Assembly (NCBI RefSeq): GCF_025526975.1 | Contig: NW_026515670.1 | Location: 372,001 to 436,000, forward strand | Reading direction: 5' to 3' | Source of the DNA: Fimicolochytrium jonesii | Taxonomy: Eukaryota | DNA: 64,000 bases | The notes under the pieces: model-generated | Seen by the model: only the letters and a program-made list of their open reading frames with translations | Told to the model about the DNA's origin: nothing | Databases searched by the model: none | Shown here: one piece after another, positions 1 to 64,000 of the stretch | Layout: every line of letters begins with the position of its first letter | Position numbering within the stretch: position 1 is the stretch's first letter | Position numbers and translations under genes: made by a program

Positions 1-119
1 GAATTCTCGTAGTACCGGTTCGGGGTTGGTAGGGGGGAAGGGGTAGCAAAGGAGCATGGTGGGGAGCGGTCGTCGGTTGGGGGCTGGTGAGGGTCGAGGG
101 GAGCGGCTTCTGACGCTCG

Positions 120-2037
120 CTATTTATGCAGTTCCGAAGAGGGGGAATTCCCTTGGGTTCTGGGCGTTCTCTCCCTTCTGTCCTGCTGAGCATTCTCTTG
201 CTGCACGTCTTGCTCCCGCTGGGCTGCTGGGTACTCCACCGACGTGGAAGATGCCAGTTGGTCCGCGGTTGCGTGCTTTTTTGCCCATTTTTTTTCCTCA
301 TTCCCTGCTCCTGTGCCAACCAGCTGACCCTTTGTCCCTCCTTTGTTCTGCCTCCGCCCTGCGGCCTCTGTGGTATCCCCGCTCTTATCTCCTCCCCTTT
401 TTTGAGACTTCTGCGTGGATTGTCTCGTGGTGTGGCGTAATTGCGTGCTGTCATCGCCGGTCTCGGTGTCCGCCGTAGGTGATTCGTCCCCAATGGTGAT
501 GCCGTTTGCGCGACAGTACGTATCCAGTAGCTCCTGGCCTCCGAAGTCCGAGAGTACCACCCAGCTGTCGTGCCCAGTGTTCCAGTTTTTCCAGTGGACT
601 TTGAATTCCCATTTCCCGTTGTTGCCCTGATGGTGGTCAACGATCTTCTTGACCTCCCATTCATCCTCAACAATGCCATCAGAGCCTTCCGAGTCCGTGT
701 CCGGGTCAAGCCCTCGCTTCTTCAGTTCGTGGGACGTCCCATACGTTCTAGGCCTGAATGGCGTCTTCTTCAGGACTCGAGCTGTCGCTGTCTGTGCCAA
801 TTGAGCTGTCGAAACTTCCTCTTTGTCCATCTCAATTAGCTCCGTCGGGTCCAGCGGTCGTCTGGCTGTGAATGGTCGCATGCGTCGGATATGGGCTGTC
901 CGGTAGATGACTTCCACAGGCGAGACGAGTTCCATAAGCTTGTAGGTGTGGCCGGTGCCGCCGACACCTACTACCCGGTGTGGTCCACTCCATTTGGCAG
1001 CGAACTTCTTGATGGCCGTCGCATTTTCCACATCGGTCGACTTGCGAAACTGAGGAATTGCCAGCCAGACTCGTTCTCCTAGCTGGTAGCTTGTCTTCTC
1101 GGAGTTCTTGTCGTACCACACCTTTTGTCGTGCTTGGGCTTTGGCGACGTTCTCCTTGGCCAAATCCCATGCAATCTGCAGGCGCCTGACAATCTCCGCT
1201 CGCAAGTCCCCGACCGGCATTGCTCCTTTCCCAATCGACCCCCATGGCTCCGTTGGCGTGTGGGATTTCTCCCACAAGAACCCCGGCATCTGGGGGTCGC
1301 GTCCGAACATCAGGTAGAATGGCAGCTCCAAAGTCGATGATTGCATCATGGTCCGATGAGCGAACAAGATGTACGGAAGTTGTCGGTCCTAGTCGTGGTG
1401 GGTGTACTCGTTCACGTAGGTCTGGATCATCTTCGAGAGCGTCTTGATTGTGTTCTCCGCAAGCCCATTGGATGGTGGGTGGTAGGGCGACGCTAATGCT
1501 GGGGCAGCCCCCAGTAGTTTCAGGAGAGCCTTCTGAACCTCGCTCGTGAAGGGCTGTCCACAGTCCGACGTTATCACTCCGGGGACCCCGAAGATGGTGA
1601 ATACATGCTCCATAAGTGCCCGGGCAACCGTGTACGCCTTTGCGTCCTTCAATGGAATTGCGAAGCAGAATTTGCTGGCGTAGTTGATGACAACGAGTAC
1701 GTATTTGAACTTCGTATTCCTTGTAGCCGGCAAAGGTCCGAGCGAGTCCATTCCGACCCGCCACCACACGTCTCCAATGACAATTGGGTCCATCTCTCCT
1801 CCTCTCGCAGACTTTGGCATTTCCGGCTTGTGCTGATTGCATTTGACGCAACTGGCAAGGGGATTGATCATGTCCGCCACGCATTCCGGCCACCAGAAGG
1901 ACTGTTGGAGTCTGCTGAAGGTTTTGTCTCTGCCCAGATGTCCTGCCAACAGGTCGTCGTGGCAGAGCTCCAGGCATTGTCATCGCAATTTGGCCGGTAC
2001 GACAATCCGTTTGAACATCCGGCGTCGGTACCCGGGT
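120..2037 (-). pseudogene. pol: H integrase (HHCC, DDE, GPY/F-like) plus C-terminal chromodomain, frameshifted
   Basis: GHLGRDKT..CVKC, GMDSLGP, TSDCGQPF, SNGLAE, KWSGPHRV; WEVKKIVDH..WEFKVHWKNWNTGHDSWV. Confidence 0.92.
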
Positions 2038-3151
2038 CAGCGAAACTCTTGAATTGGATAGAGTATGCCGTCCTGGACGCGTAGGTCGGAGATCGTCCGT
2101 AGCATGAGTTGCTTTGTCAGGACGTTGTCTGGTAGTTCTCCCGTTTCGAAGAATGCGAGGTACCAGGCAACGAATTTGTCCTCCTTCTGCTCGCGTTCAA
2201 TCTCCTCGGCGAACGCTCCTTCCAGGGTAATGGCACCTGGTGTTGCTGAAGTCTTCCCCGCGGCGGCCGCTTCTCCCTCCATCATGAACACCTCGTCTTT
2301 CCTCTCTCTAGATGCTTCTTCAATTGCCTCCATCTGAGTTCCTATCGACCTTTTCTCTTCCAACAAGGCTCTCGATAGGAAGTCGGGTACCGCGTGAGAC
2401 CGTGTGCTGCCGGCTTTGTACCGAATCTCCATCTGGTAGTCTTGGAGCGCGTATCTCCATCGCGCCCACTTTCCTGCCAGGTCTCCATGCTTGGCCAGTG
2501 CCAACAGCACAGAGTGATCTGTTTCCACCGTGAATGGTTTTCCCCAGAGGTAGTACTCGTCACGGCCCAGTGAATTGCCAATCCCTCTCTCTCCTTGTTT
2601 GAGTACTGCTTCTCTGCATCCGTTAGCGACTTGCAGATGAAGACCAGAGGGATCTCCTTTCCGTCCTTGACCTTGTAGAGCGCGGCTCCAAGTCCGAGTT
2701 TGCTTGCATCGCACTTGAGTACCAGTGGGCATCCTTCCTCCGGAAATTCCAGGATTGCCGCGTCCGTGATTCCCTGTCGCAATTCCTCGAATGCCTTTTG
2801 CTCTTCTGGTCCCCATTTCCACACTGTGTCGTTCTTGAGCAAGTCGTATAATGGTCGAGCAATTTGGCCGTACCTCTTAATGTGCTGATGGTGGTAGACA
2901 CACATTCCGAGGAGGCGTTGCAACAGATGCTTCTCTTTTGGGGGTTTGATGTCGACGATCTTGGTCACTTTGGCTTCGTCTACTGATATCCCTTGGCCGT
3001 CCACCTTCTTGCCGAGGAAGTGAATTGCGTGTGCCGCGAAATGCCACTTCTCCAGCTTCACTCGTAGTCCAGGTTCACGAATGCGGGTGAGGACTTGAGA
3101 GACATGGGTCATGTACTCCTCGAACGTGTCGGAAAACACAATGATGTCGTC
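2037..3151 (-). pseudogene. pol: H RT C-terminal half and RNase H
   Basis: (D)IIVFSDTFEE..IHFLG; LKCDASKLGLGAAL; KEREGLAI; VETDHS; VPDFLSR. Confidence 0.92.
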
Positions 3152-3426
3152 TGTAACATCAGAGGAAACGTAGACGATATTGGGCCCTTCTGAGAGGGCT
3201 GAGAGCAGTGTATTGTAGTGAAGAAAAAAGTAAGAAGCTCTTCGCAGCGGCCGCTCGACTGACAGCTTTATATATGGGCTGCCAGTGGGGCTTGCGTGGC
3301 TTCAGTGAGGCTTGGCGCCTTATGTAATGTATCACCGAGAGCTCGGGTGGCCAGCCCGGGTTTCGGATCAAGTAGAAGTAAAGAGATATAATATGAAATA
3401 CAAGTGAAGTTGAGATATCCCCGACA
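3152..3426 (-). repeat. A 3' LTR
   Basis: Direct repeat of 23032-23306 (about 13 differences by eye); also matches 51595-51869 in the opposite orientation. Confidence 0.95.
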
Positions 3427-4845
3427 CCTTCCTCAGATCCTGAAAAGGGCGCCGAATAAATAAGAGGTGAACTACGAGGGATATGTGAAGAAAGGGAGAG
3501 CTCATGTTCATTTTTAAGTGTTGACGCACTTGTTCATTTTATAGTGTTGACGCACTGTGTGATGTGTGTGTTTGAGGCAAAGGCGTCCCTAAGCCGACGT
3601 TGTGTATGATGTGGGTGTGTAAGGTCGGTTGTTGCGTCGCTGCGCATGATGTGATGAAGTTTACGTTGTAGTATTGTGCTTTGAACTGCGCATGAAATCG
3701 ATAATATTCCGACGCCGATTATATGCCCAGAATCTTCGACGAGCGAATGAAATCACCTTTATACGACAACGTCGAAATACCGTTAAAACTTCCGACAATA
3801 AATCGACACACTCGCGTTCCCAACACTCCGACGATTACCAAATACAACTACCTTTACCGAAACCTTGCTTCACAACAACGTTTTGTCCTCGGATACGACT
3901 GACATGCGAAAAATGTAGGCGTAGGAGAGGATCTCACACATGAAAGCACCCCCGACCCGACTCTCAACCAACCAGAAGCTCCCACGACGCCCGAAACGCT
4001 GAAGAAATCACCTGCAAAACGAGAAAACCAATTTCCGGTGGCCGTATACGCCAAACGTTGCAGAAAACCCCGAGAAAAGATTAGCGATAAGACTGTATCA
4101 GCGTCAAAATTGCGAATGGAAAAAGGAAAAACTACGTAGACCGCCGCAGGAAAAGAGAAAAAGACCCCGATGTAGCTAAATCCTCTAGAGACAACTAGTA
4201 GAGAGTTTGGACTTTGACAAAATCCCGTAGCCTAGAAAAATCCATATAAAAACCCGCCTGTTTTCCCCAGACCTTTGTACAATACGCAAAACCCAGATCA
4301 GTGCATGCAGAACACAGATCCCGATAAACAACAGAGCTTTCTACTTCTCTACTCCCGACGACTTCTTTCAGTTTCAGATAGACTTTCAAGGCGCGCTCAT
4401 AGACCCGGAGAGCTTAGACAAGACGACCCCGAGTGTCGCGACTTGTACTTTGCTGACGTTGCCGAGGACTTGATAGTTCAGGAATCTTGTAAGAAAAGCT
4501 GAGAGTGAGATTGGAAAACCCCGTTGTTTTGTTTTGTAGTCAAACCCGCAGATATTCCCGCTTTCGTATTTCGTACCCGTACCCGTAATTCCCGACCCCG
4601 TATTAGAAGAAGGACTCCTTTCAAAGCACCTGGATATTAAGGTGGCAAGACGACGCTCTCGCTTGAGATCTCTTCTTGTGCTATTGAGAGACCGGCAGCT
4701 TATTTTTCCCGACACCCGACCGTAACCCCGTATTCGACAGACCCTCGCTTCTGCCGGCCACCACCAGAACGTCGCTATTGTCAGCGGTGTGATTAATAGT
4801 CAGCGGTTCTTGCGGCGTCGCGCGTGTGATGTGATATAAGATGCT

Positions 4846-7800
4846 CTATGCTGTTCGTCTCCGTATCCACAAAGATTGTGGATGAGCTTTTCGCCACCGT
4901 TTGTAGGCAGGCGTGTAGCGAAGTGCGGATTCGGGTTCCCAAGTAGGGTGAGGATAACCGAGCCATTTGACTAGAAGATTTTGTACGGCGCGTTGCTCGT
5001 CGATGATATCTTCTACAACCCATCCAGGTTGTCCGCGTTCTTCGATTGGTGGAGGAGGTTGTGCAACTGCACGTTGCGGATATTGCTCTTTGCGATGTGG
5101 TCGTAAAATATCGACGTGAAAGACGGGCCAGATGCCGCTGATCTTCGATGATGATAAATCGAGTTCGTAGGTATCAGGATGTGCTCCCAGTGCGATGATT
5201 TTGAATGGTCCGATCCACGTAGCTGAGTATCGAAGTCCTCTTTGTGCGTCTACTTCTAGGTTGATTCCTTGTCGGTTCAGATCAACGAGGTTGCCAATTT
5301 TGTATGCGATTGGCGTTCGACCTTTGTCATGTTGACGTGCGAATTGATCTTGCGATCTCTGAAGGTTTTTGCGTACGATACGGGCGATGTTTTCCTGCCC
5401 TTTCTTGAAGAGTTTGATTTCGTTTCGATCTACAGCTCGAAGTTTGAATTCTTGTCCTTCGAGTGTTGGATTCCAACCCGGGAGGATTGGAGAGCGTCCG
5501 AGATCTACTTCGAATGGCGATAAACCTTCATATTCCTCCCTCGGAGCGGTATTGTATGCGAATTCGATTAAAGGCAATAGCTTCTTCCAATTGCTTTTGT
5601 TGTAGTTGAGGTATTGCTTCCAAATCCTTTTCAGGGTTTGGATGGCTCGCTCAACTTTGCCGTCAGTTTGCTGATGACAAGCTGTAGCAAATCCGTGTTT
5701 TACACCGAGGAGAACATCGAATGAGAGGAAGAAGTCGGAAAGTGTGCAAGGTTTGCGATCCGTAACGAAGACTTTTGGCGTACACACATGTTTCCAAACA
5801 TGATCTAGGAAGACTTGCGCCAGTTCGTGTGCAGTAATTGTCTTCTTGATCGGTGTCAGAATCACACGTCTGGAAAGGTAATCAATGCAGACGAGACAAG
5901 AGTTTGCTTCATCTACTTTGAAAATGTCGAATCCGATTGTGTGCCATCTTCCAAAAGGTATAGGAAGAGGTCGAAGAAATCCGTATCGACGATGACCAGG
6001 TTTGAATTGTCGACAGGATTTACAAGTTCCAACGTATTTGATGACGTCGGAGCGTACAGTAGGCCAGTAATAGTCCGTAAGAATTCTTGCGAGAGTCTTC
6101 TTAACACCGAGATGTCCTCCGGTGGCGAGTTCGTCATGGAATTTCCGCTAAATCTTCGGGCAAATGTCTTCAGGAACGTATAGACGTCCTTTGTGTTGTA
6201 CTAATCCATTTTCAAACGTATAACGTAGTTCTCGCGAAGTTTTCTTGTGTTGAGGTTTTCGAGAAATTTCATCGAGATAATCGGAATATGGATCTTCGCG
6301 TAGCGCTTTTTTCCATTCTTCGTCTGAGCAGGTAGGTGAGCTTTGTGGATTGTCCGTCGTAGCATTGGAGGAAGGTTCATTGACAAGCATGTTGCTGATC
6401 TGCGTATGCATGTCGAGGCGTCGTTGACAATCTACACACCGAGGCGCATAGATTGGATTGCGGGAGAGCATGTCGGCAATTTGCTTCCATTGTCCAGGTA
6501 AATACTGGATGTCAAAATCATACTCTTGTAGCTTCTCCACCCAATTGGCTTGTCTTCTGCTCAAATGGGGTTGCGTTTCGATGAATTCGAGTCCCTTGTG
6601 ATCGCTAAAACATTGGAAGTAATGACCGATGAGATATGGTCGATTGACGACCAACATCTTGACAAGAGCTAATAGCTCCTGTTTGTGCGTAGGATATCGA
6701 GTTTCTGCGTCCTTCATCTTTCTACAAAAGAAGACCACAGGCCGGAGCCGAGGTAATTTCTTCCATTGTCCGACAAGAGTAGGCAGATTCGTAGGGATCG
6801 TTTCATCGCCAGAAGGTTGTCCAATCCAGCCAGCGATAGCGTAGCCTGATGAGTCTGTATAGACGTAAATCGCTTTGGTTTCATCGATTGTTGCTAGCGT
6901 AGGCGCATTGATCAACGCTTCTTTCAACTTTTGAAATGCCTCTTGTTGCTCAGGACCCCATCGAAATTTGACTTTCGAAGATTGAATACTTGATAGAGCA
7001 GAGCGATGTCCGAATAACCTTGTACAAAGTCGAGGAAGTAATTCGTGAACCCGAGAAAGCTTTGAACTCCTTTTGTTGACTTTGGAGTAGCCCAATCCTT
7101 AATAGCTTGGATTTTCGAGGGCGCGATGCGAACACCATGTCTTCTGACATGTCCACACCATTCGAGTTCTTCTTTAGCCCATACGCACTTTGAAGGCTTG
7201 ATGAAAAGGGCGTGTTCTTCAAGTTTCTTCAGGATATGATCGACGTGTTCCCGATGTTCGGCTAAGGTCTTTGGTAAAATGAAAATGTCGTCCAGGTAGG
7301 TAGCGAGAAATTCGTCGTAATCTTTATGGAAGATCTTATTCATAAGACGTTGAAATGCAGCAGGTGCGTTGGTAAGCCCGAACAGCATGACCAAATACTC
7401 GAAAAGTCCGAAGCGAGTTTGTATTGCCGTTTTTTTTCGAACTTGTTTTCGTATAAGAAGACGATGGTATGCTTCTCGAATATCGATAAGCGTAAACCAT
7501 CACAACCTTGAATGCGATCCCTCATCTCACGAATGTCGGGTAAAGGAGTGCGATCTTTCTTGGTGACAGCGATGAGACCTCGGTAGTCCCAACAGATGCA
7601 TAATCAGCCATCTTTCTTTTTCGCAAAGACGACACTAGCTCCCCAGGGACTTGAGGAGTGTTGTATCCATCCTTTTTCGAGCATCAAGGTGATTTGTTTC
7701 TTGAGTTCAGCGAGTTCTTCTATGTTCATGTGCCAAAGAGGTTGCCAAACGGGTTCAACACCTTCAGTGAGTTCAATCTTGAAATTATCTTCTCCGCGAT

Positions 7801-7879
7801 CAGGGGGTAGACCCTCCGGTTCCTTGAAGAGCGTATTGATGTATTTTTTTAGGATATCCTTGAGATGTCCTGGATTTCC
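4846..7879 (-). pseudogene. pol: A pol 3' part: RT, RNase H, integrase, chromodomain; many frameshifts
   Basis: FGLTNAPAAFQ, YLDD, YTDSSGYA, QTDGKVER, WIGPFKI, WVVEDIIDE..LLVKWLGYPHPTWEP. Confidence 0.93.
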
Positions 7880-8441
7880 TGTTATGATCTCGACGACGGA
7901 GGCGGAAGCGAAGTAGAGAAGACAGGGCGAGAGTGATAGGCGACAAGAGATTGTATTGGCGAAACAAGAAACAAGGACTAGAACAGGAGATGAGAAGAAC
8001 TGGTGTTGATCTGCTGGGGAGGAAGGGAACGGACAAAGAGAGGCCGGCTTTTATAGATAGGCAACCCAGCAGATCAGAGAACAACAACAACAAGAGGGGA
8101 CTGGGGGGGCGCCAGCTATGCTCCTAGAGCGTGCGTGGCGAGCGTAGAGAGCATTGCTACAGCTGCTGGCTATGGGGAAGTAGTGGGGGGTGTGGAGAAG
8201 CCGAGGGGGGATTGGCGAAATGAGAGGAGAGAGGAGGAGTGGCGATATTGCAAGAGGATTGGCGAAATGAGAGGAGAGAGGGGGAGTGGCATTGACATTG
8301 ACATTGACACTGACATTGACATTGACATTGACACTGACATTGACACTGACATTGACATTGACATTGGCATTTGACATTTGGCGGTTGACATTGGCGGCTG
8401 TCAGTAGGTAAGCTTATGGTATGGGCGCGTCGTCCATAACA
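7880..8441 (-). repeat. B 3' LTR (562 bp)
   Basis: TGTTATG...CATAACA termini; copies at 19286, 50880 and 56140. Confidence 0.95.
8291..8362. repeat. (ATTGAC/ACTGAC)12 hexamer array within LTR-B
   Basis: Directly visible; 12 units here and near 20234, 8 near 51293, 6 near 56229. Confidence 0.95.
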
Positions 8442-8453
8442 TCACCCCTCTCT

Positions 8454-9527
8454 TTAGCTACGGCGGCGGCGGCGTCGAGTTTGGTGTGGCCGCAGAGGAG
8501 GTGCTACGGGGACAGAGGAAGGCTTGTTGGGGTACGCGCTGTGGAAGTCCTGGAGGAGTGCGTCGGTATGGGTGAGGTGTTCCACGGGCTCCCAGGTGTT
8601 CTCGGAGTCAGGCCAGCCCTGCCATTTGACCAAGTACTGAAGGCGACGACAATGGATGCGAGAGTCAAGGATGGCTTCGACAACCCACTCTTCTTGACCC
8701 TCAACGGTCTCTGGGGGCGCGGGTTCGGGTTCGTGTCGTTCGGGGATGGTGAAGCAGGGTTCGAGGAGCGAGACATGGAAGACATCGTGGATTTTGTACG
8801 TAGGCGGGAGCTTGAGCCGGTAGGCGACGGGATTGATTTTTTCAACGATGGGGAATGGCCCAATCTTGCGATGGTCGAGTTTCTGAGAGGGCCGGGTTGT
8901 ATGGAGGTTTTTGCGGAGGAGCCAGACGTGGTTGCCAGGCTTGAAGTCCGGTCCAGGAATTCGTTTGGCGTCGGCGTAGCGCTTCATTTGATCTTGGGCT
9001 TCCTTGAGCTCGAGGGCGAGCTGTTCATGGACTTCCCTGATTTGTTTAGCGCGGGCTTCAGCGGCGGGGTTGACGGATTCGGAGGTAGCAGAGGCCGCAA
9101 AACTGAAGCGGGGGTGGAGACCCTTGTTGGCGTAGAAGGGGATGGTCTGAGAGGCGGACTGATGGGTGTTGTTGTAGGCGAACTCGGCGGACGACAGAAG
9201 CTGTTTCCAGTTGTCCTGTTGGTGGTTGCAAAAGCATCGGAGATACTGCTCCAGGATCTGGTTGGTGCGTTCTGTCTGGCCATCGCTCTGGGGGTGGAAG
9301 GCCGAGGAGAGGTTGGCTTTTGCCCCAAGGAGTTCGAGAAGTCGACGCCAGAACCGGGACTTAAACTGGGGTCCTCGGTCAGAGATGACGTCGTCGGGGA
9401 GGCCGTGGAGACGGATGATGTTGTGGAAGACTAGGTCGGCGATGGATTCGGCGGATTCTGACTCGCTGCAGGCGATGAAGTGGGCCATCTTGGTGAGGCG
9501 ACAGTTGATGTTCAGGATGGAGTCGTA
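8454..9527 (-). pseudogene. pol: B integrase C-terminal part plus chromodomain (separated from the rest of pol by C)
   Basis: ISDRGPQF, QSDGQTER, KIGPFPI, WVVEAILDSR..QYLVKWQGWPDSENTWEP. Confidence 0.95.
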
Positions 9528-9532
9528 CCCGT

Positions 9533-10061
9533 TGTTATGGACGACGCGTCCATACCATGCGCTTACCTCATGACAGCATCCCAACAGTCAGTCAATGTCA
9601 ATTCCCTGTCACAACCTGACATCTGCCAAACCTCGCAGCCGCACGCAGCCGCGCTACCCCACACCTGCCACTGCCTTCATTTCTCCACGCAGCCGCACGT
9701 AGCCACACCTCCCAACACTCGGCGCTTACAAACCCTTCTCCATACTTCCCCACGTATCCGCCCACAGCCTCAGCGTAGCCACCCCATCCCCAGTCTTCTG
9801 TTTCTATGCTTCCCCACCCTTGGCGCTTCTCTTGGCTTCCCCCCATTCCGTACCCTTCTGCTTCCCCACGCTTCCCCAGCCTTCCCAGAAAAGCATAAAT
9901 AGCCGCCTCCCCTGAGCTCCCCACTTCCTGATCCCCCAGCAGATCAACACCAGTTCTTCCTAGTCTTGTTCTAGTTCTTGTTTCGGTCTGAATACCATTA
10001 CCTGTCAACAACCTGCACCACAAGTCGCCTCTATTTCCGTCGGCTCCGCCCATTCTTAACA
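9533..10061 (+). repeat. C 5' LTR
   Basis: TGTTA...TAACA termini; TATA-like CATAAATA at 9894-9901. Confidence 0.96.
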
Positions 10062-10073
10062 GTTTGATCTGCT
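10062..10073 (+). promoter_or_regulatory. Self-priming-type PBS (non-tRNA) of C
   Basis: TTGATCTGCT (10064-10073) is complementary to AGCAGATCAA (9938-9947) in its own LTR; no TGG start. Confidence 0.8.
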
Positions 10074-10112
10074 CAACAACCCCCAGCTGCTGTGCCTCCA
10101 CGCCAAATCACC

Positions 10113-11039
10113 ATGTCCGACGCCCTTCCCCTCACGGCCGAAGCCTGGCAAGCCATGTGCAATGCGATTGACGAACTTCAAGCGCAGAATACCACCCTAC
10201 AAGCCGAACTAGCGCAAACCCAGACCACTGCCCCTGCCACCCACGCCCCCGAACCCAAAATCAGTCTCCCAGACAAATTTGATGGCACCCGGAGCAAGTT
10301 CCGTGGGTTCCTCAACCAGATCCGGCTCATGTTCGCCCTCCAACCCAGGCGCTACCCCAACAATCAGACCAAGATACGAACTATTGGCACCTACCTCACT
10401 GGCACCGCCCAGGCCTGGCTGGCGCCCCTTGTCGAACAAGACCATCATTCCCTTACGAACCTGGATGATTTCATCCAGCAAATGCAAGCAGTCTTTGGAG
10501 ACAGCGACAGGATCCGCACGTCCGAAAACAAGCTCCAGAACCTTCGACAAACCCGTGCAGCAACAGAGTATGTAGCTGAATTCCGACAGCTGCAATGCGA
10601 TGTGTCGTGGAATGACCAGGCATTGATTGCCACCTTCCGTCGCGGCCTCAAAGAAGACGTCAAGGACTTAATGCTCACGATGCCCCCTACCGCCTCAATC
10701 GACACCGTGATGGAACAGGCCATCCAATGTGACAACCGATTGTTTGAGCGCCGTCTAGAGCGAAGCAGGAACCGACAGCCATATGTGCCAGTTACCACTA
10801 GCCCCACCCTCATGAGCCCCGACAACCGCCCAGACGACCCTATGGTCATTGACGCTGCTCGTCCGCGAGGACCCCTCACACCGCTAGAGCGCCAACACCG
10901 CATCACAAACAAACTTTGCCTCTATTGTGGTAAACCTGGCCACATAGCCAAACTCTGCCCAAACAAATTACGCACGGCGAATGTCGCGGTTAAGGAACCT
11001 GCACCCATCCAGGATTTTGCCCAAGTCCAGCTGCAGTAA
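10113..11039 (+). CDS. gag: Gag of C (capsid plus CCHC knuckle)
   Basis: PDKFDGTRSKFRGF, LRQTRAATEYVAEF, CLYCGKPGHIAKLC. Confidence 0.95.
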   Translation: MSDALPLTAEAWQAMCNAIDELQAQNTTLQAELAQTQTTAPATHAPEPKISLPDKFDGTRSKFRGFLNQIRLMFALQPRRYPNNQTKIRTIGTYLTGTAQAWLAPLVEQDHHSLTNLDDFIQQMQAVFGDSDRIRTSENKLQNLRQTRAATEYVAEFRQLQCDVSWNDQALIATFRRGLKEDVKDLMLTMPPTASIDTVMEQAIQCDNRLFERRLERSRNRQPYVPVTTSPTLMSPDNRPDDPMVIDAARPRGPLTPLERQHRITNKLCLYCGKPGHIAKLCPNKLRTANVAVKEPAPIQDFAQVQLQ

Positions 11040-14000
11040 AGGCCGAGCAGCTGGGCAACACCTGTCCTGGGCCTTCTCACCACGCAAGTACTGCCAAGGG
11101 AGAAGCCACAAAACCTTGCTCCGATCCTGGCATCTCCAGCAACACCTTTCTCCTGACCACCAACAATGTCAATCTCCGATCTGAGATACCCTCACCCATG
11201 CGGATTTTGGGCCCATCCTCACCATTCGAGTACCCTGTTACCCTGCAGATATCGGCCCAGCGAGCTCCAGTTCAGCTTTCAGCACTACTTGACACCGGTG
11301 CGATGTTGTGCTTCATCGACGAAAGTTATGCCCGCAAGCACCGCATCCCACTTGTCAAGAAGGAGGACCCCATTGCGCTTGAACTGGTTGACGGACGTCC
11401 CAGCCATGCGGGCTCCATTACCCATCACACCCAACCTTTGGGCATGTGGGTCAACGACCATTTTGAGGAGGTGGTATTCCATGTGACATGTTCCCCGCAT
11501 GCGCCAATCATCCTGGGGCTTCCCTGGTTTGAGCTCCATGATGTGGAGCTACACTGGAAGACTCGCACTCCTTGCGTCCGCTGCCATTGCGGTTTTGGAC
11601 AATACGCCTCCTGGGATGCCCTGCCAACAGAACCTACCCCGAAGCCCTCAAGAACCCCTGAACCTCTGATCCGTATCCATCAAGACGAGATTTCAGTCTC
11701 CCTAGCCCAGACACCCAACACACTGGACCCAGCACCCACACCGATCCATGTATCGTTTATCAGCGCCCCAGCTTTTCGTGTGGCGGCAAGGCATGACCAG
11801 GCATTCATTGCCTACGCCAATCCGACCAAGTCAGATTCCCAAGCCCTGGCGACCACTCCTCCAAAAGATCCGAAGGCCATCATTCCTGAAGAATACCAAG
11901 ATTTTGCGGACGTCTTCGCCAAGAAGAACGCGGAGACCCTCCCAGAGCACCGACCCTACGACTGTCCCATCGACTTAGAAGAGGGCAAACAGCCACCGTT
12001 CGGCCCGATCTATAGTCTCAGCGAGCCTGAAATGCAGGCACTCTGTGACTACCTTGAAGAGAACCTAGCTAAGGGGTTCATCAAGCACTCCAAGTCTCCC
12101 GCCGGTGCCCCAGTCCTCTTTGTCAAGAAAAAGGACGGTTCCCTCCGTCTGTGCGTCGACTATCGTGGACTCAACAATATCACCATCAAGAATCGCTATC
12201 CCTTGCCCTTGATTAACAGCATCATGGATCGTCTTCGAGGGGCACGCCGGCTCACCAAGATTGACCTCCGGGGAGCCTACAACCTTCTTCGGATCCGGCC
12301 AGGGGATGAATGGAAGACAGCGTTCCGATGTCGCTACGGCCTATTCGAGTATAATGTCATGCCGTTTGGGCTCACCAATGCCCCTGGAGTATTCCAACAC
12401 CTCATGAACGACATATTCCGTGACATTCTCGACGTTTTTGTTGTGGTCTACCTTGACGACATTCTGATCTTCTCAAAAAACCCAGAAGACCACCCCAACC
12501 ACGTCCGAGAGGTGCTCTCACGACTCCGCCAGCACGGGCTGTATGCGAAACCGGAAAAATGCGAATTCAACCGTGACTCTGTTGAGTTCCTGGGGTTTAT
12601 CATCTCCCAGCAAGGCATTTCCATGGACCCAAAGAAGACGGCTGCCATTACCGAATGGGAACCCCCAACGAATGTCAAAGGCATCCAGCGCTTCCTTGGT
12701 TTTGCCAACTTCTACCGGCGATTCATCAAAGGGTACTCTGCGATCGTTGCACCCCTGACCACGCTCACTCGCAAAGACTTGCCATTCAAATGGACCCACG
12801 CTGCACACCTAGCTTTTGAAACCCTCAAGAAAGCCTTCACCTCCGCACCTATCCTGACTCACCCCGACCCTGACAAGCCCTTCATTGTCGAATCCGATGC
12901 CTCCGACTTTGCCCTTGGCGCCGTCCTCCTTCAACCCGATGACACAGATCAACTCCACCCCGTGGCCTTTCACTCCCGCAAATTTACTCCTGAGGAAATC
13001 AACTATGAGATCTACGACAAGGAACTCCTGGCTATCCAAGACTCATTTGCTCAATGGCGACACCACCTCATTGGTGCCCGCCACAAGGTCATCGTTTACT
13101 GTGACCACAAGAACCTCCAGTACTTCATGACTACCCGTACCCTCAACCGCGGCCAATCCCGCTGGTCAATCTTCTTTGCTGATTTCGACTTTGTCATCAC
13201 ATACCGCCCTGGTACCCAGCAACACCAAGCTGACGCCCTCTCTCGTCGCTCTGAATACGAGCTAAGGGAGGGGGAAGAAGCATTCCGCTCCCAGGAAACC
13301 ACGATCCTCACCCCTGACCACCTCCGCCTGGCCGCCACTTATCTGACCCCACTGGACTCCTCGCTCCTTGACCAAATCAAAGCTGCCCTGGCATCCGATG
13401 TGTTTGCGCAAACCATCCGGCGACAGCTTAGGGCCCCCATTGCCCAGCAATCTCAAGAAGACCAAGAACGGATAAAGCGATTCTCCGAGGAAAATGGGGT
13501 TCTGCTGTACGACAACCTTGTCTACGTCCCCACCAACAAGCTCCGTGCTGAGATCTGCCGGGACATGCATGACACGCATTTGGCAGGACACTACGGCATG
13601 TCAAAGACCCTGGAGCTCATCTCACGCAACTACTGGTGGCCTAGCCAGTGGCGTTTTGTCAAGTCCTACATCAGGTCCTGCGACGTATGTGCTCAAGCCA
13701 AGACCAGCAGACACAAGCCCTACGGACTCCTCCAACCCCTGCAGGTCCCTGACCGCCCCTGGGGGTCAATTTCCATGGACTTCATCACGGATCTACCCGC
13801 CAGTGATGGGGTTGATTCTGTGCTCGTTGTCATCTGCCGGTTCACCAAGATGGCGCACTTTGTACCGTGCAGGAAAACTGCCACCGCTGAGTCAACTGCA
13901 GATCTGATCTGGCACCATGTCATCCGGCTCCATGGACTCCCCGACGATATTGTATCTGACCGTGGTCCACAGTTCAACTCCCACTTCTGGAAACGTCTCT

Positions 14001-14866
14001 TCGCTCTCCTGGGAACCATGGTCAACCTCTCATCGGCGTTCCATCCCCAGAGCGATGGACAAACCGAGCGGACCAATCAGATTCTTGAGCAATACCTTCG
14101 CTGCTTTTGCAACTATCAACAAGATAACTGGAAGGAACTCTTGTCTTCTGCTGAGTTCTCTTACAATAACACCATCCACTCCGCCACCCAGACAACCCCC
14201 TTCTACGCCAACTATGGGTTCCATCCTCGATTCAGTCTGGCTTCCGCCACCACAACCGAATCCCTTAATCCTGCAGCCGAAGCTCGTGCCAACCATCTCA
14301 AGGAAATCCATGAACAGCTTGCCACTGAGCTCAAGGAGGCCCAAGGACGCATGAAGCGCTTTGCCGATGCTAAGAGGGCACCTGGCCCAGACATGAAACC
14401 CGGTCACAGTGTCTGGCTCTTACAGCGGAATCTCAAGACTCTCCGACCTTCCCAGAAACTTGATCACCGTAAGATTGGCCCCTTCACAATCACGGAGAAG
14501 ATCAACTCGGTCACATATCGCCTCAAGCTTCCCCCATCCTACAAAATTCACAACGTCTTCCATGTCTCCCTTCTTGAACCACGTTTCACCATTCCGGAGC
14601 GAACTGAGCCAGAACCCACCCCACCAGAAGAAGTCGAAGGACAGGAGGAATGGATTGTGGAAGACATTCTTGACTCCCGTATTCGACGCACGCACCTTCA
14701 GTACCTCATCAAGTGGCAGGGTTGGCCAAGCTCGGAGAACACATGGGAGCCAGTGGAACACCTTGCCCGATGTCAAGAGCTTGTAGCCCAGTTCCATCAA
14801 AAGTACCCCGACAAACCCCGACCAAAGCCTGCCAACATCAAAACAACATCTGGACGCCGTGGCTAA
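10994..14866 (+). CDS. pol: Pol of C (PR-RT-RH-IN-chromodomain), in the -1 frame to gag
   Basis: Frame open from 10994; LLDTGA, YLDD, ESDASD, H..GH..C..C, D-D-E, YLIKWQGWPSSENTWEP. Confidence 0.96.
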   Translation, partial: GTCTHPGFCPSPAAVKAEQLGNTCPGPSHHASTAKGEATKPCSDPGISSNTFLLTTNNVNLRSEIPSPMRILGPSSPFEYPVTLQISAQRAPVQLSALLDTGAMLCFIDESYARKHRIPLVKKEDPIALELVDGRPSHAGSITHHTQPLGMWVNDHFEEVVFHVTCSPHAPIILGLPWFELHDVELHWKTRTPCVRCHCGFGQYASWDALPTEPTPKPSRTPEPLIRIHQDEISVSLAQTPNTLDPAPTPIHVSFISAPAFRVAARHDQAFIAYANPTKSDSQALATTPPKDPKAIIPEEYQDFADVFAKKNAETLPEHRPYDCPIDLEEGKQPPFGPIYSLSEPEMQALCDYLEENLAKGFIKHSKSPAGAPVLFVKKKDGSLRLCVDYRGLNNITIKNRYPLPLINSIMDRLRGARRLTKIDLRGAYNLLRIRPGDEWKTAFRCRYGLFEYNVMPFGLTNAPGVFQHLMNDIFRDILDVFVVVYLDDILIFSKNPEDHPNHVREVLSRLRQHGLYAKPEKCEFNRDSVEFLGFIISQQGISMDPKKTAAITEWEPPTNVKGIQRFLGFANFYRRFIKGYSAIVAPLTTLTRKDLPFKWTHAAHLAFETLKKAFTSAPILTHPDPDKPFIVESDASDFALGAVLLQPDDTDQLHPVAFHSRKFTPEEINYEIYDKELLAIQDSFAQWRHHLIGARHKVIVYCDHKNLQYFMTTRTLNRGQSRWSIFFADFDFVITYRPGTQQHQADALSRRSEYELREGEEAFRSQETTILTPDHLRLAATYLTPLDSSLLDQIKAALASDVFAQTIRRQLRAPIAQQSQEDQERIKRFSEENGVLLYDNLVYVPTNKLRAEICRDMHDTHLAGHYGMSKTLELISRNYWWPSQWRFVKSYIRSCDVCAQAKTSRHKPYGLLQPLQVPDRPWGSISMDFITDLPASDGVDSVLVVICRFTKMAHFVPCRKTATAESTADLIWHHVIRLHGLPDDIVSDRGPQFNSHFWKRLFALLGTMVNLSSAFHPQSDGQTERTNQILEQYLRCFCNYQQDNWKELLSSAEFSYNNTIHSATQTTPFYANYGFHPRFSLASATTTESLNPAAEARANHLKEIHEQLATELKEAQGRMKRFADAKRAPGPDMKPGHSVWLLQRNLKTLRPSQKLDHRKIGPFTITEKINSVTYRLKLPPSYKIHNVFHVSLLEPRFTIPERTEPEPTPPEEVEGQEEWIVEDILDSRIRRTHLQYLIKWQGWPSSENTWEPVEHLARCQELVAQFHQKYPDKPRPKPANIKTTSGRRG

Positions 14867-14878
14867 AAGAGGGGGTGA

Positions 14879-15407
14879 TGTTATGGACGACGCGTCCATA
14901 CCATGCGCTTACCTCATGACAGCATCCCAACAGTCAGTCAATGTCAATTCCCTGTCCCAACCTGACATCTGCCAAACCTTGCAGCCGCACGCAGCCGCGC
15001 TACCCCACACCTGCCACTGCCTTCATTTCTCCACGCAGCCGCACGTAGCCACACCTCCCAACACTCGGCGCTTACAAACCCTTCTCCATACTTCCCCACG
15101 TACCCGCCCACAGCCTCAGCGTAGCCACCCCATCCCCAGTCTTCTGTTTCTATGCTTCCCCACCCTTGGCGCTTCTCTTGGCTTCCCCCCATTCCGTACC
15201 CTTCTGCTTCCCCACGCTTCCCCAGCCTTCCCAGAAAAACATAAATAGCCGCCTCCCCTGAGCTCCCCACTTCCTGATCCCCCAGCAGATCAACACCAGT
15301 TCTTCCTAGTCTTGTTCTAGTTCTTGTTTCGGTCTGAATACCATTACCTGTCAACAACCTGCACCACAAGTCGCCTCTATTTCCGTCGGCTCCGCCCATT
15401 CTTAACA
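14879..15407 (+). repeat. C 3' LTR
   Basis: Repeat of 9533-10061. Confidence 0.96.
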
Positions 15408-15412
15408 CCCGT

Positions 15413-18245
15413 CCACGGGAGGCAGACCGGTGATAAAGTCTAGGGACCAAGATCCCCAAGGGCGGGTAGGGATACTGTTGGGCTGGAGTAGGCCGTATGG
15501 TTTGTGTCGACTGGATTTCGCTTGGCTACAGGTATCGCAGGACTTGACGTAGGCCTTGACAAAGCGCCACTGGCTGGGCCACCAGTAGTTGCGGGAGGCG
15601 AGTTCGAGCGTCTTGGACATCCCAAAGTGGCCGGCTAGGGGAGTATCGTGCATGTCGTGGCAGACTTCAGCTCGGAGCTCGTTGGTGGGGACATAGACCA
15701 GGTTATCGTGCAGCAGGATCCCATCTTCATCTGAGAACCGCTTGATCCGATCTTGGGTTTCCTCAGTTCGTTGGGCGAGGGGTATCTTGAGCTTTTCGCG
15801 AATGGTCTTAGCGAGGGGATCAGAGGCCTGGGCGGCCTTAATCTTGTCAAGCAGCGTGGTATCCATGGGTGTGAGGTAGGCAGCCGCGAGTCGAAGGCGT
15901 TCTGGAGTCAAAATTGTGGTTGCCTGGGAGCGGAACGCTTCTTCCCCCTCTTTTAGCTCATGTTCGGAGCGTCGGGAGAGGGCATCGGCTTGGTGCTGCT
16001 GGGGACCGGGGCGATAGGTAATGACAAAGTCAAAATCCGAGAAGAATATCGACCAGCGGGCTTGGCGGCGGTTCAGGGTGCGGGTGGTCATGAAGTACTG
16101 AAGGTTTTTGTGGTCGGAGTAAACGGTGATCTTGTGACGGGCGCCAATGAGATGGTGGCGCCACTGGGCAAAGGAGTCTTGGATGGCTAGAAGTTCCTTG
16201 TCGTATATCTCGTAGTTGATCTCTTCGGCCGTGAATTTGCGAGAGTGGAAGGCCACGGGGTGGAGCTGATTGTCCTGGTCAGGTTGGAGGAGAACTGCGC
16301 CAAGAGCGAAGTCGGAGGCGTCAGTTTCGACGACGAAGGGCTTCTCTGGGTCAGGGTGAGCAAGGATGGGGGCGGTGGTGAATGCATTCTTCAGGTTCTC
16401 AAAGGCGGTGTTTGCGGCGGGTGTCCAGGCGTACGGGATGTCTTTCCGGGTCAGGGCTGTGAGCGGGGTAGCGATCTTGGAATAGCCCTGGATGAATCGG
16501 CGATAGAAGTTGGCAAAGCCGAGGAACCGCTGGACGCCTTTGACATTCTTGGGAGGTTCCCAATCCGTGATGGCAGCGATCTTCTTGGGGTCCATCTGGA
16601 TGCCTTTCTTGGAGATGATGAAGCCTAGGAACTCAACGGATTCGCGGTTGAATTCGCACTTCTCTGGTTTGGCGTACAACCCATGCTGTCGGAGGCGGGA
16701 CAAGACTTCGCGGACATGTTTGGGGTGATCTTCGGGGTTCTTGGAGAATATCAGGATATTGTCGAGGTAGACGACAACAAACACATCGAGAATGTCGCGG
16801 AATATGTCGTTCATCAGGTACTGGAAGACGCCAGGAGCATTGCTGAGTCCAAAGGGCATGACATTGTATTCAAATAGGCCGTAGCGGCAGCGGAAGGCGG
16901 TCTTCCATTCATCGCCCGGGCGCATGCGTAAGAGGTTATAAGCGCCGCGGAGGTCGATCTTGGTGAGACGGCGGGCGCCGCGCAAACAATCCATGATACC
17001 GTTGATCAGGGGCAGGGGGTAGCGATTCTTCACCGTGATGCTGTTCAGGCCTCGATAATCGACGCAGAGGCGGAGAGAACCGTCCTTTTTTTTCACGAAT
17101 AAGACTGGCGCACCGGCAGGGGACTTTGAGGGTTTGATGAATCCTTTGGCAAGGTTTTCTTCGAGGTATTCGCAGAGTGCCTTCATTTCTGGTTCGCTGA
17201 GGCTGTAGATCGGGCCGAAAGGTGGCTGCTTGCCTTCTTCCAGATCGATTGGACAGTCGTAGGGCCGGTGCTCGGGGAGAGTGTCAGCATTTCTCTTTTC
17301 GAAAACGTCGGCGAAGTCTCGATACTCGGGGGGCAGGAAGTCTTTGATGTCTTTCTCGGGTGTCAGGGGTTTACTGGGGCTAGGCAAGGCTGGGGGATCG
17401 GGTTTCGCAGGGTTGGCGTAGGCGACAAAGACCTGGTCATGCCTTGCTGCGACCCGGAAGGCTGGGGCGGAGATGAACGAGACTCGGAGCGGCGTGGGAG
17501 CCGGTCCTGGGGTGCTGAAGCCAGATACCTTGGGTACTGGAATCGACCATGTTTCGTCGACGGGGACTTCATCCTGGGGGATGCGGATCAAGGGCTCGGG
17601 GGTTCTGGCGGGTGCTGGGCTCGAGGGTGCTGGAGAGTTGTCCCAATTCGCGAATTCATGGTACAGACAGTCGCAACGGAAACCGACCGAAAGGTTCTTG
17701 AAGTCAAGGTTAATGTCGTGGAGGCGGAGCCAGGGGAGACCAAGGAGGATTGGAGCATGGGGTGATTTGGTGACATGGAAGACGAGTTCTTCGAAGTGGT
17801 CGTCGACCCACATGCCTACTGGTTGGGTGTGATGGGTGATTGGCCCAGCAGAACTGGGTTGACCGTCAACGAGTTCGATCGTCAGGGGACGCTGATGTTG
17901 GACTAGGGGGATGCGGTGTTTGCGGGCAAAGTCTCTGTCGATGAAGCAGGACAGGGCACCATTGTCAATCATGGCTGAGGTAGGTATTGGGGCGCGGCTG
18001 GATGATACCATGATGGTAACGGGGTAGTTGAAGGGTTCGAGGGGACCCAGCGCAAGCATGGCGCGGGGGTTAATTTCGGAGTTTTCGACATGGGCAGCGG
18101 CTAGGAGGGTTGTGTCGGCTATAACGGAGTCGGGAACCAGGGGGGTGGCCTCTCCCGTTGCAGGAGCTGTGAGGTTAGGAGGCCCGGGGCGGTGTGTGTT
18201 GTCCAGTCGCTGGGGCTTTACTGCGGCTGGACTTTGGGAAAACCC
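15413..18245 (-). pseudogene. pol: B pol 5' part (PR, RT with YLDN, RH, IN N-terminus)
   Basis: 885-aa ORF closely similar to C Pol; catalytic YLDD changed to YLDN; interrupted by C. Confidence 0.94.
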
Positions 18246-19216
18246 TGTTCGGTGGAGGGTTCTTTGGTGTCGACGTTGGCGGCACGGGTGGTGGTCTTGT
18301 TCTTGACGGGGCAGACTTTTGCAATGTGCCCCGCACCACCGCAGTAAAGGCAGAGGCTGTTGGAAATGCGGCGTTGGCGTTCCTGAGGGCTCAGAGGGCC
18401 GCGGGGACGAGCGGCGTCAATCTGCATGGGCTCGCTGTGGTCGACAGTGGTGGTAGTAGTAAACGAGGTATGGGGAACTGGGAAGGTCTGGCGGCTTCTG
18501 TTTCGCTCCAGGCGGCGCTCAAACAGCCGGTTATCGCACTGGATAGCCTGCTCCATCACCACATCAATGGTGGCCGCAGGGGGCATCGTGAGCATCAGGT
18601 CTTTAACGTCTTCTTTGAGGCCACGGCGGAAGGTAGCAATCAGGGCCTGGTCGTTCCAGGAGACATCGCATTGTAGCTGGCGGAACTCAGCGACGTACTC
18701 GGTTGCTGCACGGGTTTGGCGAAGGTTCTGGAGCTTGTTTTCAGAGGTGCAGACCCTGTCACTGTCTCCGAAGACCGATTGCATCTGACTGATAAAACTA
18801 TCGAAGTCCTGAAGGCTGTGATCTTGGCGTTCGACTAGGGGCGCCATCCAGGCTTGCGCAGTGCCGGTGAGGTAGGTGCCAATAGTTTGGATCTTGATGA
18901 TGTCGCTGGGGTAGCGGTCGGGCTGGAGAGCAAACATCAACCGGATGTTGTTCAACCACCCACGGAATTTGCTGCGGGTACCATCAAACTTCTCAGGCGA
19001 GCTGATTCTTGGCTCCAGAGCAGGGTTGGTGGCTTGGGGACGGGTGTACGTATCGGCTTGAACCTGGGCGGCGATGCTCTGGGCAGCTTGTGCGTCGGCT
19101 TGGGCTTGCGCTAGGTTGGCCTGCAAGTTGGCGTTTTGGCTTTGCAAGGCGGCGATGGCTTGGCACATATCGTTCCATTGCTTGGCGGTGAAAGGTACGG
19201 ATTCGGGTTGGGACAT
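18218..19216 (-). CDS. gag: Gag of B
   Basis: 332-aa ORF, PEKFDGTRSKF, CLYCGGAGHIAKVC. Confidence 0.94.
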   Translation of the reverse strand: MSQPESVPFTAKQWNDMCQAIAALQSQNANLQANLAQAQADAQAAQSIAAQVQADTYTRPQATNPALEPRISSPEKFDGTRSKFRGWLNNIRLMFALQPDRYPSDIIKIQTIGTYLTGTAQAWMAPLVERQDHSLQDFDSFISQMQSVFGDSDRVCTSENKLQNLRQTRAATEYVAEFRQLQCDVSWNDQALIATFRRGLKEDVKDLMLTMPPAATIDVVMEQAIQCDNRLFERRLERNRSRQTFPVPHTSFTTTTTVDHSEPMQIDAARPRGPLSPQERQRRISNSLCLYCGGAGHIAKVCPVKNKTTTRAANVDTKEPSTEQGFPKVQPQ

Positions 19217-19285
19217 GGCGAAAAAGGTTTGTCGGATGCAGGGCTGGACGGGTTCTGAACTTCGCAGTGTTGGAGCAGATCAAAC

Positions 19286-20384
19286 TGTTATGATCTCGAC
19301 GACGGAGGCGGAAGCGAAGTAGAGAAGACAGGGCGAGAGTGATAGGCGACAACAGATTGTATTGGCGAAACAAGAAACAAGGACTAGAACAGGAGATGAG
19401 AAGAACTGGTGTTGATCTGCTGGGGAGGAAGGGAACGGACGAAGAGAGGCCGGCTATTTATAGATAGGCAACCCAGTGTTAAGAATGGGCGGAGCCGATG
19501 GAAATAGAGGCGACTTGTGGTGCAGGTTGTTGACAGGTAATGGTATTCAGACCGAAACAAGAACTAGAACAAGACTAGGAAGAACTGGTGTTGATCTGCT
19601 GGGGGATCAGGAAGTGGGGAGCTCAGGGGAGGCGGCTCTTTATGCTTTTCTGGGAAGGCTGGGGAAGCGTGGGAAAGCAGAAGGGTACGGAATGAGAGGG
19701 AAGCCAAGAGAAGCGCCAAGGGTGGGGGAAGCATAGAAACAGAAGACTGGGGATGGGGTGGCTACGCTGAGGCTGTGGGCGGGTACGTGGGGAAGTATGA
19801 AGAAGGGTTTGTAAGCGCCGGGTGTTGGGAGGTGTGGCTACGTGCGGCTGCGTGGAGAAATGAAGGCAGTGGCAGGTGTGGGGTAGCACGGCTGCGTGCG
19901 GCTGCGAGGTTTGGCAGATGTCAGGTTTTGACAGGGAATTGACATTGACTGACTGTTGGGATGCTGTCATGAGGTAAGCGCATGGTATGGACGCGTCGTC
20001 CATAACACCCAGCAGATCAGAGAACAACAACAACAAGAGGGGACTGGGGGGGCGCCAGCTATGCTCCTAGAGCGTGCGTGGCGAGCGTAGAGAGCATTGC
20101 TACAGCTGCTGGCTATGGGGAAGTAGTGGGGGGTGTGGAGAAGCCGAGGGGGGATTAGCGAAATGAGAGGAGAGAGGAGGAGTGGCGATATTGCAAGAGG
20201 ATTGGCGAAATGAGAGGAGAGAGGGGGAGTGGCATTGACATTGACATTGACACTGACATTGACATTGACATTGACACTGACATTGACACTGACATTGACA
20301 TTGACATTGGCGTTTGACATTTGGCGGTTGACATTGGCGGCTGTCAGTAGGTAAGCTTATGGTATGGGCGCGTCGTCCATAACA
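19286..20384 (-). repeat. B 5' LTR, interrupted by a C-family solo LTR
   Basis: Matches 7880-8441 after removing 19477-20012; followed by PBS GTTTGATCTGCT at 19274-19285. Confidence 0.95.
19477..20007 (-). mobile_element. Solo LTR of the C family
   Basis: 531 bp; TSD CCCAG on both sides. Confidence 0.95.
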
Positions 20385-21190
20385 TTTCCTTCAAGCTCTT
20401 GAGGAGCGTCCGGTATTTCTCTAAGAGCGAGGCAACAGACCGTGTCTTTTTTAAACTTGTTCCGTCGCCAAGCCTTGATGAATGGCTTGGAAGTCATTTC
20501 TATGACTTGGGGATTGCGAAGGGCATTGGCTTGAGCAAATCGAGATACGTAATGAGGTGCGGCTTGTAAGGGACGAGTATCCACAGGTTTGATGATCCGA
20601 ACAGGTCGAACAGGTCTTTTGTCATAGACCGGATCTCGTTGCACATCAAAGTAAGGATTGTTGTGTTTCGGGATGTATTCGACGTCTTCCCAGTTTCTTG
20701 AAGTTCTTTCGCACTTGATGGTGACAGACTGCGGTGCGTTTGGTATAGGGCCGTAATTGGTCCAGCGAAGGATAGGTAAGGTACTCATCGAAAATTGTTC
20801 AGCATAATTAAAGAAACGCCAGAAAGGCATTCCAATAATAGCATCGTAAGCCAGATTACTGACTAGCCAGGGAAGTTGTCCAACTAAGAAAAGCGACTGA
20901 GATTCGAGATCCCGTAGATCTAACTTTTCCGAAATGACCGTGACGAGAATCATGTATGATTCTTTGTCGGCCAGCCATATCTGCTTCGGTTCGATACGTT
21001 TCTTGGGAAACTTGTACTTTTCGACGAATGTCTTGACAAGGAATAACCCATTTGCGCCGCTATCAAAGAGACCACAAGCAAACTTGTTTCCGATGCGACA
21101 ATGAGAGACCCAGAGTCCAGCAGACAGTGGTTCAAAGGCAGGTTTATTGGTAGGATCGTATGTTGTAGGCCTAGCAGAGCTACCGAGGAG
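20385..21190 (-). pseudogene. pol: A pol 5' part (protease region)
   Basis: SLIAAQMG (decayed active-site region), YDAIIGMPF; continues at 7879 across TSD TTTCC. Confidence 0.75.
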
Positions 21191-21192
21191 CT

Positions 21193-23032
21193 CTATTGAC
21201 CTTGGAAAAAACTCGAAGATTGATTTGTAGTAGTATTCGTAGTATTCGCAGAGTTGATGGCGTCATCGAGAATTTCCGTAATGCGTGACCCAGCATCAAC
21301 CTGATTGGCTGAACCTTGTTGTTGATTAGGTTGGCAACTGCGCTGCGGAGTTGGAGCGCTACGACCGCGCTGTTGAAAACCACCGCGTCGGTTCTGGGTT
21401 TGCAAGCCTTGCTGTCGATTTTCGGGATTTGACCAGCATTCAACTCTCCAATGTCCCATTTTGTTACAAAGGGGACAAGGAGTCGTTGGGCGTTGACGAG
21501 GAATGTGAGTAGTTTGCCATTGTCCACGTCGATGAAAGGGCTGTTGACATTGGTAGGGAACTTGACCTGTAGTGAGACGACTCACTCCAGGAGGATAGTA
21601 TGACGTACTGTGGGCATTGAGTGTTATGGACGACGCGTCCATACCATGCGCTTACCTCATGACAGCATCCCAACAGTCAGTCAATGTGAATTCCCTGTCA
21701 AAACCTGACATCTGCCAAACCTCGCAGCCGCACGCAGCCGCGCTACCCCACACCTGCCACTGCCTTCATTTCTCCACGCAGCCGCACGTAGCCACACCTC
21801 CCAACACTCGGCGCTTACAAACCCTTCTTCATACTTCCCCACGTACCCGCCCACAGCCTCAGCGTAGCCACCCCATCCCCAGTCTTCTGTTTCTATGCTT
21901 CCCCCACCCTTGGCGCTTCTCTTGGCTTCCCTCTCATTCCGTACCCTTCTGCTTCCCCACGCTTCCCCAGCCTTCCCAGAAAAGCATAAATAGCCGCCTC
22001 CCCTGAGCTCCCCACTTCCTGATCCCCCAGCAGATCAACACCAGTTCTTCCTAGTCTTGTTCTAGTTCTTGTTTCGGTCTGAATACCATTACCTGTCAAC
22101 AACCTGCACCACAAGTCGCCTCTATTTCCGTCGGCTCCGCCCATTCATAACATTGAGCCCCAAGGTCATATCATCTAAGTCTTGCTCAAATTCCGTAATC
22201 CGAGGATTGGTGTAAGGGGCGAATCGTCTGCCACGACCACCGCCGTGACTACCTCGACCGCGGCTGCCTCCACGGCCGCCACGGGCACTCCATGCCAAGG
22301 TAATCAGACGAGGCGTATTGGGCGTATTGGCTTGGTTGCCGTCAGTGAGCCCGTGAGCCACATGAGCACGACGAGCTGCAGTGATAGCTTGATCGAGAGT
22401 GATAGGGGTGTTGATGTTGGTAGTGCCCAAGACTTCAAAGTTTGTAACGGCTTCAGCAAGATAATGACCGATTACCGTATTCTTGAGAAGACCGGCCTTG
22501 AAGTACCGATATATTTGTCAAGGAAGTCTCCGAGCTTGAGACCGGAGAGCTTGAGCTCAATAGTATTGCGCAAGTTGCGAGGATAAAAGTGAGCGACAAG
22601 AGCCGTTTCAAAAGCTGTCCAACTTGCGGGAGCGCCGGAGGCGTAAGTCGTATTGTACCACTCGAGAGCAGTACCCTTGAGATAGGCAGTGAGCGTAGGG
22701 GCATACTCTGCCATAGTAAAGGGTATGGCACTTGCAGCTCCAGTACCGTCTGTTCCAGCTGCTACAGCCGGGAAAGTGAGAGACTCGAGAAAGTTGTGGT
22801 GAGACGTAACGAACTCTTCGATCTTTTTGGCAGCTTTGGCGCCATCGTATTCGACGAACTTATTCTTGCGAGCGTCCATAAGAAGTTTGAAACGTTCGGC
22901 TCGTTGGGTGTCTGATAGCTTGAGTCTGTCCGTCCATTCTTGCTTGTAAACAAGTGTGTGGGCGACGTCCGGTAGAAGGGCAACGTTGACGAGGAATGTC
23001 TCGGTGATGCTAGCGGTAGGTGGTGCTACCAT
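21193..23032 (-). pseudogene. gag: A gag, frameshifted and split by a solo LTR
   Basis: YLKGTALEWY, RGG stretch, CPLCNKMGHWRVEC; ends at slippery T TTT TTC. Confidence 0.88.
21622..22152 (+). mobile_element. Solo LTR of the C family in A gag
   Basis: 531 bp; TSD TTGAG. Confidence 0.95.
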
Positions 23033-23306
23033 GTAACGTCAGAGGAAACGTAGACGATATTGGGCCCTTCTGAGAGGGCTGAGAGCAGTGTATTGTAGTG
23101 AAGAAGTAGGTAATAAGCTCTTCGCAGCGGCCGCTCAACTGACAGCTTTATATATGGGCTGCCAGTGGGGCTTGCGTGGCTTCAGTGAGGCTTGGCGCCT
23201 TATGTAATGTATCACCGAGAGCTCGGATGGCCAGCCCGGGTCTTGGATCAAGTAGAAGTAAAGAGATACAATATGAAATACAAGTGAGGATGAGATATCC
23301 CTGACA
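23032..23306 (-). repeat. A 5' LTR
   Basis: Followed on the minus strand by PBS TGGTAGCACCAC. Confidence 0.95.
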
Positions 23307-23664
23307 TCGTCCACGTATACCAGGCAGAAGCTGTACTTTAGTCCTGCTAGGACCGCGTCCATCACACGTTGGAAGGTGGGCGGAGAATTCTTGAGGCCGA
23401 ACGGGAGTTTGTTGTACTCAAACAGCCCATGGGGTGTACAGAAGGCTGTGAGGTGCTTGTGTTCTTCCTTGATCGCTACCTGCCAGAATCCCCAGTGTAA
23501 GTCCATGGTTGTAAACCACTTATTGCCGGCGAGGAATTCAATGGTCAAGTTGATTCGAGGCAGCGGATAGGAGTCGGGTATCGTCTTTGCGTTGAGTTCG
23601 CGGTAGTCAGTGACGAACCTTAGTCCACCCCCATCCTGACTAGCGACACTGGAGCGGCCCATGG

Positions 23665-23826
23665 TGTCAAGGGAATCGTCCCAATCGCTCGGAACGCCCC
23701 GTAGAGGTGGTACAGTCACAGAAACAAAAGAAAAATGTTTGGGGAAGGTAGGAATCGAACCCACGCCACCTGGGTGAGAGCCAGGTGTCTTAACCACTAA
23801 GCCAAAATGTCTGTGTTCCCGTTACA
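23665..23826 (-). mobile_element. 162-bp solo LTR (family D) containing a tRNA-like cassette
   Basis: TGTAAC...TTGACA; TSD CATGG 23660-23664 / 23827-23831. Confidence 0.93.
23740..23811 (-). tRNA. tRNA-Glu(CTC)-derived pseudo-tRNA inside LTR-D
   Basis: A box TGGCTTAGTGG, anticodon arm CCTGG-CTCTCAC-CCAGG, T arm GTGGG-TTCGATT-CCTAC, T5 run downstream; acceptor stem not paired. Confidence 0.8.
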
Positions 23827-24644
23827 CATGGTGATCTACTGGGTCGGATGATGTTGTCCTTCAGCATCGTGTCGGTGTGCTCTCGTAGGACCTTCTCTTT
23901 CTCCTGGCCCTGTCGGCGTGGAGGGTGGGCGATGGGAAGAGTCTCAGGCATTATCTTCATGTGGTGTTTGGAATGTTTGGCTTGTCCGGAATTTGGGGGT
24001 CGAACGCTTCCGCATTCGCTAGGAGCACGTCCCGTAATGCTTTGTCTTCTTCTGGTGTCAGGTGTGCCCAAGGCGCCATTGCTTCTATTTGGTCTCGTCC
24101 TCGGCGGGCGGCTGGTGACACGTGGGATTGCTCGTCCTCCAGAGGGGTGGCGGCCGCTTCCAAATCCTTCATCTTGTGAATGACTGATGTCTTCGCCAGT
24201 TCGCCAATCTTCCCTTGCCCCAACCCTTTCACCTCCACTGGTCCCTCTTCCGGCTCGTCCGTTCCGTAGGTCTTCACTTCCTCTTGGCTCTGAAGCATGT
24301 AGAATGCTGAGCCGGTGGTGCTTCTTAATCTGGGCATCTTCCAATGGCGTTGGCCGGCGGCCTTTGGGCCGTTCGGCCATGCGGGCGGCGGTGGCGGTAG
24401 GTCATTCTTCAGGTTTTCGGTCAACCATCCGCTCAGCTTCTCCTCCGTCAGATACGCTTCAGGCACTGGTTCTACCCGTAGGTCGTGGTTGCTGGCGGTG
24501 GCCATTCCGACGACATGATTCTTCCGAAGGATGCGCTTCCTGGGCGTGAGATTTGCAACCGGGTACAGCCATTCTCCGTTCTCGTCGGCCTTCCCGAGTT
24601 GGTTCGCACACCATATGCCTGACTCGCCTAACGCCTTGTTGCCT

Positions 24645-26690
24645 TCAACAAGGTATGTTGTTCCGGGGATTCCTTGCTTCCTTCCGCCCACCCGTACGTG
24701 CGTCACCGCCCTTGGCTTCAACACTACTCGGTCCTGCTCTATGACTAGTGTTGTAGCGTGATGGCCCTAGCGGAGCGACCGTCGGGAGGTGGGTGTGAAG
24801 GGGATGGTCTTCTAGTGTTATCTTCATGGGCGTGGTCATTTGCTCGTCGGTTGGTAGTCGGAAGGCGAATGATCTCTTCTCCATGTCCATGACTGCCCCC
24901 ATTGCGTCGAGCCCTGGGATGCCGATAAGCACCGGTCGTCCCAAGTTGGAAATGATGTTGAACTTCAACTTGTAACTGTGCCGTCCGTTGACGCCGGGCT
25001 TGACCCTCAATTCAACGTGGCCTATTGAACGGCCTTCGCCAATTCCCGACAGCTTGCGCTCATACTTGGTGGCCTTGATCTTCGAGCCGTGCTTGGTCTT
25101 CAGCATCATGTAAAACTCAGCGTCCATGCCGTTGAGACTTGCTGCAGTGTTGACAACAAGCTCGTCGAGAGGCGTGTCCTCAATCTTCCCGTAGATCTGC
25201 GCAATGGTGTACATCTTGCGTAGGTCAGGACTACTTGTCGTGTCCTTTTTGACGTGGGCATGAAGGGAATCAAGGAGGGTGTCCTCCTTGCCTTCATTGG
25301 GGGGAATGATCATGCGGTCGTCCGTGAGGTACAGCTCTCGGGACCCTTTCCAGGCGTGGAATCTTTCTTCATTTCCAGCAACCGAAGCAATCCAGGTGTC
25401 CTGGGCGGGTAAGTTGTCCCCAGGATGCGCGGTGATCTCGTACTTTTCTCCGACATCGAGGTACCGCCTTGCCTTGCTCAGCAATTCTCCCGTGACTATC
25501 GTCAAGTCTTTCAGGAAGAATTGCACCTTGGGGTCATACTCGTTCGTTCCGACTTGTTTCCAGGAAAGGCTGTCGAGGAATTCTCTCTTCAATGCCTTGC
25601 GTTGCCGTCGCTTGACCGTCTTCTCCAGAAGCATTATCTCTTCCAGTGAACCCCTCTTGTGTGCTTCCGATATGGCCATGTCAATTGCCACCGCCTTGGC
25701 GTCCTCCTCCCCTTTTTTGTCCAATATCGCTGGTGGGCGCCGACGGATGGAGAGAATGTTCCGGAATGGAATCCGTAGAAAGGACAGAGTTCCTGCGTAG
25801 CAGTCTTGGAATGGCAGGCGCTTGACATGGTGGGGGCCGGTCTTGAAGGACCACGCTTGGCGCAACCGGTCTCGGAAGTGGTGAATGGCAGCCGAGTCAC
25901 CGGAGATTCTCCATGCCGCGGTGTGTTCCCAGGGCGGGAGCCCGGAAACACCTTCATCTTGTTCACGGAAGCCGCCCTTGGCGAAGAGGTCTCGTTCGTG
26001 GGTCAGCAATTTCGGATAGTCGATGAGGAGCGTGAGGAGCTGAAGGTACCTTGGAGCTTCACGCCATACGGGGGTAATCAGCGTAATGGTCGCTCCGTCC
26101 GTGACGACCTTGTCAAGCACTTGCTGAATGGCGAGCCAAAGGGGATTGGCCCAGCCATTCTCAGCGTCCCAGCGAATCTTGAAGGCGTTGTGGGCAATTG
26201 CATTGGCGTCCGTCTGGTCGACCGAGCAGTACCTTGAAACCTGGGCGTTCTGCTTCGCGGCAAAGAGGTCCACGGTGTGGCCGTGGGGGCCTCCCTAGGG
26301 TCCGTCATCGAGTTGCTGGAAGATGTCCAGGTGCAATTGCCAATCATTCTTGTCAACCAGGTTGATCAAGTAGAGTTCCTTTTCGGGTGGCAGAGACGGG
26401 TAGCGTGTTCTGTCAGGGTCCTCCGAGTCGGGTTTTTCTTCTCCCGACTTGGACAGGGGTTGGGGTTGTAACGATTCGTCAGCTGTCATTATTTCTCCGC
26501 GCGTCCCCCAGTCGCTTTCGGAGTTGGAATCACTGCCTCTTCTCAGTTCTGATGGTGACCGAGCAGGAAAGGTCAGGCTTTCATCCTGGTCTTGAGGCAG
26601 CGATTCTCCGGGGTCCTCCCGCTCAAGAGCCGTTGGTTCCAGGACTAGGAGGCTCTCGGCTCCTAGCCCCGGCGGGGAAAATGCCGCTTC
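24645..26690 (-). pseudogene. pol: H Pol N-terminus: Dam-like N6-adenine MTase domain (about 25900-26348) followed by aspartic protease
   Basis: NDWQL..F..L..*GGP..TVDLFA..N..RYCS..NAF..W...WANPLW..I..VLDK..A.ITLITPVW; protease VVNTAAS..VLIGIPGL; one in-frame TAG at 26295-26297. Confidence 0.82.
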
Positions 26691-28600
26691 TCAGCATTGG
26701 CATTTACCACTTCGGGGCTTTGTTTCTTGGGGCACATTGGTCTCCCCGTCTCGCGGTCCACGTTGTCCTTGAAGTGGTCGCCTCCGCAGGCGTAACACTT
26801 TCCGTCCCCGATCCTTGGTGGTCCTCCCGAGGACTGGCCATTGTTAATCTGCACCTTGGCCATTTGCGCGGGAATTTTGGCAACTGCTTTCTTGACGACT
26901 TCCTGTACTTGCGTACTGAGGTCGTTCTGCCTCCGCTGGCCGTAGTCGTTGCGCGGGTACGGCTGGCAGGGGTATGGACCTTGTCGTCGGTCCATCATGT
27001 ACGCCTCGTAACCGGAGTAATCATCCCGGTTGTCGTCAAATTCCGTCAAGTGTACTGCCCGTCCCATGTGTCCGCGTTGGCTACCGGTCAAGCGGAGTTC
27101 CTCTTTGAACTTGGTTATCTCGTTCTCCGCCGCCCGTTTAGCTAGCTTCTCGATGTCGACGGTAGGCATGGGGCTTGGCGGGGCGATTTGGACGGCCGTC
27201 TTCAGAATGGGCGACGGAGATCCTCGTCGCTGGGGCCGGAACCTCCTGTTGTTCTTCTTGTTCCGGTGACGATGGCTGCGTTCGTCTTCCGAGGAAGAAG
27301 CTGAGGAGGAGCCACTGGAGCTTGACTCCGAGTCCGAGGAGGACGAGGAGGAGCATCGGGCGTGGCGCCGGCTTCAGAGCCGTTTCTTGTCAATTCTTTG
27401 GTACGCTTCTTCGGCAAATTGGTCGAATGTCACCGCCCCGTCGTACCAGTCCTTGCCACCTATCTTCACTTCCTTGATCTTGTCTTGCTCACGAGGCTTG
27501 TGACCTTGGTAGAAGGCATACTTGAGCTGGCCTAGCTCCAGGGCATTGGCGCCGAGGCGATGATTGGCTTCCTTGATGCGGATGGCGAAGTCGCGTGACG
27601 TTTCCTTCTTGAGTTTCTTCATACTGGCTACTTTTGCCGAGCGGTAGATAGGGGGTATCTTCTCGTCGTATTGAGCCATGAATTGTTCCGTGAATCGCTC
27701 AAATGGAATGTTGGTCGACGACAGGCTGCTCCACCATTTCTTTGCCCCATCCTTGAAGAGGGGACCGAACTTGGGCACCATGTCGTCGAGGTTATCGAAG
27801 TACTTTTGGTCCACGGCCCTTTGAGCTTCTTGCTTCAGTCTCTCCAGGAATGCGTATGGATCCTTGCCCGGCTTGCCTTTGAATCTCGCCAAGATGTCAT
27901 TCTTCATCTTCCAGTGGGCTCGCTCGGATCCTCTTGCCGCTGCTTCAAGTACTGTGGCCGCTGAGGCCGCTCGGGGAACTCCTGCGGGGGTGCCGTCCGC
28001 CATTTCGGGATTCCTTCTAGCAACCGGCGTGAACCAGGTGTCCTCCTACTCCCTTTCCTGGTCGGGAGTCTGCGCTCGGGCTTGTTCTTGCGAGGTCGCC
28101 GGGGCCACAGCAGCAGTGGCTGGATGGATGGATGGATGGGTAGACGGGGGTTGCGCTGGAGGATCCGCGGGGGAATCCTGAGCAGGTGGTCCTGATACTG
28201 GGGCTGGTGGAGTGCTTGGGAAGCCGCCTGGGAAGCTGCTTGGTCTTGTGGTTGTCCGGGACGGGTTCGCACCGGATGATGGGCCTTGTTCTGACGACAA
28301 ACTCTCAGACGAGGATTCCTCGGAGGAGGATTCCTTGGACTGGGATTCCTTGGACGGGGAATCCGTGGACTTGGCTTTGCCTGTCGGCTTGCGTTCTCTC
28401 TTGATGAGCAGAGAACTTCGGTATCGCTTGTAGGCTGCTCGTTTGGCTGTCGCGCTGCTCGCCGCAATTGCTTCCCCGGTTGACGACCGGCTTGAGGAGC
28501 GGCTTGCGGAGCGGAGACTGGCGACAAATTCTGCGTCGGCCAGTTTCGCTATCTTGATCTTGGTGAAGATCTATCGACTGATCATCAGTGTCTGGTGGAG
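26663..28600 (-). pseudogene. gag: H gag, fragmented
   Basis: RFKGKPGKDPYAFLE..GAKKWW..MKKLKKETSRDFAIRI; knuckle-like CYACGGDH. Confidence 0.8.
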
Positions 28601-29204
28601 ATTGGTGCTTCGCTTCTCCGTAGGGAAACAGAGAATGCGACGCGTGAGTAGGTTTCTTGTAAGGTGGCAGATGTGGTTTGCCAATCCGATCTTGGAAATG
28701 ACCTCGTAGATTCCTTGTAATTCCTTCCTTGTTTTTCCTTGAAGGTGGTCTCTCCTTGTTCCCGGCCAAGCCCCCAAAATGTGAAAGTGGTCAATTATTC
28801 CCTGAGATAGGTCCTAAATCGGGTCGTTCGCGGGTGGAGATGATCTACTCGTGGAGAGGGCAAGGTAAAAGGTACAGACCAACTAAATCCCTATTCTCAC
28901 CACACAAGTAGACATGCTTGAGCGTACTCCATATATTGGCCACCCCGGACTGCTAGGCGTAGGTACGCTAGTCAGTTGGGTCAGTTGAGCTCCTATGGTA
29001 CAAACTTATGGTCTAGTCTATCGCCGGTAAGATGCTCTCTGGGCAATCTACGCCAGTGTCGTCCTTTTTATAGTGGGGGGGGAAGGGGGTGTGTCTCTAT
29101 CCTACTACTGATCACGCCTGGTCACGCGCGCACAAATACTAATCTTCCCTTGAATCTCCCCATCTCCTTGTACGCCGTCAACCTGATCACTTTCACACAC
29201 TCCT

Positions 29205-31606
29205 GTTGTTGTCCCGGCGACCTCTCAAGAACATGTTGGAGATATCATCCTCCCAAGTCCCTAGTTAGGGTTCCCGTAGTCTAGTCCCTGGTTAGGGTTC
29301 TAGTAGTTTATTTCCCCATGTGACTTCCCTCCCGCTCACGCCACGCTTCCGCGTACGGGACTTCACTCTTTTCGTCCCTTTCGGACCTCGCGACCTCTTT
29401 CTACTTCAGACAAGTCCACAGACAACACTGCATTACTTCTTATACATACAAGGGCGTGTCCTCCCCATTACATAGAGTTCACTCCTCTATCTGCTTCCTC
29501 TGCCAACTACTGCTAAGTGAACAGGCCTGAGCACAGACCCCTGACTGAGGACTGGAACGAGAGGACGTCTGGTACACACCGATTGCCAGAAGGAATCCCG
29601 ATCGGGATCAACAGCAAATGGCAGACCGAACACGCACTAGAGCTGGCCCAGTGGCTCTATCGGTCGCCACTGTACTTAAGCGGCGGCAAGAGGATTCGAG
29701 CGAGCCCATTGGAAGTTGAAGAATGACTTCTCGGCAAGATTCAAGGGCAAGCTGGGCGAAGACATGTATGGATTTCTCGAGAGATTGAAGCAGGAAGCTC
29801 AAAGCCGTAGACCAAAAGTATTTTGATAGCCTCAATGACATGGTGCCCTTGTGCAGCAGTCTGTCGTCGACCAACATTACGTTTGAGCAATCCAAGGAGC
29901 AATTCTTAGCTCAATACGACTAGAAGATACCTCCTATCCACCGCTCGGCAAAGGTACCCAGGATGAAGAAGCTCAAGAATTAAACGTTGCACGACTTCTC
30001 AATTCGAGTCAAGGAAGCTACTTTCCACCTCGGTGACGATGCTCTTAACCTAGGCCATCTCAAGTGCGCCTTCTACCAAGGCCACAGGCCTCGTGAGCAG
30101 GACAAAATCGAGGAGGTGAAGATAGCCGGACAGAATTGATAAGATGTGACAACAAGAAACGGCTCTGAAGCCGGCGCCACGCCCGAAGCTCCTCCTCTTC
30201 CTCATTGTACTCGTAGTTGAGTACCAGTGGCTCCTCGTCTGTTTCTTCTTCAGAAGAAGAACGCAGACGTTGTTGCCGTAACAGGAAGAACAACAAGAAG
30301 TTCCGGCCTCAGCGACAAGGATCCCCATCGCCGATTCTGAAGATGCCCGTTCAAATTGCCCCACCTAGCACCATGCCTACCACGGACATTGAAAAGCTCG
30401 CAAAGCAGGCGGCAGAGGATGAGATCACCAAGTTCAAAGAAGAACTCTGTTTGACAGGTAGCCAACGGACACCTAGGATGGGCTGTGCACCTGACGGAAT
30501 CCGACGATGACCGGGATGATTACTCCAGTTACCAAGCGTACATGATGGACCAACAACAAGGTCCCTACCTCCGCCAGCTGTACCCACGCAACGACTACGG
30601 CCAGCAGAGGCAGAACGGCCCCAGTACGCAAGTTCAAGAAGTTGTGAAGAAGGCGGTCGCTGAGATGGCCGCACAAATAGCCAAGGTGCAAATTACCAAT
30701 GGCCAGTCCTTGGGAGGATCACCGAGGATCGGAGACGGAAAGTGTTTTGCCTGAGGGGATGACGACTTCAAGGGCGACGTGGACCGTGAGACAAGGAGAC
30801 CAGTATGCCCCAAGAAACAAAGCCCCAAGGTGGGAACTGCCAATGCTGACAAGCGGCATAGTCCCTGCCAGGGCTAGGAGCCTTCCAGTCCTGGAACACA
30901 TGGCTCTTGAGCAGAAAGGCCATGGAGAATTGCTGCCTCAAGATCAGAATGAAAGTCCGACCTTTCCCGCTCGGTCACCATCAGAACCAATAAGAGGGAG
31001 TGATTCCGACTCCACAAGCAACTGGGAAACTCGAGGAGAGAGAACAATAGCTGACAATTTGTTACAACCCCAACACCTGTCCAAGTCAAGAGACAAAAAA
31101 CTTGACTTGGAGGACCCTAACCAAACCCGCTACCCGTCTTCGCCGCCCGAAAAAGAACTTTACTTGATCAACTTGGTTGACAAGAACGATTTTCAATTAC
31201 ACCCCAACATCTTCCAGCAACTCAACCAACGAATCTCCCACGACGCTTTCGAAATTTGTTGGAACACCGCGATTGGTTGGGCCAAGCCCCCTTGGCTAGC
31301 CATTCAACAGGTGCTTGACAAGGTTGTCACAGATGGAGCGACCATTACTCAGATCACCCCAGTATGGTGAGAAGCTCCATGGTACCTCCAGCTCCTCACG
31401 CTCCTTGTCGACTGTCCCAAGTTGCTGAACCACAAATGAGACATCTTCGCCAAGGGCGGCTTCCGTGAACAAGATGAAGGTGTTTACGGGCTTCCACCCT
31501 CCAGTGATTCTGCCGCCATTCACCACTTCCGAGACCGGATGCGCCAAGCGTGGACATACAAGACCGGCCCCCGCCATGTCAAGCGCCTTCCATTCCAAGA
31601 CTGCTA
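29205..31606 (+). mobile_element. Diverged inverted copy of H gag and MTase region (H')
   Basis: Collinear with the reverse complement of about 28105-25795; WAKPPWLAIQQVLDKVVTDGATI; internal deletions. Confidence 0.9.
29234..29518 (+). mobile_element. Solo LTR of the Copia-2 family (TG...GT ends)
   Basis: Homologous to 60323-60556; TSD GAACA 29229-29233 / 29519-29523. Confidence 0.9.
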
Positions 31607-31721
31607 TCTCAGAGTGTTTGGATGTATAGCCAATGCTATGGTTCTCAAGAAAAACTGAGGAAAGCTGGACAACAAAGCCAAGAAGTGCCTCTTTCCCGGT
31701 TATAGCTCTTCCAGCAAAGCC

Positions 31722-33660
31722 TGTGGCAAGATGGGTCATCGTGCGCGAGATTGTCCTAAAAAGAAGAAGGATAAGAAGTCCGACGAGGCTAAGGATAAGC
31801 CGCGTTGGGACGCTGGTCAGAAAAAGGGTTTTCGATAGAGACGTTTAATAAAGACACCGTTAGTGGCAACCAAGTTATTTTGTGGCGATCTACAGTTATG
31901 GGGAGATGGACGACACTATTCCAGAGAACAGCTTCCACTTGTGGTCGCTCCTCTGTGGGTAGATGTTATCCTCGGATTGCCATGGATCTATATGCTTGAC
32001 GATGTTCGTTTCGAGCACATAGAAGACGAGATTCCTGTTCTACGATTCCGTGCGGATGAAGTTGAACATACCCCTGGTTGCCAGACCAGTAACTAGGGAA
32101 TGGGAATCCCAGTCGTCCTGTAATGCGGCCGACCTGCGGTTCTTTGACACCAGAAAGAAGTCTAAACGATTCAAGGCGGCGATGCCTGAACGGGAAGACT
32201 CGAGTGAAGGGATTGTAATTGATCAGAAGTTCACTCGCTTATCTTGAAAAGAGGTGTATGGAAAGTGTTACATAGCGTACGCTATGGACATAGAAGCTGC
32301 AGTGAATGCGTCACCAGCTTATGTCCCCGCAGATGAGCGCGATCGTGCCGAACCAGAGCCAGAGGTTCAAATGAGCGAAGCTGCAGGACAGAAGGTTGAA
32401 TTGGGCGTGCCATCGGATCGCCTTCTTTATCCAACGTTCGAAAAGTGCGTGGATAGTTTGTTTGTCAAGCACGCAGAGTTGCCGCCCGATAGGGGAGAGG
32501 ATAACTTCCATATCGAGCTGGAGCCTGGTACGAAACCAGTCTTAAATCCCTTATGACATATGAGCGAAGCTGAACTCAAAGAGCTGAATGAGAAGGTTGC
32601 TCTCATGCTCGAGCGCGGTTGGATTCAACACCTGCAGAGCCCGTGGGGTGCGGCAGTGTTATTCGCTAAGAAAAAGGATGGCAGTCTCCGTATGTGCATC
32701 GACTATCGTGGGCTGAATAAAGCAACGATAAAGGATCGTACGCCATTCCGAAATCTTGCAGAGATGCAGGATCGGTTACGTGGAAAGAAGTTCAAGTCTT
32801 TGTTGGATATCAAAGATGTGTATCACCGCCTATTGGTTTGCAAGGCTGATAGAGACAAAACAGCGTTTCGGACGCGGTTTGGTCATTTCGAGTACTTGGT
32901 TATGCCATTTGGATTGACGAATGCGCCAGCAACGTTCCAACGGTTAACCAATAAGATATTGGGCGAGATGTACGATGCGTTTGTCATATCTCACCTGGAT
33001 GACATCTTAATCTTCTCGGAAACGGCCGAGGAGCATATTGCTCATGTGGATAGCGTTATGGCTGTTCTCGCCGAGCACAAACTCTATGTTAAGCCGTCCA
33101 AGTGCAAATGGATGCAGAAAGAGCTTGAATTATGCGGTCATCTCCTGGGAGAGGATACAATGGCCATTGCACCCTCGAAATTGGACGCCGTGCGAAACTT
33201 TGCACGTCCTATGAAACAGAAAGAGGTTCAGTCTTTCTTAGGGTTGACAAATTACCTGAGTCAATACGTCGATCGTTATGCATAGATCGCGTATCCATTG
33301 ACAGAGCTACAGTCGGGCAAAAGGCCTTGGCACTGGGGCAATGTTCAAGAGACGGCTTTCGTTAAGCTGAAGGAAGCTATTATCACAGCTCCTACGCTCG
33401 CGTCTTACGACCCGGAGCGAGATTTATATGTGTTCACGGATGCATCGGGTTTCGCAATAGGAGGATGGCTCGCCCAGCCGGCAGATCCATCGGAGCACTA
33501 CCCATCACCGTTGCCTACCTCAGTGAAGGGATCTAAGAATCTGCCACCGTTAAAGCCAATAGCTTTCTTTGGGCGGAAAATGCAACCCACTGAAACACGT
33601 TACCCCGTGCACAAACAAGAGCTATTAGCTCTGGTTAGCATATGCAAGGCGAACAGGCAT
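31722..33660 (+). pseudogene. pol: Gypsy G fragment (gag end, PR, RT, RH start), duplicated copy
   Basis: LRMCIDYRGLN, HLDD, FTDASG; mirror of 43686-45624. Confidence 0.92.
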
Positions 33661-36600
33661 CCCAGAGCAGGCATCCCAGATTCCTATAAAAGGCAGGCCT
33701 GTTGCCCATCCCCTCCTCTCACTTTATCCTCTTCAATACACAGCTTTCTATCGTGCTACTCTAGCCCCAGTACTGTCGTTTACATCACAACACTGCCCTT
33801 TGGGCAGCTATGTTCCTCAGTCATCGGCGAACCAGTCTTAGCAACCTCTCAGATACACCTATATCAGCTAAAGGTTTCAATAGGTTATGAGCCCTGAGCC
33901 TTATCATCACTAAAACCGGCTTCACCAATCCTATTCAAGACGTTTGCAACCCCCTACAGACGCTACCTATGCCCTACCCTCAACATATCCTGTTCATAAA
34001 CACCAAAGTGCTCAACTTGACAGGATACGCACTGCTTGACACTCAAAACACGTCCAATGATATACCATCATCCAAAGTGTGTCCACACTCTCGAAACAGA
34101 TGAATTTCGCTCGAACACACGATGGCTGGAGACTCAGAGACTTCAAAACTTATGGTGGATAAGTCCACGGGGGAGAACTACCATCTATGGAAGTTTACGA
34201 TGATGATGATGTTGAAGGCAAAGGGACTTTGGGTGGCAGTGGAAGCTGGGAAGAAGGAGAAGGCAGGAGATACGGCTACAGCAAGCCCGTCGAAGGGAAA
34301 GGGGGCTGAAGGGTAGGAGGAGGAATCAATGGAGAGGGAGGACAAGAGGGCTTTGGCATACATCTGCCTCAGTCCGAACGACACTCAGCTTACGCATGTG
34401 CATACAGCTTAGACGGCTTGGGAAGCCTGGTCTAAGCTAGCTGAGGTGCACGAATGAAAGGGGCTTGCCAGCAAGCTCTTCCTATGTCAAAAGTTCCTTA
34501 CCATCACTATGAACGAGTCAGACTCGATCACAAACCACATCAACAAGGTCAGACAGCTTGCACAACAGCTGGAGGCTATCGGTGCACCAGTACCCGAAGA
34601 CGATATCATGACCACCTTGATATACAGCTTACCAAACAGCTATGAACAAGTTATCACGAGCCTCGAAAGCAGGGCAGACGACTTAGACATGGAGTTCTTG
34701 ATGGCCAGACTTCTGAATGAAGAAGCTAGGTGCAAGGAGAACTCGAAACCAGTCAGATCGAATGGAAACGCCTTCGTTGGGGATGGGGGACACCAGCAGG
34801 AGGCTGGGGGTTCAGCCAGGTTCGCCAGGAAGAAGGATAAGTGCCATCACTGTGGCATTTAAGGGCATTGGAAGAACGAGTGCAAGAACCTCAAACGAGA
34901 GCTAGCTCAAGCCAACAATGCGAATCAAGCCGAACCACACCAGGCCAGCCAGGGAACCGGGTTCCTCTTCATGGCAGGTATGAAGCGCACTGAAATCATC
35001 AGCCCTGAGTGCTGGATTATCGATTCAGGAGCCTCCTCACACATGACACACGTCAGGGAATGGCTCCAGGACTACAAGACGCTGGAAACCGAGATCCAGG
35101 TCCAGCCAGCTGACAACCGGTCAGTCCTAGCCATCGTGACAGACTCCATCTCGATGAGAACACACGGGGAGCATGCTAGCACCCTTCGAAACGTCTGGTT
35201 CGTTCCCAAACTGGAAAAGAACCTCATCTCAGTAGCCCAGCTGACTGAGAATGGAGCATAAGTTGAGTTCTCGAGTGCAGAGTGCACAATCAAGACCAGG
35301 GATGGTGCTCTTGCTTGAGCTCTCAAGGAGAACGGTCTGTACACCATGACAGCCCAGGCTATCCCTGAACACGCCTACTCAGCAGGAGCACTTTGTAGCA
35401 CACCCTTTCATATCTGGCATCAGAGATTCGGTAATCTGAACGCCCAAGACGTCTAGAAGCTCACCAACGGCTACCAACGTGACATCAGAGTCATCGGATA
35501 TCCTGATGGCCACATCTGCAAAGTCTGCACGTTCTCCAAGCAGTCCAGAGCTCCCTTCCCGAAGAAACAAGCTACCCGAGCCACAGAAGTCCTGGCACTT
35601 GTCCACACTGACCTCAATGGCCCCATGAGGACATCTACCTTACCTTTGGGGGATGTACCTACTTCCCATCATGGATTGATGAAAAGTCCAGAATTGTCTG
35701 GGTCAAACTCCTACGCAAGGAAAGCGATACCTTTGATGCCTGGGAGGAATACAAGGTTCTTATGGAGGAACAGACTGGGAAATCAATCAAAGTCCTCCAA
35801 TCGGGCAAAGGACGCGAATACGAATCCATCCAATTTGCCCTCACATTCCGAAAAGCTGGAATCCAACACCAGCGCGCTGCTACCGACACCCCACAGCAGA
35901 ACAGAGTAGCGGAACGTACGAATCAAAGTCTAGTCGACATGGCACGCTGCCAACTTACCCAAGCTGGTCTTGGACACGAATACTGGGGAGAAGCTCTGCT
36001 TGCAGCTGTCCACATTCGAAATCGTTGCCCTATGGCTGCTCGCAAGCCCATCCTCCTACATCTCAGAGTGTTTGGATGTATGGAACCTATGCATAGTTCT
36101 CAAGAAAAACTGAGGACAGCTGGACAACAAAGCCAAGAAGTGTCTTTTTCTCGGTTATAGCTCTTCCAGCAAAGCCTGGAGGCTCCAGTCACTCAAACCC
36201 GATGATCAGGGCGCCATCATCGAATCAAGAGATGTCCAGTTGAATGAAAACAAGTTCTACAACAGCCTGGACAACGAGGATACGCATGAAGACACGTCAG
36301 ATCACTCCTATGACAGCTTAGCGAGCTTTGAATTCGAACCTGAGCCTGACAGCATCATTTCGCACGCACCCAAGCCCACAGACAACACCGAATTACGCCC
36401 GCACGCTGCAGAGGGGGATTCTGAGCTCCCTGACGCATCCCCCAACCCACAACCTGACACTGATCAATGGGCAGAGGCCCCAGAGGACCTAGACGACCAG
36501 GGAGACCAGGAAGATGATGATTTGGTGCATTACAGACGCATCACATGCTCCCAGAGCACCCGAGTACACCAAAGCAACCTTGCCTATGCCCTGGCTACCA

Positions 36601-37427
36601 AAGTACTGCACACAGAGCCCAAAACCCTCAAGCAAGCTCTAAACTCGAACGACTCAGCCAAGTGGAAGGAAGCCACGGATGCTGAATACCCATCCCTCGT
36701 CAAGAACGGCACCTGGGAGCTCCGTTCAGCACCCAAAGATCGCAACCTTGTCGGCTGCAAGTGGATTTACAAGACCAAGACGAATGCTGATGGCGGTATC
36801 GAACGCTACAAGGCCAGACTAGTCGCCCAAGGCGTCTCACAAGAAGAGGGAGTTAACTTCAACGAAACATTCGCACCAGTGGCCAAGTTCGACACCATTC
36901 GGCTACTCCTGTCGCGGGGAGCGGCTCAGGACCTCGAAATGGACCAAATGGACGTATCTACCGCATTCCTGAATCCGACACTCAGTGAGGAGATCTATAT
37001 GAAGCAGCGGCCGGGCTACATAGAGCCAGGAGAAGAGCATCTCGTGCTTAAACTCAAGAAGACACTCTATGGTCGTAAACAAGCCCCCAGGGAATGGAAC
37101 ATCGAAATCCACGGCACTCTTGTTGAGAAAGGCTTCACTCGTCTTGATTCAGAGCATTGCTTCTATTTCAGATTCTTTGAGGCCTGGCTACTCATCCTGA
37201 TCCTCTATGTGGACGATCTCGTACTTATGGGCAACAAGGGACTCGATCTTGACAACTTCAAGGCCAAGGAACTTCAGAGGGCGTACGAGATGCGTGACCT
37301 TGGTGCCCTACACTGCTTCCTAGGCCTCCTAGTCTCCCGAGACCGAGCGAAACAACTCCTGACGCTCAACCAGACTGGGTACATCGAAAAATGCCTTGAA
37401 ACATACGGCATGATCGATTGCAAGCCT
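31722..37427 (+). repeat. Left arm of a 5.7-kb near-identical inverted repeat
   Basis: Reverse complement of 39915-45624; paired ORF coordinates sum to 77346 or 77342. Confidence 0.97.
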
Positions 37428-38219
37428 AAAGCAACACCCAGTGTGGTAGGAAGCCCTCTCATCAAAGAAAGGGTACCTCAGACGCCTGAAATGACGGCAA
37501 AGAGGCAGGATAAGCCCTATCGAGCCGTTTTTGGCAGCCTGACCTATGCGATGATCGGCACAAGACCAGACATAGCTCAAGCCATAGGAGCTGTGAGCCT
37601 GTTCTTAGCAAACCCGGGGAAGGCGCACTGGAAGGCTGTTGAACGCATTCTGGCCTATCTCAAAGCTACCAAACACCACGAACTTCGACTTGGTGCAATT
37701 CAAGGACTCCCAAACTCCTTGGATGGTCAGACTCAGTCTTGGGAGGCTGCCCAGACACTCGAAGATCAACCACAGGATCACTCCCCACCCTTTGGAAGCA
37801 CAGTCAGCTGGAAACACGCAAGCAATGCACTATGGCACTCTCCTGCACCGAAGGCAAATATTGCACTTACAGATGCATGTAAAGAAGCCATGTGGCTCAG
37901 ATCCCTACTCAAAGAACTGAGCGTACCCCAAGACAAAACGGAACTCGTCCAAGGCCCCACAGTCAGCTGGGAAGACGACCAAGGAGCTATGGCACTTGCC
38001 ACGAACCCAGATCACCATGCACGAACCAAGAACATCGACATCCAATACCACTTCATTTGTGAACAAATCGCACACAAGACAGTTATCCTCCAGTACTGCC
38101 CAACAAAGAAGATGATAGCTGATGCGCTCACCAAACCCCTCCCCATGCCGGACTTCGTACGTCTGAGAGCTGCGATGCACTTAGAGGCTGCAAAGCCTTC
38201 AAGTGAGAGGGAGTATTGA
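34122..38219 (+). pseudogene. pol: Copia-1a gag-pol with many stops and frameshifts
   Basis: GENYHLWKF, CHHCG, PQQNRVAER, YKARLVAQG, MDVSTAFL, LYVDD, IADALTKPL. Confidence 0.93.
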
Positions 38220-38811
38220 GATAGCATCAAGATGCGGCACTTAGAAGGCTCTGCAAGACTAAGGACGCGTCTTGGGAGGCTCTGAAGATGTCGGGACCGT
38301 TTCCCAGACATCCAGGCGTCAGCACTGCGCTTTCATGATGTTTTTAGAGCTCATAGCGGCCAGTAGTGCCTGTATGGAGTTTTGATCGGGTTGTAGTAGC
38401 TAGATTGGGCTTGATTGAGCTTGTGGCAGCCTGTAGCACCTTCCGCGGACTTGGCAGACGCCCATGGGGCATCAGCAGGTACCTGTGAGGCTACAAAGAC
38501 TTGGCAAACTCTTACAAACGTTACCAACCTTAACTGCAGCACTCAGAGACGCCTTGGGCGTTCTGAGGGGTTCTCAGAGGGTGCTTTGACCGCCCCAGCA
38601 CATAGCTAAATCCCCAAGAAAGAAGCCCCAGATTCCTATAAAAGGCAGACCTCTTGCCCATCCCCTCCTCTCACTTTATCCTCTTGAATACACAGCTTTC
38701 TATCGCACTACTCTAGCCACAGTACTGTCTTCTACATCACAGCACTGCCCTTTGGGCAGCTACATCCCTCAGTCATCGGCGAACCACTCTTAGTGACCTC
38801 TCAGATACACC

Positions 38812-39138
38812 TGTGATGTGGACTACCTTCCACACGGGTTGTATAACTGATGTTCGTATACAATAACTACTTTGCTGTAAGGTATTGTAGACGGACTGGG
38901 TGTTCGCCGGCTCTGCTATGCGATATGTAGTAGAAGAACTACCTGTTGTGCATAGGAACGCGCAACGAGCACTGTTAAAGTACCCATAAGGTCAGGGTTC
39001 ACTGGAGAACACTCTCAAGACACGTCATAGCCCAGGAAATACCTGTATATTTCCATCACATACAGGTATTTTTCCCCAAGGCCTGTCTAACAGACGCGAC
39101 GTGTCGTTCTCCAATAAGACCGGACACTCCACATTACA
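38812..39138 (-). mobile_element. Solo LTR of the G family inside the Copia-1a 3' LTR
   Basis: TSD ACACC; homologous to 47900-48235. Confidence 0.94.
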
Positions 39139-39166
39139 ACACCTATATCAGCTAAAGGTTCCAATA

Positions 39167-42100
39167 AGGCTCCGCAGCCTCTACGTCCATCCCAGCTCTC
39201 CGAAGTGTGAAGTCTGGCATGAGCAGGGATTTGGTGGTGCAGGTACTGGAGGAAAACTGTTTTACGTGTGACTTGTTCACAAATGAAATGTCATCTGATG
39301 TCGATATGCTTGGTTTGTGCATAGTGAACCTGACATATAGCAAGGGCCATAGCACCTTGATTGTCCTCCCAGATTACTGTGAGGTCTTGGACGAGGTCCA
39401 TTTTGTCTTGGGGTACGCTCAGATCTTTGAGTAGGGATCTGAGCCACATGGCTTCTTTACAGGCATCAGTGAGTGCCATGTATTCGCCTTCGGTGGAGGA
39501 GAGTGCTCTAGTGCATTGTTTGCGTTATTTCAGGCTTACTGCACCGCCGAAGGTGAAGAGGTATCCTGTGGTCGATCTTCGAGTGTCTGGGCAGCCTCCC
39601 CAGTCTGAGCCTGACCATCCCACAAGTTTGGGGGTTCCTTGGACCGCTCTCAGTCGAAGTTGGTTCTGTTTGGTCGTCTTGAGATAGGCCAGAATGCGTT
39701 CAGCACCTTCCCAGTGTGCTTTACCTGCATTCGCTAAGAACTGACTCACAGCTCCGACTGCTTGGGCTATGTCCGGTCTTGTGCCGATTATTGCGTGGAT
39801 CAGACTGCCTACAATGGCCCAATAGGGCTTGCCCTGCATCTCTGCAGTCTCTTCAGGCGTTTGAGGTGCCATTTCCTTGGTGAGAGGGCTTCCCACGACG
39901 CTGGAAGTTGATCCAGGCTTGCAATCGATCATGCCGTATGTTTCAAGGCATTTTTCGATGTACCCAGTCTGGTTGAGCGTCAGGAGTTGTTTCGCTCGGT
40001 CTCGGGTGACTAGGAGGCCTAGGAAGCAGTGTAGGGCACCAAGGTCACGCATCTCGTACGCCCTCTGAAGTTCCTTGGCCTTGAAGTTGTCAAGATCGAG
40101 TCCCTTGTTGCCCATAAGTACGAGATCGTCCACATAGAGGATCAGGATGAGTAGCCAGGCCTCAAAGAATCTGAAATAGAAGCAATGCTCTGAATCAAGA
40201 CGAGTGAAGCCTTTCTCAACAAGAGTGCCGTGGATTTCGATGTTCCATTCCCTGGGGGCTTGTTTAAGACCATAGAGTGTCTTCTTGAGTTTAAGCACGA
40301 GATGCTCTTCTCCTGGCTCTATGTAGCCCGGCCGCTGCTTCATATAGATCTCCTCACTGAGTGTCGGATTCAGGAATGCGGTAGATACGTCCATTTGGTC
40401 CATTTCGAGGTCCTGAGCCGCTCCCCGCGACAGGAGTAGCCGAATGGTGTCGAACTTGGCCACTGGTGCGAATGTTTCGTTGAAGTTAACTCCCTCTTCT
40501 TGTGAGACGCCTTGGGCGACTAGTCTGGCCTTGTAGCGTTCAATACCGCCATCAGCATTCGTCTTGGTCTTGTAAATCCACTTGCAGCCGACAAGGTTGC
40601 GATCTTTGGGTGCTGAACGGAGCTCCCAGGTGCCGTTCTTGACGAGGGATGGGTATTCAGCATCCGTGGCTTCCTTCCACTTGGCTGAGTCGTTCGAGTT
40701 TAGAGCTTGCTTGAGGGTTTTGGGCTCTGTGTGCAGTACTTTGGTAGCCAGGGCATAGGCAAGGTTGCTTTGGTGTACTCGGGTGCTCTGGGAGCATGTG
40801 ATGCGTCTGTAATGCACCAAATCATCATCTTCCTGGTCTCCCTGGTCGTCTAGGTCCTCTGGGGCCTCTGCCCATTGATCAGTGTCAGGTTGTGGGTTGG
40901 GGGATGCGTCAGGGAGCTCAGAATCCCCCTCTGCAGCGTGCGGGCGTAATTCGGTGTTGTCTGTGGGCTTGGGTGCGTGCGAAATGATGCTGTCAGGCTC
41001 AGGATCGAATTCAAAGCTCGCTAAGCTGTCATAGGAGTGATCTGACGTGTCTTCATGCGTATCCTCGTTGTCCAGGCTGTTGTAGAACTTGTTTTCATTG
41101 AACTGGACATCTCTTGATTCGATGATGGCGCCCTGATCATCGGGTTTGAGTGACTGGAGCCTCCAGGCTTTGCTGGAAGAGCTATAACCGAGAAAAAGAC
41201 ACTTCTTGGCTTTGTTGTCCAGCTGTCCTCAGTTTTTCTTGAGAACTATGCATAGGCTCCATACATCCATCCAAACACTCTGAGATGTAGGAGGATGGGC
41301 TTGCGAGCAGCCATAGGGCAACGATTTCGAATGTGGACAGCTGCAAGCAGAGCTTCTCCCCAGTATTCGTGTCCGAGACCAGCTTGGGTGAGTTGGCAGC
41401 GTGCCATGTCGACTAGACTTTGATTCGTACGTTCCGCTACTCTGTTCTGCTGTGGGGTGTCGGTAGCAGCGCGCTGGTGTTGGATTCCAGCTTTTCGGAA
41501 TGTGAGGGCAAATTGGATGGATTCGTATTCGCGTCCTTTGCCCGATCGGAGGACTTTGATTGATTTCCCAGTCTGTTCCTCCATAAGAACCTTGTAGTCC
41601 TCCCAGGCATCAAAGGTATCGCTTTCCTTGCGTAGGAGTTTGACCCAGACAATTCTGGACTTTTCATCAATCCATGATGAGAAGTAGGTACATCCCCCAA
41701 AGGTAAGGTAGATGTCCTCATGGGGCCATTGAGGTCAGTGTGGACAAGTGCCAGGACTTCTGTGGCTCGGGTAGCTTGTTTCTTCGGGAAGGGAGCTCTG
41801 GACTGCTTGGAGAACGTGCAGACTTTGCAGATGTGGCCATCAGGATATCCGATGACTCTGATGTCACGTTGGTAGCCGTTGGTGAGCTTCTAGACGTCTT
41901 GGGCGTTCAGATTACCGAATCTCTGATGCCAGATATGAAAGGGTGTGCTACAAAGTGCTCCTGCTGAGTAGGCGTGTTCAGGGATAGCCTGGGCTGTCAT
42001 GGTGTACAGACCGTTCTCCTTGAGAGCTCAAGCAAGAGCACCATCCCTGGTCTTGATTGTGCACTCTGCACTCGAGAACTCAACTTATGCTCCATTCTCA

Positions 42101-43671
42101 GTCAGCTGGGCTACTGAGATGAGGTTCTTTTCCAGTTTGGGAACGAACCAGACGTTTCGAAGGGTGCTAGCATGCTCCCCGTGCGTTCTCATCGAGATGG
42201 AGTCTGTCACGATGGCTAGGACTGACCGGTTGTCAGCTGGCTGGACCTGGATCTCGGTTTCCAGCGTCTTGTAGTCCTGGAGCCATTCCCTGATGTGTGT
42301 CATGTGTGAGGAGGCTCCTGAATCGATAATCCAGCACTCAGGGCTGATGATTTCAGTGCGCTTCATACCTGCCATGAAGAGGAACCCGGTTCCCTGGCTG
42401 GCCTGGTGTGGTTCGGCTTGATTCGCATTGTTGGCTTGAGCTAGCTCTCGTTTGAGGTTCTTGCACTCGTTCTTCCAATGCCCTTAAATGCCACAGTGAT
42501 GGCACTTATCCTTCTTCCTGGCGAACCTGGCTGAACCCCCAGCCTCCTGCTGGTGTCCCCCATCCCCAACGAAGGCGTTTCCATTCGATCTGACTGGTTT
42601 CGAGTTCTCCTTGCACCTAGCTTCTTCATTCAGAAGTCTGGCCATCAAGAACTCCATGTCTAAGTCGTCTGCCCTGCTTTCGAGGCTCGTGATAACTTGT
42701 TCATAGCTGTTTGGTAAGCTGTATATCAAGGTGGTCATGATATCGTCTTCGGGTACTGGTGCACCGATAGCCTCCAGCTGTTGTGCAAGCTGTCTGACCT
42801 TGTTGATGTGGTTTGTGATCGAGTCTGACTCGTTCATAGTGATGGTAAGGAACTTTTGACATAGGAAGAGCTTGCTGGCAAGCCCCTTTCATTCGTGCAC
42901 CTCAGCTAGCTTAGACCAGGCTTCCCAAGCCGTCTAAGCTGTATGCACATGCGTAAGCTGAGTGTCGTTCGGACTGAGGCAGATGTATGCCAAAGCCCTC
43001 TTGTCCTTCCTCTCCATTGATTCCTCCTCCTACCCTTCAGCCCCCTTTCCCTTCGACGGGCTTGCTGTAGCCGTATCTCCTGCCTTCTCCTTCTTCCCAG
43101 CTTCCACTGCCACCCAAAGTCCCTTTGCCTTCAACATCATCATCATCGTAAACTTCCATAGATGGTAGTTCTCCCCCGTGGACTTATCCACCATAAGTTT
43201 TGAAGTCTCTGAGTCTCCAGCCATCGTGTGTTCGAGCGAAATTCATCTGTTTCGAGAGTGTGGACACGCTTTGGATGATGGTATATCATTGGACGTGTTT
43301 TGAGTGTCAAGCAGTGCGTATCCTGTCAAGTTGAGCACTTTGGTGTTTATGAACAGGATATGTTGAGGGTAGGGCATAGGTAGCGTCTGTAGGGGGTTGC
43401 AAACGTCTTGAATAGGATTGGTGAAGCCGGTTTTAGTGATGATAAGGCTCAGGGCTCATAACCTATTGAAACCTTTAGCTGATATAGGTGTATCTGAGAG
43501 GTTGCTAAGACTGGTTCGCCGATGACTGAGGAACATAGCTGCCCAAAGGGCAGTGTTGTGATGTAAACGACAGTACTGGGGCTAGAGTAGCGCGATAGAA
43601 AGCTGTGTATTGAAGAGGATAAAGTGAGAGGAGGGGATGGGCAACAGGCCTGCCTTTTATAGGAATCTGGG
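39167..43671 (-). mobile_element. Copia-1b: inverted Copia copy, tail-to-tail with 1a, lacking its 3' LTR
   Basis: Near-identical to 1a over 39915-43671 and clearly diverged over 39167-39914 (SDWGGCPDTRRSTTGY); PBS 43450-43463. Confidence 0.92.
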
Positions 43672-45624
43672 ATGCCTGCTCTGGGATGCCTGTTCGCCTT
43701 GCATATGCTAACCAGAGCTAATAGCTCTTGTTTGTGCACGGGGTAACGTGTTTCAGTGGGTTGCATTTTCCGCCCAAAGAAAGCTATTGGCTTTAACGGT
43801 GGCAGATTCTTAGATCCCTTCACTGAGGTAGGCAACGGTGATGGGTAGTGCTCCGATGGATCTGCCGGCTGGGCGAGCCATCCTCCTATTGCGAAACCCG
43901 ATGCATCCGTGAACGCATATAAATCTCGCTCCGGGTCGTAAGACGCGAGCGTAGGAGCTGTGATAATAGCTTCCTTCAGCTTAACGAAAGCCGTCTCTTG
44001 AACATTGCCCCAGTGCCAAGGCCTTTTGCCCGACTGTAGCTCTGTCAATGGATACGCGATCTATGCATAACGATCGACGTATTGACTCAGGTAATTTGTC
44101 AACCCTAAGAAAGACTGAACCTCTTTGTGTTTCATAGGACGTGCAAAGTTTCGCACGGCATCCAATTTCGAGGGTGCAATGGCCATTGTATCCTCTCCCA
44201 GGAGATGACCGCATAATTCAAGCTCTTTCTGCATCCATTTGCACTTGGACGGCTTAACATAGAGTTTGTGCTCGGCGAGAACAGCCATAACGCTATCCAC
44301 ATGAGCAATATGCTCCTCGGCCGTTTCCGAGAAGATTAAGATATCATCCAGGTAAGATATGACAAACGCATCGTACATCTTGCCCAATATCTTATTGGTT
44401 AACCGTTGGAACGTTGCTGGCGCATTCGTCAATCCAAATGGCATAACCAAGTACTCGAAATGACCAAACCGCGTCCGAAACGCTGTTTTGTCTCTATCAG
44501 CCTTGCAAACCAATAGGCGGTGATACACATCTTTGATATCCAACAAAGGCTTGAACTTCTTTCCACGTAACCGATCCTGCATCTCTGCAAGATTTTGGAA
44601 TGGCGTACGATCCTTTATCGTTGCTTTATTCAGCCCACGATAGTCGATGCACATACGGAGACTGCCATCCGTTTTCTTAGCAAATAACACTGCCACGCCC
44701 CACGGGCTCTGCGGGTGTTGAATCCAACCGCGCTCGAGCATGAGAGTAGCCTTCTCATTCAGCTCTTTGAGTTTAGCTTCGCTCATATGTCGTAAGGGAT
44801 TAAAGACTGGTTTTGTACCAGGCTCCAGCTCGATATGGAAGTTATCCTCTCCCCTATCGGGCGGCAACTCTGCGTGCTCGACAAACAAACTATTCACGCA
44901 CTTTTCGAACGTTGGATAAAGAATGCGATCCGATGGCACGCCCAATTCACCCTTCTGTCCTGCAGCTTCTCTCATTTGAACCTCTGGCTCTGGTTCGGCA
45001 CGATCGCGCTCATCTGCGGGAACATAAGCTGGTGACGCATTCACTGCAGCTTCTATGTCCAGAGCGTACGCTATGTAACACTTTCCATACACCTCTTTTC
45101 AAGATAAGCGAGTGAACTTCTGATAAATAACAATCCCTTCACTTGAGTCTTCCCGTTCAGGCATCGCCGCCTTGAATCGTTTAGACTTCTTTCTGGTATC
45201 AAAGGACCGCAGGTCGGCCGCATTACAGGACGACTGGGATTCCCATTCCCTAGTTACTGGTCTGGCAACCAGGGGTATGTTCAACTTCATCTGCACGGAA
45301 TCGTAGAACAGGAATCTCGTCTTCTATGTGCTCGAAACAAACATCGTCAAGCATATAAATCCATGGCAATCCAAGGATAACACCCACCCACAGAGGAGCG
45401 ACCACAAATGGAAGCTGTTCTCTGGAATAGTGTCGTCCATCTCCCCATAACTGTAGATCGCCACAAAATAACTTGGTCGCCACTAACGGTGTCTTTATTA
45501 AACGTCTCTATTGAAAACCCTTTTTCTGACCAGCGTCCCAACGCGGCTTATCCTTAGCCTCGTCGGACTTCTTATCCTTCTTCTTTTTAGGACAATCTCC
45601 CGCACGATGACCCATCTCGCCACA
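39915..45624 (-). repeat. Right arm of the 5.7-kb inverted repeat
   Basis: Mirror of 31722-37427. Confidence 0.97.
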
Positions 45625-48235
45625 ATCGAAAGACTTCATGTGCGAGAGGTCTGGGCGTGCGTAAGGTTTAGCAGCTTCCGCCTTCTTAGCTTTCCCCCCC
45701 TTCTTGCCCGCAGTACCCGCGGCAGAAGAGACATTAGCACGTTTAGGCGCACCACTCCCAGAAGCAACCGCTTTATTGTTCGCGTCGGTTCCCTTATCGG
45801 CAAGATGACGTACAGCAAACGAACTAAGTGCACGATCCATCAAACGAGTTGATGGAAATGCGAGCAGAGGGTGTTGCTCCCTATAATCGACCATCGTATG
45901 CACTAACGACTGGGCGATCTCATAGCCAACGGTATTGGTCTTATCGCGAGTAAGACCACAAAGGAACAGGTTATTCAAATCGTCGGGAGTGATAACCTCC
46001 AGGTTGCGCTGTGCCTCGGCAACGATACATTTGAACTCCGTCACATACGAATCCATCGACTTATGATGAAAAGTCATTCGGTGCAAAGCATTGAGCGCGT
46101 TCGTTTTCGCGTTCGTAGGATAGAAGGCTAACTTGAAAGCCGTTTCAAAATCCTCTTTCCGCATGTCAGGCCTGCATGCGGTGTTGAACCAGGTACGTGC
46201 GTCGCCTTCAAGCGAGCTAGATACCTTCTGCATGTACTCAAAGTCGTCAATCGGAAGACCAAAAGTAACCATGAAGTCTGTATGCTTCTGCAAAAACGTG
46301 TCGACAAAAGCGGCCTCACGCCGTTTGCCATTGAACGGATGCTGCAAGATCCGTGTACCATGGTGCCTACGCCGCTCGATATAGAAAGGATCCACCGACC
46401 CATCCTGCAGCACATCACGGCGCATTGCGGAATCACGCTCCAACGTAGCTCGCACACGATCCTGTTGAGCGTGATGTTCCTCGGCATGTTGATCGCGAAC
46501 TTCTGCTCAAGTGGCAGCCGCGGCAGCCTTCATTCGGGCATTAAGCTCCTCGACGGATATTGTCAACATAGCCTTAGTGGGCAGGTGACCAGGAGGAGGT
46601 CGAGGAGGTCCACCGACCTGGATACCCTCCATTGGAACAGGTCCCGTCGTTCGAGGAGGAAGAGGAAGGCAAACTTCAACACGAAGCTCGTCAACCGACG
46701 TTTCCGGCTCCTCAACGATCTCAGTAATAACAGCTGTACCCACAGGAGTAGTGTCCTCACTCCTGGTAACTGTACTACCCGTTGACGTACTCATGACGAC
46801 CTTCTGGCCAGTGTAATCTTGTTGTCAGGTTGAATAACCTCAAACAACGACGAATACGTCCAGAATGCGGACACAAGTACTCCGTTGATGTTGTATAGCT
46901 CAGTACCTCAAGCAAGACACACAAACAACTAAGTTCTCGAATCAGGTATATGCCATGTGCAATAACCAAAATTCGGGCATAGATTTCCCCTCTTCCGAGC
47001 GAAAAGTCCCCAAAATCCACCGTGTCCGATGTCGGCGGGTTTTGGCTACGTTGATCCTAGACAGGATCTGAAGCTATCAGTTTGAAGAGGCCTTTGAGAG
47101 GATCAAGAAGAACTCTAACGGCTTAGCTCTGTCCCAAAACTGAAAGACTTTTCCTATCCGCCCGTTTTCGCTTAAGTATCGAATTAACGACGAAGGCGAT
47201 GACGGATAGCTCGTTTTGCAGTGATTCAAAAATCCCAAAACGTTCAGGTGAATTCAAGGTGATTCTCAGGATTGGGAAGAACCTTCTCGGGGGTCATTTC
47301 AGTCAGACTGTGATAGTTTTGCTATACGGAGGTTATAATGGCGACGATTTAGCGCGTTTTTTGATATCTCTGTATCCGTAGGTCGAATCTCTTTGAAACT
47401 CCCACAAGTTTTCAAGCTCAGTGCGCTCTACAAGGTTTCCGAGTTTGAAGGGGATAGAATTACTGGGGTAGATTTCCGATCCGTGAACGGGTTACTAATT
47501 GGCCACTAGTAAACACGCGTTTATGTTGACTATGTGTCAACCGTCGAACGTATACTCTCAAGATGTTGATATACCGAAAGAGTAAGGTATGGATGGCAAA
47601 CTATGAGTTACGGAGGTTTGTTTAACCATCCAGGTGCGAAAAGCGAGGTGGTTGCGACGTATCGGTCGTTCCACTAGGTAAATAACCTAGAGGCCGGCGC
47701 TTTTCGACTATAGCGCACTAGGGGCCTCAGGAGTTGCAGTGGACGGTGCCCGGGACGTCCCCAAGGCTATATGAATCGTCTAGAATGATTGTATCGACGT
47801 TCTGGGACGATTGCTGCGTCCGCAATTTCGAGATGCTGAAGTTGCCGAACGCGTTTATCTACTAGGAAGCTCGTTTCGTTCGAACGAGTGGTGCTACCAT
47901 GTGATGTGGACTACCTTCCACACTGGTTGTTTAACTGATGTTCATTAACAATAACTACTTTGCTGTAAGGTATTGTAGACGGACTGGGTATTCGTTGGCT
48001 CTGCTATGCGATATGTAGTAGAAGAACTACTTGTTGTGCATAGGAACGCGCGACGAGCACTGTTGAAGTACCCATGGGGTCGGAGTCCACTGGAGAACAC
48101 GTTCCAGTGAGGCATTAAAAGAATGAAAACCTTGAACCCACTGGAGAACACTGTCTGGGACATGTCTCGCACTCCTAGCGAGACATGTCTCGCCGACACG
48201 TCGTTCTCCAACTAGACAGGACAACCCACATTACA
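43686..48235 (-). mobile_element. Gypsy element G, 5' half: LTR 47900-48235, PBS, 1.1-kb leader, gag, pol truncated in RNase H
   Basis: PBS TGGTAGCACCAC 47888-47899; gag ORFs 46794-45508 (LEGDARTWF, FDCGEMGHRAGDC); RT YLDD in 44061-45092. Confidence 0.92.
45508..46794 (-). pseudogene. gag: G gag
   Basis: Capsid-like motifs, zinc knuckle, ends at G GGT TTT slippery site. Confidence 0.85.
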
Positions 48236-48771
48236 AGTACGGTACCCTTCTTCTGAGAGGTACTGGTAGTCGAATTCACGAGGCCCCGAAAAGGAACATC
48301 TCACTCCGCAACAGGAACGTGAGTACTTCCTGAACGGGCTGACCTTCCACCAGGTCGGACGTCGCATCCGTGAGTAGTGTTACCAGTTCATCCTACAAGA
48401 GGGCAATGAGGACGAAGACATCCCCATCAAGACCCATCAGGAAGCCGCCCAGAGGGCCTTCCGCATCAGGGGTTACGCCGACCGGATCGCCCGCATTTTG
48501 GAAGACGGCAAACGGGTCCAACCCGCTACGGCCACTCCGGCCCAGGCTCGCGACAAGCGCAATACGCCCCGCACCTTCAACTCCAACCGAGTACCCCTTG
48601 GGAAGGAGCGGAAAACTCAGCGAGGCGAATGTCACACTTGCGGCAGCAAGGACCACGACGCCCGAGCGTGCCCTAAGAACCCGGACCGTCTCAAGATCAC
48701 GGCGGCGCCCGCCGAGGCCTTCGATGATGACAACGAGGAGTTCCATTCGACCGCGGAGGAACCCCCGAGCC
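48236..48771 (+). pseudogene. gag: Gypsy I gag 3' fragment
   Basis: CHTCGSKDHDARAC; joins the pol at 60322 (minus strand) through TSD GAGCC. Confidence 0.8.
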
Positions 48772-49142
48772 ACTTCGCAATAGTCGGCAGAGGAAGTAGA
48801 CGACTGAGGAAAATCTATGTAGTGTGCAATGCTGTACTGTGAAGTATGTATTGTCTTGTGTAGAAAAGAGGACGCGAGGTCCGAAAGGGGAAGAAAAGAG
48901 TGAAGTCCCGTACGCGGAAGCGTGGCGTAAGCGGGAGGGGAGTTACGTGAGGAAATAAACTACAGGAACCCTAACCAGGGACTCGGGAGTATGAAACCTC
49001 CAACACCCCCACTCAAACTCACGAGTCTATCTAAGTGAAGGATAAATCTAAACAATGAGTACAATGGTCGCCCCAGAGAGGTAAGATCAACGTTCCCATA
49101 CTCAACTACCGTATCTCAGACTACCACACGATACGCGAAACA

Positions 49143-49796
49143 ATGGCGAACGGAGGCAAGAACGGCGGGAATGGCAAGAAGAGCGGCGATGGCAAGAAGA
49201 AGCAAACGGCCCGTAAGGCGGTGAGACCAGCAGCCCCTCCAGCCGCACCTCCGCCAGGACCCTCACGACCAACAACGCGCTCTACGCGCGCATCGTCCAC
49301 AGCGTCCGCAAGCGACTCTTTGATGTCGAAAGCCCGAGTTAGAGAAGCTCTTTGATTGGCGATGGAGGTATCGACGTTGAGGTACCGCAAGGATAACCAT
49401 GAGAACCTCGCGAAGCACCTGGCGTTTACAAAGGCAAAACTGGATCGATCGAACCGAAAGAAGGGGTCGTTCGAGGCATTGATGGAAGAGGCAGACAACC
49501 TTGGATGTAAGGCAGTCTCAGAGTCGCGATATAAGGCAAAAGGCTGCATATCGAAAGAAAAGACGAAAGAGGCGAAGCGCCGCAGTGATGCGGTCGAGAG
49601 ACGGGAGCGAGACAAGATGATGAAGCGACTCCAGTACTTGCGAAAGCACATGGATGATTGGTCTTCGAGTGATGATGGAGACAGTGACGGAAACGCCGGG
49701 GGAGGTGGTCCAGGGGGTCCGCCTGGTGGAAGCGGAGCCGGAGCCGGTGGAGCCCCCGGTGACGGGGCAGCGGCGGCTATCACGGTTGCGGTTTAA
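49143..49796 (+). pseudogene. Antisense accessory ORF of Copia-2 (about 217 aa, basic/coiled-coil, one internal TGA), function unknown
   Basis: ORFs 49143-49355 and 49356-49796 are contiguous and in frame; they lie between the pol stop and the PPT. Confidence 0.6.
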
Positions 49797-49854
49797 GCTG
49801 CCGAAGTCGTATATAGTGCCCAGAAGTGATCCCGGTATGGGTGTTCCGTATGTC

Positions 49855-50879
49855 TCATTCGGACGTAGTCGTCGCCGGCTGTCTATTGCTAGCGACACGT
49901 CCTTCTTGAATTGCTTGAATAAATTTCGTATGTGTCTCGGGAGGAAAAGGCTTTGTGAAGTAACCAGCCAGTTGCTCCTGCGTCGCGGTGTTGAGGAGTA
50001 CGACGTCTTTCTTCGTCACGCTATCGCGTAACTTGTGGTAGTGTACGTCGATCTGTTTGGAGCGTTGGGTAATAGCCGTGGAGGTGGCAATCTCGCGGGC
50101 GCTCTGATTGTCGATGTGGATTGGCGTGGGGTCTTTGATGTTGCCGTATTCGTCGCCGCAGACCTCCGCGATAATCGAGCGGAGCCAGAAGACCTTGTTG
50201 TAACCGAGGGCTGCGGCGATATACTCAGCTTCCGTGGAGCTGAGAGCTACGCACTTCTGCTTGGTGCTTTTCCAGTAGAAAAGCTGGTCGTTGAAGGAGC
50301 TGGCGATGCCCGCGGTAGATTTGCGGTCGTTGACATCGTCGATATAGGTAACATTGCTGATTGTGAGTTGGTTCCCTGACGGCGAGAGCTCGTAATCGAA
50401 GACTAGACCCAGGCAGTTCTTGATGGGACCAAGATCCGTACAGTTGAAATGAGAACATAGTTCACTTTTCACTTGCTTGACATGTACGGGAAAGCAGCAG
50501 GCGATGAAGTCGTCCACATAGATAAGGAGCATCTGGAGGGCGTCCAGAGTTCGCGTCGTTGTCGCGTAGCGATAGAAGACGCAAGGGCAGTTCTTTAACG
50601 GGGTGAAGCGGAGAGAACTGAGGGTTTCGCGAAGAGTATGGTACCAGAGAAGCGGAGATTGCTTCAGACCGTATAGAGCCTTGCGCAGGAGGTATACCCA
50701 GTCTGCCCGCGGCTTGTGCGGATCTTTGTAGCCCTGAAATTGTTCAACATAGACGGGTCCGTCGATATCGCTCCGTAAGAACGCGTTGTGGACATCAAGT
50801 TGAGGGATTTCCATACCGAGGGAGACGGCAATGGAGAGGAAAAGGCGAAGAATTGACATGGGTAGGGTTGGAGCGTAGG
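49855..50879 (-). pseudogene. pol: Copia-2 RT/RNase H with an internal deletion
   Basis: ALYGLKQSP, LIYVDD, NVTYID|DVNDRKST junction, YFTKP. Confidence 0.9.
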
Positions 50880-51594
50880 TGTTATGATCTCGACGACAGA
50901 GGCGGAAGCGAAGAAGAGAAGACAGAGCGAGAGTGATAGGCAAAACAAGAGATTGTATTGGCGAAACAAGAAACAAGGACTAGAACAGGAGATGAGAAGA
51001 ACTGGTGTTGATCTGCTGGGGAGGAAGGGGATGGACGAAGAGAGGCCGGCTATTTATAGATAGGCAACCCAGCAGATCAGAGAATAACAACAACAAGAGG
51101 GGACTGGGGGGCGCCAGCTATGCTCCTAGAGCGTGCGTGGCGAGCGTAGAAAGCATTGCTACAGCTGCTGGCTATGGGGAAGCAGTGGGGGGTGTGGAGA
51201 AGCCAAGGGGGGATTGGGAAAATGAGAGGAGAGAGGAGGAGTGGCGATATTGCAAGAGGATTGGCGAAATGAGAGGAGAGAGGGGGAGTGGCATTGACAT
51301 TGACATTGAGACTGACATTGACACTGACATTGACATTGACATTGGCGTTTGACATTTGGCGGTTGACATTGGCGGCTGTCAGTAGGTAAGCTTATGGTAT
51401 GGGCGCGTCGTCCAAAACATCACCCCCCTCTTTAGCGGCGGCGGCGGCGGCGTCGAGTTTGGTGTGGCCGCAGAGGAGGTGCTACGGGGACAGAGGAAGG
51501 CTTGTTGGGGTACGCGCTGTGGAAGTCCTGGAGGAGTGCGTCGGTATGGGTGAGGTGTTCCACGGGCTCCCAGGTGTTCTCGGAGTCAGGCCAG
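50880..51594 (-). mobile_element. 3' remnant of a B-family element (LTR 50880-51419, PPT, chromodomain tail)
   Basis: Near-identical to 7880 to about 8615. Confidence 0.93.
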
Positions 51595-51869
51595 TGTCGG
51601 GGATATCTCATCTTCCCTTGTATTTCATATTATATCTCTTTACTTCTACTTGATCCGAGACTCGGGCTGGCCGCCCGAGCGCTCGGTGATACATTACATA
51701 AGGCGCCAAGCCTCACTAAAGCCACGCAAGCCCCACTGGCAGCCCATATATAAAGCTGTCAGTCGGGCGGCCGCTGCGAAGAGCTTCTTACTTTTTTCTT
51801 CACTACAATATACTGCTCTCAGCGCTCTCAGAAGGGCCCAATATCGTCTATATTTCCTCTGACGTTACA
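51595..51869 (+). mobile_element. A-family LTR with non-matching flanks
   Basis: 275 bp; flanks GCCAG and GGTCC. Confidence 0.92.
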
Positions 51870-52292
51870 GGTCCAGGCATAATCGGAGCCGTCGTCGAGG
51901 AACGCGAGACTGTAGCGCTCTCCGTCGATGCCGCAGATCCAAAATGGACCTTGTAAATCGCTGTGTATCAGCTCACCGGGTTTGTGTGGCGGGGATGTCA
52001 ATTTAGGGAAGGTAAGGCGGGTAGCTTTGCTGAGAGCGCATGGATCGCAGCGTGCGCCGGAGTCCGGCGTAGCCCCCACTGAAGGCCAATCCTCTACTAT
52101 CTTGGGCATAACCGGGAGAATGTGGTTTCCTGGATGTCCCAGACGTTGGTGCAGAAGTTGGCAGGTTATGGAAGCAACCAGTGCATGTGCATTGGGCTTG
52201 TAGGTAGTAACCCGTCCTTCTAAATAGTATGCGTCGCCTTCGCGCATCCCCATCGCGAGTAAGTGTCGGTCAGTGTTGAACATGACGACGTC

Positions 52293-52656
52293 CGTAATGT
52301 GTGTTGGGTTGTCCAGTCTTATTGGAGAACGACGTGTCAGTGAAAGGCCTTCCGACCTGTCAGTGAAAGGCCTTTCGACCCGTCAGTGAAAGGCCTTTCC
52401 TAAGCACTTGGGCTTACGCCCGTCACGCTCAGGCTTACGCCCTTCACGCTCAGACAGTGTTCTCCAGTGGACCCCGACCACATGGGTACTATAACAGTGC
52501 TCGTTGAGAGTTCCTATTCACAACAAGTAGTTCTTTTACTACATACCGAATAGCAGCGCCGGGAACACCCAGTCCGTCTACAATACCTTACAGCAAAGTA
52601 GTTATCGTATATGAACATCAGTTAAACAACCAGTGTGGAAGGTAGTCCACATCACA
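52293..52656 (+). mobile_element. Solo LTR of the G family in Copia-2 pol, with internal tandem repeats
   Basis: Decayed TSD ACGTC/ACATT; 22-bp unit x3 and 21-bp unit x2 inside. Confidence 0.88.
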
Positions 52657-54201
52657 ACATTGGTGGGGTGAAAGGAGACGGTAACGCCGTTATCAGTGCA
52701 TTTAGCAACAGATATAAGCGGCTGGACAAGACTAGGAACCAATAACACGTCGCGTAGAGCGGGAACGTTGCCACCGGACATAGATTGGATAAGTCCGGTA
52801 CCCTTGTTTTGAGAGGTGATGGTAGTCGAATCCACGAGTCCAATAAGGCGTTGGTAGTCTTGAAGAGAGGATGGATCTAGATCCTCGAAATAGGGGGTCA
52901 TGTGATCTGTACAGCCGGAATCCACGTTTGCCTTGAAGATCCGGACATCGTGGTTGGCTGGGTGGACTTGAACGTGCATGGCATGGGCCGTGGAGGCTGC
53001 AGCGGGTGCGTCCTGCTTAGTTTTCGCGTTCTTGTCCAAAATGTCTTTGCGAGCTTTGTAAGTAAAGCAGTTTTCCGACTTGTGGCCATCCCGTTGGCAG
53101 TATTTGCACTGGGGAGGCTTCTTGATTGCATCAGAAGATGACGATTGGGTAGAGGGGGTGCCTCTAGAGCCGCCAGGCTCGGATTTGTTCTTCCTCTTCT
53201 GAGGTAGATTGGAAGTAACGTGGGCAGCGGATGCGCCCGACTGATGCATACCCGGGGTCTTCTCGTTGCGCTAGTCGGCTATGCGAATCGCGGCCTCTTG
53301 AGAAGGACTAAGGTGATCGTCGTACTGAGCCTGGGCAGTGATCAGGGTACTAAGATTATTAGGAAGGGCTTGAAGGAAGTCGGCACAGAGTATGTATTCC
53401 GGGAGCCCAGGTAGTTGTCCAGCCAAAAGGTTGAACTGGGCGATGGTTAATTGACTTGGGCTTCAGTGCGCGCAGTCTGTGAAGAACTTGCAGCAGATGA
53501 GGGCGGGGAATGAAGCGCCTTAACATCGCAGAGCGTAATCCGAGCTGAGGAGGCAGTCCATAGACGTCTTGAATATCGTGCCATGAAATTATGGAGAAGC
53601 GCTCATTTTCAGGAAGGCTTTTCCACCACTGGAGAGCTGGTCCCGTGAGCGCGTTGACAACGAAGTCTACGCATTTGGAAGGCGAAATCATCTGGTACTT
53701 CATAATCACATCAATGTGATAAATGAACCCTTGTAGCTTGGTAACGTTGGGGTCGCCATTGTAGGTGCCAAGTTTACTAAGCATAGTGTTGATGAAGACT
53801 TTGGAAGCTGATTTGCCGGCCGAAGGGGGTGTTACAGGAGTAACTGATCTCACAGACGCACTTTTGTGATGAATTTCAGCGAAAGGAGGGCTTTGAGAAC
53901 GGGTTTGAAAGTAAGGATGCCGTTCCGGGGCTTTATAAGCGTATGGGAAAGAGTTGGCCATAGCGCGCTGAGGAGGCGCATGGGGTGCCAGCGACACAGA
54001 GGTCACGTATGGCACATTTGCCTGGATGGGGCTAGTTGAGTAATGAGAACGAGTGCTGTTCACAGGCGACTGAGCGAGCGGGTTCACGGAGGGGACTGTC
54101 ACAGAGGGGCCCGGGTCTCTCGTCCGCTATGGGGTACCTAGGACCGGGTTGTTGGTATCGCAGTATATGTATGGTCCCGAGAAGGACTTGTGGTGCTACC
54201 A

Positions 54202-54363
54202 TGTCAAGGTAATCGTCCCGATTGCTCGGAACGCCCTGGAGAGGTGGTACAGTCACAGAAAGAAGAGAAAAATGTTTGGGGAAGGTAGGAATCGAACCCA
54301 CGCCACCTGGGTGAGAGCCAAATGTCTTAACCACTAAGCCAAAATGTGTGTGTTCCTGTTACA
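54202..54363 (-). repeat. LTR-D (tRNA-containing) with a PPT-like tract upstream and a PBS downstream
   Basis: 162 bp; PBS TGGTAGCACCAC 54190-54201; purine tract at 54364-54390 on the minus strand. Confidence 0.9.
54277..54348 (-). tRNA. tRNA-Glu(CTC)-derived pseudo-tRNA in LTR-D, copy 2
   Basis: A and B boxes intact; anticodon stem has two G-U pairs. Confidence 0.75.
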
Positions 54364-54451
54364 CCGCCCGAAGGCTTTTCTTCCCTTCAGGAGTCATCCC
54401 AGAGCGTAGGACTCCAAAACAATATATGCTACACGTGATCTCATGCCCTAA

Positions 54452-55316
54452 GTGCTTCCCCGCACTAAGGTGACACCTGCAGCACCTCATTACATTCCCC
54501 TTAGAGCCAAGTGTCACTTCGACACCGACCGCACCTGTCAGTCGCTCCCCGCTCTTACTTCATGTGGAGCTGACACAGGTGTCGGCCATGAGGAGTGCGC
54601 ATGGCTCTACTGGAGCAGCTGGCATCACCGGTGGTCACCATGATGGCAATCAGATCCATGCCGATATGAGATAGAGATAATTCGGCCTCAGCTTGTTGTG
54701 GGGCGCCATGGTCCTTGTCCCTGCGGCATATAAAAGGAAGGCAGTAGTCCCCTTGGCACCTTCCCACCAGTCCTTGGACTTACATCTCTTGCTACGACTT
54801 ACGTGTTGGAACTGCAACACATACCGCCCCCGCAAGATGTTCCTCTCGGCGTGCCAGCACGTTATATGCCGGCCTTGCATCCTCCCGCTCTGTGATGACA
54901 CGGTAAGGAACCGCATGTTATGGGTGGTTCCCGTGAGGTGACTGACAGCTCACGTCTCTTTCCGACAGACCGACATGCCCTTTGGTGGGTTTACATGCGG
55001 CTACGTTGACGGTTTTGGGGAGGAGTGCAAAACGCCGCTCTTCTGCCAGACGCTACCCTGCACCTGTGGGTGGCCCGACTGCGATTGTCTGGCCCAGGAC
55101 GTGCAGGTCTTCCCCTGCGACCACATCAAGTGTATGGGGCATGTCCGCGAATAAGTACGACAGTCGTGAATTTTCGACAGGTCCCGCCGTTGACGTGACG
55201 CACTCCCTTTAGCCAGATGAACGTCCAGCAGTTCGTCCCGCTGCATTGTGGCATGGGGGCCGCCTGCCACGGCACACGTTGCCAATGGTCTTTTGCCAAA
55301 CAGGCTGGTATTTAGC
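54452..55316 (+). pseudogene. Decayed Cys/His-rich, RING-finger-like antisense ORF in the 3' region of I
   Basis: CWNC-x12-CQHVICRPC...CGYVDGFGEEC; CGWPDC-x11-CDHIKCMGH in the same frame across one TGA. Confidence 0.55.
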
Positions 55317-55404
55317 CTGGCGTCGTCTCTCTTCTTTCTCGTATATATTTTGTTGAATTTGATCTCTTCGGAGCGTTTCCCTTTGGTACTTCACCGATCG
55401 TCCT

Positions 55405-55622
55405 GAGCCCTGGTGCCTCGCACCCGCTTGCATCGGCCATGGTACCTTGTACCCGCCCGGATCTTGGGCCTTGGTATTGCATACCCGCCCGCATGAGCCC
55501 TGACACCTCGCTTGCCCGCTCGCATAGGCCCTGGTACCTCGTACCCGCCCACCTCATAGGCCCTTGTACTACGTGACCGCCTGCATCATAGGCCTTGGTA
55601 CTAAGTACCCGCCCGCATGAGT
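55405..55622. repeat. Degenerate tandem array of about 7 units of 30-33 bp
   Basis: Recurring GGCCYTGGTACCTCGTACCCGCCCGCAT-like unit. Confidence 0.75.
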
Positions 55623-56139
55623 CCGTAACAGTAATGATCATTTTGGACAGTAGAAACTCTGTTTTGATGTATGTACAAGGTTCAGATACGTTTACAGCGA
55701 CGAGAGACTGCCGCTCTCTCCTTCGCCTTGGTCTACCGAGTCTCCTGGCGCTTGGCGGCTTGCTTTCGGACATATCACTTGTGGGCCGAGGTGTCACGGA
55801 CATGTCCGAGTGGCTCCCAAATGTTCTGGGACACGTCGTAGCCGGCCCATTGACCAGGAACATCTCGGTGTTGCGTACCCACTTGGAATCGAGGATGTCT
55901 TCAACTCGGTGTTCGAGTTCGCCGTTGACTTCCTCTGGGGGGGGGGTGGCACGTCCACTTTTCGGTATGGGCTGTTCTCCGGAGGGTTGTACCTGCGTAG
56001 GATGTTGACGTGGAACACCGGGTGTAGTCCACTGAACTCGTGGGAGAGCTCCAGCTCGTAGGTGTCCGGGTGGGGCCCCTTTCCGCTGACGGTGATGGGC
56101 CCGATCCACAGCGCGGGCAGCTTCTTGTTTTGGGCCAAG

Positions 56140-56693
56140 TGTTATGGACGACGCGCCCATACCATAAGCCTACCTCATGACAGCACACTGACAGCCGCCA
56201 ATGTCAGCCGCCAATGTCAAACGCCAATGTCAATGTCAGTGTCAATGTCAATGTCAATGTCAATGCCTTCCCCTCTCATTTCGCCAATCCCCCGCTCTCC
56301 TCTCGTCCGCCAATCCCCCATTTGCCGCTCCTCCTCTCTCCTCTCATTTCGCCAATCCCCCCCAGCTTCTCCACACCCCCCACTGCTTCTCCATAGCCGG
56401 CAGCTGTAGCAGCTGTAGCAATGCTCTCTACGCTCGCCACGCCCGCTCTAGGAGCATAGCTGACGACCCCCCCAGTCCCCTCTTGTTGTTGTTCTTTGAT
56501 CTGGTGGGTTGTCTATCTATAAATAGCCAGCCTCTCTTCGTCCATTCCCTTCCTCCCCAGCAGATCAACACCAGTTCTTCTCATCTCCTGTTCTGTCCGT
56601 GCTTCTTGTTTCGCCAATACAATCTCTTGTCGCCTATCACTCTCGCCATGTCTTCTCTACTTCGCTTCCGCCTCAGTCGTCGAGATCATAACA
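56140..56693 (+). mobile_element. Solo LTR of the B family
   Basis: TSD CCAAG/CCGAG. Confidence 0.92.
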
Positions 56694-58181
56694 CCGAGAT
56701 ACTCTTGATCTGGATGCCTTCGCGATTCAGCAGGACCTGGTCGCCTACTACAAACGCATCCGTATTCTTGTTTCTGTCGTAGTATCTTGCCTGCCTCTTC
56801 TGGGCCTCTCGGAGTCTGTGCTGAACGATGGGGCTTACCTCGATCAGTTGCTGCATGCGCTCCTCAATGCACTTTCGATTGGCCTGTTTCAGTTGCTCTG
56901 TTGAGTCGCTGGTACCCCGTTGGTCGGGTACCTTTGGGATGTACCTGATGTCGATCTCGTACGGGGACATGCCCGTGGAGGTCTGGGGCGTCCTGTTGTA
57001 GTTGTACTCAAGGAGGAGAAGCATCTTGCGCCAGTTCGAGCTGGTGTCGTTCAGGTAGGGGATCATCATCTTCTTGATTGTCTTGATGACGTTCTCTGTC
57101 TTGCCGTCGGTCTGTTGGTGTCGTGCCGACAAGAGTTCCTTCTCTACGCCGGCGCACTTCAGGAGGTGCTTCCAAAAGGCGCCGGTCCATTTGGTGTCCC
57201 GATGGCTGATGATCATGTGGGGCATGCCCGTGATGCGGAAGGCCTGGTCGAAGAACAGCTGGGTGAGTTCCTTTGCTGTCGCCTTGGCGTGGGTCTCAAG
57301 GAGGATTACGCGGCTGGATAAGTAGTCCACCAGGATGAGGACGGCTCCGTTGTCCATGACGGACTCGTATCCCACTTCCCCCCCCTTCGAGTTTGTCTTG
57401 GGGAAGTAGATGTCCAAGCCGACGCAACACCAGCGCTTGTCGGGGACCGGAATGCTGCGTAGGAGCCCGAAGTTGGGGGCCTGGTTGTTGCGTTCGCAGT
57501 TGAGACGAGTTCGGACGTACTGGTGGACCTCGCGCTCAAGGCGGCGCCAGTAGTAGAGCCCGAGGAGTTTGGCAACGGTGCGCTGGACACCCAAGTGACC
57601 GCCGTTGGCCAGGGAGTCATGATAGAACCGGAGGAGGGGGCCCCAAAGGCCCTCGGGGACGTAGCGGCGGCCATGGTACAGAAGGAAGCCGCGGTCGTTG
57701 CGCGTGAGGCGGCGGGCAAAACCCAAGAGGGTAGAGGGGTCATCGGGGTTTGTCGCGGTGGTCTGCAGGTGGGCGAGGGTGTCCTTCATCTGACAGCTGG
57801 CGCACTTCGGGGCGTACAGCGCTGTGCGGCTGAGGATGTCGGCAATGTGATTGAACTCGCCGGGAAGGTATTCGATAGTGAAGTCGTAGTCCTGAAGGAA
57901 CTCCACCCAGCCGGCCTGGCGCCGGGAGAGATGAGGCTGATTCTGGAGGTATATGAGGGATTCGTGGTCGACGAATGCACGGAATTGGCAACCAATGAGG
58001 TAATGGCGGTTAGCGCGGATCACTTTGACCAACGCTCGGAGCTCCTGTTCGTGCACGGGGCATCGGGTTTCGGCCGGAGCCATTTTGTGTGAGTAATATG
58101 AGATGACGTGGAGGCGCGGAAGGTTATTGAGGCCCTTTTTCGTGGTGGGCAGTGGGTTTGGCATGGGAAAGTCACCGTCTG

Positions 58182-58343
58182 TGTAATGGGAACACACACA
58201 TTTTGGCTTAGTGGTTAAGACACCTGGCTCTCACCCAGGTGGCGTGGGTTCCATTCCTACCTTCCCCAAACATGTTTCTCTTCTTCCTGTGACTGTACGA
58301 CCTCTCCAGGGCCTTCCGAGCGATCAGGAAGATTCCCTTGACA
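58182..58343 (+). mobile_element. 162-bp solo LTR-D with tRNA-like cassette
   Basis: TSD GTCTG/GTCCG. Confidence 0.92.
58197..58268 (+). tRNA. tRNA-Glu(CTC)-derived pseudo-tRNA in LTR-D, copy 3
   Basis: A box 58204-58214, anticodon CTC 58230-58232, B box with one substitution. Confidence 0.72.
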
Positions 58344-60780
58344 GTCCGTGCCCTGACCGATTCACCCCCCTACGGCGAAGCCCAACGCGCCGGAGAAGAT
58401 GTAGGGAACTTATCACGGTCGAAGAACGCCAGGGCAGGGGCATCGGCGACGCGCGCCTTGATGGTGTCGAAGGCTGCTTGTTCCTCGGCGCCCCACTGCC
58501 ACGGGCGGGTGCTGGATTGAAGGTTGGTCAGTGGGAGGGCTGTGTCAACATAATGCGGAATGTATTCCTTGACAAAGTTGACTAGCCCCATGAAGGAGAG
58601 GAGCTTGAGGGCGCTGGTGGGTTCGGGTCAAGCGCGGACAGCCTTGACCTTGGATAGGGCGATAGAAAGGCCGTCCTTACCGGCCATATGCCCGTAGAAC
58701 CCGACCTCGTCCACTGCCCACTGACATTTGGACAGTTTCACGTGAAGGCGGTGAGCCGAGAGGGTCTTGAGCACTTCAGTGACATGCCCGATGTGTGAGT
58801 CCATGTTGGGACTGAAAATGAGGATGTCATCGAGGTAAGAGATGAGGTATGAATCGTACTTGTCACCCAGGAGTTTGTTCGTGAGGCGTTGGAACGTCCT
58901 GGGCGTGTTTGTCAGCCCAAAGGGTAATACGTTGTACTGGAAGTGGCCGAAGCGCGTCCGGAAGGCAGTCTTCTCACGGTCTTCCTCCCAAATGAGGATG
59001 CAGTGGTAGGCATTGCGGATGTCGATAGCGGTGAAGACCTTCATGCCGGCGAGGCGGTCCCGAAGGTTGTTGAGGTTCGGGAGGGGCGTGGCCTCCTTAT
59101 GGGTCATCTTGTTGAGGGCCCGGTAGTCGATGCAGCAGCGGAGGCCACCGTCCTTCTTGGAGGCAAACAGTACGGGTGCCCCCCAGGGGCTCTTAGAGTG
59201 GGAGATCCACCTGCGGGATGATAGGCGCTTGAGTTGCTGCCGTAGCTCGTCGAGTTCGTCGGGGGCCAAGTGGCGGAGTGGGAGCATGACAGGCTTGAAG
59301 CCGGGCCTCAGATTGATGCTGAAGTTGTCGTCGCCGCGGTCCGGCGGGAGGCCGGTTTGTTTGGTGAAGAGGGTATCTGTAAACTGTTCCAACGTGGGGC
59401 AAAGGGGGTGGTCGGCGGCGACCAACGCAAGTGGATCCTCCGGGGTGGTATCCAGAGGGGTGGCCGTTGCCTTTCGGTTCGCTAGGATCGCACTTCTCTT
59501 CGCCTTGACTGTGCAAACAAAGTCAGCCTCGGCTTCGGCGACGTCCGCAAGGGTGTTGTGTGTGGCCAGGTCCACATCCGTGTCCGTGCGTGAGACCCAT
59601 GCGGTATAGACCTCGGTGGTCTTATCCCTCTTGATTACTCGCTTGAATTGTTTGGCCGTGAGGAAGCCCTCCTCATTTAAGGCCGCGCGCTTGGGGTAGA
59701 AACGGCGGGGGTGAGGGCCCGTATGAGGTTTGAGTAACCGGGCCGCGCAAGCGCTGGGTTGCTGCCATCGGAGGGTGGTGGGTTTAGCTCGGAAAGTTAG
59801 TACGGTTGCGTTAGCCTCAAACTGAAGTGCTGGGAACCCATTGTCGCGCCATGAACGTATGAGGTCAAGGTCCAAGATGTGTAGCCCTAGGATAACATCC
59901 GCGCGGATCGGGGCCACGACAAACGGGACCCGAGGAGTCTTATGAGGTATTCGTTGCTCCGTGAAGACGGAGACGTCGGCGCAAATCATCCGCGTGGCGC
60001 CGTACGATCCGGCTTTGTCAACCCAGCGCACCTCAAGGGGCGTGGGACAGTCGTACGTGTTAAGATCATGGTGTTGGGCGAATGAGTCGCTGATGAGCAT
60101 GGTATTGCAACCGGTGTCTATGAGGATGCGGCAGAAGATGCCGCCGACACATCCATGGGCCATGAACGTGTGCTTGTCGATGACGGGCCCGGGGCGGTAT
60201 TCCAGAATGGTGTCCTGCAGTCGGGGTCTGGTAGGTCCCTCGGGTTGTCTGGCCGCTGAGGCGCTGCAGGCGGTGAGGCCCTGGGGAGAAAATCCTGACT
60301 TTCGATGGAGTACGCGGGGCTCTGTTGGAGGTTTCATACTCTCAAGTCCCCGGTTAGGGTTCCCGTAGTTTATTTCCTCACGTGACTCCCCTCCCGCTTA
60401 CGCCACGCTTCCGCGTACGGGACTTCACTCTTTTCTTCCCCTTTCCGACCTCATGTCCTCTTTTCTACACAAAACAATACATACTTCACAGTACAGCATT
60501 GCACACTACATAGAGTCCCCTCAGTCATCTGCTTCCTCTGCCGACTACTGCTAAGTGGTCATGAGCCCTGGCTTCGGCCGCAACTAGCGGACGTTCCAGG
60601 ATAAAAGAACTCACGGTCTCCAGTCACCGCACTCTTAAGGATTCAACAACCCAATCTCAGAAGGGCTACGCAGCTGCAGTGACAGCCGGCAAGCCCTCCG
60701 CTCACCACACGCGGTCCCAGGGAGGAGCTCTCCTGGGCCCACTACCTGCGGCTACTAGAGGGGGAGGAAAGAAAGTTCAC

Positions 60781-60902
60781 CAACCCCCTGTTAAGTGTTC
60801 TGAATCTATTAATCAGCGCTCTGGCATTGACTCCCGTACTAACAACCCCCTGTTAAGAGTTCTGAATCTATTAATCAGCGCTCTGGCATTGACTCACGTA
60901 CT
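60781..60902 (+). repeat. 62-bp tandem duplication in the Copia-2 leader
   Basis: CAACCCCCTGTTAAG...GACTC.CGTACT occurs twice. Confidence 0.92.
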
Positions 60903-60971
60903 CCGCTTAATCAAGGCGTAGCCCGTCATGCCGACTTACACAGTGAACCAACACCTACCCCGCCTTACAAA

Positions 60972-62629
60972 ATGCCTGGTGAATTTGTGGATGAAAAGAG
61001 GAGGAAAGAGGAGCTTCCTGCTACTATTGCAGAATGGAAAGACGTAACCACGCCATATGTGGATGCGCCTGAATCACGTGGACATACCGGAACCAACCCC
61101 TTCCTGATGGATTCCATTCAGGAAGAACCTATGCCTGTTAAGCAGGAACAGGAGATGACTCAAATAAAGGATCAAATAGCCAATCTGACTGGATTGGTTA
61201 CCTCGCTCTTGAATTCGGGCCGAGCGCCTACAGTCCCCTCCGTGAACCTGCTTGCTCAGTCGCCTGTGAACAGCACTCGTTCTCATTACTCGACTAGCCC
61301 CATCCAGGCAAATGTGCCATACATGACCTCTGTGTCGCTGGAACCCCATGCGCCTCCTCAGCGCGCTATGGCCTACTCCGTCCCATACGCTTATAAAGCC
61401 CCGGAACGGCATCCTTACTTTCAAACCCGTTCTCAAAGCCCTCCTTTCGCTGAAATTCATCACAAAAGTGCGTCTGTGAGATCAGTTACTCCTGTAACAC
61501 CCCCTTCGGCCGGCAAATCAGCTTCCAAAGTCTTCATCAACACTATGCTTAGTAAACTTGGCACCTACAATGGCGACCCCAACGTTACCAAGCTACAAGG
61601 GTTCATTTATCACATTGATGTGATTATGAAGTACCAGATGATTTCGCCTTCCAAATGCGTAGACTTCGTTGTCAACGCGCTCACGGGACCAGCTCTCCAG
61701 TGGTGGAAAAGCCTTCCTGAAAATGAGCGCTTCTCCATAATTTCATGGCACGATATTCAAGACGTCTATGGACTGCCTCCTCAGCTCGGATTACGCTCTG
61801 CGATGTTAAGGCGCTTCATTCCCCGCCCTCATCTGCTGCAAGTTCTTCACAGACTGCGCGCACTGAAGCCCAAGTCAATTAACCATCGCCCAGTTCAACC
61901 TTTTGGCTGGACAACTACCTGGGCTCCCGGAATACATACTCTGTGCCGACTTCCTTCAAGCCCTTCCTAAGAATCTTAGTACCCTGATCACTGCTCAGGC
62001 TCAGTACAACGATCACCTTAGTCCTTCTCAAGAGGCCGTGATTCGTCGGGCGCATCCGCTGCCCACGTTACTTCCACTCTACCTCAGAAGAAGAAGAACA
62101 AATCCGAGCCTGGCGGCGCTAGATGCACCCCCTCTACCCAATCCTCATCTTCTGACGCAACCAAGAAGCCTCCCCAGTGCAAATACTGCCAACGGGATGG
62201 CCACAAGTCGGAAAACTGCTTTACTTACAAAGCTCGCAAAGACATTTTGGACAAGAACGCGAAAACTAAGCAGGATGCACCCGCTGCAGCCTCCACGGCC
62301 CATGCCATGCACGTTCAAGTCCACCCAGCCAACCACGACATCCGCATCTTCAAGGCAAACGTGGATTCCGGCCGTACGGATCACATGACCCCCTATATTG
62401 AGGATCTAGATCCATCCTCTCTTCAAGACTACCAACGCCTTATTGGACTCGTGGATTCGACTACCATCACCTCTCAAAACAAGGGTACCGTACTTATCCA
62501 ACCTATGTCCGGCGGCAACGTTCTCGCTCTACGCGACGTGTTATTGGTTCCTAGTCTTGTCAAGCCGCTTATATCCGTTGCTCAATGCACTGATAACGGC
62601 GTTACCGTCTCCTTTCACCCCACCGACGT
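60972..62629 (+). pseudogene. gag: Copia-2 gag and protease, frameshifted
   Basis: LTGPALQWW, zinc knuckle, VDSGRTDHM. Confidence 0.88.
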
Positions 62630-62722
62630 TGTGATGTGGACTACCTTCCACACTGGTTGTTTAACTGATGTTCATATACAATAACTACTTTGCTGTAAGT
62701 TATTGTAGACGGACTGGGTGTT
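62630..62722 (-). mobile_element. Truncated G-family LTR at the same target (GACGT) as in the left Copia-2 copy
   Basis: TGTGATGTGGACTACC start; same flank as at 52657. Confidence 0.88.
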
Positions 62723-62731
62723 TGCCTACCC

Positions 62732-64000
62732 AATGCACAAGCACTGGTCGCTTCCATAACCCCCCAACTTCTGCATCAACGTCTTGGACACGCTGGAAAC
62801 CACATTCTCGCGGTTATGCCTAAGATAGTAGAGGATTGGCCATCAGTGGGAGCTACGCCGGACTCCGGCGCACGCTGCGATCCATGCGCTCTCGGCAAAG
62901 CTACCCGCCTTACCTTCCCTAAATCGACATCCCCGCCACACAAACCCGGTGAGCTGATACACAGCGATTTACAAGGTCCATTTTGGATCTGCGGCATCGA
63001 CGGAGAGCGCTACAGTCTCGCGTTCCTCGACGACGGCTCCGATTTCGCCCATACCTACTCCATCAAGGACAAGGAGGCATCCACTATTAGCGCAAGGTTT
63101 ATGATCTTTCATAAGTGGCTCAAGAATCAAACTGGCGTCTCCCTCAAGATCCTACGTACGGATAGGGGAGGAGAATACACTGGCGAGCTCACGTCGTACC
63201 TGCACAACAATGGGACTACCCATGAGTCCACTGTCGCGTATTCTAGTCAACAAAACAGGAAAGCAGAGCGCCTCAATTGGACGTTGCTGGACCGCATACG
63301 CGCCATCTTCGCGGACACTCACCTTCCCCGCAAGCTCTGGCCGTACATTCTGGAGGCTGCCTCTTACCTGCACAACCTCTACCCGCATTCAGTTGCATCC
63401 CCGGACGCCAAATCGCGCTCCGAATTCCTTACCGGTCGCCGCCCAAGCATCGCGCATCTGCACAAGCTCGGATGTCTCACGTACACTGTCGTTCCACCCA
63501 AGGGCCGGGACAAGATGGCAAATCGTGCTACCAAGACATACCTAGTGGGCTATGCTCACCAACAAGGCACCAAAGGGTATTATGTATGGGATCCAGTACG
63601 CGACACTGTCGCCGTCTCACGTGACGTTCGTTTCAACAAATCTACTGGGCTCCCTGAGCACCTTTGTCAAGATCCTGCTCTCCTAGATCTTCTAGAAGAT
63701 GCTCAAACCTCGCAAGAGGAGTTCCCTATCAAACACATCCTTTCTGAACGTCAGCGCCGCGGCAAGAACGTCCAAAAGGAATACCTTGTCAAGTGGGTTG
63801 GTTTTACTACCCCTACCTGGCAAAGATCCGCAGAAACCGCGCGCAGACTGGGTATACCTGCTGCGCAAGGGAACCAACTCACAATCAGCAATGTTACCTA
63901 TATCGACGGTTTACTTGAACAATTTGGACAACAAAACGCTACCCCGGTCTCCACGCCGTGCGCCGACTCTGCGCGTACCCAACCAGCCTCCGCAAGCCCC
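62732..64000 (+). CDS. pol: Copia-2 integrase with in-frame chromodomain, followed by RT remnants (open to the window end, so absent from the ORF track)
   Basis: Hand translation: LLHQRLGH..CDPC, HSDLQGP, LRTDRGGEY, QQNRKAER, GYYVWDP..SRDVRF, EEFPIKHILSER..EYLVKWVGFTTPTW. Confidence 0.85.

Follow-up and report, generated by a model that had tools for sequence, protein, structure and literature searches.

Three 162-bp units in the window, the 64-kb stretch of DNA analysed here, are LTRs that carry a tRNA-derived cassette with A and B boxes, and they very probably represent two solo LTRs and the 5' half of a non-coding TRIM of the Helenus type. Because the window holds no complete element with two such LTRs, only a 5' half surviving, we infer TRIM status rather than observe it, and the roughly 90 nt that follow the primer-binding site (PBS) of the half element may just as well open a long leader as form a short, non-coding internal domain. 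The features on which this reading is built are collected in Table 1.

Table 1. Positions of the tRNA-bearing LTRs, their parts and the elements that bear on their interpretation
Feature	Position	Strand	Evidence or remark
Copy 1, solo tRNA-bearing LTR	23665..23826	-	Rfam tRNA (RF00005) 34.9 bits; 5-bp duplication
Copy 2, 5' LTR of truncated element	54202..54363	-	RF00005 29.3 bits; without target duplication
Copy 3, solo LTR	58182..58343	+	RF00005 32.1 bits; flanks GTCTG/GTCCG
tRNA-like cassette of copy 1	23740..23804	-	Rfam tRNA match and boxes
A box of copy 1	23804-23794	-	
Anticodon arm of copy 1	23785-23769	-	
B box of copy 1	23761-23751	-	
T5 of copy 1, after cassette	23735-23731	-	
PBS TGGTAGCACCAC of copy 2, directly after LTR without spacer	54190..54201	-	12-mer at LTR edges
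Internal stretch of copy 2, ~90 nt, apparently non-coding	54100..54189	-	Unique in window
5'-truncated Copia arm (gag C-part, protease, start of integrase) fused to copy 2	51881..54099	-	Pol_BBD and gag_pre-integrase matches
Copia's own 5' LTR, 234 bp (60323-60556), and PBS GGTCATGAGCCC	60323..60568	+	
Copia's own 3' LTR, partner of 60323-60556	49005-48772	-	
12-nt PBS behind Gypsy LTR, candidate helper	47888..47899	-	gag 45511-46506, RT 44064-45098, RNase H 43452-44060
12-nt PBS behind 275-bp LTR, second candidate helper	23020..23031	-	gag, zinc knuckle and Gypsy-like protease follow

Three LTR units and their tRNA-like cassette

All three TG..CA units of the original prediction are present and align without gaps, with pairwise identities of 151/162, 148/162 and 149/162 (91-93%). 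Read in the direction of the cassette, the units run from TGTAA to TTGACA, and their ends form an imperfect inverted repeat (9/11, 7/11 and 9/11 positions in the copies). As a correction to the original prediction, the sense strand is minus in copies 1 and 2 and plus in copy 3. Of the two 5-bp target duplications claimed, that of copy 1 is perfect (CATGG at 23660-23664 and 23827-23831), whereas the flanks of copy 3 agree at only four of five positions; copy 2 has neither a target duplication nor a second LTR in the window. Sensitive BLAST detected no fourth copy or fragment in the 64 kb, and exact patterns of the family gave no matches in metagenome, prokaryote-genome or viral contigs. RIP-type decay was rejected (TpA/ApT 0.70).

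The window consists of nested Gypsy and Copia remnants. A Gypsy RT domain is broken at its start by copy 1, its homology picking up again at 23638, and another Gypsy pol is split by copy 3 at a point where RT homology lies on one side and RNase H homology on the other (pol homology reaches 58409 and resumes from 58128). Both copies are thus passengers, solo insertions in Gypsy pol genes. The youngest-looking element in the window is an apparently intact chromodomain Gypsy at 9533-15407, with 529-bp LTRs that are 99% identical, a gag and a pol frame of 1290 codons.

A tRNA covariance score, proposed as a check of the original prediction, exceeds the RF00005 gathering score of 29 bits in all three copies (Table 1); the three are the only matches of any kind in an Rfam scan of the window at E up to 1, with no 5S rRNA among them. 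From A box to T-run the tRNA-like part occupies LTR positions 23-96, 46% of the unit and close to the 45% predicted, with only 22 nt of LTR upstream of the A box and 75 nt behind the cassette. The A box, TGGCTTAGTGG, is found in all three copies as expected, whereas the B box, GGTTCGATTCC, and the TTTTT behind the cassette are kept in two of the three: copy 3 has one change in each, reading GGTTCCATTCC, with the B-box G lost, and TGTTT. The anticodon and T stems are fully paired in every copy, in line with the prediction, and two changes in the anticodon stem of copy 2 both still give G-U pairs. The reported loss of the acceptor stem and lack of a TATA box also hold: we found no acceptor stem in register, no Glu-type end pairs and no TATA on either strand of the unit. 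ARAGORN called no tRNA in the window and, with the acceptor stem gone, the cassette is no functional tRNA. In the predicted fold of the unit a displaced helix of 4-5 bp closes the cloverleaf, and the folding energy is not better than that of shuffles (z -1.0, +0.8 and -0.6 in the copies).

As a reference for the cassette we used tRNA-Glu genes from metagenome loci with the same anticodon arm (at least 119 loci). ARAGORN called tRNA-Glu(CTC) in 110 of the 119 loci listed for the anticodon-arm pattern, and 51 distinct eukaryotic tRNA-Glu(CTC) sequences with full flanks formed the comparison set; the same pattern had no matches in viral contigs, and none of the 119 loci listed showed any likeness to the U5 or internal stretch of the tRNA-LTR. 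The best of the 51 genes matches the cassette at 47/58 core positions, for which the fair figure is 24/34 because 24 columns were fixed by the search pattern. The D-loop, the four-base variable loop and the anticodon loop of the cassette are of Glu type, and these loop features support the proposed Glu(CTC) label, in a gene search conditioned on the anticodon arm and made against metagenome genes rather than the host's own gene. The acceptor strands agree with the tRNA-Glu(CTC) majority at only 2/7 and 2/7 positions. When the three copies, which count as one event, were aligned with nine hand-picked tRNA-Glu(CTC) genes, the T stem proved to carry two double-sided changes relative to the genes, and one D-stem pair of the cassette was broken.

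The comparison of box conservation with the rest of the LTR that the original prediction proposed gave a weak signal for the cassette as a whole, and no significant one for the boxes by themselves. The cassette varies at 3/65 columns compared with 16/97 in the rest of the LTR (Fisher P 0.025, with three copies and boundaries set after looking); with the pyrimidine tract left out the counts are 3/65 and 12/82 (P 0.057), and for the A and B boxes alone they are 1/22 and 18/140 (P 0.47, not significant). These figures are suggestive, and not proof, of constraint on the cassette as a whole. The lack of a significant signal in the boxes, the broken B box of copy 3 and a short direct repeat, ACATTTT, found on both sides of the cassette in two copies (1 and 2) like the trace of an old insertion duplication would all suit a tRNA-Glu retrocopy or SINE head that entered an otherwise unremarkable small LTR on a single occasion and has since been passive cargo, its boxes not needed. 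We consider this unlikely, because variation is lower across the whole cassette than over the remaining LTR, the LTR without its cassette has nothing recognisable as a Pol II promoter, and the D-arm changes lead toward the TRGCY A-box form of Helenus while breaking one D-stem pair. A tRNA insertion into an LTR may be how the element began, as PMC10886601 proposes.

Primer-binding site, copy 2 and the split Copia

As predicted, one of the copies is followed by a PBS. The 12-mer TGGTAGCACCAC occurs three times in the window, and since all three occurrences lie directly at the 3' edge of an LTR (Table 1), we regard it as a real primer-binding site. Its start, TGGTAGCA, matches the tRNA-Met PBS quoted in PMC5445492, and the 12-mer appears to be of the initiator-Met 3'-end type. 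The element behind the PBS at 47888..47899 is a clear Gypsy, with capsid, RVT_1 and RNase H matches. Behind the 275-bp LTR, the protease gives sub-threshold Gypsy-type and no Copia-type Pfam matches, and its best phmmer match among seven window proteins is a Copia protease at E 0.006; we class the element provisionally as Gypsy-like.

Both Copia families of the window have a PBS of the form GGT(T/C)ATGAGCCC (33883-33894 and 60557-60568), which is the anticodon-loop (half-tRNA) type seen in rust Copia and Helenus. The paper describing Helenus (PMC10886601) finds this type to be common in rust Helenus, and also names a Copia primed by the 3' end of initiator tRNA. The PBS of copy 2 agrees in full with the one used by two Gypsy-type families and differs from those of both Copia families of the window, so that a Gypsy helper is favoured: with few families to compare in one window, we lean slightly toward a Gypsy family with the same PBS, and give a Copia a little less than even chances. 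A likeness of the U5 end of the tRNA-LTR to the 275-bp LTR at one of its ends (null P ~0.005, among 24 comparisons) is no more than a lead. In this 275-bp LTR (23032-23306) both ends look like tRNA-LTR ends with U3 and U5 exchanged, a weak likeness given the many comparisons.

The suggestion that the cassette acts as a primer for its own element found no backing: by eye, the LTR holds at most five contiguous bases complementary to its own PBS, and in Helenus, too, the cassette is not complementary to the primer site (PMC10886601). Elsewhere in the window, GTTTGATCTGCT (10062-10073 and 19274-19285) stands in place of a TGG primer site behind the Gypsy LTRs of 529 and 560 bp. The 529-/560-bp LTR holds a stretch partly complementary to GTTTGATCTGCT, and the exact 10-mer from its second base has no match; we take this to be a possible case of Tf1-type self-priming by analogy.

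The original prediction had assigned the units to a coding Gypsy family. Under this reading the tRNA-LTR would belong to an autonomous Gypsy (or Copia) with full-length members outside the window, and the cassette would be its genomic-RNA promoter or a TFIIIC barrier. Its PBS, identical to that of two Gypsy-type families, is compatible with such an origin. So is the internal stretch of copy 2, which is cut before any PPT and of which the length seen is a minimum: the surviving 102 nt contain no terminal polypurine tract, the longest purine run being 6. Copy 2, moreover, stands upstream of a gag in the same sense. This gag, however, belongs to a Copia and is entered mid-gene, at 54099, where the internal stretch joins it, and the 90 nt beyond the PBS match no leader in the window.

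The adjoining Copia arm is 95% identical to 61230-63044, where the full gag start is kept behind a different LTR and PBS, and for this reason copy 2 was rejected as the 5' LTR of that Copia. On the outer side of each of the two Copia LTRs (60323-60556 and 49005-48772) the flank reads GGCTC, and one nested LTR piece is found at an identical site in the two arms. These two features indicate that Copia 48772-54099 and 60323-63908 is one insertion, into a Gypsy gag-protease junction, that was split by an inverted duplication and whose LTRs now face opposite ways. Copy 2 thus sits at a later deletion junction and is not an LTR of this Copia; its contact with a gag is best accounted for by rearrangement of dead copies. 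No pair of tRNA-LTRs flanks a gag-pol of its own anywhere in the window.

A coding family would, in addition, have to work from an LTR without a TATA box and with only 22 nt before the A box, and Pol III RNAs are uncapped. The published argument on Helenus is likewise that autonomous partners must use Pol II (PMC10886601). We therefore regard a coding family as the owner of these LTRs as highly improbable. We found no coding element with a tRNA-type LTR in the open-access literature. Were a coding Gypsy of the chytrid-like fungus, with full-length members outside the window, to own such a promoter, it would be the first case of an autonomous element built on a Pol III LTR of tRNA type, an outcome to which we give very little chance; the family would be a surprise only if the tRNA-LTR proved to flank its own gag-pol.

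Several further observations concern the surroundings of copy 2 and the split Copia. Copy 2 was also considered, and rejected, as the 3' LTR of the Gypsy at 55312-60397, given ~1.4 kb of unrelated sequence between them, an opposite-strand TATA at 54729 and no adjacent PPT. The stretch upstream of copy 2, 54364-55620, is single-copy; it carries a plus-strand TATAAAAG (54729) and, at ~55400-55625, a tandem repeat that has diverged, and probably consists of LTR remains of other families. The LTR of the split Copia ends in GT, not CA; a solo copy of this 234-bp LTR family, with its own perfect duplication, lies at 29234-29518. Between the Copia RNase H and 3' LTR, 49121-49796 holds overlapping open frames with no Pfam match, one of them antisense and rich in charged residues. 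A second inverted duplication, of 6.5 kb at 96% identity, pairs 31722-38199 with 39166-45624; the duplicated piece is part of a Gypsy in which a Copia is nested.

Two further readings, a SINE and a non-autonomous DNA transposon bounded by short terminal inverted repeats, would account for the tRNA-like head near the 5' end and for the imperfect inverted repeat, but are scarcely credible for units of fixed length with TG..CA ends, 5-bp duplications and no tail, and are largely refuted by the PBS, which lies exactly at the 3' edge and is common to two other LTR families. The core of the original prediction, an LTR rather than a SINE with a tRNA-derived A/B-box cassette, is upheld by the same ends, PBS and missing tail.

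A proposed Pol III copying cycle

Judged from its motifs, the likeliest role of the cassette in a Helenus-type TRIM would be that of an internal Pol III promoter. TFIIIC on the A and B boxes would place the Pol III start within the first ~20 bases of the 5' LTR and, as internal boxes would drive the start, neither a TATA box nor a long U3 would be needed. The T5 behind the cassette would be a weak terminator at which most transcripts end, at ~90 nt. Others would read through past the PBS and the short internal domain until they meet this T5 again in the 3' LTR, and the terminal repeat (R) on which strand transfer relies would then be the cassette itself. Reverse transcription would be primed at the PBS by the host's initiator tRNA-Met, with Gag, RT and integrase supplied in trans by a larger element (Gypsy or Copia), and recombination between the two LTRs would account for the solo copies. 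Without an acceptor stem the RNA would presumably escape charging and also, given what RNases P and Z do, cutting as a pre-tRNA.

In yeast, five Ts are the minimal Pol III terminator and six are required for efficient termination (bioRxiv 10.1101/2021.08.27.457903), so read-through past T5 would be possible. No second run of five Ts occurs in the 5.4 kb downstream of the start of the copy 2 LTR, and T-runs alone would thus be no bar to a long Pol III transcript. Counting against a Pol III reading are copy 3, which is without the B-box G and T5, and a fold that does no better than shuffles. The LTR is unusually compact in what precedes its A box, and promoter, terminator and strand-transfer repeat would coincide in it; because of this coincidence, transcript data would offer a simple check of the proposed read-through.

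Helenus and other known systems

The novelty claimed for a tRNA-based LTR does not stand, as tRNA-bearing LTRs are already published: Helenus (TRIMp3; Kojima 2024, PMC10886601) comprises TRIMs with tRNA-derived sequence in the LTR, and a 2026 paper (PMC13570524) cites it as known. By definition, Helenus has two LTRs, a short non-coding internal domain and a PPT before the 3' LTR, in an element of less than ~1.3 kb (PMC10886601). The tRNA-LTR family is probably a new Helenus family of this known kind. Its exact motifs had no match in the Helenus consensus file of the PMC10886601 supplement, in which line breaks could hide matches, and a closer family may be present elsewhere in the figures or supplement of that paper.

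The likeness to fungal Helenus is extensive and takes in every feature that allowed a test within the window. Both have a sense A/B-box cassette in a short TG..CA LTR with a T-run behind it, and they agree in LTR length and in the boxes TRGCY, YGG and GGTTC, which are conserved in fungal Helenus (PMC10886601). Both also show 5-bp duplications, including around solo LTRs, which are frequent in the published fungal families (here one perfect and one 4/5 among three copies). In both, the PBS lies at the LTR edge, starting TGGTAGC here and in several published families, and the cassette is neither a functional tRNA nor complementary to the PBS. The cassette lies near the 5' end here, whereas it is near the 3' end in most of the rust Helenus families compared, and its Glu(CTC)-like character sets it apart from published fungal Helenus as far as compared. 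A practical consequence of tRNA-bearing LTRs is that they inflate tRNA gene counts, as three out of three pass the Rfam tRNA threshold here.

Fungal Helenus hosts in PMC10886601 are only rusts and Agaricomycetes, whereas the host here is probably chytrid-like. The nearest named relatives of the Gypsy RT of the window, among at least 120 matches, are three proteins of the chytrid Powellomyces hirtus at 56-58% identity; other named and most unnamed matches listed are at 35-49%, and a few unnamed ones at 58-62%. This one mobile protein suggests a chytrid-like affinity of the host. Best matches to a Copia RT of the window are at 38-45%, and these gave no placement of the host. We found no Helenus or TRIMs in chytrids in the open-access literature. 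As a Helenus family, the tRNA-LTR would extend the class of 2024 to a probably chytrid-like host, beyond its published host list.

The helper may be a further difference. Published fungal Helenus are tied to Copia (PMC10886601), whereas the PBS here points to Gypsy. A fungal Helenus riding on Gypsy instead of Copia, which we put forward tentatively, as something less than an even bet, would break the published split of fungal Helenus with Copia and animal Helenus with Gypsy. Animal Helenus resemble the present family in having tRNA-bearing LTRs with a PBS that matches Gypsy families (PMC10886601), and differ in their 4-bp duplications and other primer tRNAs, compared with 5 bp and an initiator-Met-type PBS here.

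Two other groups share parts of this organisation. Cassandra and Ajax TRIMs (PMC7215508, PMC10886601) are non-autonomous, as the present family probably is, and likewise would have their Pol III promoter inside the LTR; theirs, however, is 5S rRNA sequence with boxes A and C, to which the units here have no match. SINEs with tRNA heads (SINE2) have, like the cassette, a tRNA-derived internal promoter without an acceptor stem; they differ in their tails and variable duplications, and the PBS and TG..CA ends are features of the tRNA-LTR that SINE2 elements do not have.

What the first reader, a model, noticed from the sequence alone, without database searches (positions are those of the whole stretch)
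25900..26348. Ty3/Gypsy chromovirus-like element carrying a DNA N6-adenine methyltransferase-like domain at the front of Pol
Seen: between gag and protease of element H, in the protease frame, the text reads DWQL..F..L..(W)GGP..TVDLFA..N..YCS..NAF..W...WANPLW..I..VLDK..LITPVW. The diverged copy H' reads WAKPPW (31284-31295), so the two copies together reconstruct NPPW. The same element has a DDE integrase and a chromodomain, linked through the TCGTC TSD. Established: DLFA and (N/D)PP(W/Y/F) are motifs I and IV of the phage-Dam-like MTase carried by DIRS1-type tyrosine-recombinase retroelements, where it follows RNase H. It is not a standard Gypsy domain. 6mA marks active genes in early-diverging fungi. 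Inference: a reader-plus-writer retroelement that could 6mA-mark its cDNA or insertion site to evade silencing.
Basis: partly seen in the sequence, partly recalled or inferred. Interest (0 to 1): 0.9.

Follow-up and report, generated by a model that had tools for sequence, protein, structure and literature searches.

The report
Gypsy retrotransposon with front-end adenine methyltransferase
A broken copy of a Gypsy-type jumping gene carries an adenine-methyltransferase-fold domain at the front of its enzyme gene, and relatives keep that domain's catalytic motif intact, so the family likely methylates its own copies; elements of this kind were first described in a 2026 preprint.

Summary
Observation confirmed. 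Element H reads LTR–gag–methyltransferase (MT)–protease–RT–RNase H–integrase–chromodomain. A 20-kb insert with a TCGTC duplication splits YVDD. The MT model (pLDDT 90.8) is a Rossmann N6-adenine methyltransferase; best match PCIF1 (Z 12.2), T4 Dam 8.1. It belongs to the family and is no stray DIRS piece. Three unrelated database elements repeat MT-before-protease, and the two best integrase hits lie on contigs of the same length as top MT hits. NPPW is intact in 5 of 5 relatives that span it, and dN/dS between H and H' is 0.18. H itself is dead (stop, NPLW, protease Asp replaced by Asn). Corrections: the RT tree puts the family outside the sampled chromoviruses, and the fungal host is unproven. 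The kind is known: bioRxiv 10.64898/2026.05.21.726589 describes DAM-LTRs, and this scan noted the same order on other DNA (e1-9985233, e1-9855803). Activity is unshown (that paper's E. coli test was negative). New member of a known kind, possibly a separate lineage.

The parts
28780..29197 (-). 5' LTR of element H (TG...CA, 10-bp terminal inverted repeat); the 3' LTR was not found in the window
   Evidence: ends TGTGAAAGTG / CACTTTCACA; no second copy of this LTR found by self-BLAST
28759..28779 (-). Primer-binding-site-like stretch right after the LTR; resembles a tRNA-Pro site (recalled, not tested)
   Evidence: sequence; assignment from memory
26663..28045 (-). gag: capsid, Ser-rich tract and zinc-knuckle-like end; in-frame TGA at 27374-27376
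   Evidence: Pfam Retrotrans_gag E 3.7e-6; ORFs
26358..26690 (-). Acidic/Pro/Ser-rich spacer at the head of the pol frame; the gag-pol shift is unresolved because H and H' differ by a 7-nt indel here
   Evidence: dN/dS 0.42
25854..26357 (-). Dam-like / PCIF1-like N6-adenine methyltransferase domain, decayed in this copy (TAG 26295-26297; DLFA 26259-26270; NPLW 26136-26147; PRY where relatives have PWY)
24819..25220 (-). Retropepsin-fold aspartic protease in the same frame as the MT; Asn stands where the four relatives aligned have the catalytic Asp
   Evidence: alignment; profile vs DDI1 E 5e-4; Foldseek E 1.2e-6, TM 0.73
23307..23969 (-). 5' part of reverse transcriptase up to YVD, interrupted by a 162-bp solo LTR at 23665-23826 (TSD CCATG)
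   Evidence: Pfam RVT_1 E 4e-21
3152..23306 (.). Nested 20-kb LTR-element insert (not part of H) flanked by TSD TCGTC (3147-3151, 23307-23311)
2345..3146 (-). 3' part of RT and RNase H (frameshifted)
   Evidence: tblastn with P0158/P0159, 52-56% identity
900..2100 (-). DDE integrase with H2C2 zinc finger; TAG at 1389-1391; limits approximate
   Evidence: Pfam H2C2 E 7e-15, rve E 1.3e-9
516..659 (-). Chromodomain, with Trp at the three places that I take for the aromatic cage (cage positions recalled from HP1)
   Evidence: Pfam Chromo E 3e-6; sequence
29519..31606 (+). H': truncated sister copy (gag, spacer, MT remnant 31176-31547 with WAKPPW at 31278-31295, DLFA segment deleted), 77-81% nucleotide identity to H

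Best explanation
Element H is a dead copy of a Ty3/Gypsy LTR retrotransposon family whose Pol begins with a DIRS-type N6-adenine methyltransferase-fold domain, which in intact members likely methylates the element's own nucleic acid during reverse transcription so that new copies would stay transcribable. Shown: the domain order LTR-gag-MT-PR-RT-RH-IN-chromodomain, the fold, the conservation of DLFA and NPPW across relatives, purifying selection, and the decay of this copy. Inferred: Pol is made as Gag-Pol and the protease frees the N-terminal MT inside the particle. There it uses SAM to put N6-methyladenine on the RNA:DNA intermediate or new cDNA. The chromodomain-tailed integrase would steer the copy into methylated heterochromatin, and the adenine marks would seed maintenance by a host 6mA enzyme (AMT1) and offset the host's CpG-type silencing. 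Odds by step: domain identity about 0.97; family feature about 0.95; catalytically active in intact members about 0.65; DNA or hybrid as substrate, with the anti-silencing role, about 0.45.
For: Fold: AF2 pLDDT 90.8, pTM 0.87. VIA-align gave PCIF1 Z 12.2 (rmsd 3.2, 152 aligned), then N6-adenine and other class I MTases, T4 Dam Z 8.1 (rmsd 2.6, 111 aligned); Foldseek top 6 rows are PCIF1, E 3e-5 to 3e-4. Family feature: P0007 (817 aa, MT-linker-PR-start of RT, 53% in MT), P0025 and P0014 (MT...PR) are colinear with H. The two best of 18 integrase hits, P0158 (61%) and P0159 (46%), come from contigs of 11016 and 28653 bp, the lengths of the contigs of MT hits P0013/P0025 and P0008. H is closest to the 11016-bp element in both the MT and the RT tree. 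NPPW in 5 of 5 relatives spanning the motif. dN/dS H vs H' over 111 MT codons 0.18 (bootstrap 0.09-0.33), like gag 0.21. Window repeats show C/T differences at 104 of 1419 CG sites against 102 of 4701 CHH sites (p 4e-18), as expected if the host silences repeats with 5mCG. The 2026 preprint reports more 6mA on DAM-LTR copies in three species and more expression in two.
Against: No enzyme of this family has been shown active: the preprint's E. coli expression gave no 6mA gain, and Iyer et al. 2016 judged DIRS MT domains likely inactive (passage). The best structural match is an RNA cap methyltransferase, not a DNA enzyme. The preprint's 6mA enrichment is a correlation, and 6mA is usually tied to active chromatin while a chromodomain points to heterochromatin. 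H shows no ApT or GATC enrichment (ApT observed/expected 0.99). The host and its AMT1 status are unknown. Same-contig links of the relatives rest on equal contig length and colinearity, not on DNA I could read. Purifying selection does not distinguish catalysis from binding.
Confidence: 0.45

Rival explanations
1. The domain is an RNA methyltransferase in the manner of PCIF1: released into the particle, it would put m6A or cap-adjacent m6Am on the element's genomic RNA (or its primer tRNA) to stabilise it, aid packaging or dodge RNA silencing.
For: PCIF1 is the top structural match, 2.7 Z units above the next row; rRNA adenine methyltransferases (DIMT1/KsgA/Erm, METTL5) also outrank T4 Dam. 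Two relatives hit Pfam PCIF1_WW at E 1e-4 to 5e-4. Iyer et al. place DIRS MTs in the PCIF1 clade. An RNA substrate would explain the negative E. coli DNA assay.
Against: Only 14-17% identity to PCIF1, and no WW or helical cap-binding partner domain is seen in the element. Pfam's best family is phage Dam. DAM-LTR copies carry more genomic 6mA.
Confidence: 0.27
2. The domain is kept for a non-catalytic role (binding nucleic acid or SAM, a scaffold in the particle, or a decoy for host methyl-adenine machinery).
For: Iyer et al. 2016 call DIRS MT copies likely inactive. Among the 150 best hits the strand-4 Asn is replaced or not found in 18 of 59 DIRS-type, 30 of 76 MT-only and 3 of 15 LTR-type proteins. 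Negative heterologous assay.
Against: This family keeps DLF and NPPW in 5 of 5 relatives at 40-60% identity, which a pure scaffold would not need.
Confidence: 0.24
3. The segment is a stray DIRS fragment or an assembly chimera lodged between gag and protease of an ordinary Gypsy element.
For: The window is a nest of broken elements; 59 of the 150 best hits are DIRS-type RT-MT proteins.
Against: Of 38 ORFs from six DIRS-type loci, only the MT matches between 23.9 and 31.8 kb, with no DIRS RT, RH or recombinase beside it. The MT is in frame with the protease, present in H', and in the same place in independent database elements. The family MTs form a 99/97 clade.
Confidence: 0.03

Closest known systems
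DAM-LTR retrotransposons (Fernandez-Moreno et al., bioRxiv 10.64898/2026.05.21.726589; whole main text read; figures not held, supplements closed)
   Same: Ty3/Gypsy LTR element with a DIRS-type DAM domain, NPP motif kept; chromodomain as in their Chlorophyta chromovirus-like lineage; same proposed model (6mA seeded on the reverse-transcription intermediate and maintained by AMT1).
   Different: MT lies before the protease, not between RT and integrase as in their Chloro-Ochrophyta lineage; has a chromodomain, unlike their ichthyosporean lineage; no DNMT, unlike EpiLTRs; RT falls outside the chromoviruses I sampled. Their main text never says 'fung' or 'protease', so I cannot tell whether their Fig. 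2B already shows this order.
DIRS1-type tyrosine-recombinase retrotransposon MT domain (Pfam Dam PF05869; Muszewska et al. 2013, PMC3783388, passages read)
   Same: Homologous domain: 35-42% identity to the MT of six DIRS-type loci; same DLFA and NPP motifs.
   Different: There it follows RNase H, and DIRS elements lack protease and DDE integrase; H has both and no tyrosine recombinase was found beside it.
PCIF1/CAPAM cap-specific adenosine N6-methyltransferase (group-2 N6A-MTases of Iyer et al. 2016, PMC4738411, passages read)
   Same: Best solved-structure match (Z 12.2). The model shows the group-2 pattern: an N-terminal helix before the core and coils around strand 3.
   Different: 14-17% identity; minimal 170-aa domain in a retrotransposon polyprotein; substrate untested.
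Chromoviruses (Neumann et al. 2019, PMC6317226, passages) and Chronos elements (Ustyantsev et al. 2017, PMC5348765, passages)
   Same: Gypsy order PR-RT-RH-IN with a C-terminal chromodomain and 5-bp TSDs among the nested elements.
   Different: H's family is not inside the sampled chromovirus RT clade. Chronos shows that chromodomains have been gained outside chromoviruses; no second, archaeal-type RNase H was reported by Pfam for P0158/P0159.

Membership tests
DAM-LTR retrotransposons | DAM-like domain of the eukaryotic (DIRS-type) family | tested here: met
   2069 hits at E<=1e-3, 59 of the best 150 DIRS-type; 24 of 34 hits scanned carry Pfam Dam at E<=1e-3; fold. H's own Pfam score (E 0.075) is below the preprint's 1e-5 cut-off.
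DAM-LTR retrotransposons | Ty3/Gypsy RT with DDE integrase and LTRs, no tyrosine recombinase | tested here: met
   RT-RH tree, Pfam rve/H2C2, 5' LTR, no DIRS ORF match beside the MT. 3' LTR not found in the window.
DAM-LTR retrotransposons | Asn-Pro-Pro catalytic triplet | tested here: met
   Met for the family: NPPW in 5 of 5 relatives spanning it. Not met in the two window copies (NPLW in H, KPPW in H').
DAM-LTR retrotransposons | Membership of one of the five published lineages (DAM and RT trees) | not testable with these tools
   The preprint's sequences, figures and supplements were not available.
DAM-LTR retrotransposons | Host encodes AMT1; copies enriched for 6mA | not testable with these tools
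   No whole genome is held; no methylome.
Chromovirus (Ty3/Gypsy lineage) | Chromodomain after the integrase | tested here: met
   Pfam Chromo in H, P0158 and P0159
Chromovirus (Ty3/Gypsy lineage) | RT-RH falls inside the chromovirus clade | tested here: not met
   The family (100/99) lies outside the 8-row clade (100/99) that holds the window's Tcn1-like elements and a Haematococcus chromodomain element; nesting with the Tcn1-like pair rejected, p-AU 0.003; sister position not rejected, p 0.35. No curated reference elements were in the tree; 'Tcn1-like' is my recalled label.
DIRS1-type tyrosine-recombinase elements | RT-RH-MT order, tyrosine recombinase, no protease or DDE integrase | tested here: not met
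   MT precedes a retropepsin; DDE integrase present; no DIRS RT, RH or recombinase match nearby
EpiLTRs | C5-cytosine methyltransferase in addition to DAM and chromodomain | tested here: not met
   No DNMT family hit in H's ORFs or in P0007, P0025, P0158, P0159; H's far 3' end is outside the window.
N6-adenine methyltransferases (group 2, PCIF1 clade) | Rossmann class I fold with motif I and strand-4 (N/D/S)PP(Y/F/W) | tested here: met
N6-adenine methyltransferases (group 2, PCIF1 clade) | SAM-dependent methyl transfer to adenine N6 | not testable with these tools
   needs a bench assay

The most novel reading that the evidence does not exclude
The family is a further, undescribed DAM-LTR lineage: a non-chromovirus Gypsy clade that gained both a chromodomain and an N-terminal, protease-released PCIF1-like methyltransferase with an intact active site. 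It would live in a host group, such as fungi, where the 2026 preprint's text names no DAM-LTRs, and it may act on RNA or RNA:DNA hybrid rather than on duplex DNA.
Probability: 0.3. Interest if true: 0.62.

Novelty: new member of a known kind. Interest (0 to 1): 0.4.

Why it matters
Whether retrotransposon-borne Dam-like domains are enzymes at all, and on what substrate, is open: one review calls them inactive and the only heterologous test I read of was negative. This family offers naturally delimited, motif-intact domains (P0007, P0008) at the N-terminus of Pol. Such a domain is likely released as a free protein, so it is a better assay subject than one wedged between RNase H and integrase. 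If it is active, a selfish element writes a host 'active' mark on itself while reading a repressive one. The concept is already in print, so the value is as a test case and possible extra lineage, not as a first.

Tried and rejected
No whole genome is held, so copy number, host genes and AMT1 could not be examined. Pfam, PHROGs and PDB sequence searches with the decayed segment alone gave nothing significant; the profile search of PDB with A1 was dominated by RNase H flanks. The search for homologous proteins with the 549-aa ORF at near length: 0 of 7998 candidates passed (no evidence either way). Sequencing runs: none was listed. Viral contigs: 0 of 36 candidate stretches confirmed. Metagenome contigs: 9 of 163 confirmed; the six I used as references (L001-3, L007-9) have RT and MT in one ORF, DIRS-like, and none showed the family's order, so no relative's DNA was read. 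Host lineage: Atlas look-ups for taxa did not complete. The mutation spectrum shows CG bias without CWG bias (15 of 1240 vs 51 of 2972 CWH, p 0.28), which weakly disfavours a land plant but does not separate fungi from algae. Independent origin of the front-end placement is not shown: one clade of the family with P0173 (p-AU 0.63) or with P0010/P0017 (p 0.59) is not rejected. A clade with the post-RNase-H DAM-LTRs P0001/28/40/85 is rejected on RT (p 0.001). Errors of mine: P0173 was labelled 'postRH' but has Dam before its protease; the 'post-MT linker' row was out of frame and is discarded; one window RT (6148 region) gave no hit and dropped out of the tree. Literature searches. Among the titles and abstract openings listed I saw no other paper on DAM in LTR elements than the preprint; most subscription journals are not searched.

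Full report
1. Observation. H' on the plus strand (29519-31606, 77-81% identical) reads WAKPPW at 31278-31295 but lacks 34 codons that include DLFA. The motif pair occurs once in the six frames of the window. Alone, the segment scores only E 0.075 against Pfam Dam, but it has 2069 relatives at E<=1e-3 among 1.84 billion representatives.

2. Anatomy of element H. A 418-bp LTR with 10-bp inverted ends (29197-28780) is followed by a primer-site-like stretch and gag (Pfam E 4e-6). The pol frame holds a roughly 110-aa spacer, the MT (26357-25854), a linker and a protease (25220-24819). The protease is a retropepsin by profile (DDI1, E 5e-4) and by fold (E 1.2e-6, TM 0.73). RT follows, cut by a 162-bp solo LTR and then by a 20-kb nested element whose TCGTC duplication (3147-3151, 23307-23311) splits YVDD. 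Beyond it lie RNase H, integrase and chromodomain. The 3' LTR was not found in the window. H is dead: stops, frameshifts, NPLW for NPPW, PRY for PWY, and Asn at the protease's catalytic Asp.

3. What the domain is. AlphaFold2 on a 74-row alignment, with X at the stop, gave pLDDT 90.8 and pTM 0.87. Against 48,161 solved chains the best match is PCIF1/CAPAM (Z 12.2, rmsd 3.2, 152 aligned). Next come an archaeal RNA methyltransferase (9.5), DIMT1/KsgA/Erm (8.2-9.2), METTL5 (8.8), T4 Dam and M.TaqI (8.1); Foldseek agrees. Iyer et al. 2016 place DIRS MT domains in the PCIF1 clade and think them likely inactive (passages). Of the 150 best sequence hits, 59 are DIRS-type RT-MT proteins, 76 show MT only and 15 are LTR-type: 3 with MT before protease, 11 with MT after RT/RNase H or directly before the integrase, and 1 with MT between an endonuclease-like domain and RT.

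4. It belongs to the family. The top hits P0007 (53%), P0008 (56%), P0009, P0013, P0014 and P0025 share the domain; P0007, P0025 and P0014 continue into the same protease. An independent search with H's integrase gave 18 hits. The best two, P0158 (61%, RT-RH-IN-chromo) and P0159 (46%, PR-RT-RH-IN-chromo in one 1605-aa ORF), come from contigs of 11016 and 28653 bp, the lengths recorded for P0013/P0025 and for P0008. Their matches tile H in order. I infer, from length and colinearity only, that these are two further elements of the same design. In a 57-row MT tree (H, 20 LTR-type or front-end hits, the best 32 of 59 DIRS-type hits, 4 loci) the family is a 99/97 clade. In a 35-row RT-RH tree it is a 100/99 clade, with H nearest the 11016-bp element both times. 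NPPW is intact in 5 of 5 relatives spanning it. dN/dS between H and H' is 0.18 (0.09-0.33) over 111 MT codons, against 0.21 for both gag parts and 0.42 for the spacer (one out-of-frame row discarded). Of 38 ORFs from six DIRS-type loci only the MT matches in the 23.9-31.8 kb region.

5. The family is not inside the chromovirus clade I could sample: nesting with the window's two Tcn1-like elements is rejected (p-AU 0.003), a sister position is not (p 0.35), and a clade with four post-RNase-H DAM-LTRs is rejected (p 0.001) (30 rows; P0053, P0169 and the DIRS rows left out). No curated references were available. Chromodomains are known outside chromoviruses (Chronos; passages). The host is unknown: no genome, no run listed, Atlas unanswered. 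Repeats in the window mutate at CG (104 of 1419) far more than at CHH (102 of 4701) and not at CWG. This fits CG methylation in a fungus or alga but does not decide between them.

6. How it most likely works. Shown: order, fold, motifs, selection. Inferred from retrotransposon biology: Gag-Pol is cut by the protease, the N-terminal MT is freed in the particle and meets the genomic RNA, the hybrid and the cDNA. I commit to adenine methylation of the element's own DNA or hybrid, which would seed host-maintained 6mA and keep new copies transcribable after chromodomain-guided insertion into heterochromatin (0.45). An RNA-directed PCIF1-like role (0.27) and a non-catalytic role (0.24) remain open. 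Against the main model: the preprint's E. coli assay was negative, the best fold match acts on RNA, and H shows no ApT or GATC bias.

7. What is known. Fernandez-Moreno et al. (bioRxiv 10.64898/2026.05.21.726589; whole main text read; figures not held, supplements closed) report the first DAM domains in non-DIRS LTR elements. They describe five lineages (Chlorophyta chromovirus-like, Chloro-Ochrophyta, ichthyosporean, Pyropia, Euglena), association with AMT1 in 9 of 13 species, more 6mA on these copies, and the same model. Their text gives the domain's position for one lineage only and never mentions fungi or the protease; their Fig. 2B and supplements may already show this order or this family. 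The front-end position also occurs in P0173, a member of the chromovirus clade, and a single origin with H's family is not rejected. This scan noted DAM-LTRs on other DNA several times, two of them with MT between gag and protease (e1-9985233, e1-9855803; unchecked AI notes). One note (e1-7216416) warned that this order can be a junction of two broken copies; I tested that for H and it does not hold. Searches listed no other paper on DAM in LTR elements that I could recognise from titles and abstract openings. de Mendoza et al. 2018 (PMC5890265) I saw only as a search listing.

8. Verdict. Real, well supported as a DAM-LTR, and dead in this copy; a new member of a kind described in 2026. There is about a 0.3 chance that it is a separate lineage in a new host group. 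Interest 0.4.

Noticed in passing
window 23665-23826, 54202-54364, 58181-58343: A 162-bp LTR-like unit (TGT...ACA) that contains a tRNA-like sequence with CTC at the anticodon place (Rfam tRNA 34.9 bits, above the gathering score of 29). The first copy has a CCATG duplication and splits H's RT; the second is followed by a TGGTAGCA primer-site-like stretch. It may be an LTR with a built-in Pol III promoter.
   Followed up: partly
protein P0173 (JGI, 1340 aa): An element inside the chromovirus RT clade with Dam (residues 7-99, NPPF) before its protease in one ORF: the front-end position is not unique to H's family.
   Followed up: partly
protein P0053 (2382 aa): Protease, endonuclease/exonuclease/phosphatase domain, Dam, RT, RNase H, integrase in one ORF; a long branch in the RT tree. 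It may correspond to the mixed LINE-like DAM-LTRs of the preprint.
   Followed up: no
protein P0018 and window 43449-45098, 56686-58230, 4846-7098: P0018, with Dam between RNase H and integrase, is the RT sister (100/100) of a window element, yet no MT is detected in the window outside H and H': recent gain or loss of the domain in that chromovirus group.
   Followed up: partly
window 27374-27376 and 30166-30168: H and H' share an in-frame TGA in gag between capsid and zinc-knuckle regions; an inherited lesion, a CpG hot spot or read-through.
   Followed up: no
whole window: C/T differences between repeat copies are highest at TCG (49 of 382 sites, against 63 of 1068 at other CG). A TCG-biased process is recalled for some basidiomycetes, but this was not tested.
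   Followed up: partly
window 31722-38199 and 39166-45624: A 6.5-kb inverted duplication (96% identical overall; 99% over 4.4 kb) of nested Gypsy/Copia sequence with about 1 kb between the arms.
   Followed up: no
window 10068-14866: An apparently intact chromodomain Gypsy element (323-aa gag and 1290-aa pol ORFs) inside the nested insert, among otherwise broken elements.
   Followed up: no

Follow-up and report, generated by a model that had tools for sequence, protein, structure and literature searches.

A truncated but real chromodomain was found in frame behind a Ty1/Copia integrase at 63716-63820 (plus strand) of the window, that is, the whole stretch of 64,000 nucleotides analysed, and it appears to mark an old, little-described group of Copia elements with a Gag of the Ty3 type. 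Our preferred reading, which we consider probable, is that this is the deletion-cut chromodomain of a Copia lineage with Ty3-type Gag, in whose intact members the domain would tether the integrase to methylated histone tails and so to silent chromatin. The locus in the window is one more dead copy, and its value lies in the lineage.

Structure and state of the Copia element

The following features were assigned to the element and to the further parts of its family in the window.

60318-60322: target-site duplication of 5 bp before the 5′ LTR; the same 5 bases lie beyond the 3′ LTR
60323-60556, plus strand: 5′ LTR of 234 bp with ends TG...GT, 93% identical to the 3′ LTR
60557-60569, plus strand: primer-binding site, immediately after the LTR
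60972-62388, plus strand: gag with a Ty3/Gypsy-type capsid region (Ty3_capsid, Retrotrans_gag and the Gag profile of the relatives)
62022-62684, plus strand: zinc knuckle and Copia-type protease (Pol_BBD, E 1.5e-11)
62729-63643, plus strand: Copia integrase with zinc-binding part, catalytic core and SH3-like domain (Pfam, frame and motifs)
63716-63820, plus strand: front of the chromodomain, about 35 residues, in frame with the integrase (Pfam, profiles and alignment)
63821-64000, plus strand: RT remnants after two internal deletions (match to the sister copy)
48772-50878, minus strand: 3′ part of the same family (RVT_2, E 6.5e-29)
49005-48772, minus strand: 3′ LTR, 93% identical to the 5′ LTR
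51881-54099, minus strand: second copy, from gag through protease to the start of the integrase, 95% identical

The marks of Ty1/Copia were present, namely LTRs, primer-binding site, purine tract and 5-bp target-site duplication, together with RVT_2-type RT, Pol_BBD protease and the accessory domains of a Copia integrase, for which Pfam matches to gag_pre-integrs, rve and SH3_retrovirus (E 2.6e-20) were obtained. The Pol order was protease-integrase-RT-RNase H, which is intact in the relatives, and the Gypsy order RT-RNase H-integrase with RVT_1 was not found in the window element. The LTRs end in TG...GT instead of the usual TG...CA; these termini were confirmed by a related solo LTR at 29234-29518, which ends alike and is flanked on both sides by a 5-bp duplication of its own. 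The primer-binding site at 60557 may be of the half-molecule tRNA-Met type, which it resembles. Half-tRNA priming is reported for Copia lineages only, as far as the available text of PMC6317226 goes. A tandem duplication of about 60 bp (60781-60902, 97% identical) was observed in the 5′ leader.

The window copy is dead. A frameshift near 61870 and a 43-bp deletion at 62044/62045 disrupt its gag, and the protease frame is ended by a stop within an inserted repeat remnant at 62630-62726. The repeat to which this remnant belongs is about 200 bp long and recurs in several elements (52656-52453, 47900-48100 and 38812-39016); in the window Copia it sits between protease and integrase. Because of the gag frameshift, the insertion behind the protease and the deletion of the chromodomain helix and most of the RT, this copy cannot work.

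In the 3′ part, RT and RNase H (49855-50878) are followed by about 850 bp, the purine tract and the 3′ LTR. These 850 bp contain a decayed antisense frame (49146-49790, plus strand) of about 215 codons with one stop, basic and charged in composition, for which no convincing Pfam match was found. The 3′ LTR is flanked by a gag-like frame at 48378-48770 with a weak zinc-knuckle match (E 0.09), and Gypsy sequences for protease and RT are present outside the 5′ LTR. From these two flanks and the five shared flanking bases, we infer a single insertion at a Gypsy gag-pol border, which would later have been duplicated and inverted. The second copy stops before the chromodomain; it was rejected as independent evidence, since the gag frameshift, the post-protease insertion and the target-site duplication of the LTRs are all shared. 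One public run contained a small share of the stretch; its short contigs matched parts of gag, of the protease and of the integrase at about 90-95%, and the chromodomain was covered by none of them. Public RNA runs with the stretch were not listed.

Eukaryotic retrotransposons are densely nested in the window, which consists entirely of repeats. A Gypsy chromovirus at 10994-14866 (plus strand) has an unbroken pol frame of 1290 residues and a full chromodomain (E 3e-18), and lies between LTRs at 9533-10061 and 14879-15407; because these LTRs are 99.2% identical, it appears to be a young insertion. Copies related to it were observed at 8454-9587 and 15402-19279. An inverted duplication of 6.5 kb (31722-38199 and 39166-45624, 96% identical) contains a Gypsy element with a second Copia family nested within it. 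This Copia family has a similar primer site at 33883 and 43463; no Chromo match was found in it, and in the RT tree it fell outside the chromodomain group. Two frames, 24645-26294 (minus strand) and 30681-31370 (plus strand), may correspond to the methyltransferase-like part of DIRS retrotransposons, which they resemble, and the former gave no Pfam match at E 0.05.

The truncated chromodomain

According to the frame list of the window, an open frame extends over 62699-64000 on the plus strand. Within it, the integrase motifs LRTDRGGEY (63152-63178) and SRDVRF (63617-63634) are followed by EEFPIKHIL, starting at 63716, by EYLVKWVGF at 63779-63805 and by TPTW, ending at 63820. In Pfam, this piece matched Chromo PF00385 at model positions 4-26 of 53 only, with E 0.018 in the whole ORF and E 7.8e-4 on the short piece. 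The HMMER check suggested by the sequence-only reading did find the match, but the truncated piece scored 19.8 bits, below the Pfam cut-off of 25.1 bits. A profile made from only the four Gypsy chromodomains of the window matched the piece at E 4.8e-6, and a profile of the chromodomains of 14 relatives, with the window left out, gave 30.4 bits on the segment, compared with 7.6 bits for the best of 2000 shuffled segments. Because of the score with the Gypsy profile and of 30.4 bits against this shuffle maximum, the match to a chromodomain is not due to chance. Open frame, motifs, Pfam and profile scores agree with the earlier claim that a Copia integrase is followed in frame by a chromodomain.

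All three cage aromatics are present in the window domain, F (63722), W (63794) and F (63803), in the columns established for the cage of HP1. The domain is without the end of its third strand and its C-terminal helix, both of which have been deleted.

Position 63820/63821 is a deletion junction, at which the remainder of the chromodomain is gone and RT DNA comes next. The segment 63821-63870 matches the sister copy at 46 of 50 bases within its Copia RT DNA (50728-50679, minus strand), and the junction into Copia RT described from the sequence alone was thus confirmed. A second deletion, of about 300 bases, lies at about 63868-63870 with a 3-base microhomology, after which 63868-63908 joins to 50377-50337 (41/41 bases). 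Since 63821-63868 is RT DNA read out of the RT frame and the second deletion restores that frame, the frame stays open beyond 63820 partly by luck. Measured against the relative P0002, the first deletion would have taken out roughly 170 codons, and by the predicted model of P0002 these would include the C-terminal helix of the chromodomain.

Relatives carrying the domain

In the integrase search, P0001 was the best match and P0002 the second. P0002, 43% identical, has integrase, SH3, a full Chromo domain (1-51 of 53, E 3e-8 in Pfam) and RVT_2 in one frame. Both proteins align with the window without a break from the SH3 linker into the chromodomain; in P0001 the first 17 residues of the domain are present, and then its sequence departs. 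A predicted model of P0002 displayed three strands and a helix at 211-265, with pLDDT 73-86 over 211-260, and a Foldseek search with the three-domain model of this protein gave only RT and integrase structures among the matches listed.

A profile search of 1.84 billion proteins yielded 150 Copia Pol proteins. With the Gypsy-only chromodomain profile, a whole chromodomain between SH3 and RT was detected in 14 of these 150, a fraction that overstates the natural share, the profile used for the protein search having contained the chromodomain of P0002. The Pfam Chromo cut-off was passed by 11 of the 14; P0187 and P0194 were below it, and P0127 gave no Pfam match. In single frames of the relatives, the full order is Gag (Ty3-type)-protease-integrase-SH3-chromodomain-RT-RNase H. 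The domain is old, because it is shared across Pol proteins with only about 31-46% identity to P0002. Of the members, only P0098 (TPX52540.1) carries an organism name, that of the chytrid Powellomyces hirtus; the remainder derive from assemblies of metagenomes or runs. The aromatic cage is complete in 9 of the 14 relatives, or in 10 of 15 members counting the window copy. In P0112, P0127, P0159, P0187 and P0194, the domain is kept with one or two cage aromatics lost; these five recall the type II chromodomains of seed-plant chromoviruses as treated in the available part of PMC6317226.

Judged from these relatives, the chromodomain is a trait of the Copia lineage. Relatives without the segment had been named beforehand as the finding that would speak against the claim; the nearest relatives carry the domain, and at the same place. 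The order integrase-chromodomain-RT, which was to be looked for in intact copies, was confirmed in relatives (P0002).

Among longer proteins, a word-index search for the SH3-chromodomain region gave 0 of 158 candidates, and one with the corresponding region of P0002 gave 3 of 341. Scans of viral contigs showed no group member, and a metagenome contig scan produced 119 pattern matches, none of which was confirmed as a group member. In a further metagenome scan with two loci, L001 was found to be an ordinary Copia without chromodomain and was rejected.

Gag type

The Gag is of the Ty3 type, a finding that goes beyond the sequence-only reading and bears on the origin of the element. The window gag matched Ty3_capsid (E 4e-6) and Retrotrans_gag (E 5e-5), both just under the Pfam cut-off, and a Gag profile of seven relatives matched its two frames at E 8e-9 and 5e-4. 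PF03732 was present in all seven distinct full-length chromodomain members, three of which also had Ty3_capsid; PF14223/TYA, the usual Copia Gag (typical, with no standing as a formal criterion), was present in none of the seven. The chromodomain-less controls were 65 of 75 full-length matches, the 10 above 1650 residues having been dropped. In these, PF14223 was found in 61/65, Ty3_capsid and Chromo each in 0/65 and PF03732 in 2/65; PF03732 alone is a weak marker, as it also matches those two controls and the ordinary Copia L001 (4e-4).

For the profile of the seven members, the best 60 of 221 PDB matches included the solved capsid of Ty3 (6r22, E 6.5e-14) as well as HP1-family chromodomains (1ap0, E 3.3e-14). 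Control P0144 matched the Drosophila Copia capsid 8vvw (E 1.6e-10), and for P0187 and P0127 no match to this capsid was found at E 1. The Gag profile of the group gave E 1.5e-13 and 5e-12 on two Gypsy Gags of the window, and 0.019 on the best chromodomain-less Copia. A profile of the window Gypsy Gags was weak, with E 1.8 for the window Copia gag, and it ranked chromodomain members first. When the window gag piece alone was compared with the PDB, no relative was found.

Phylogenetic analysis

On an RT tree with 151 rows, the chromodomain label changed 4 times, compared with 15.4 in shuffles, and none of 500 shuffles was as low. The window RT grouped with P0002 and P0093 at 99, and the chromodomain group as a whole was split in the RT-only tree. 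A further tree of concatenated integrase, RT and RNase H contained 53 rows, consisting of 14 carriers, the window and 38 chromodomain-less rows picked from across the RT tree. It separated the 15 chromodomain rows and P0175 from the 37 others at 97/94, with a bootstrap not fully settled; with a mixture model and without the short P0093, the same branch had an SH-aLRT of 92, below the star of the tool. This tree is unrooted and includes no CoDi, GalEa, Ty1 or outgroup sequence. The carriers and P0175 appear to form one side of a supported branch of an unrooted tree, short of a proven clade. In P0175 the linker is short and proline-rich and the chromodomain is absent, which would most simply be a loss of the domain.

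Precedents in the literature

Llorens et al. (2009) described a putative integrase chromodomain in CoDi-A of diatoms and none in other Copia elements (available text of PMC2774666), and CoDi is again given as the only Copia case in the accessible parts of PMC5348765 and PMC11541908. In the portion of PMC6317226 at hand, the chromodomain is assigned to no group but the chromoviruses, with 0 of 5410 mostly plant Copia elements carrying it. The earlier statement that integrase chromodomains are exceptional in Copia was right, but a published precedent exists in CoDi-A. Among the matches listed in searches of the open literature, neither a fungal chromodomain Copia nor a Copia with Ty3-type Gag was found. 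Neither is described in the available sections of PMC3248453, PMC5445492, PMC2806351, PMC6572847 and PMC6875170, nor in those of PMC12440569, PMC10516033, PMC3601003, PMC12477816 and 10.64898/2025.12.07.692804. Within these texts, the integrase-chromodomain Copia design is known from diatoms, and the pairing with a Ty3-type Gag and a fungal member were not found in print.

We tentatively regard the group, with somewhat less than even confidence, as an ancient unnamed lineage separate from CoDi-A, in which Copia enzymes, order and priming would be combined with a Ty3-type capsid and an HP1-like chromodomain, either as a stable hybrid or as a surviving early branch. It is somewhat unlikely that the element lies within the CoDi-A (CoDi-I) clade or shares the domain with it by descent, in which case a known group would have a wider host range: superfamily and domain position are the same (PMC2774666 and PMC5348765, as far as available), but the single member found with a name belongs to a chytrid fungus, a diatom name was on 0 of 23 proteins looked up, most of which are nameless, and no Ty3-type Gag is described for CoDi-A in the accessible text.

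Proposed function

In Copia elements, the protease cleaves Pol to give integrase and RT. In intact members of the group, the protease would cut between chromodomain and RT, where about 40-85 residues are available, and the chromodomain would probably stay on the integrase after cutting, because in the 14 relatives it starts 14-69 residues past SH3 and 88-137 residues ahead of RT. By similarity to the HP1, CDY and Chp1 domains, the domain would bind methyl-lysine, with H3K9me as the likeliest mark; CDY, Chp1 and HP1-family domains were the closest solved structures among the PDB matches listed. Binding of methylated H3 may then bias insertion toward silent, repeat-rich heterochromatin, in analogy to chromoviruses, in which binding of methylated H3 by the chromodomain is connected with heterochromatin in the available parts of PMC6673714, PMC5348765 and PMC11541908. 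An integrase chromodomain alone proves no particular target, according to the reference list of PMC3601003 and the accessible part of 10.64898/2025.12.07.692804.

The domain could be real and inherited and have a role other than methyl-histone reading, such as the binding of cDNA, RNA or a host protein. That 5 of the 14 relatives keep it without the full cage is consistent with such a role, as is a title in the reference list of PMC3601003 stating that the Tf1 integrase chromodomain promotes cDNA binding. This role is nevertheless unlikely, as all three aromatics are present in 10 of 15 members, the window copy included, and the best PDB matches among those listed are methyl-lysine readers.

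Origin of the domain

A single ancient acquisition may account for the module, followed by at least one loss (P0175) and by cage decay in 5 of 14 relatives. The domain was not copied from the Gypsy elements of the window, because the best DNA match of the segment to them was 36 bases at 75% (E 0.24) and the protein identity of the domain was 24-44% to the window Gypsy, compared with up to 53% to a Copia relative. A chromodomain tree, which had also been suggested, was run with 19 rows and 58 columns; only 1 of its 16 inner branches was supported, and it does not resolve the donor. The convergent capture by a Copia lineage living among chromoviruses, as first put forward, was not shown: the domain is no copy of the window Gypsy, it is old, and the tree names no donor.

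A shortened chromodomain (Pfam 1-40 of 53) was observed in a Gypsy integrase at 4846-6147 (minus strand), with a short loop before the last tryptophan like that of P0002 and the window Copia. As a donor this element was given no support by the chromodomain tree.

Both the Ty3-type Gag and the chromodomain might be retained ancestral traits of an early-branching Copia grade, with the usual Copia state derived. The end branches of the group are 0.4-0.9 with short inner branches, its members are as divergent mutually as from ordinary Copia, the midpoint root falls inside the chromodomain group in three tree runs, including the one with the mixture model, and both traits are common to Gypsy chromoviruses. 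We consider this ancestry rather improbable, as midpoint rooting served for drawing only and is drawn by long branches in a tree without outgroup, and unrelated LTR lineages have gained chromodomains several times (PMC5348765, PMC11541908 and PMC12477816, in the parts available), which makes capture plausible.

A local chimera, in which a deletion brought the chromodomain of a Gypsy element, nested or adjacent, up against this Copia integrase, is largely refuted and highly improbable. Gypsy elements crowd the window, four of them with recognisable chromodomains; the window is also full of deletions and inverted duplications, the window Copia copy itself having several deletions, and holds no second copy that spans the region. 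But the linker from SH3 to the chromodomain aligns unbroken with P0002 and P0001, no window Gypsy DNA matches the segment, and the domain is present in every one of the nearest relatives in the trees.

Comparison with known systems

The presence of a chromodomain on the integrase is treated as nearly diagnostic of Gypsy chromoviruses. A divergent, coherent Copia group with this domain, reaching at least into chytrid fungi, would extend the diatom exception. As the domain is always accompanied there by a Ty3-type Gag, such a group would also be evidence that modules for capsid and targeting moved between superfamilies or predate their split. With this group it could be tested directly whether a Copia integrase can be steered by a chromodomain.

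Like the window element, CoDi-A/CoDi-I have the Copia order with a putative chromodomain at the integrase's C-terminal end (available text of PMC2774666). CoDi-A is described there from diatoms only, whereas the one named relative of the present group is a chytrid. A Ty3-type Gag goes unmentioned for CoDi-A in the same text.

Chromoviruses resemble the window element in having the chromodomain right after the SH3-like domain, at the integrase's C-terminal end, and the three-aromatic cage of their type I chromodomains (accessible part of PMC6317226) matches that of the window. Their Gag is of the PF03732/PF19259 kind, as in the chromodomain Copia group. Unlike chromoviruses, the group has Pol_BBD, gag_pre-integrs, SH3_retrovirus and RVT_2, with the integrase before the RT; the chromodomain is internal to Pol in the Copia group and at the end of Pol in chromoviruses.

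CopiaMBD of arthropods is also a Copia with a chromatin-reading domain proposed to guide integration. This domain is different, being a methyl-CpG-binding domain derived from a host protein, with binding shown experimentally (PMC6673714, as far as available). Chronos and the ECR elements of oomycetes and brown algae are independent fusions of integrase and chromodomain outside the chromoviruses (available parts of PMC5348765, PMC11541908 and PMC12477816). In these sources they are all Ty3/Gypsy elements, unlike the group described here.
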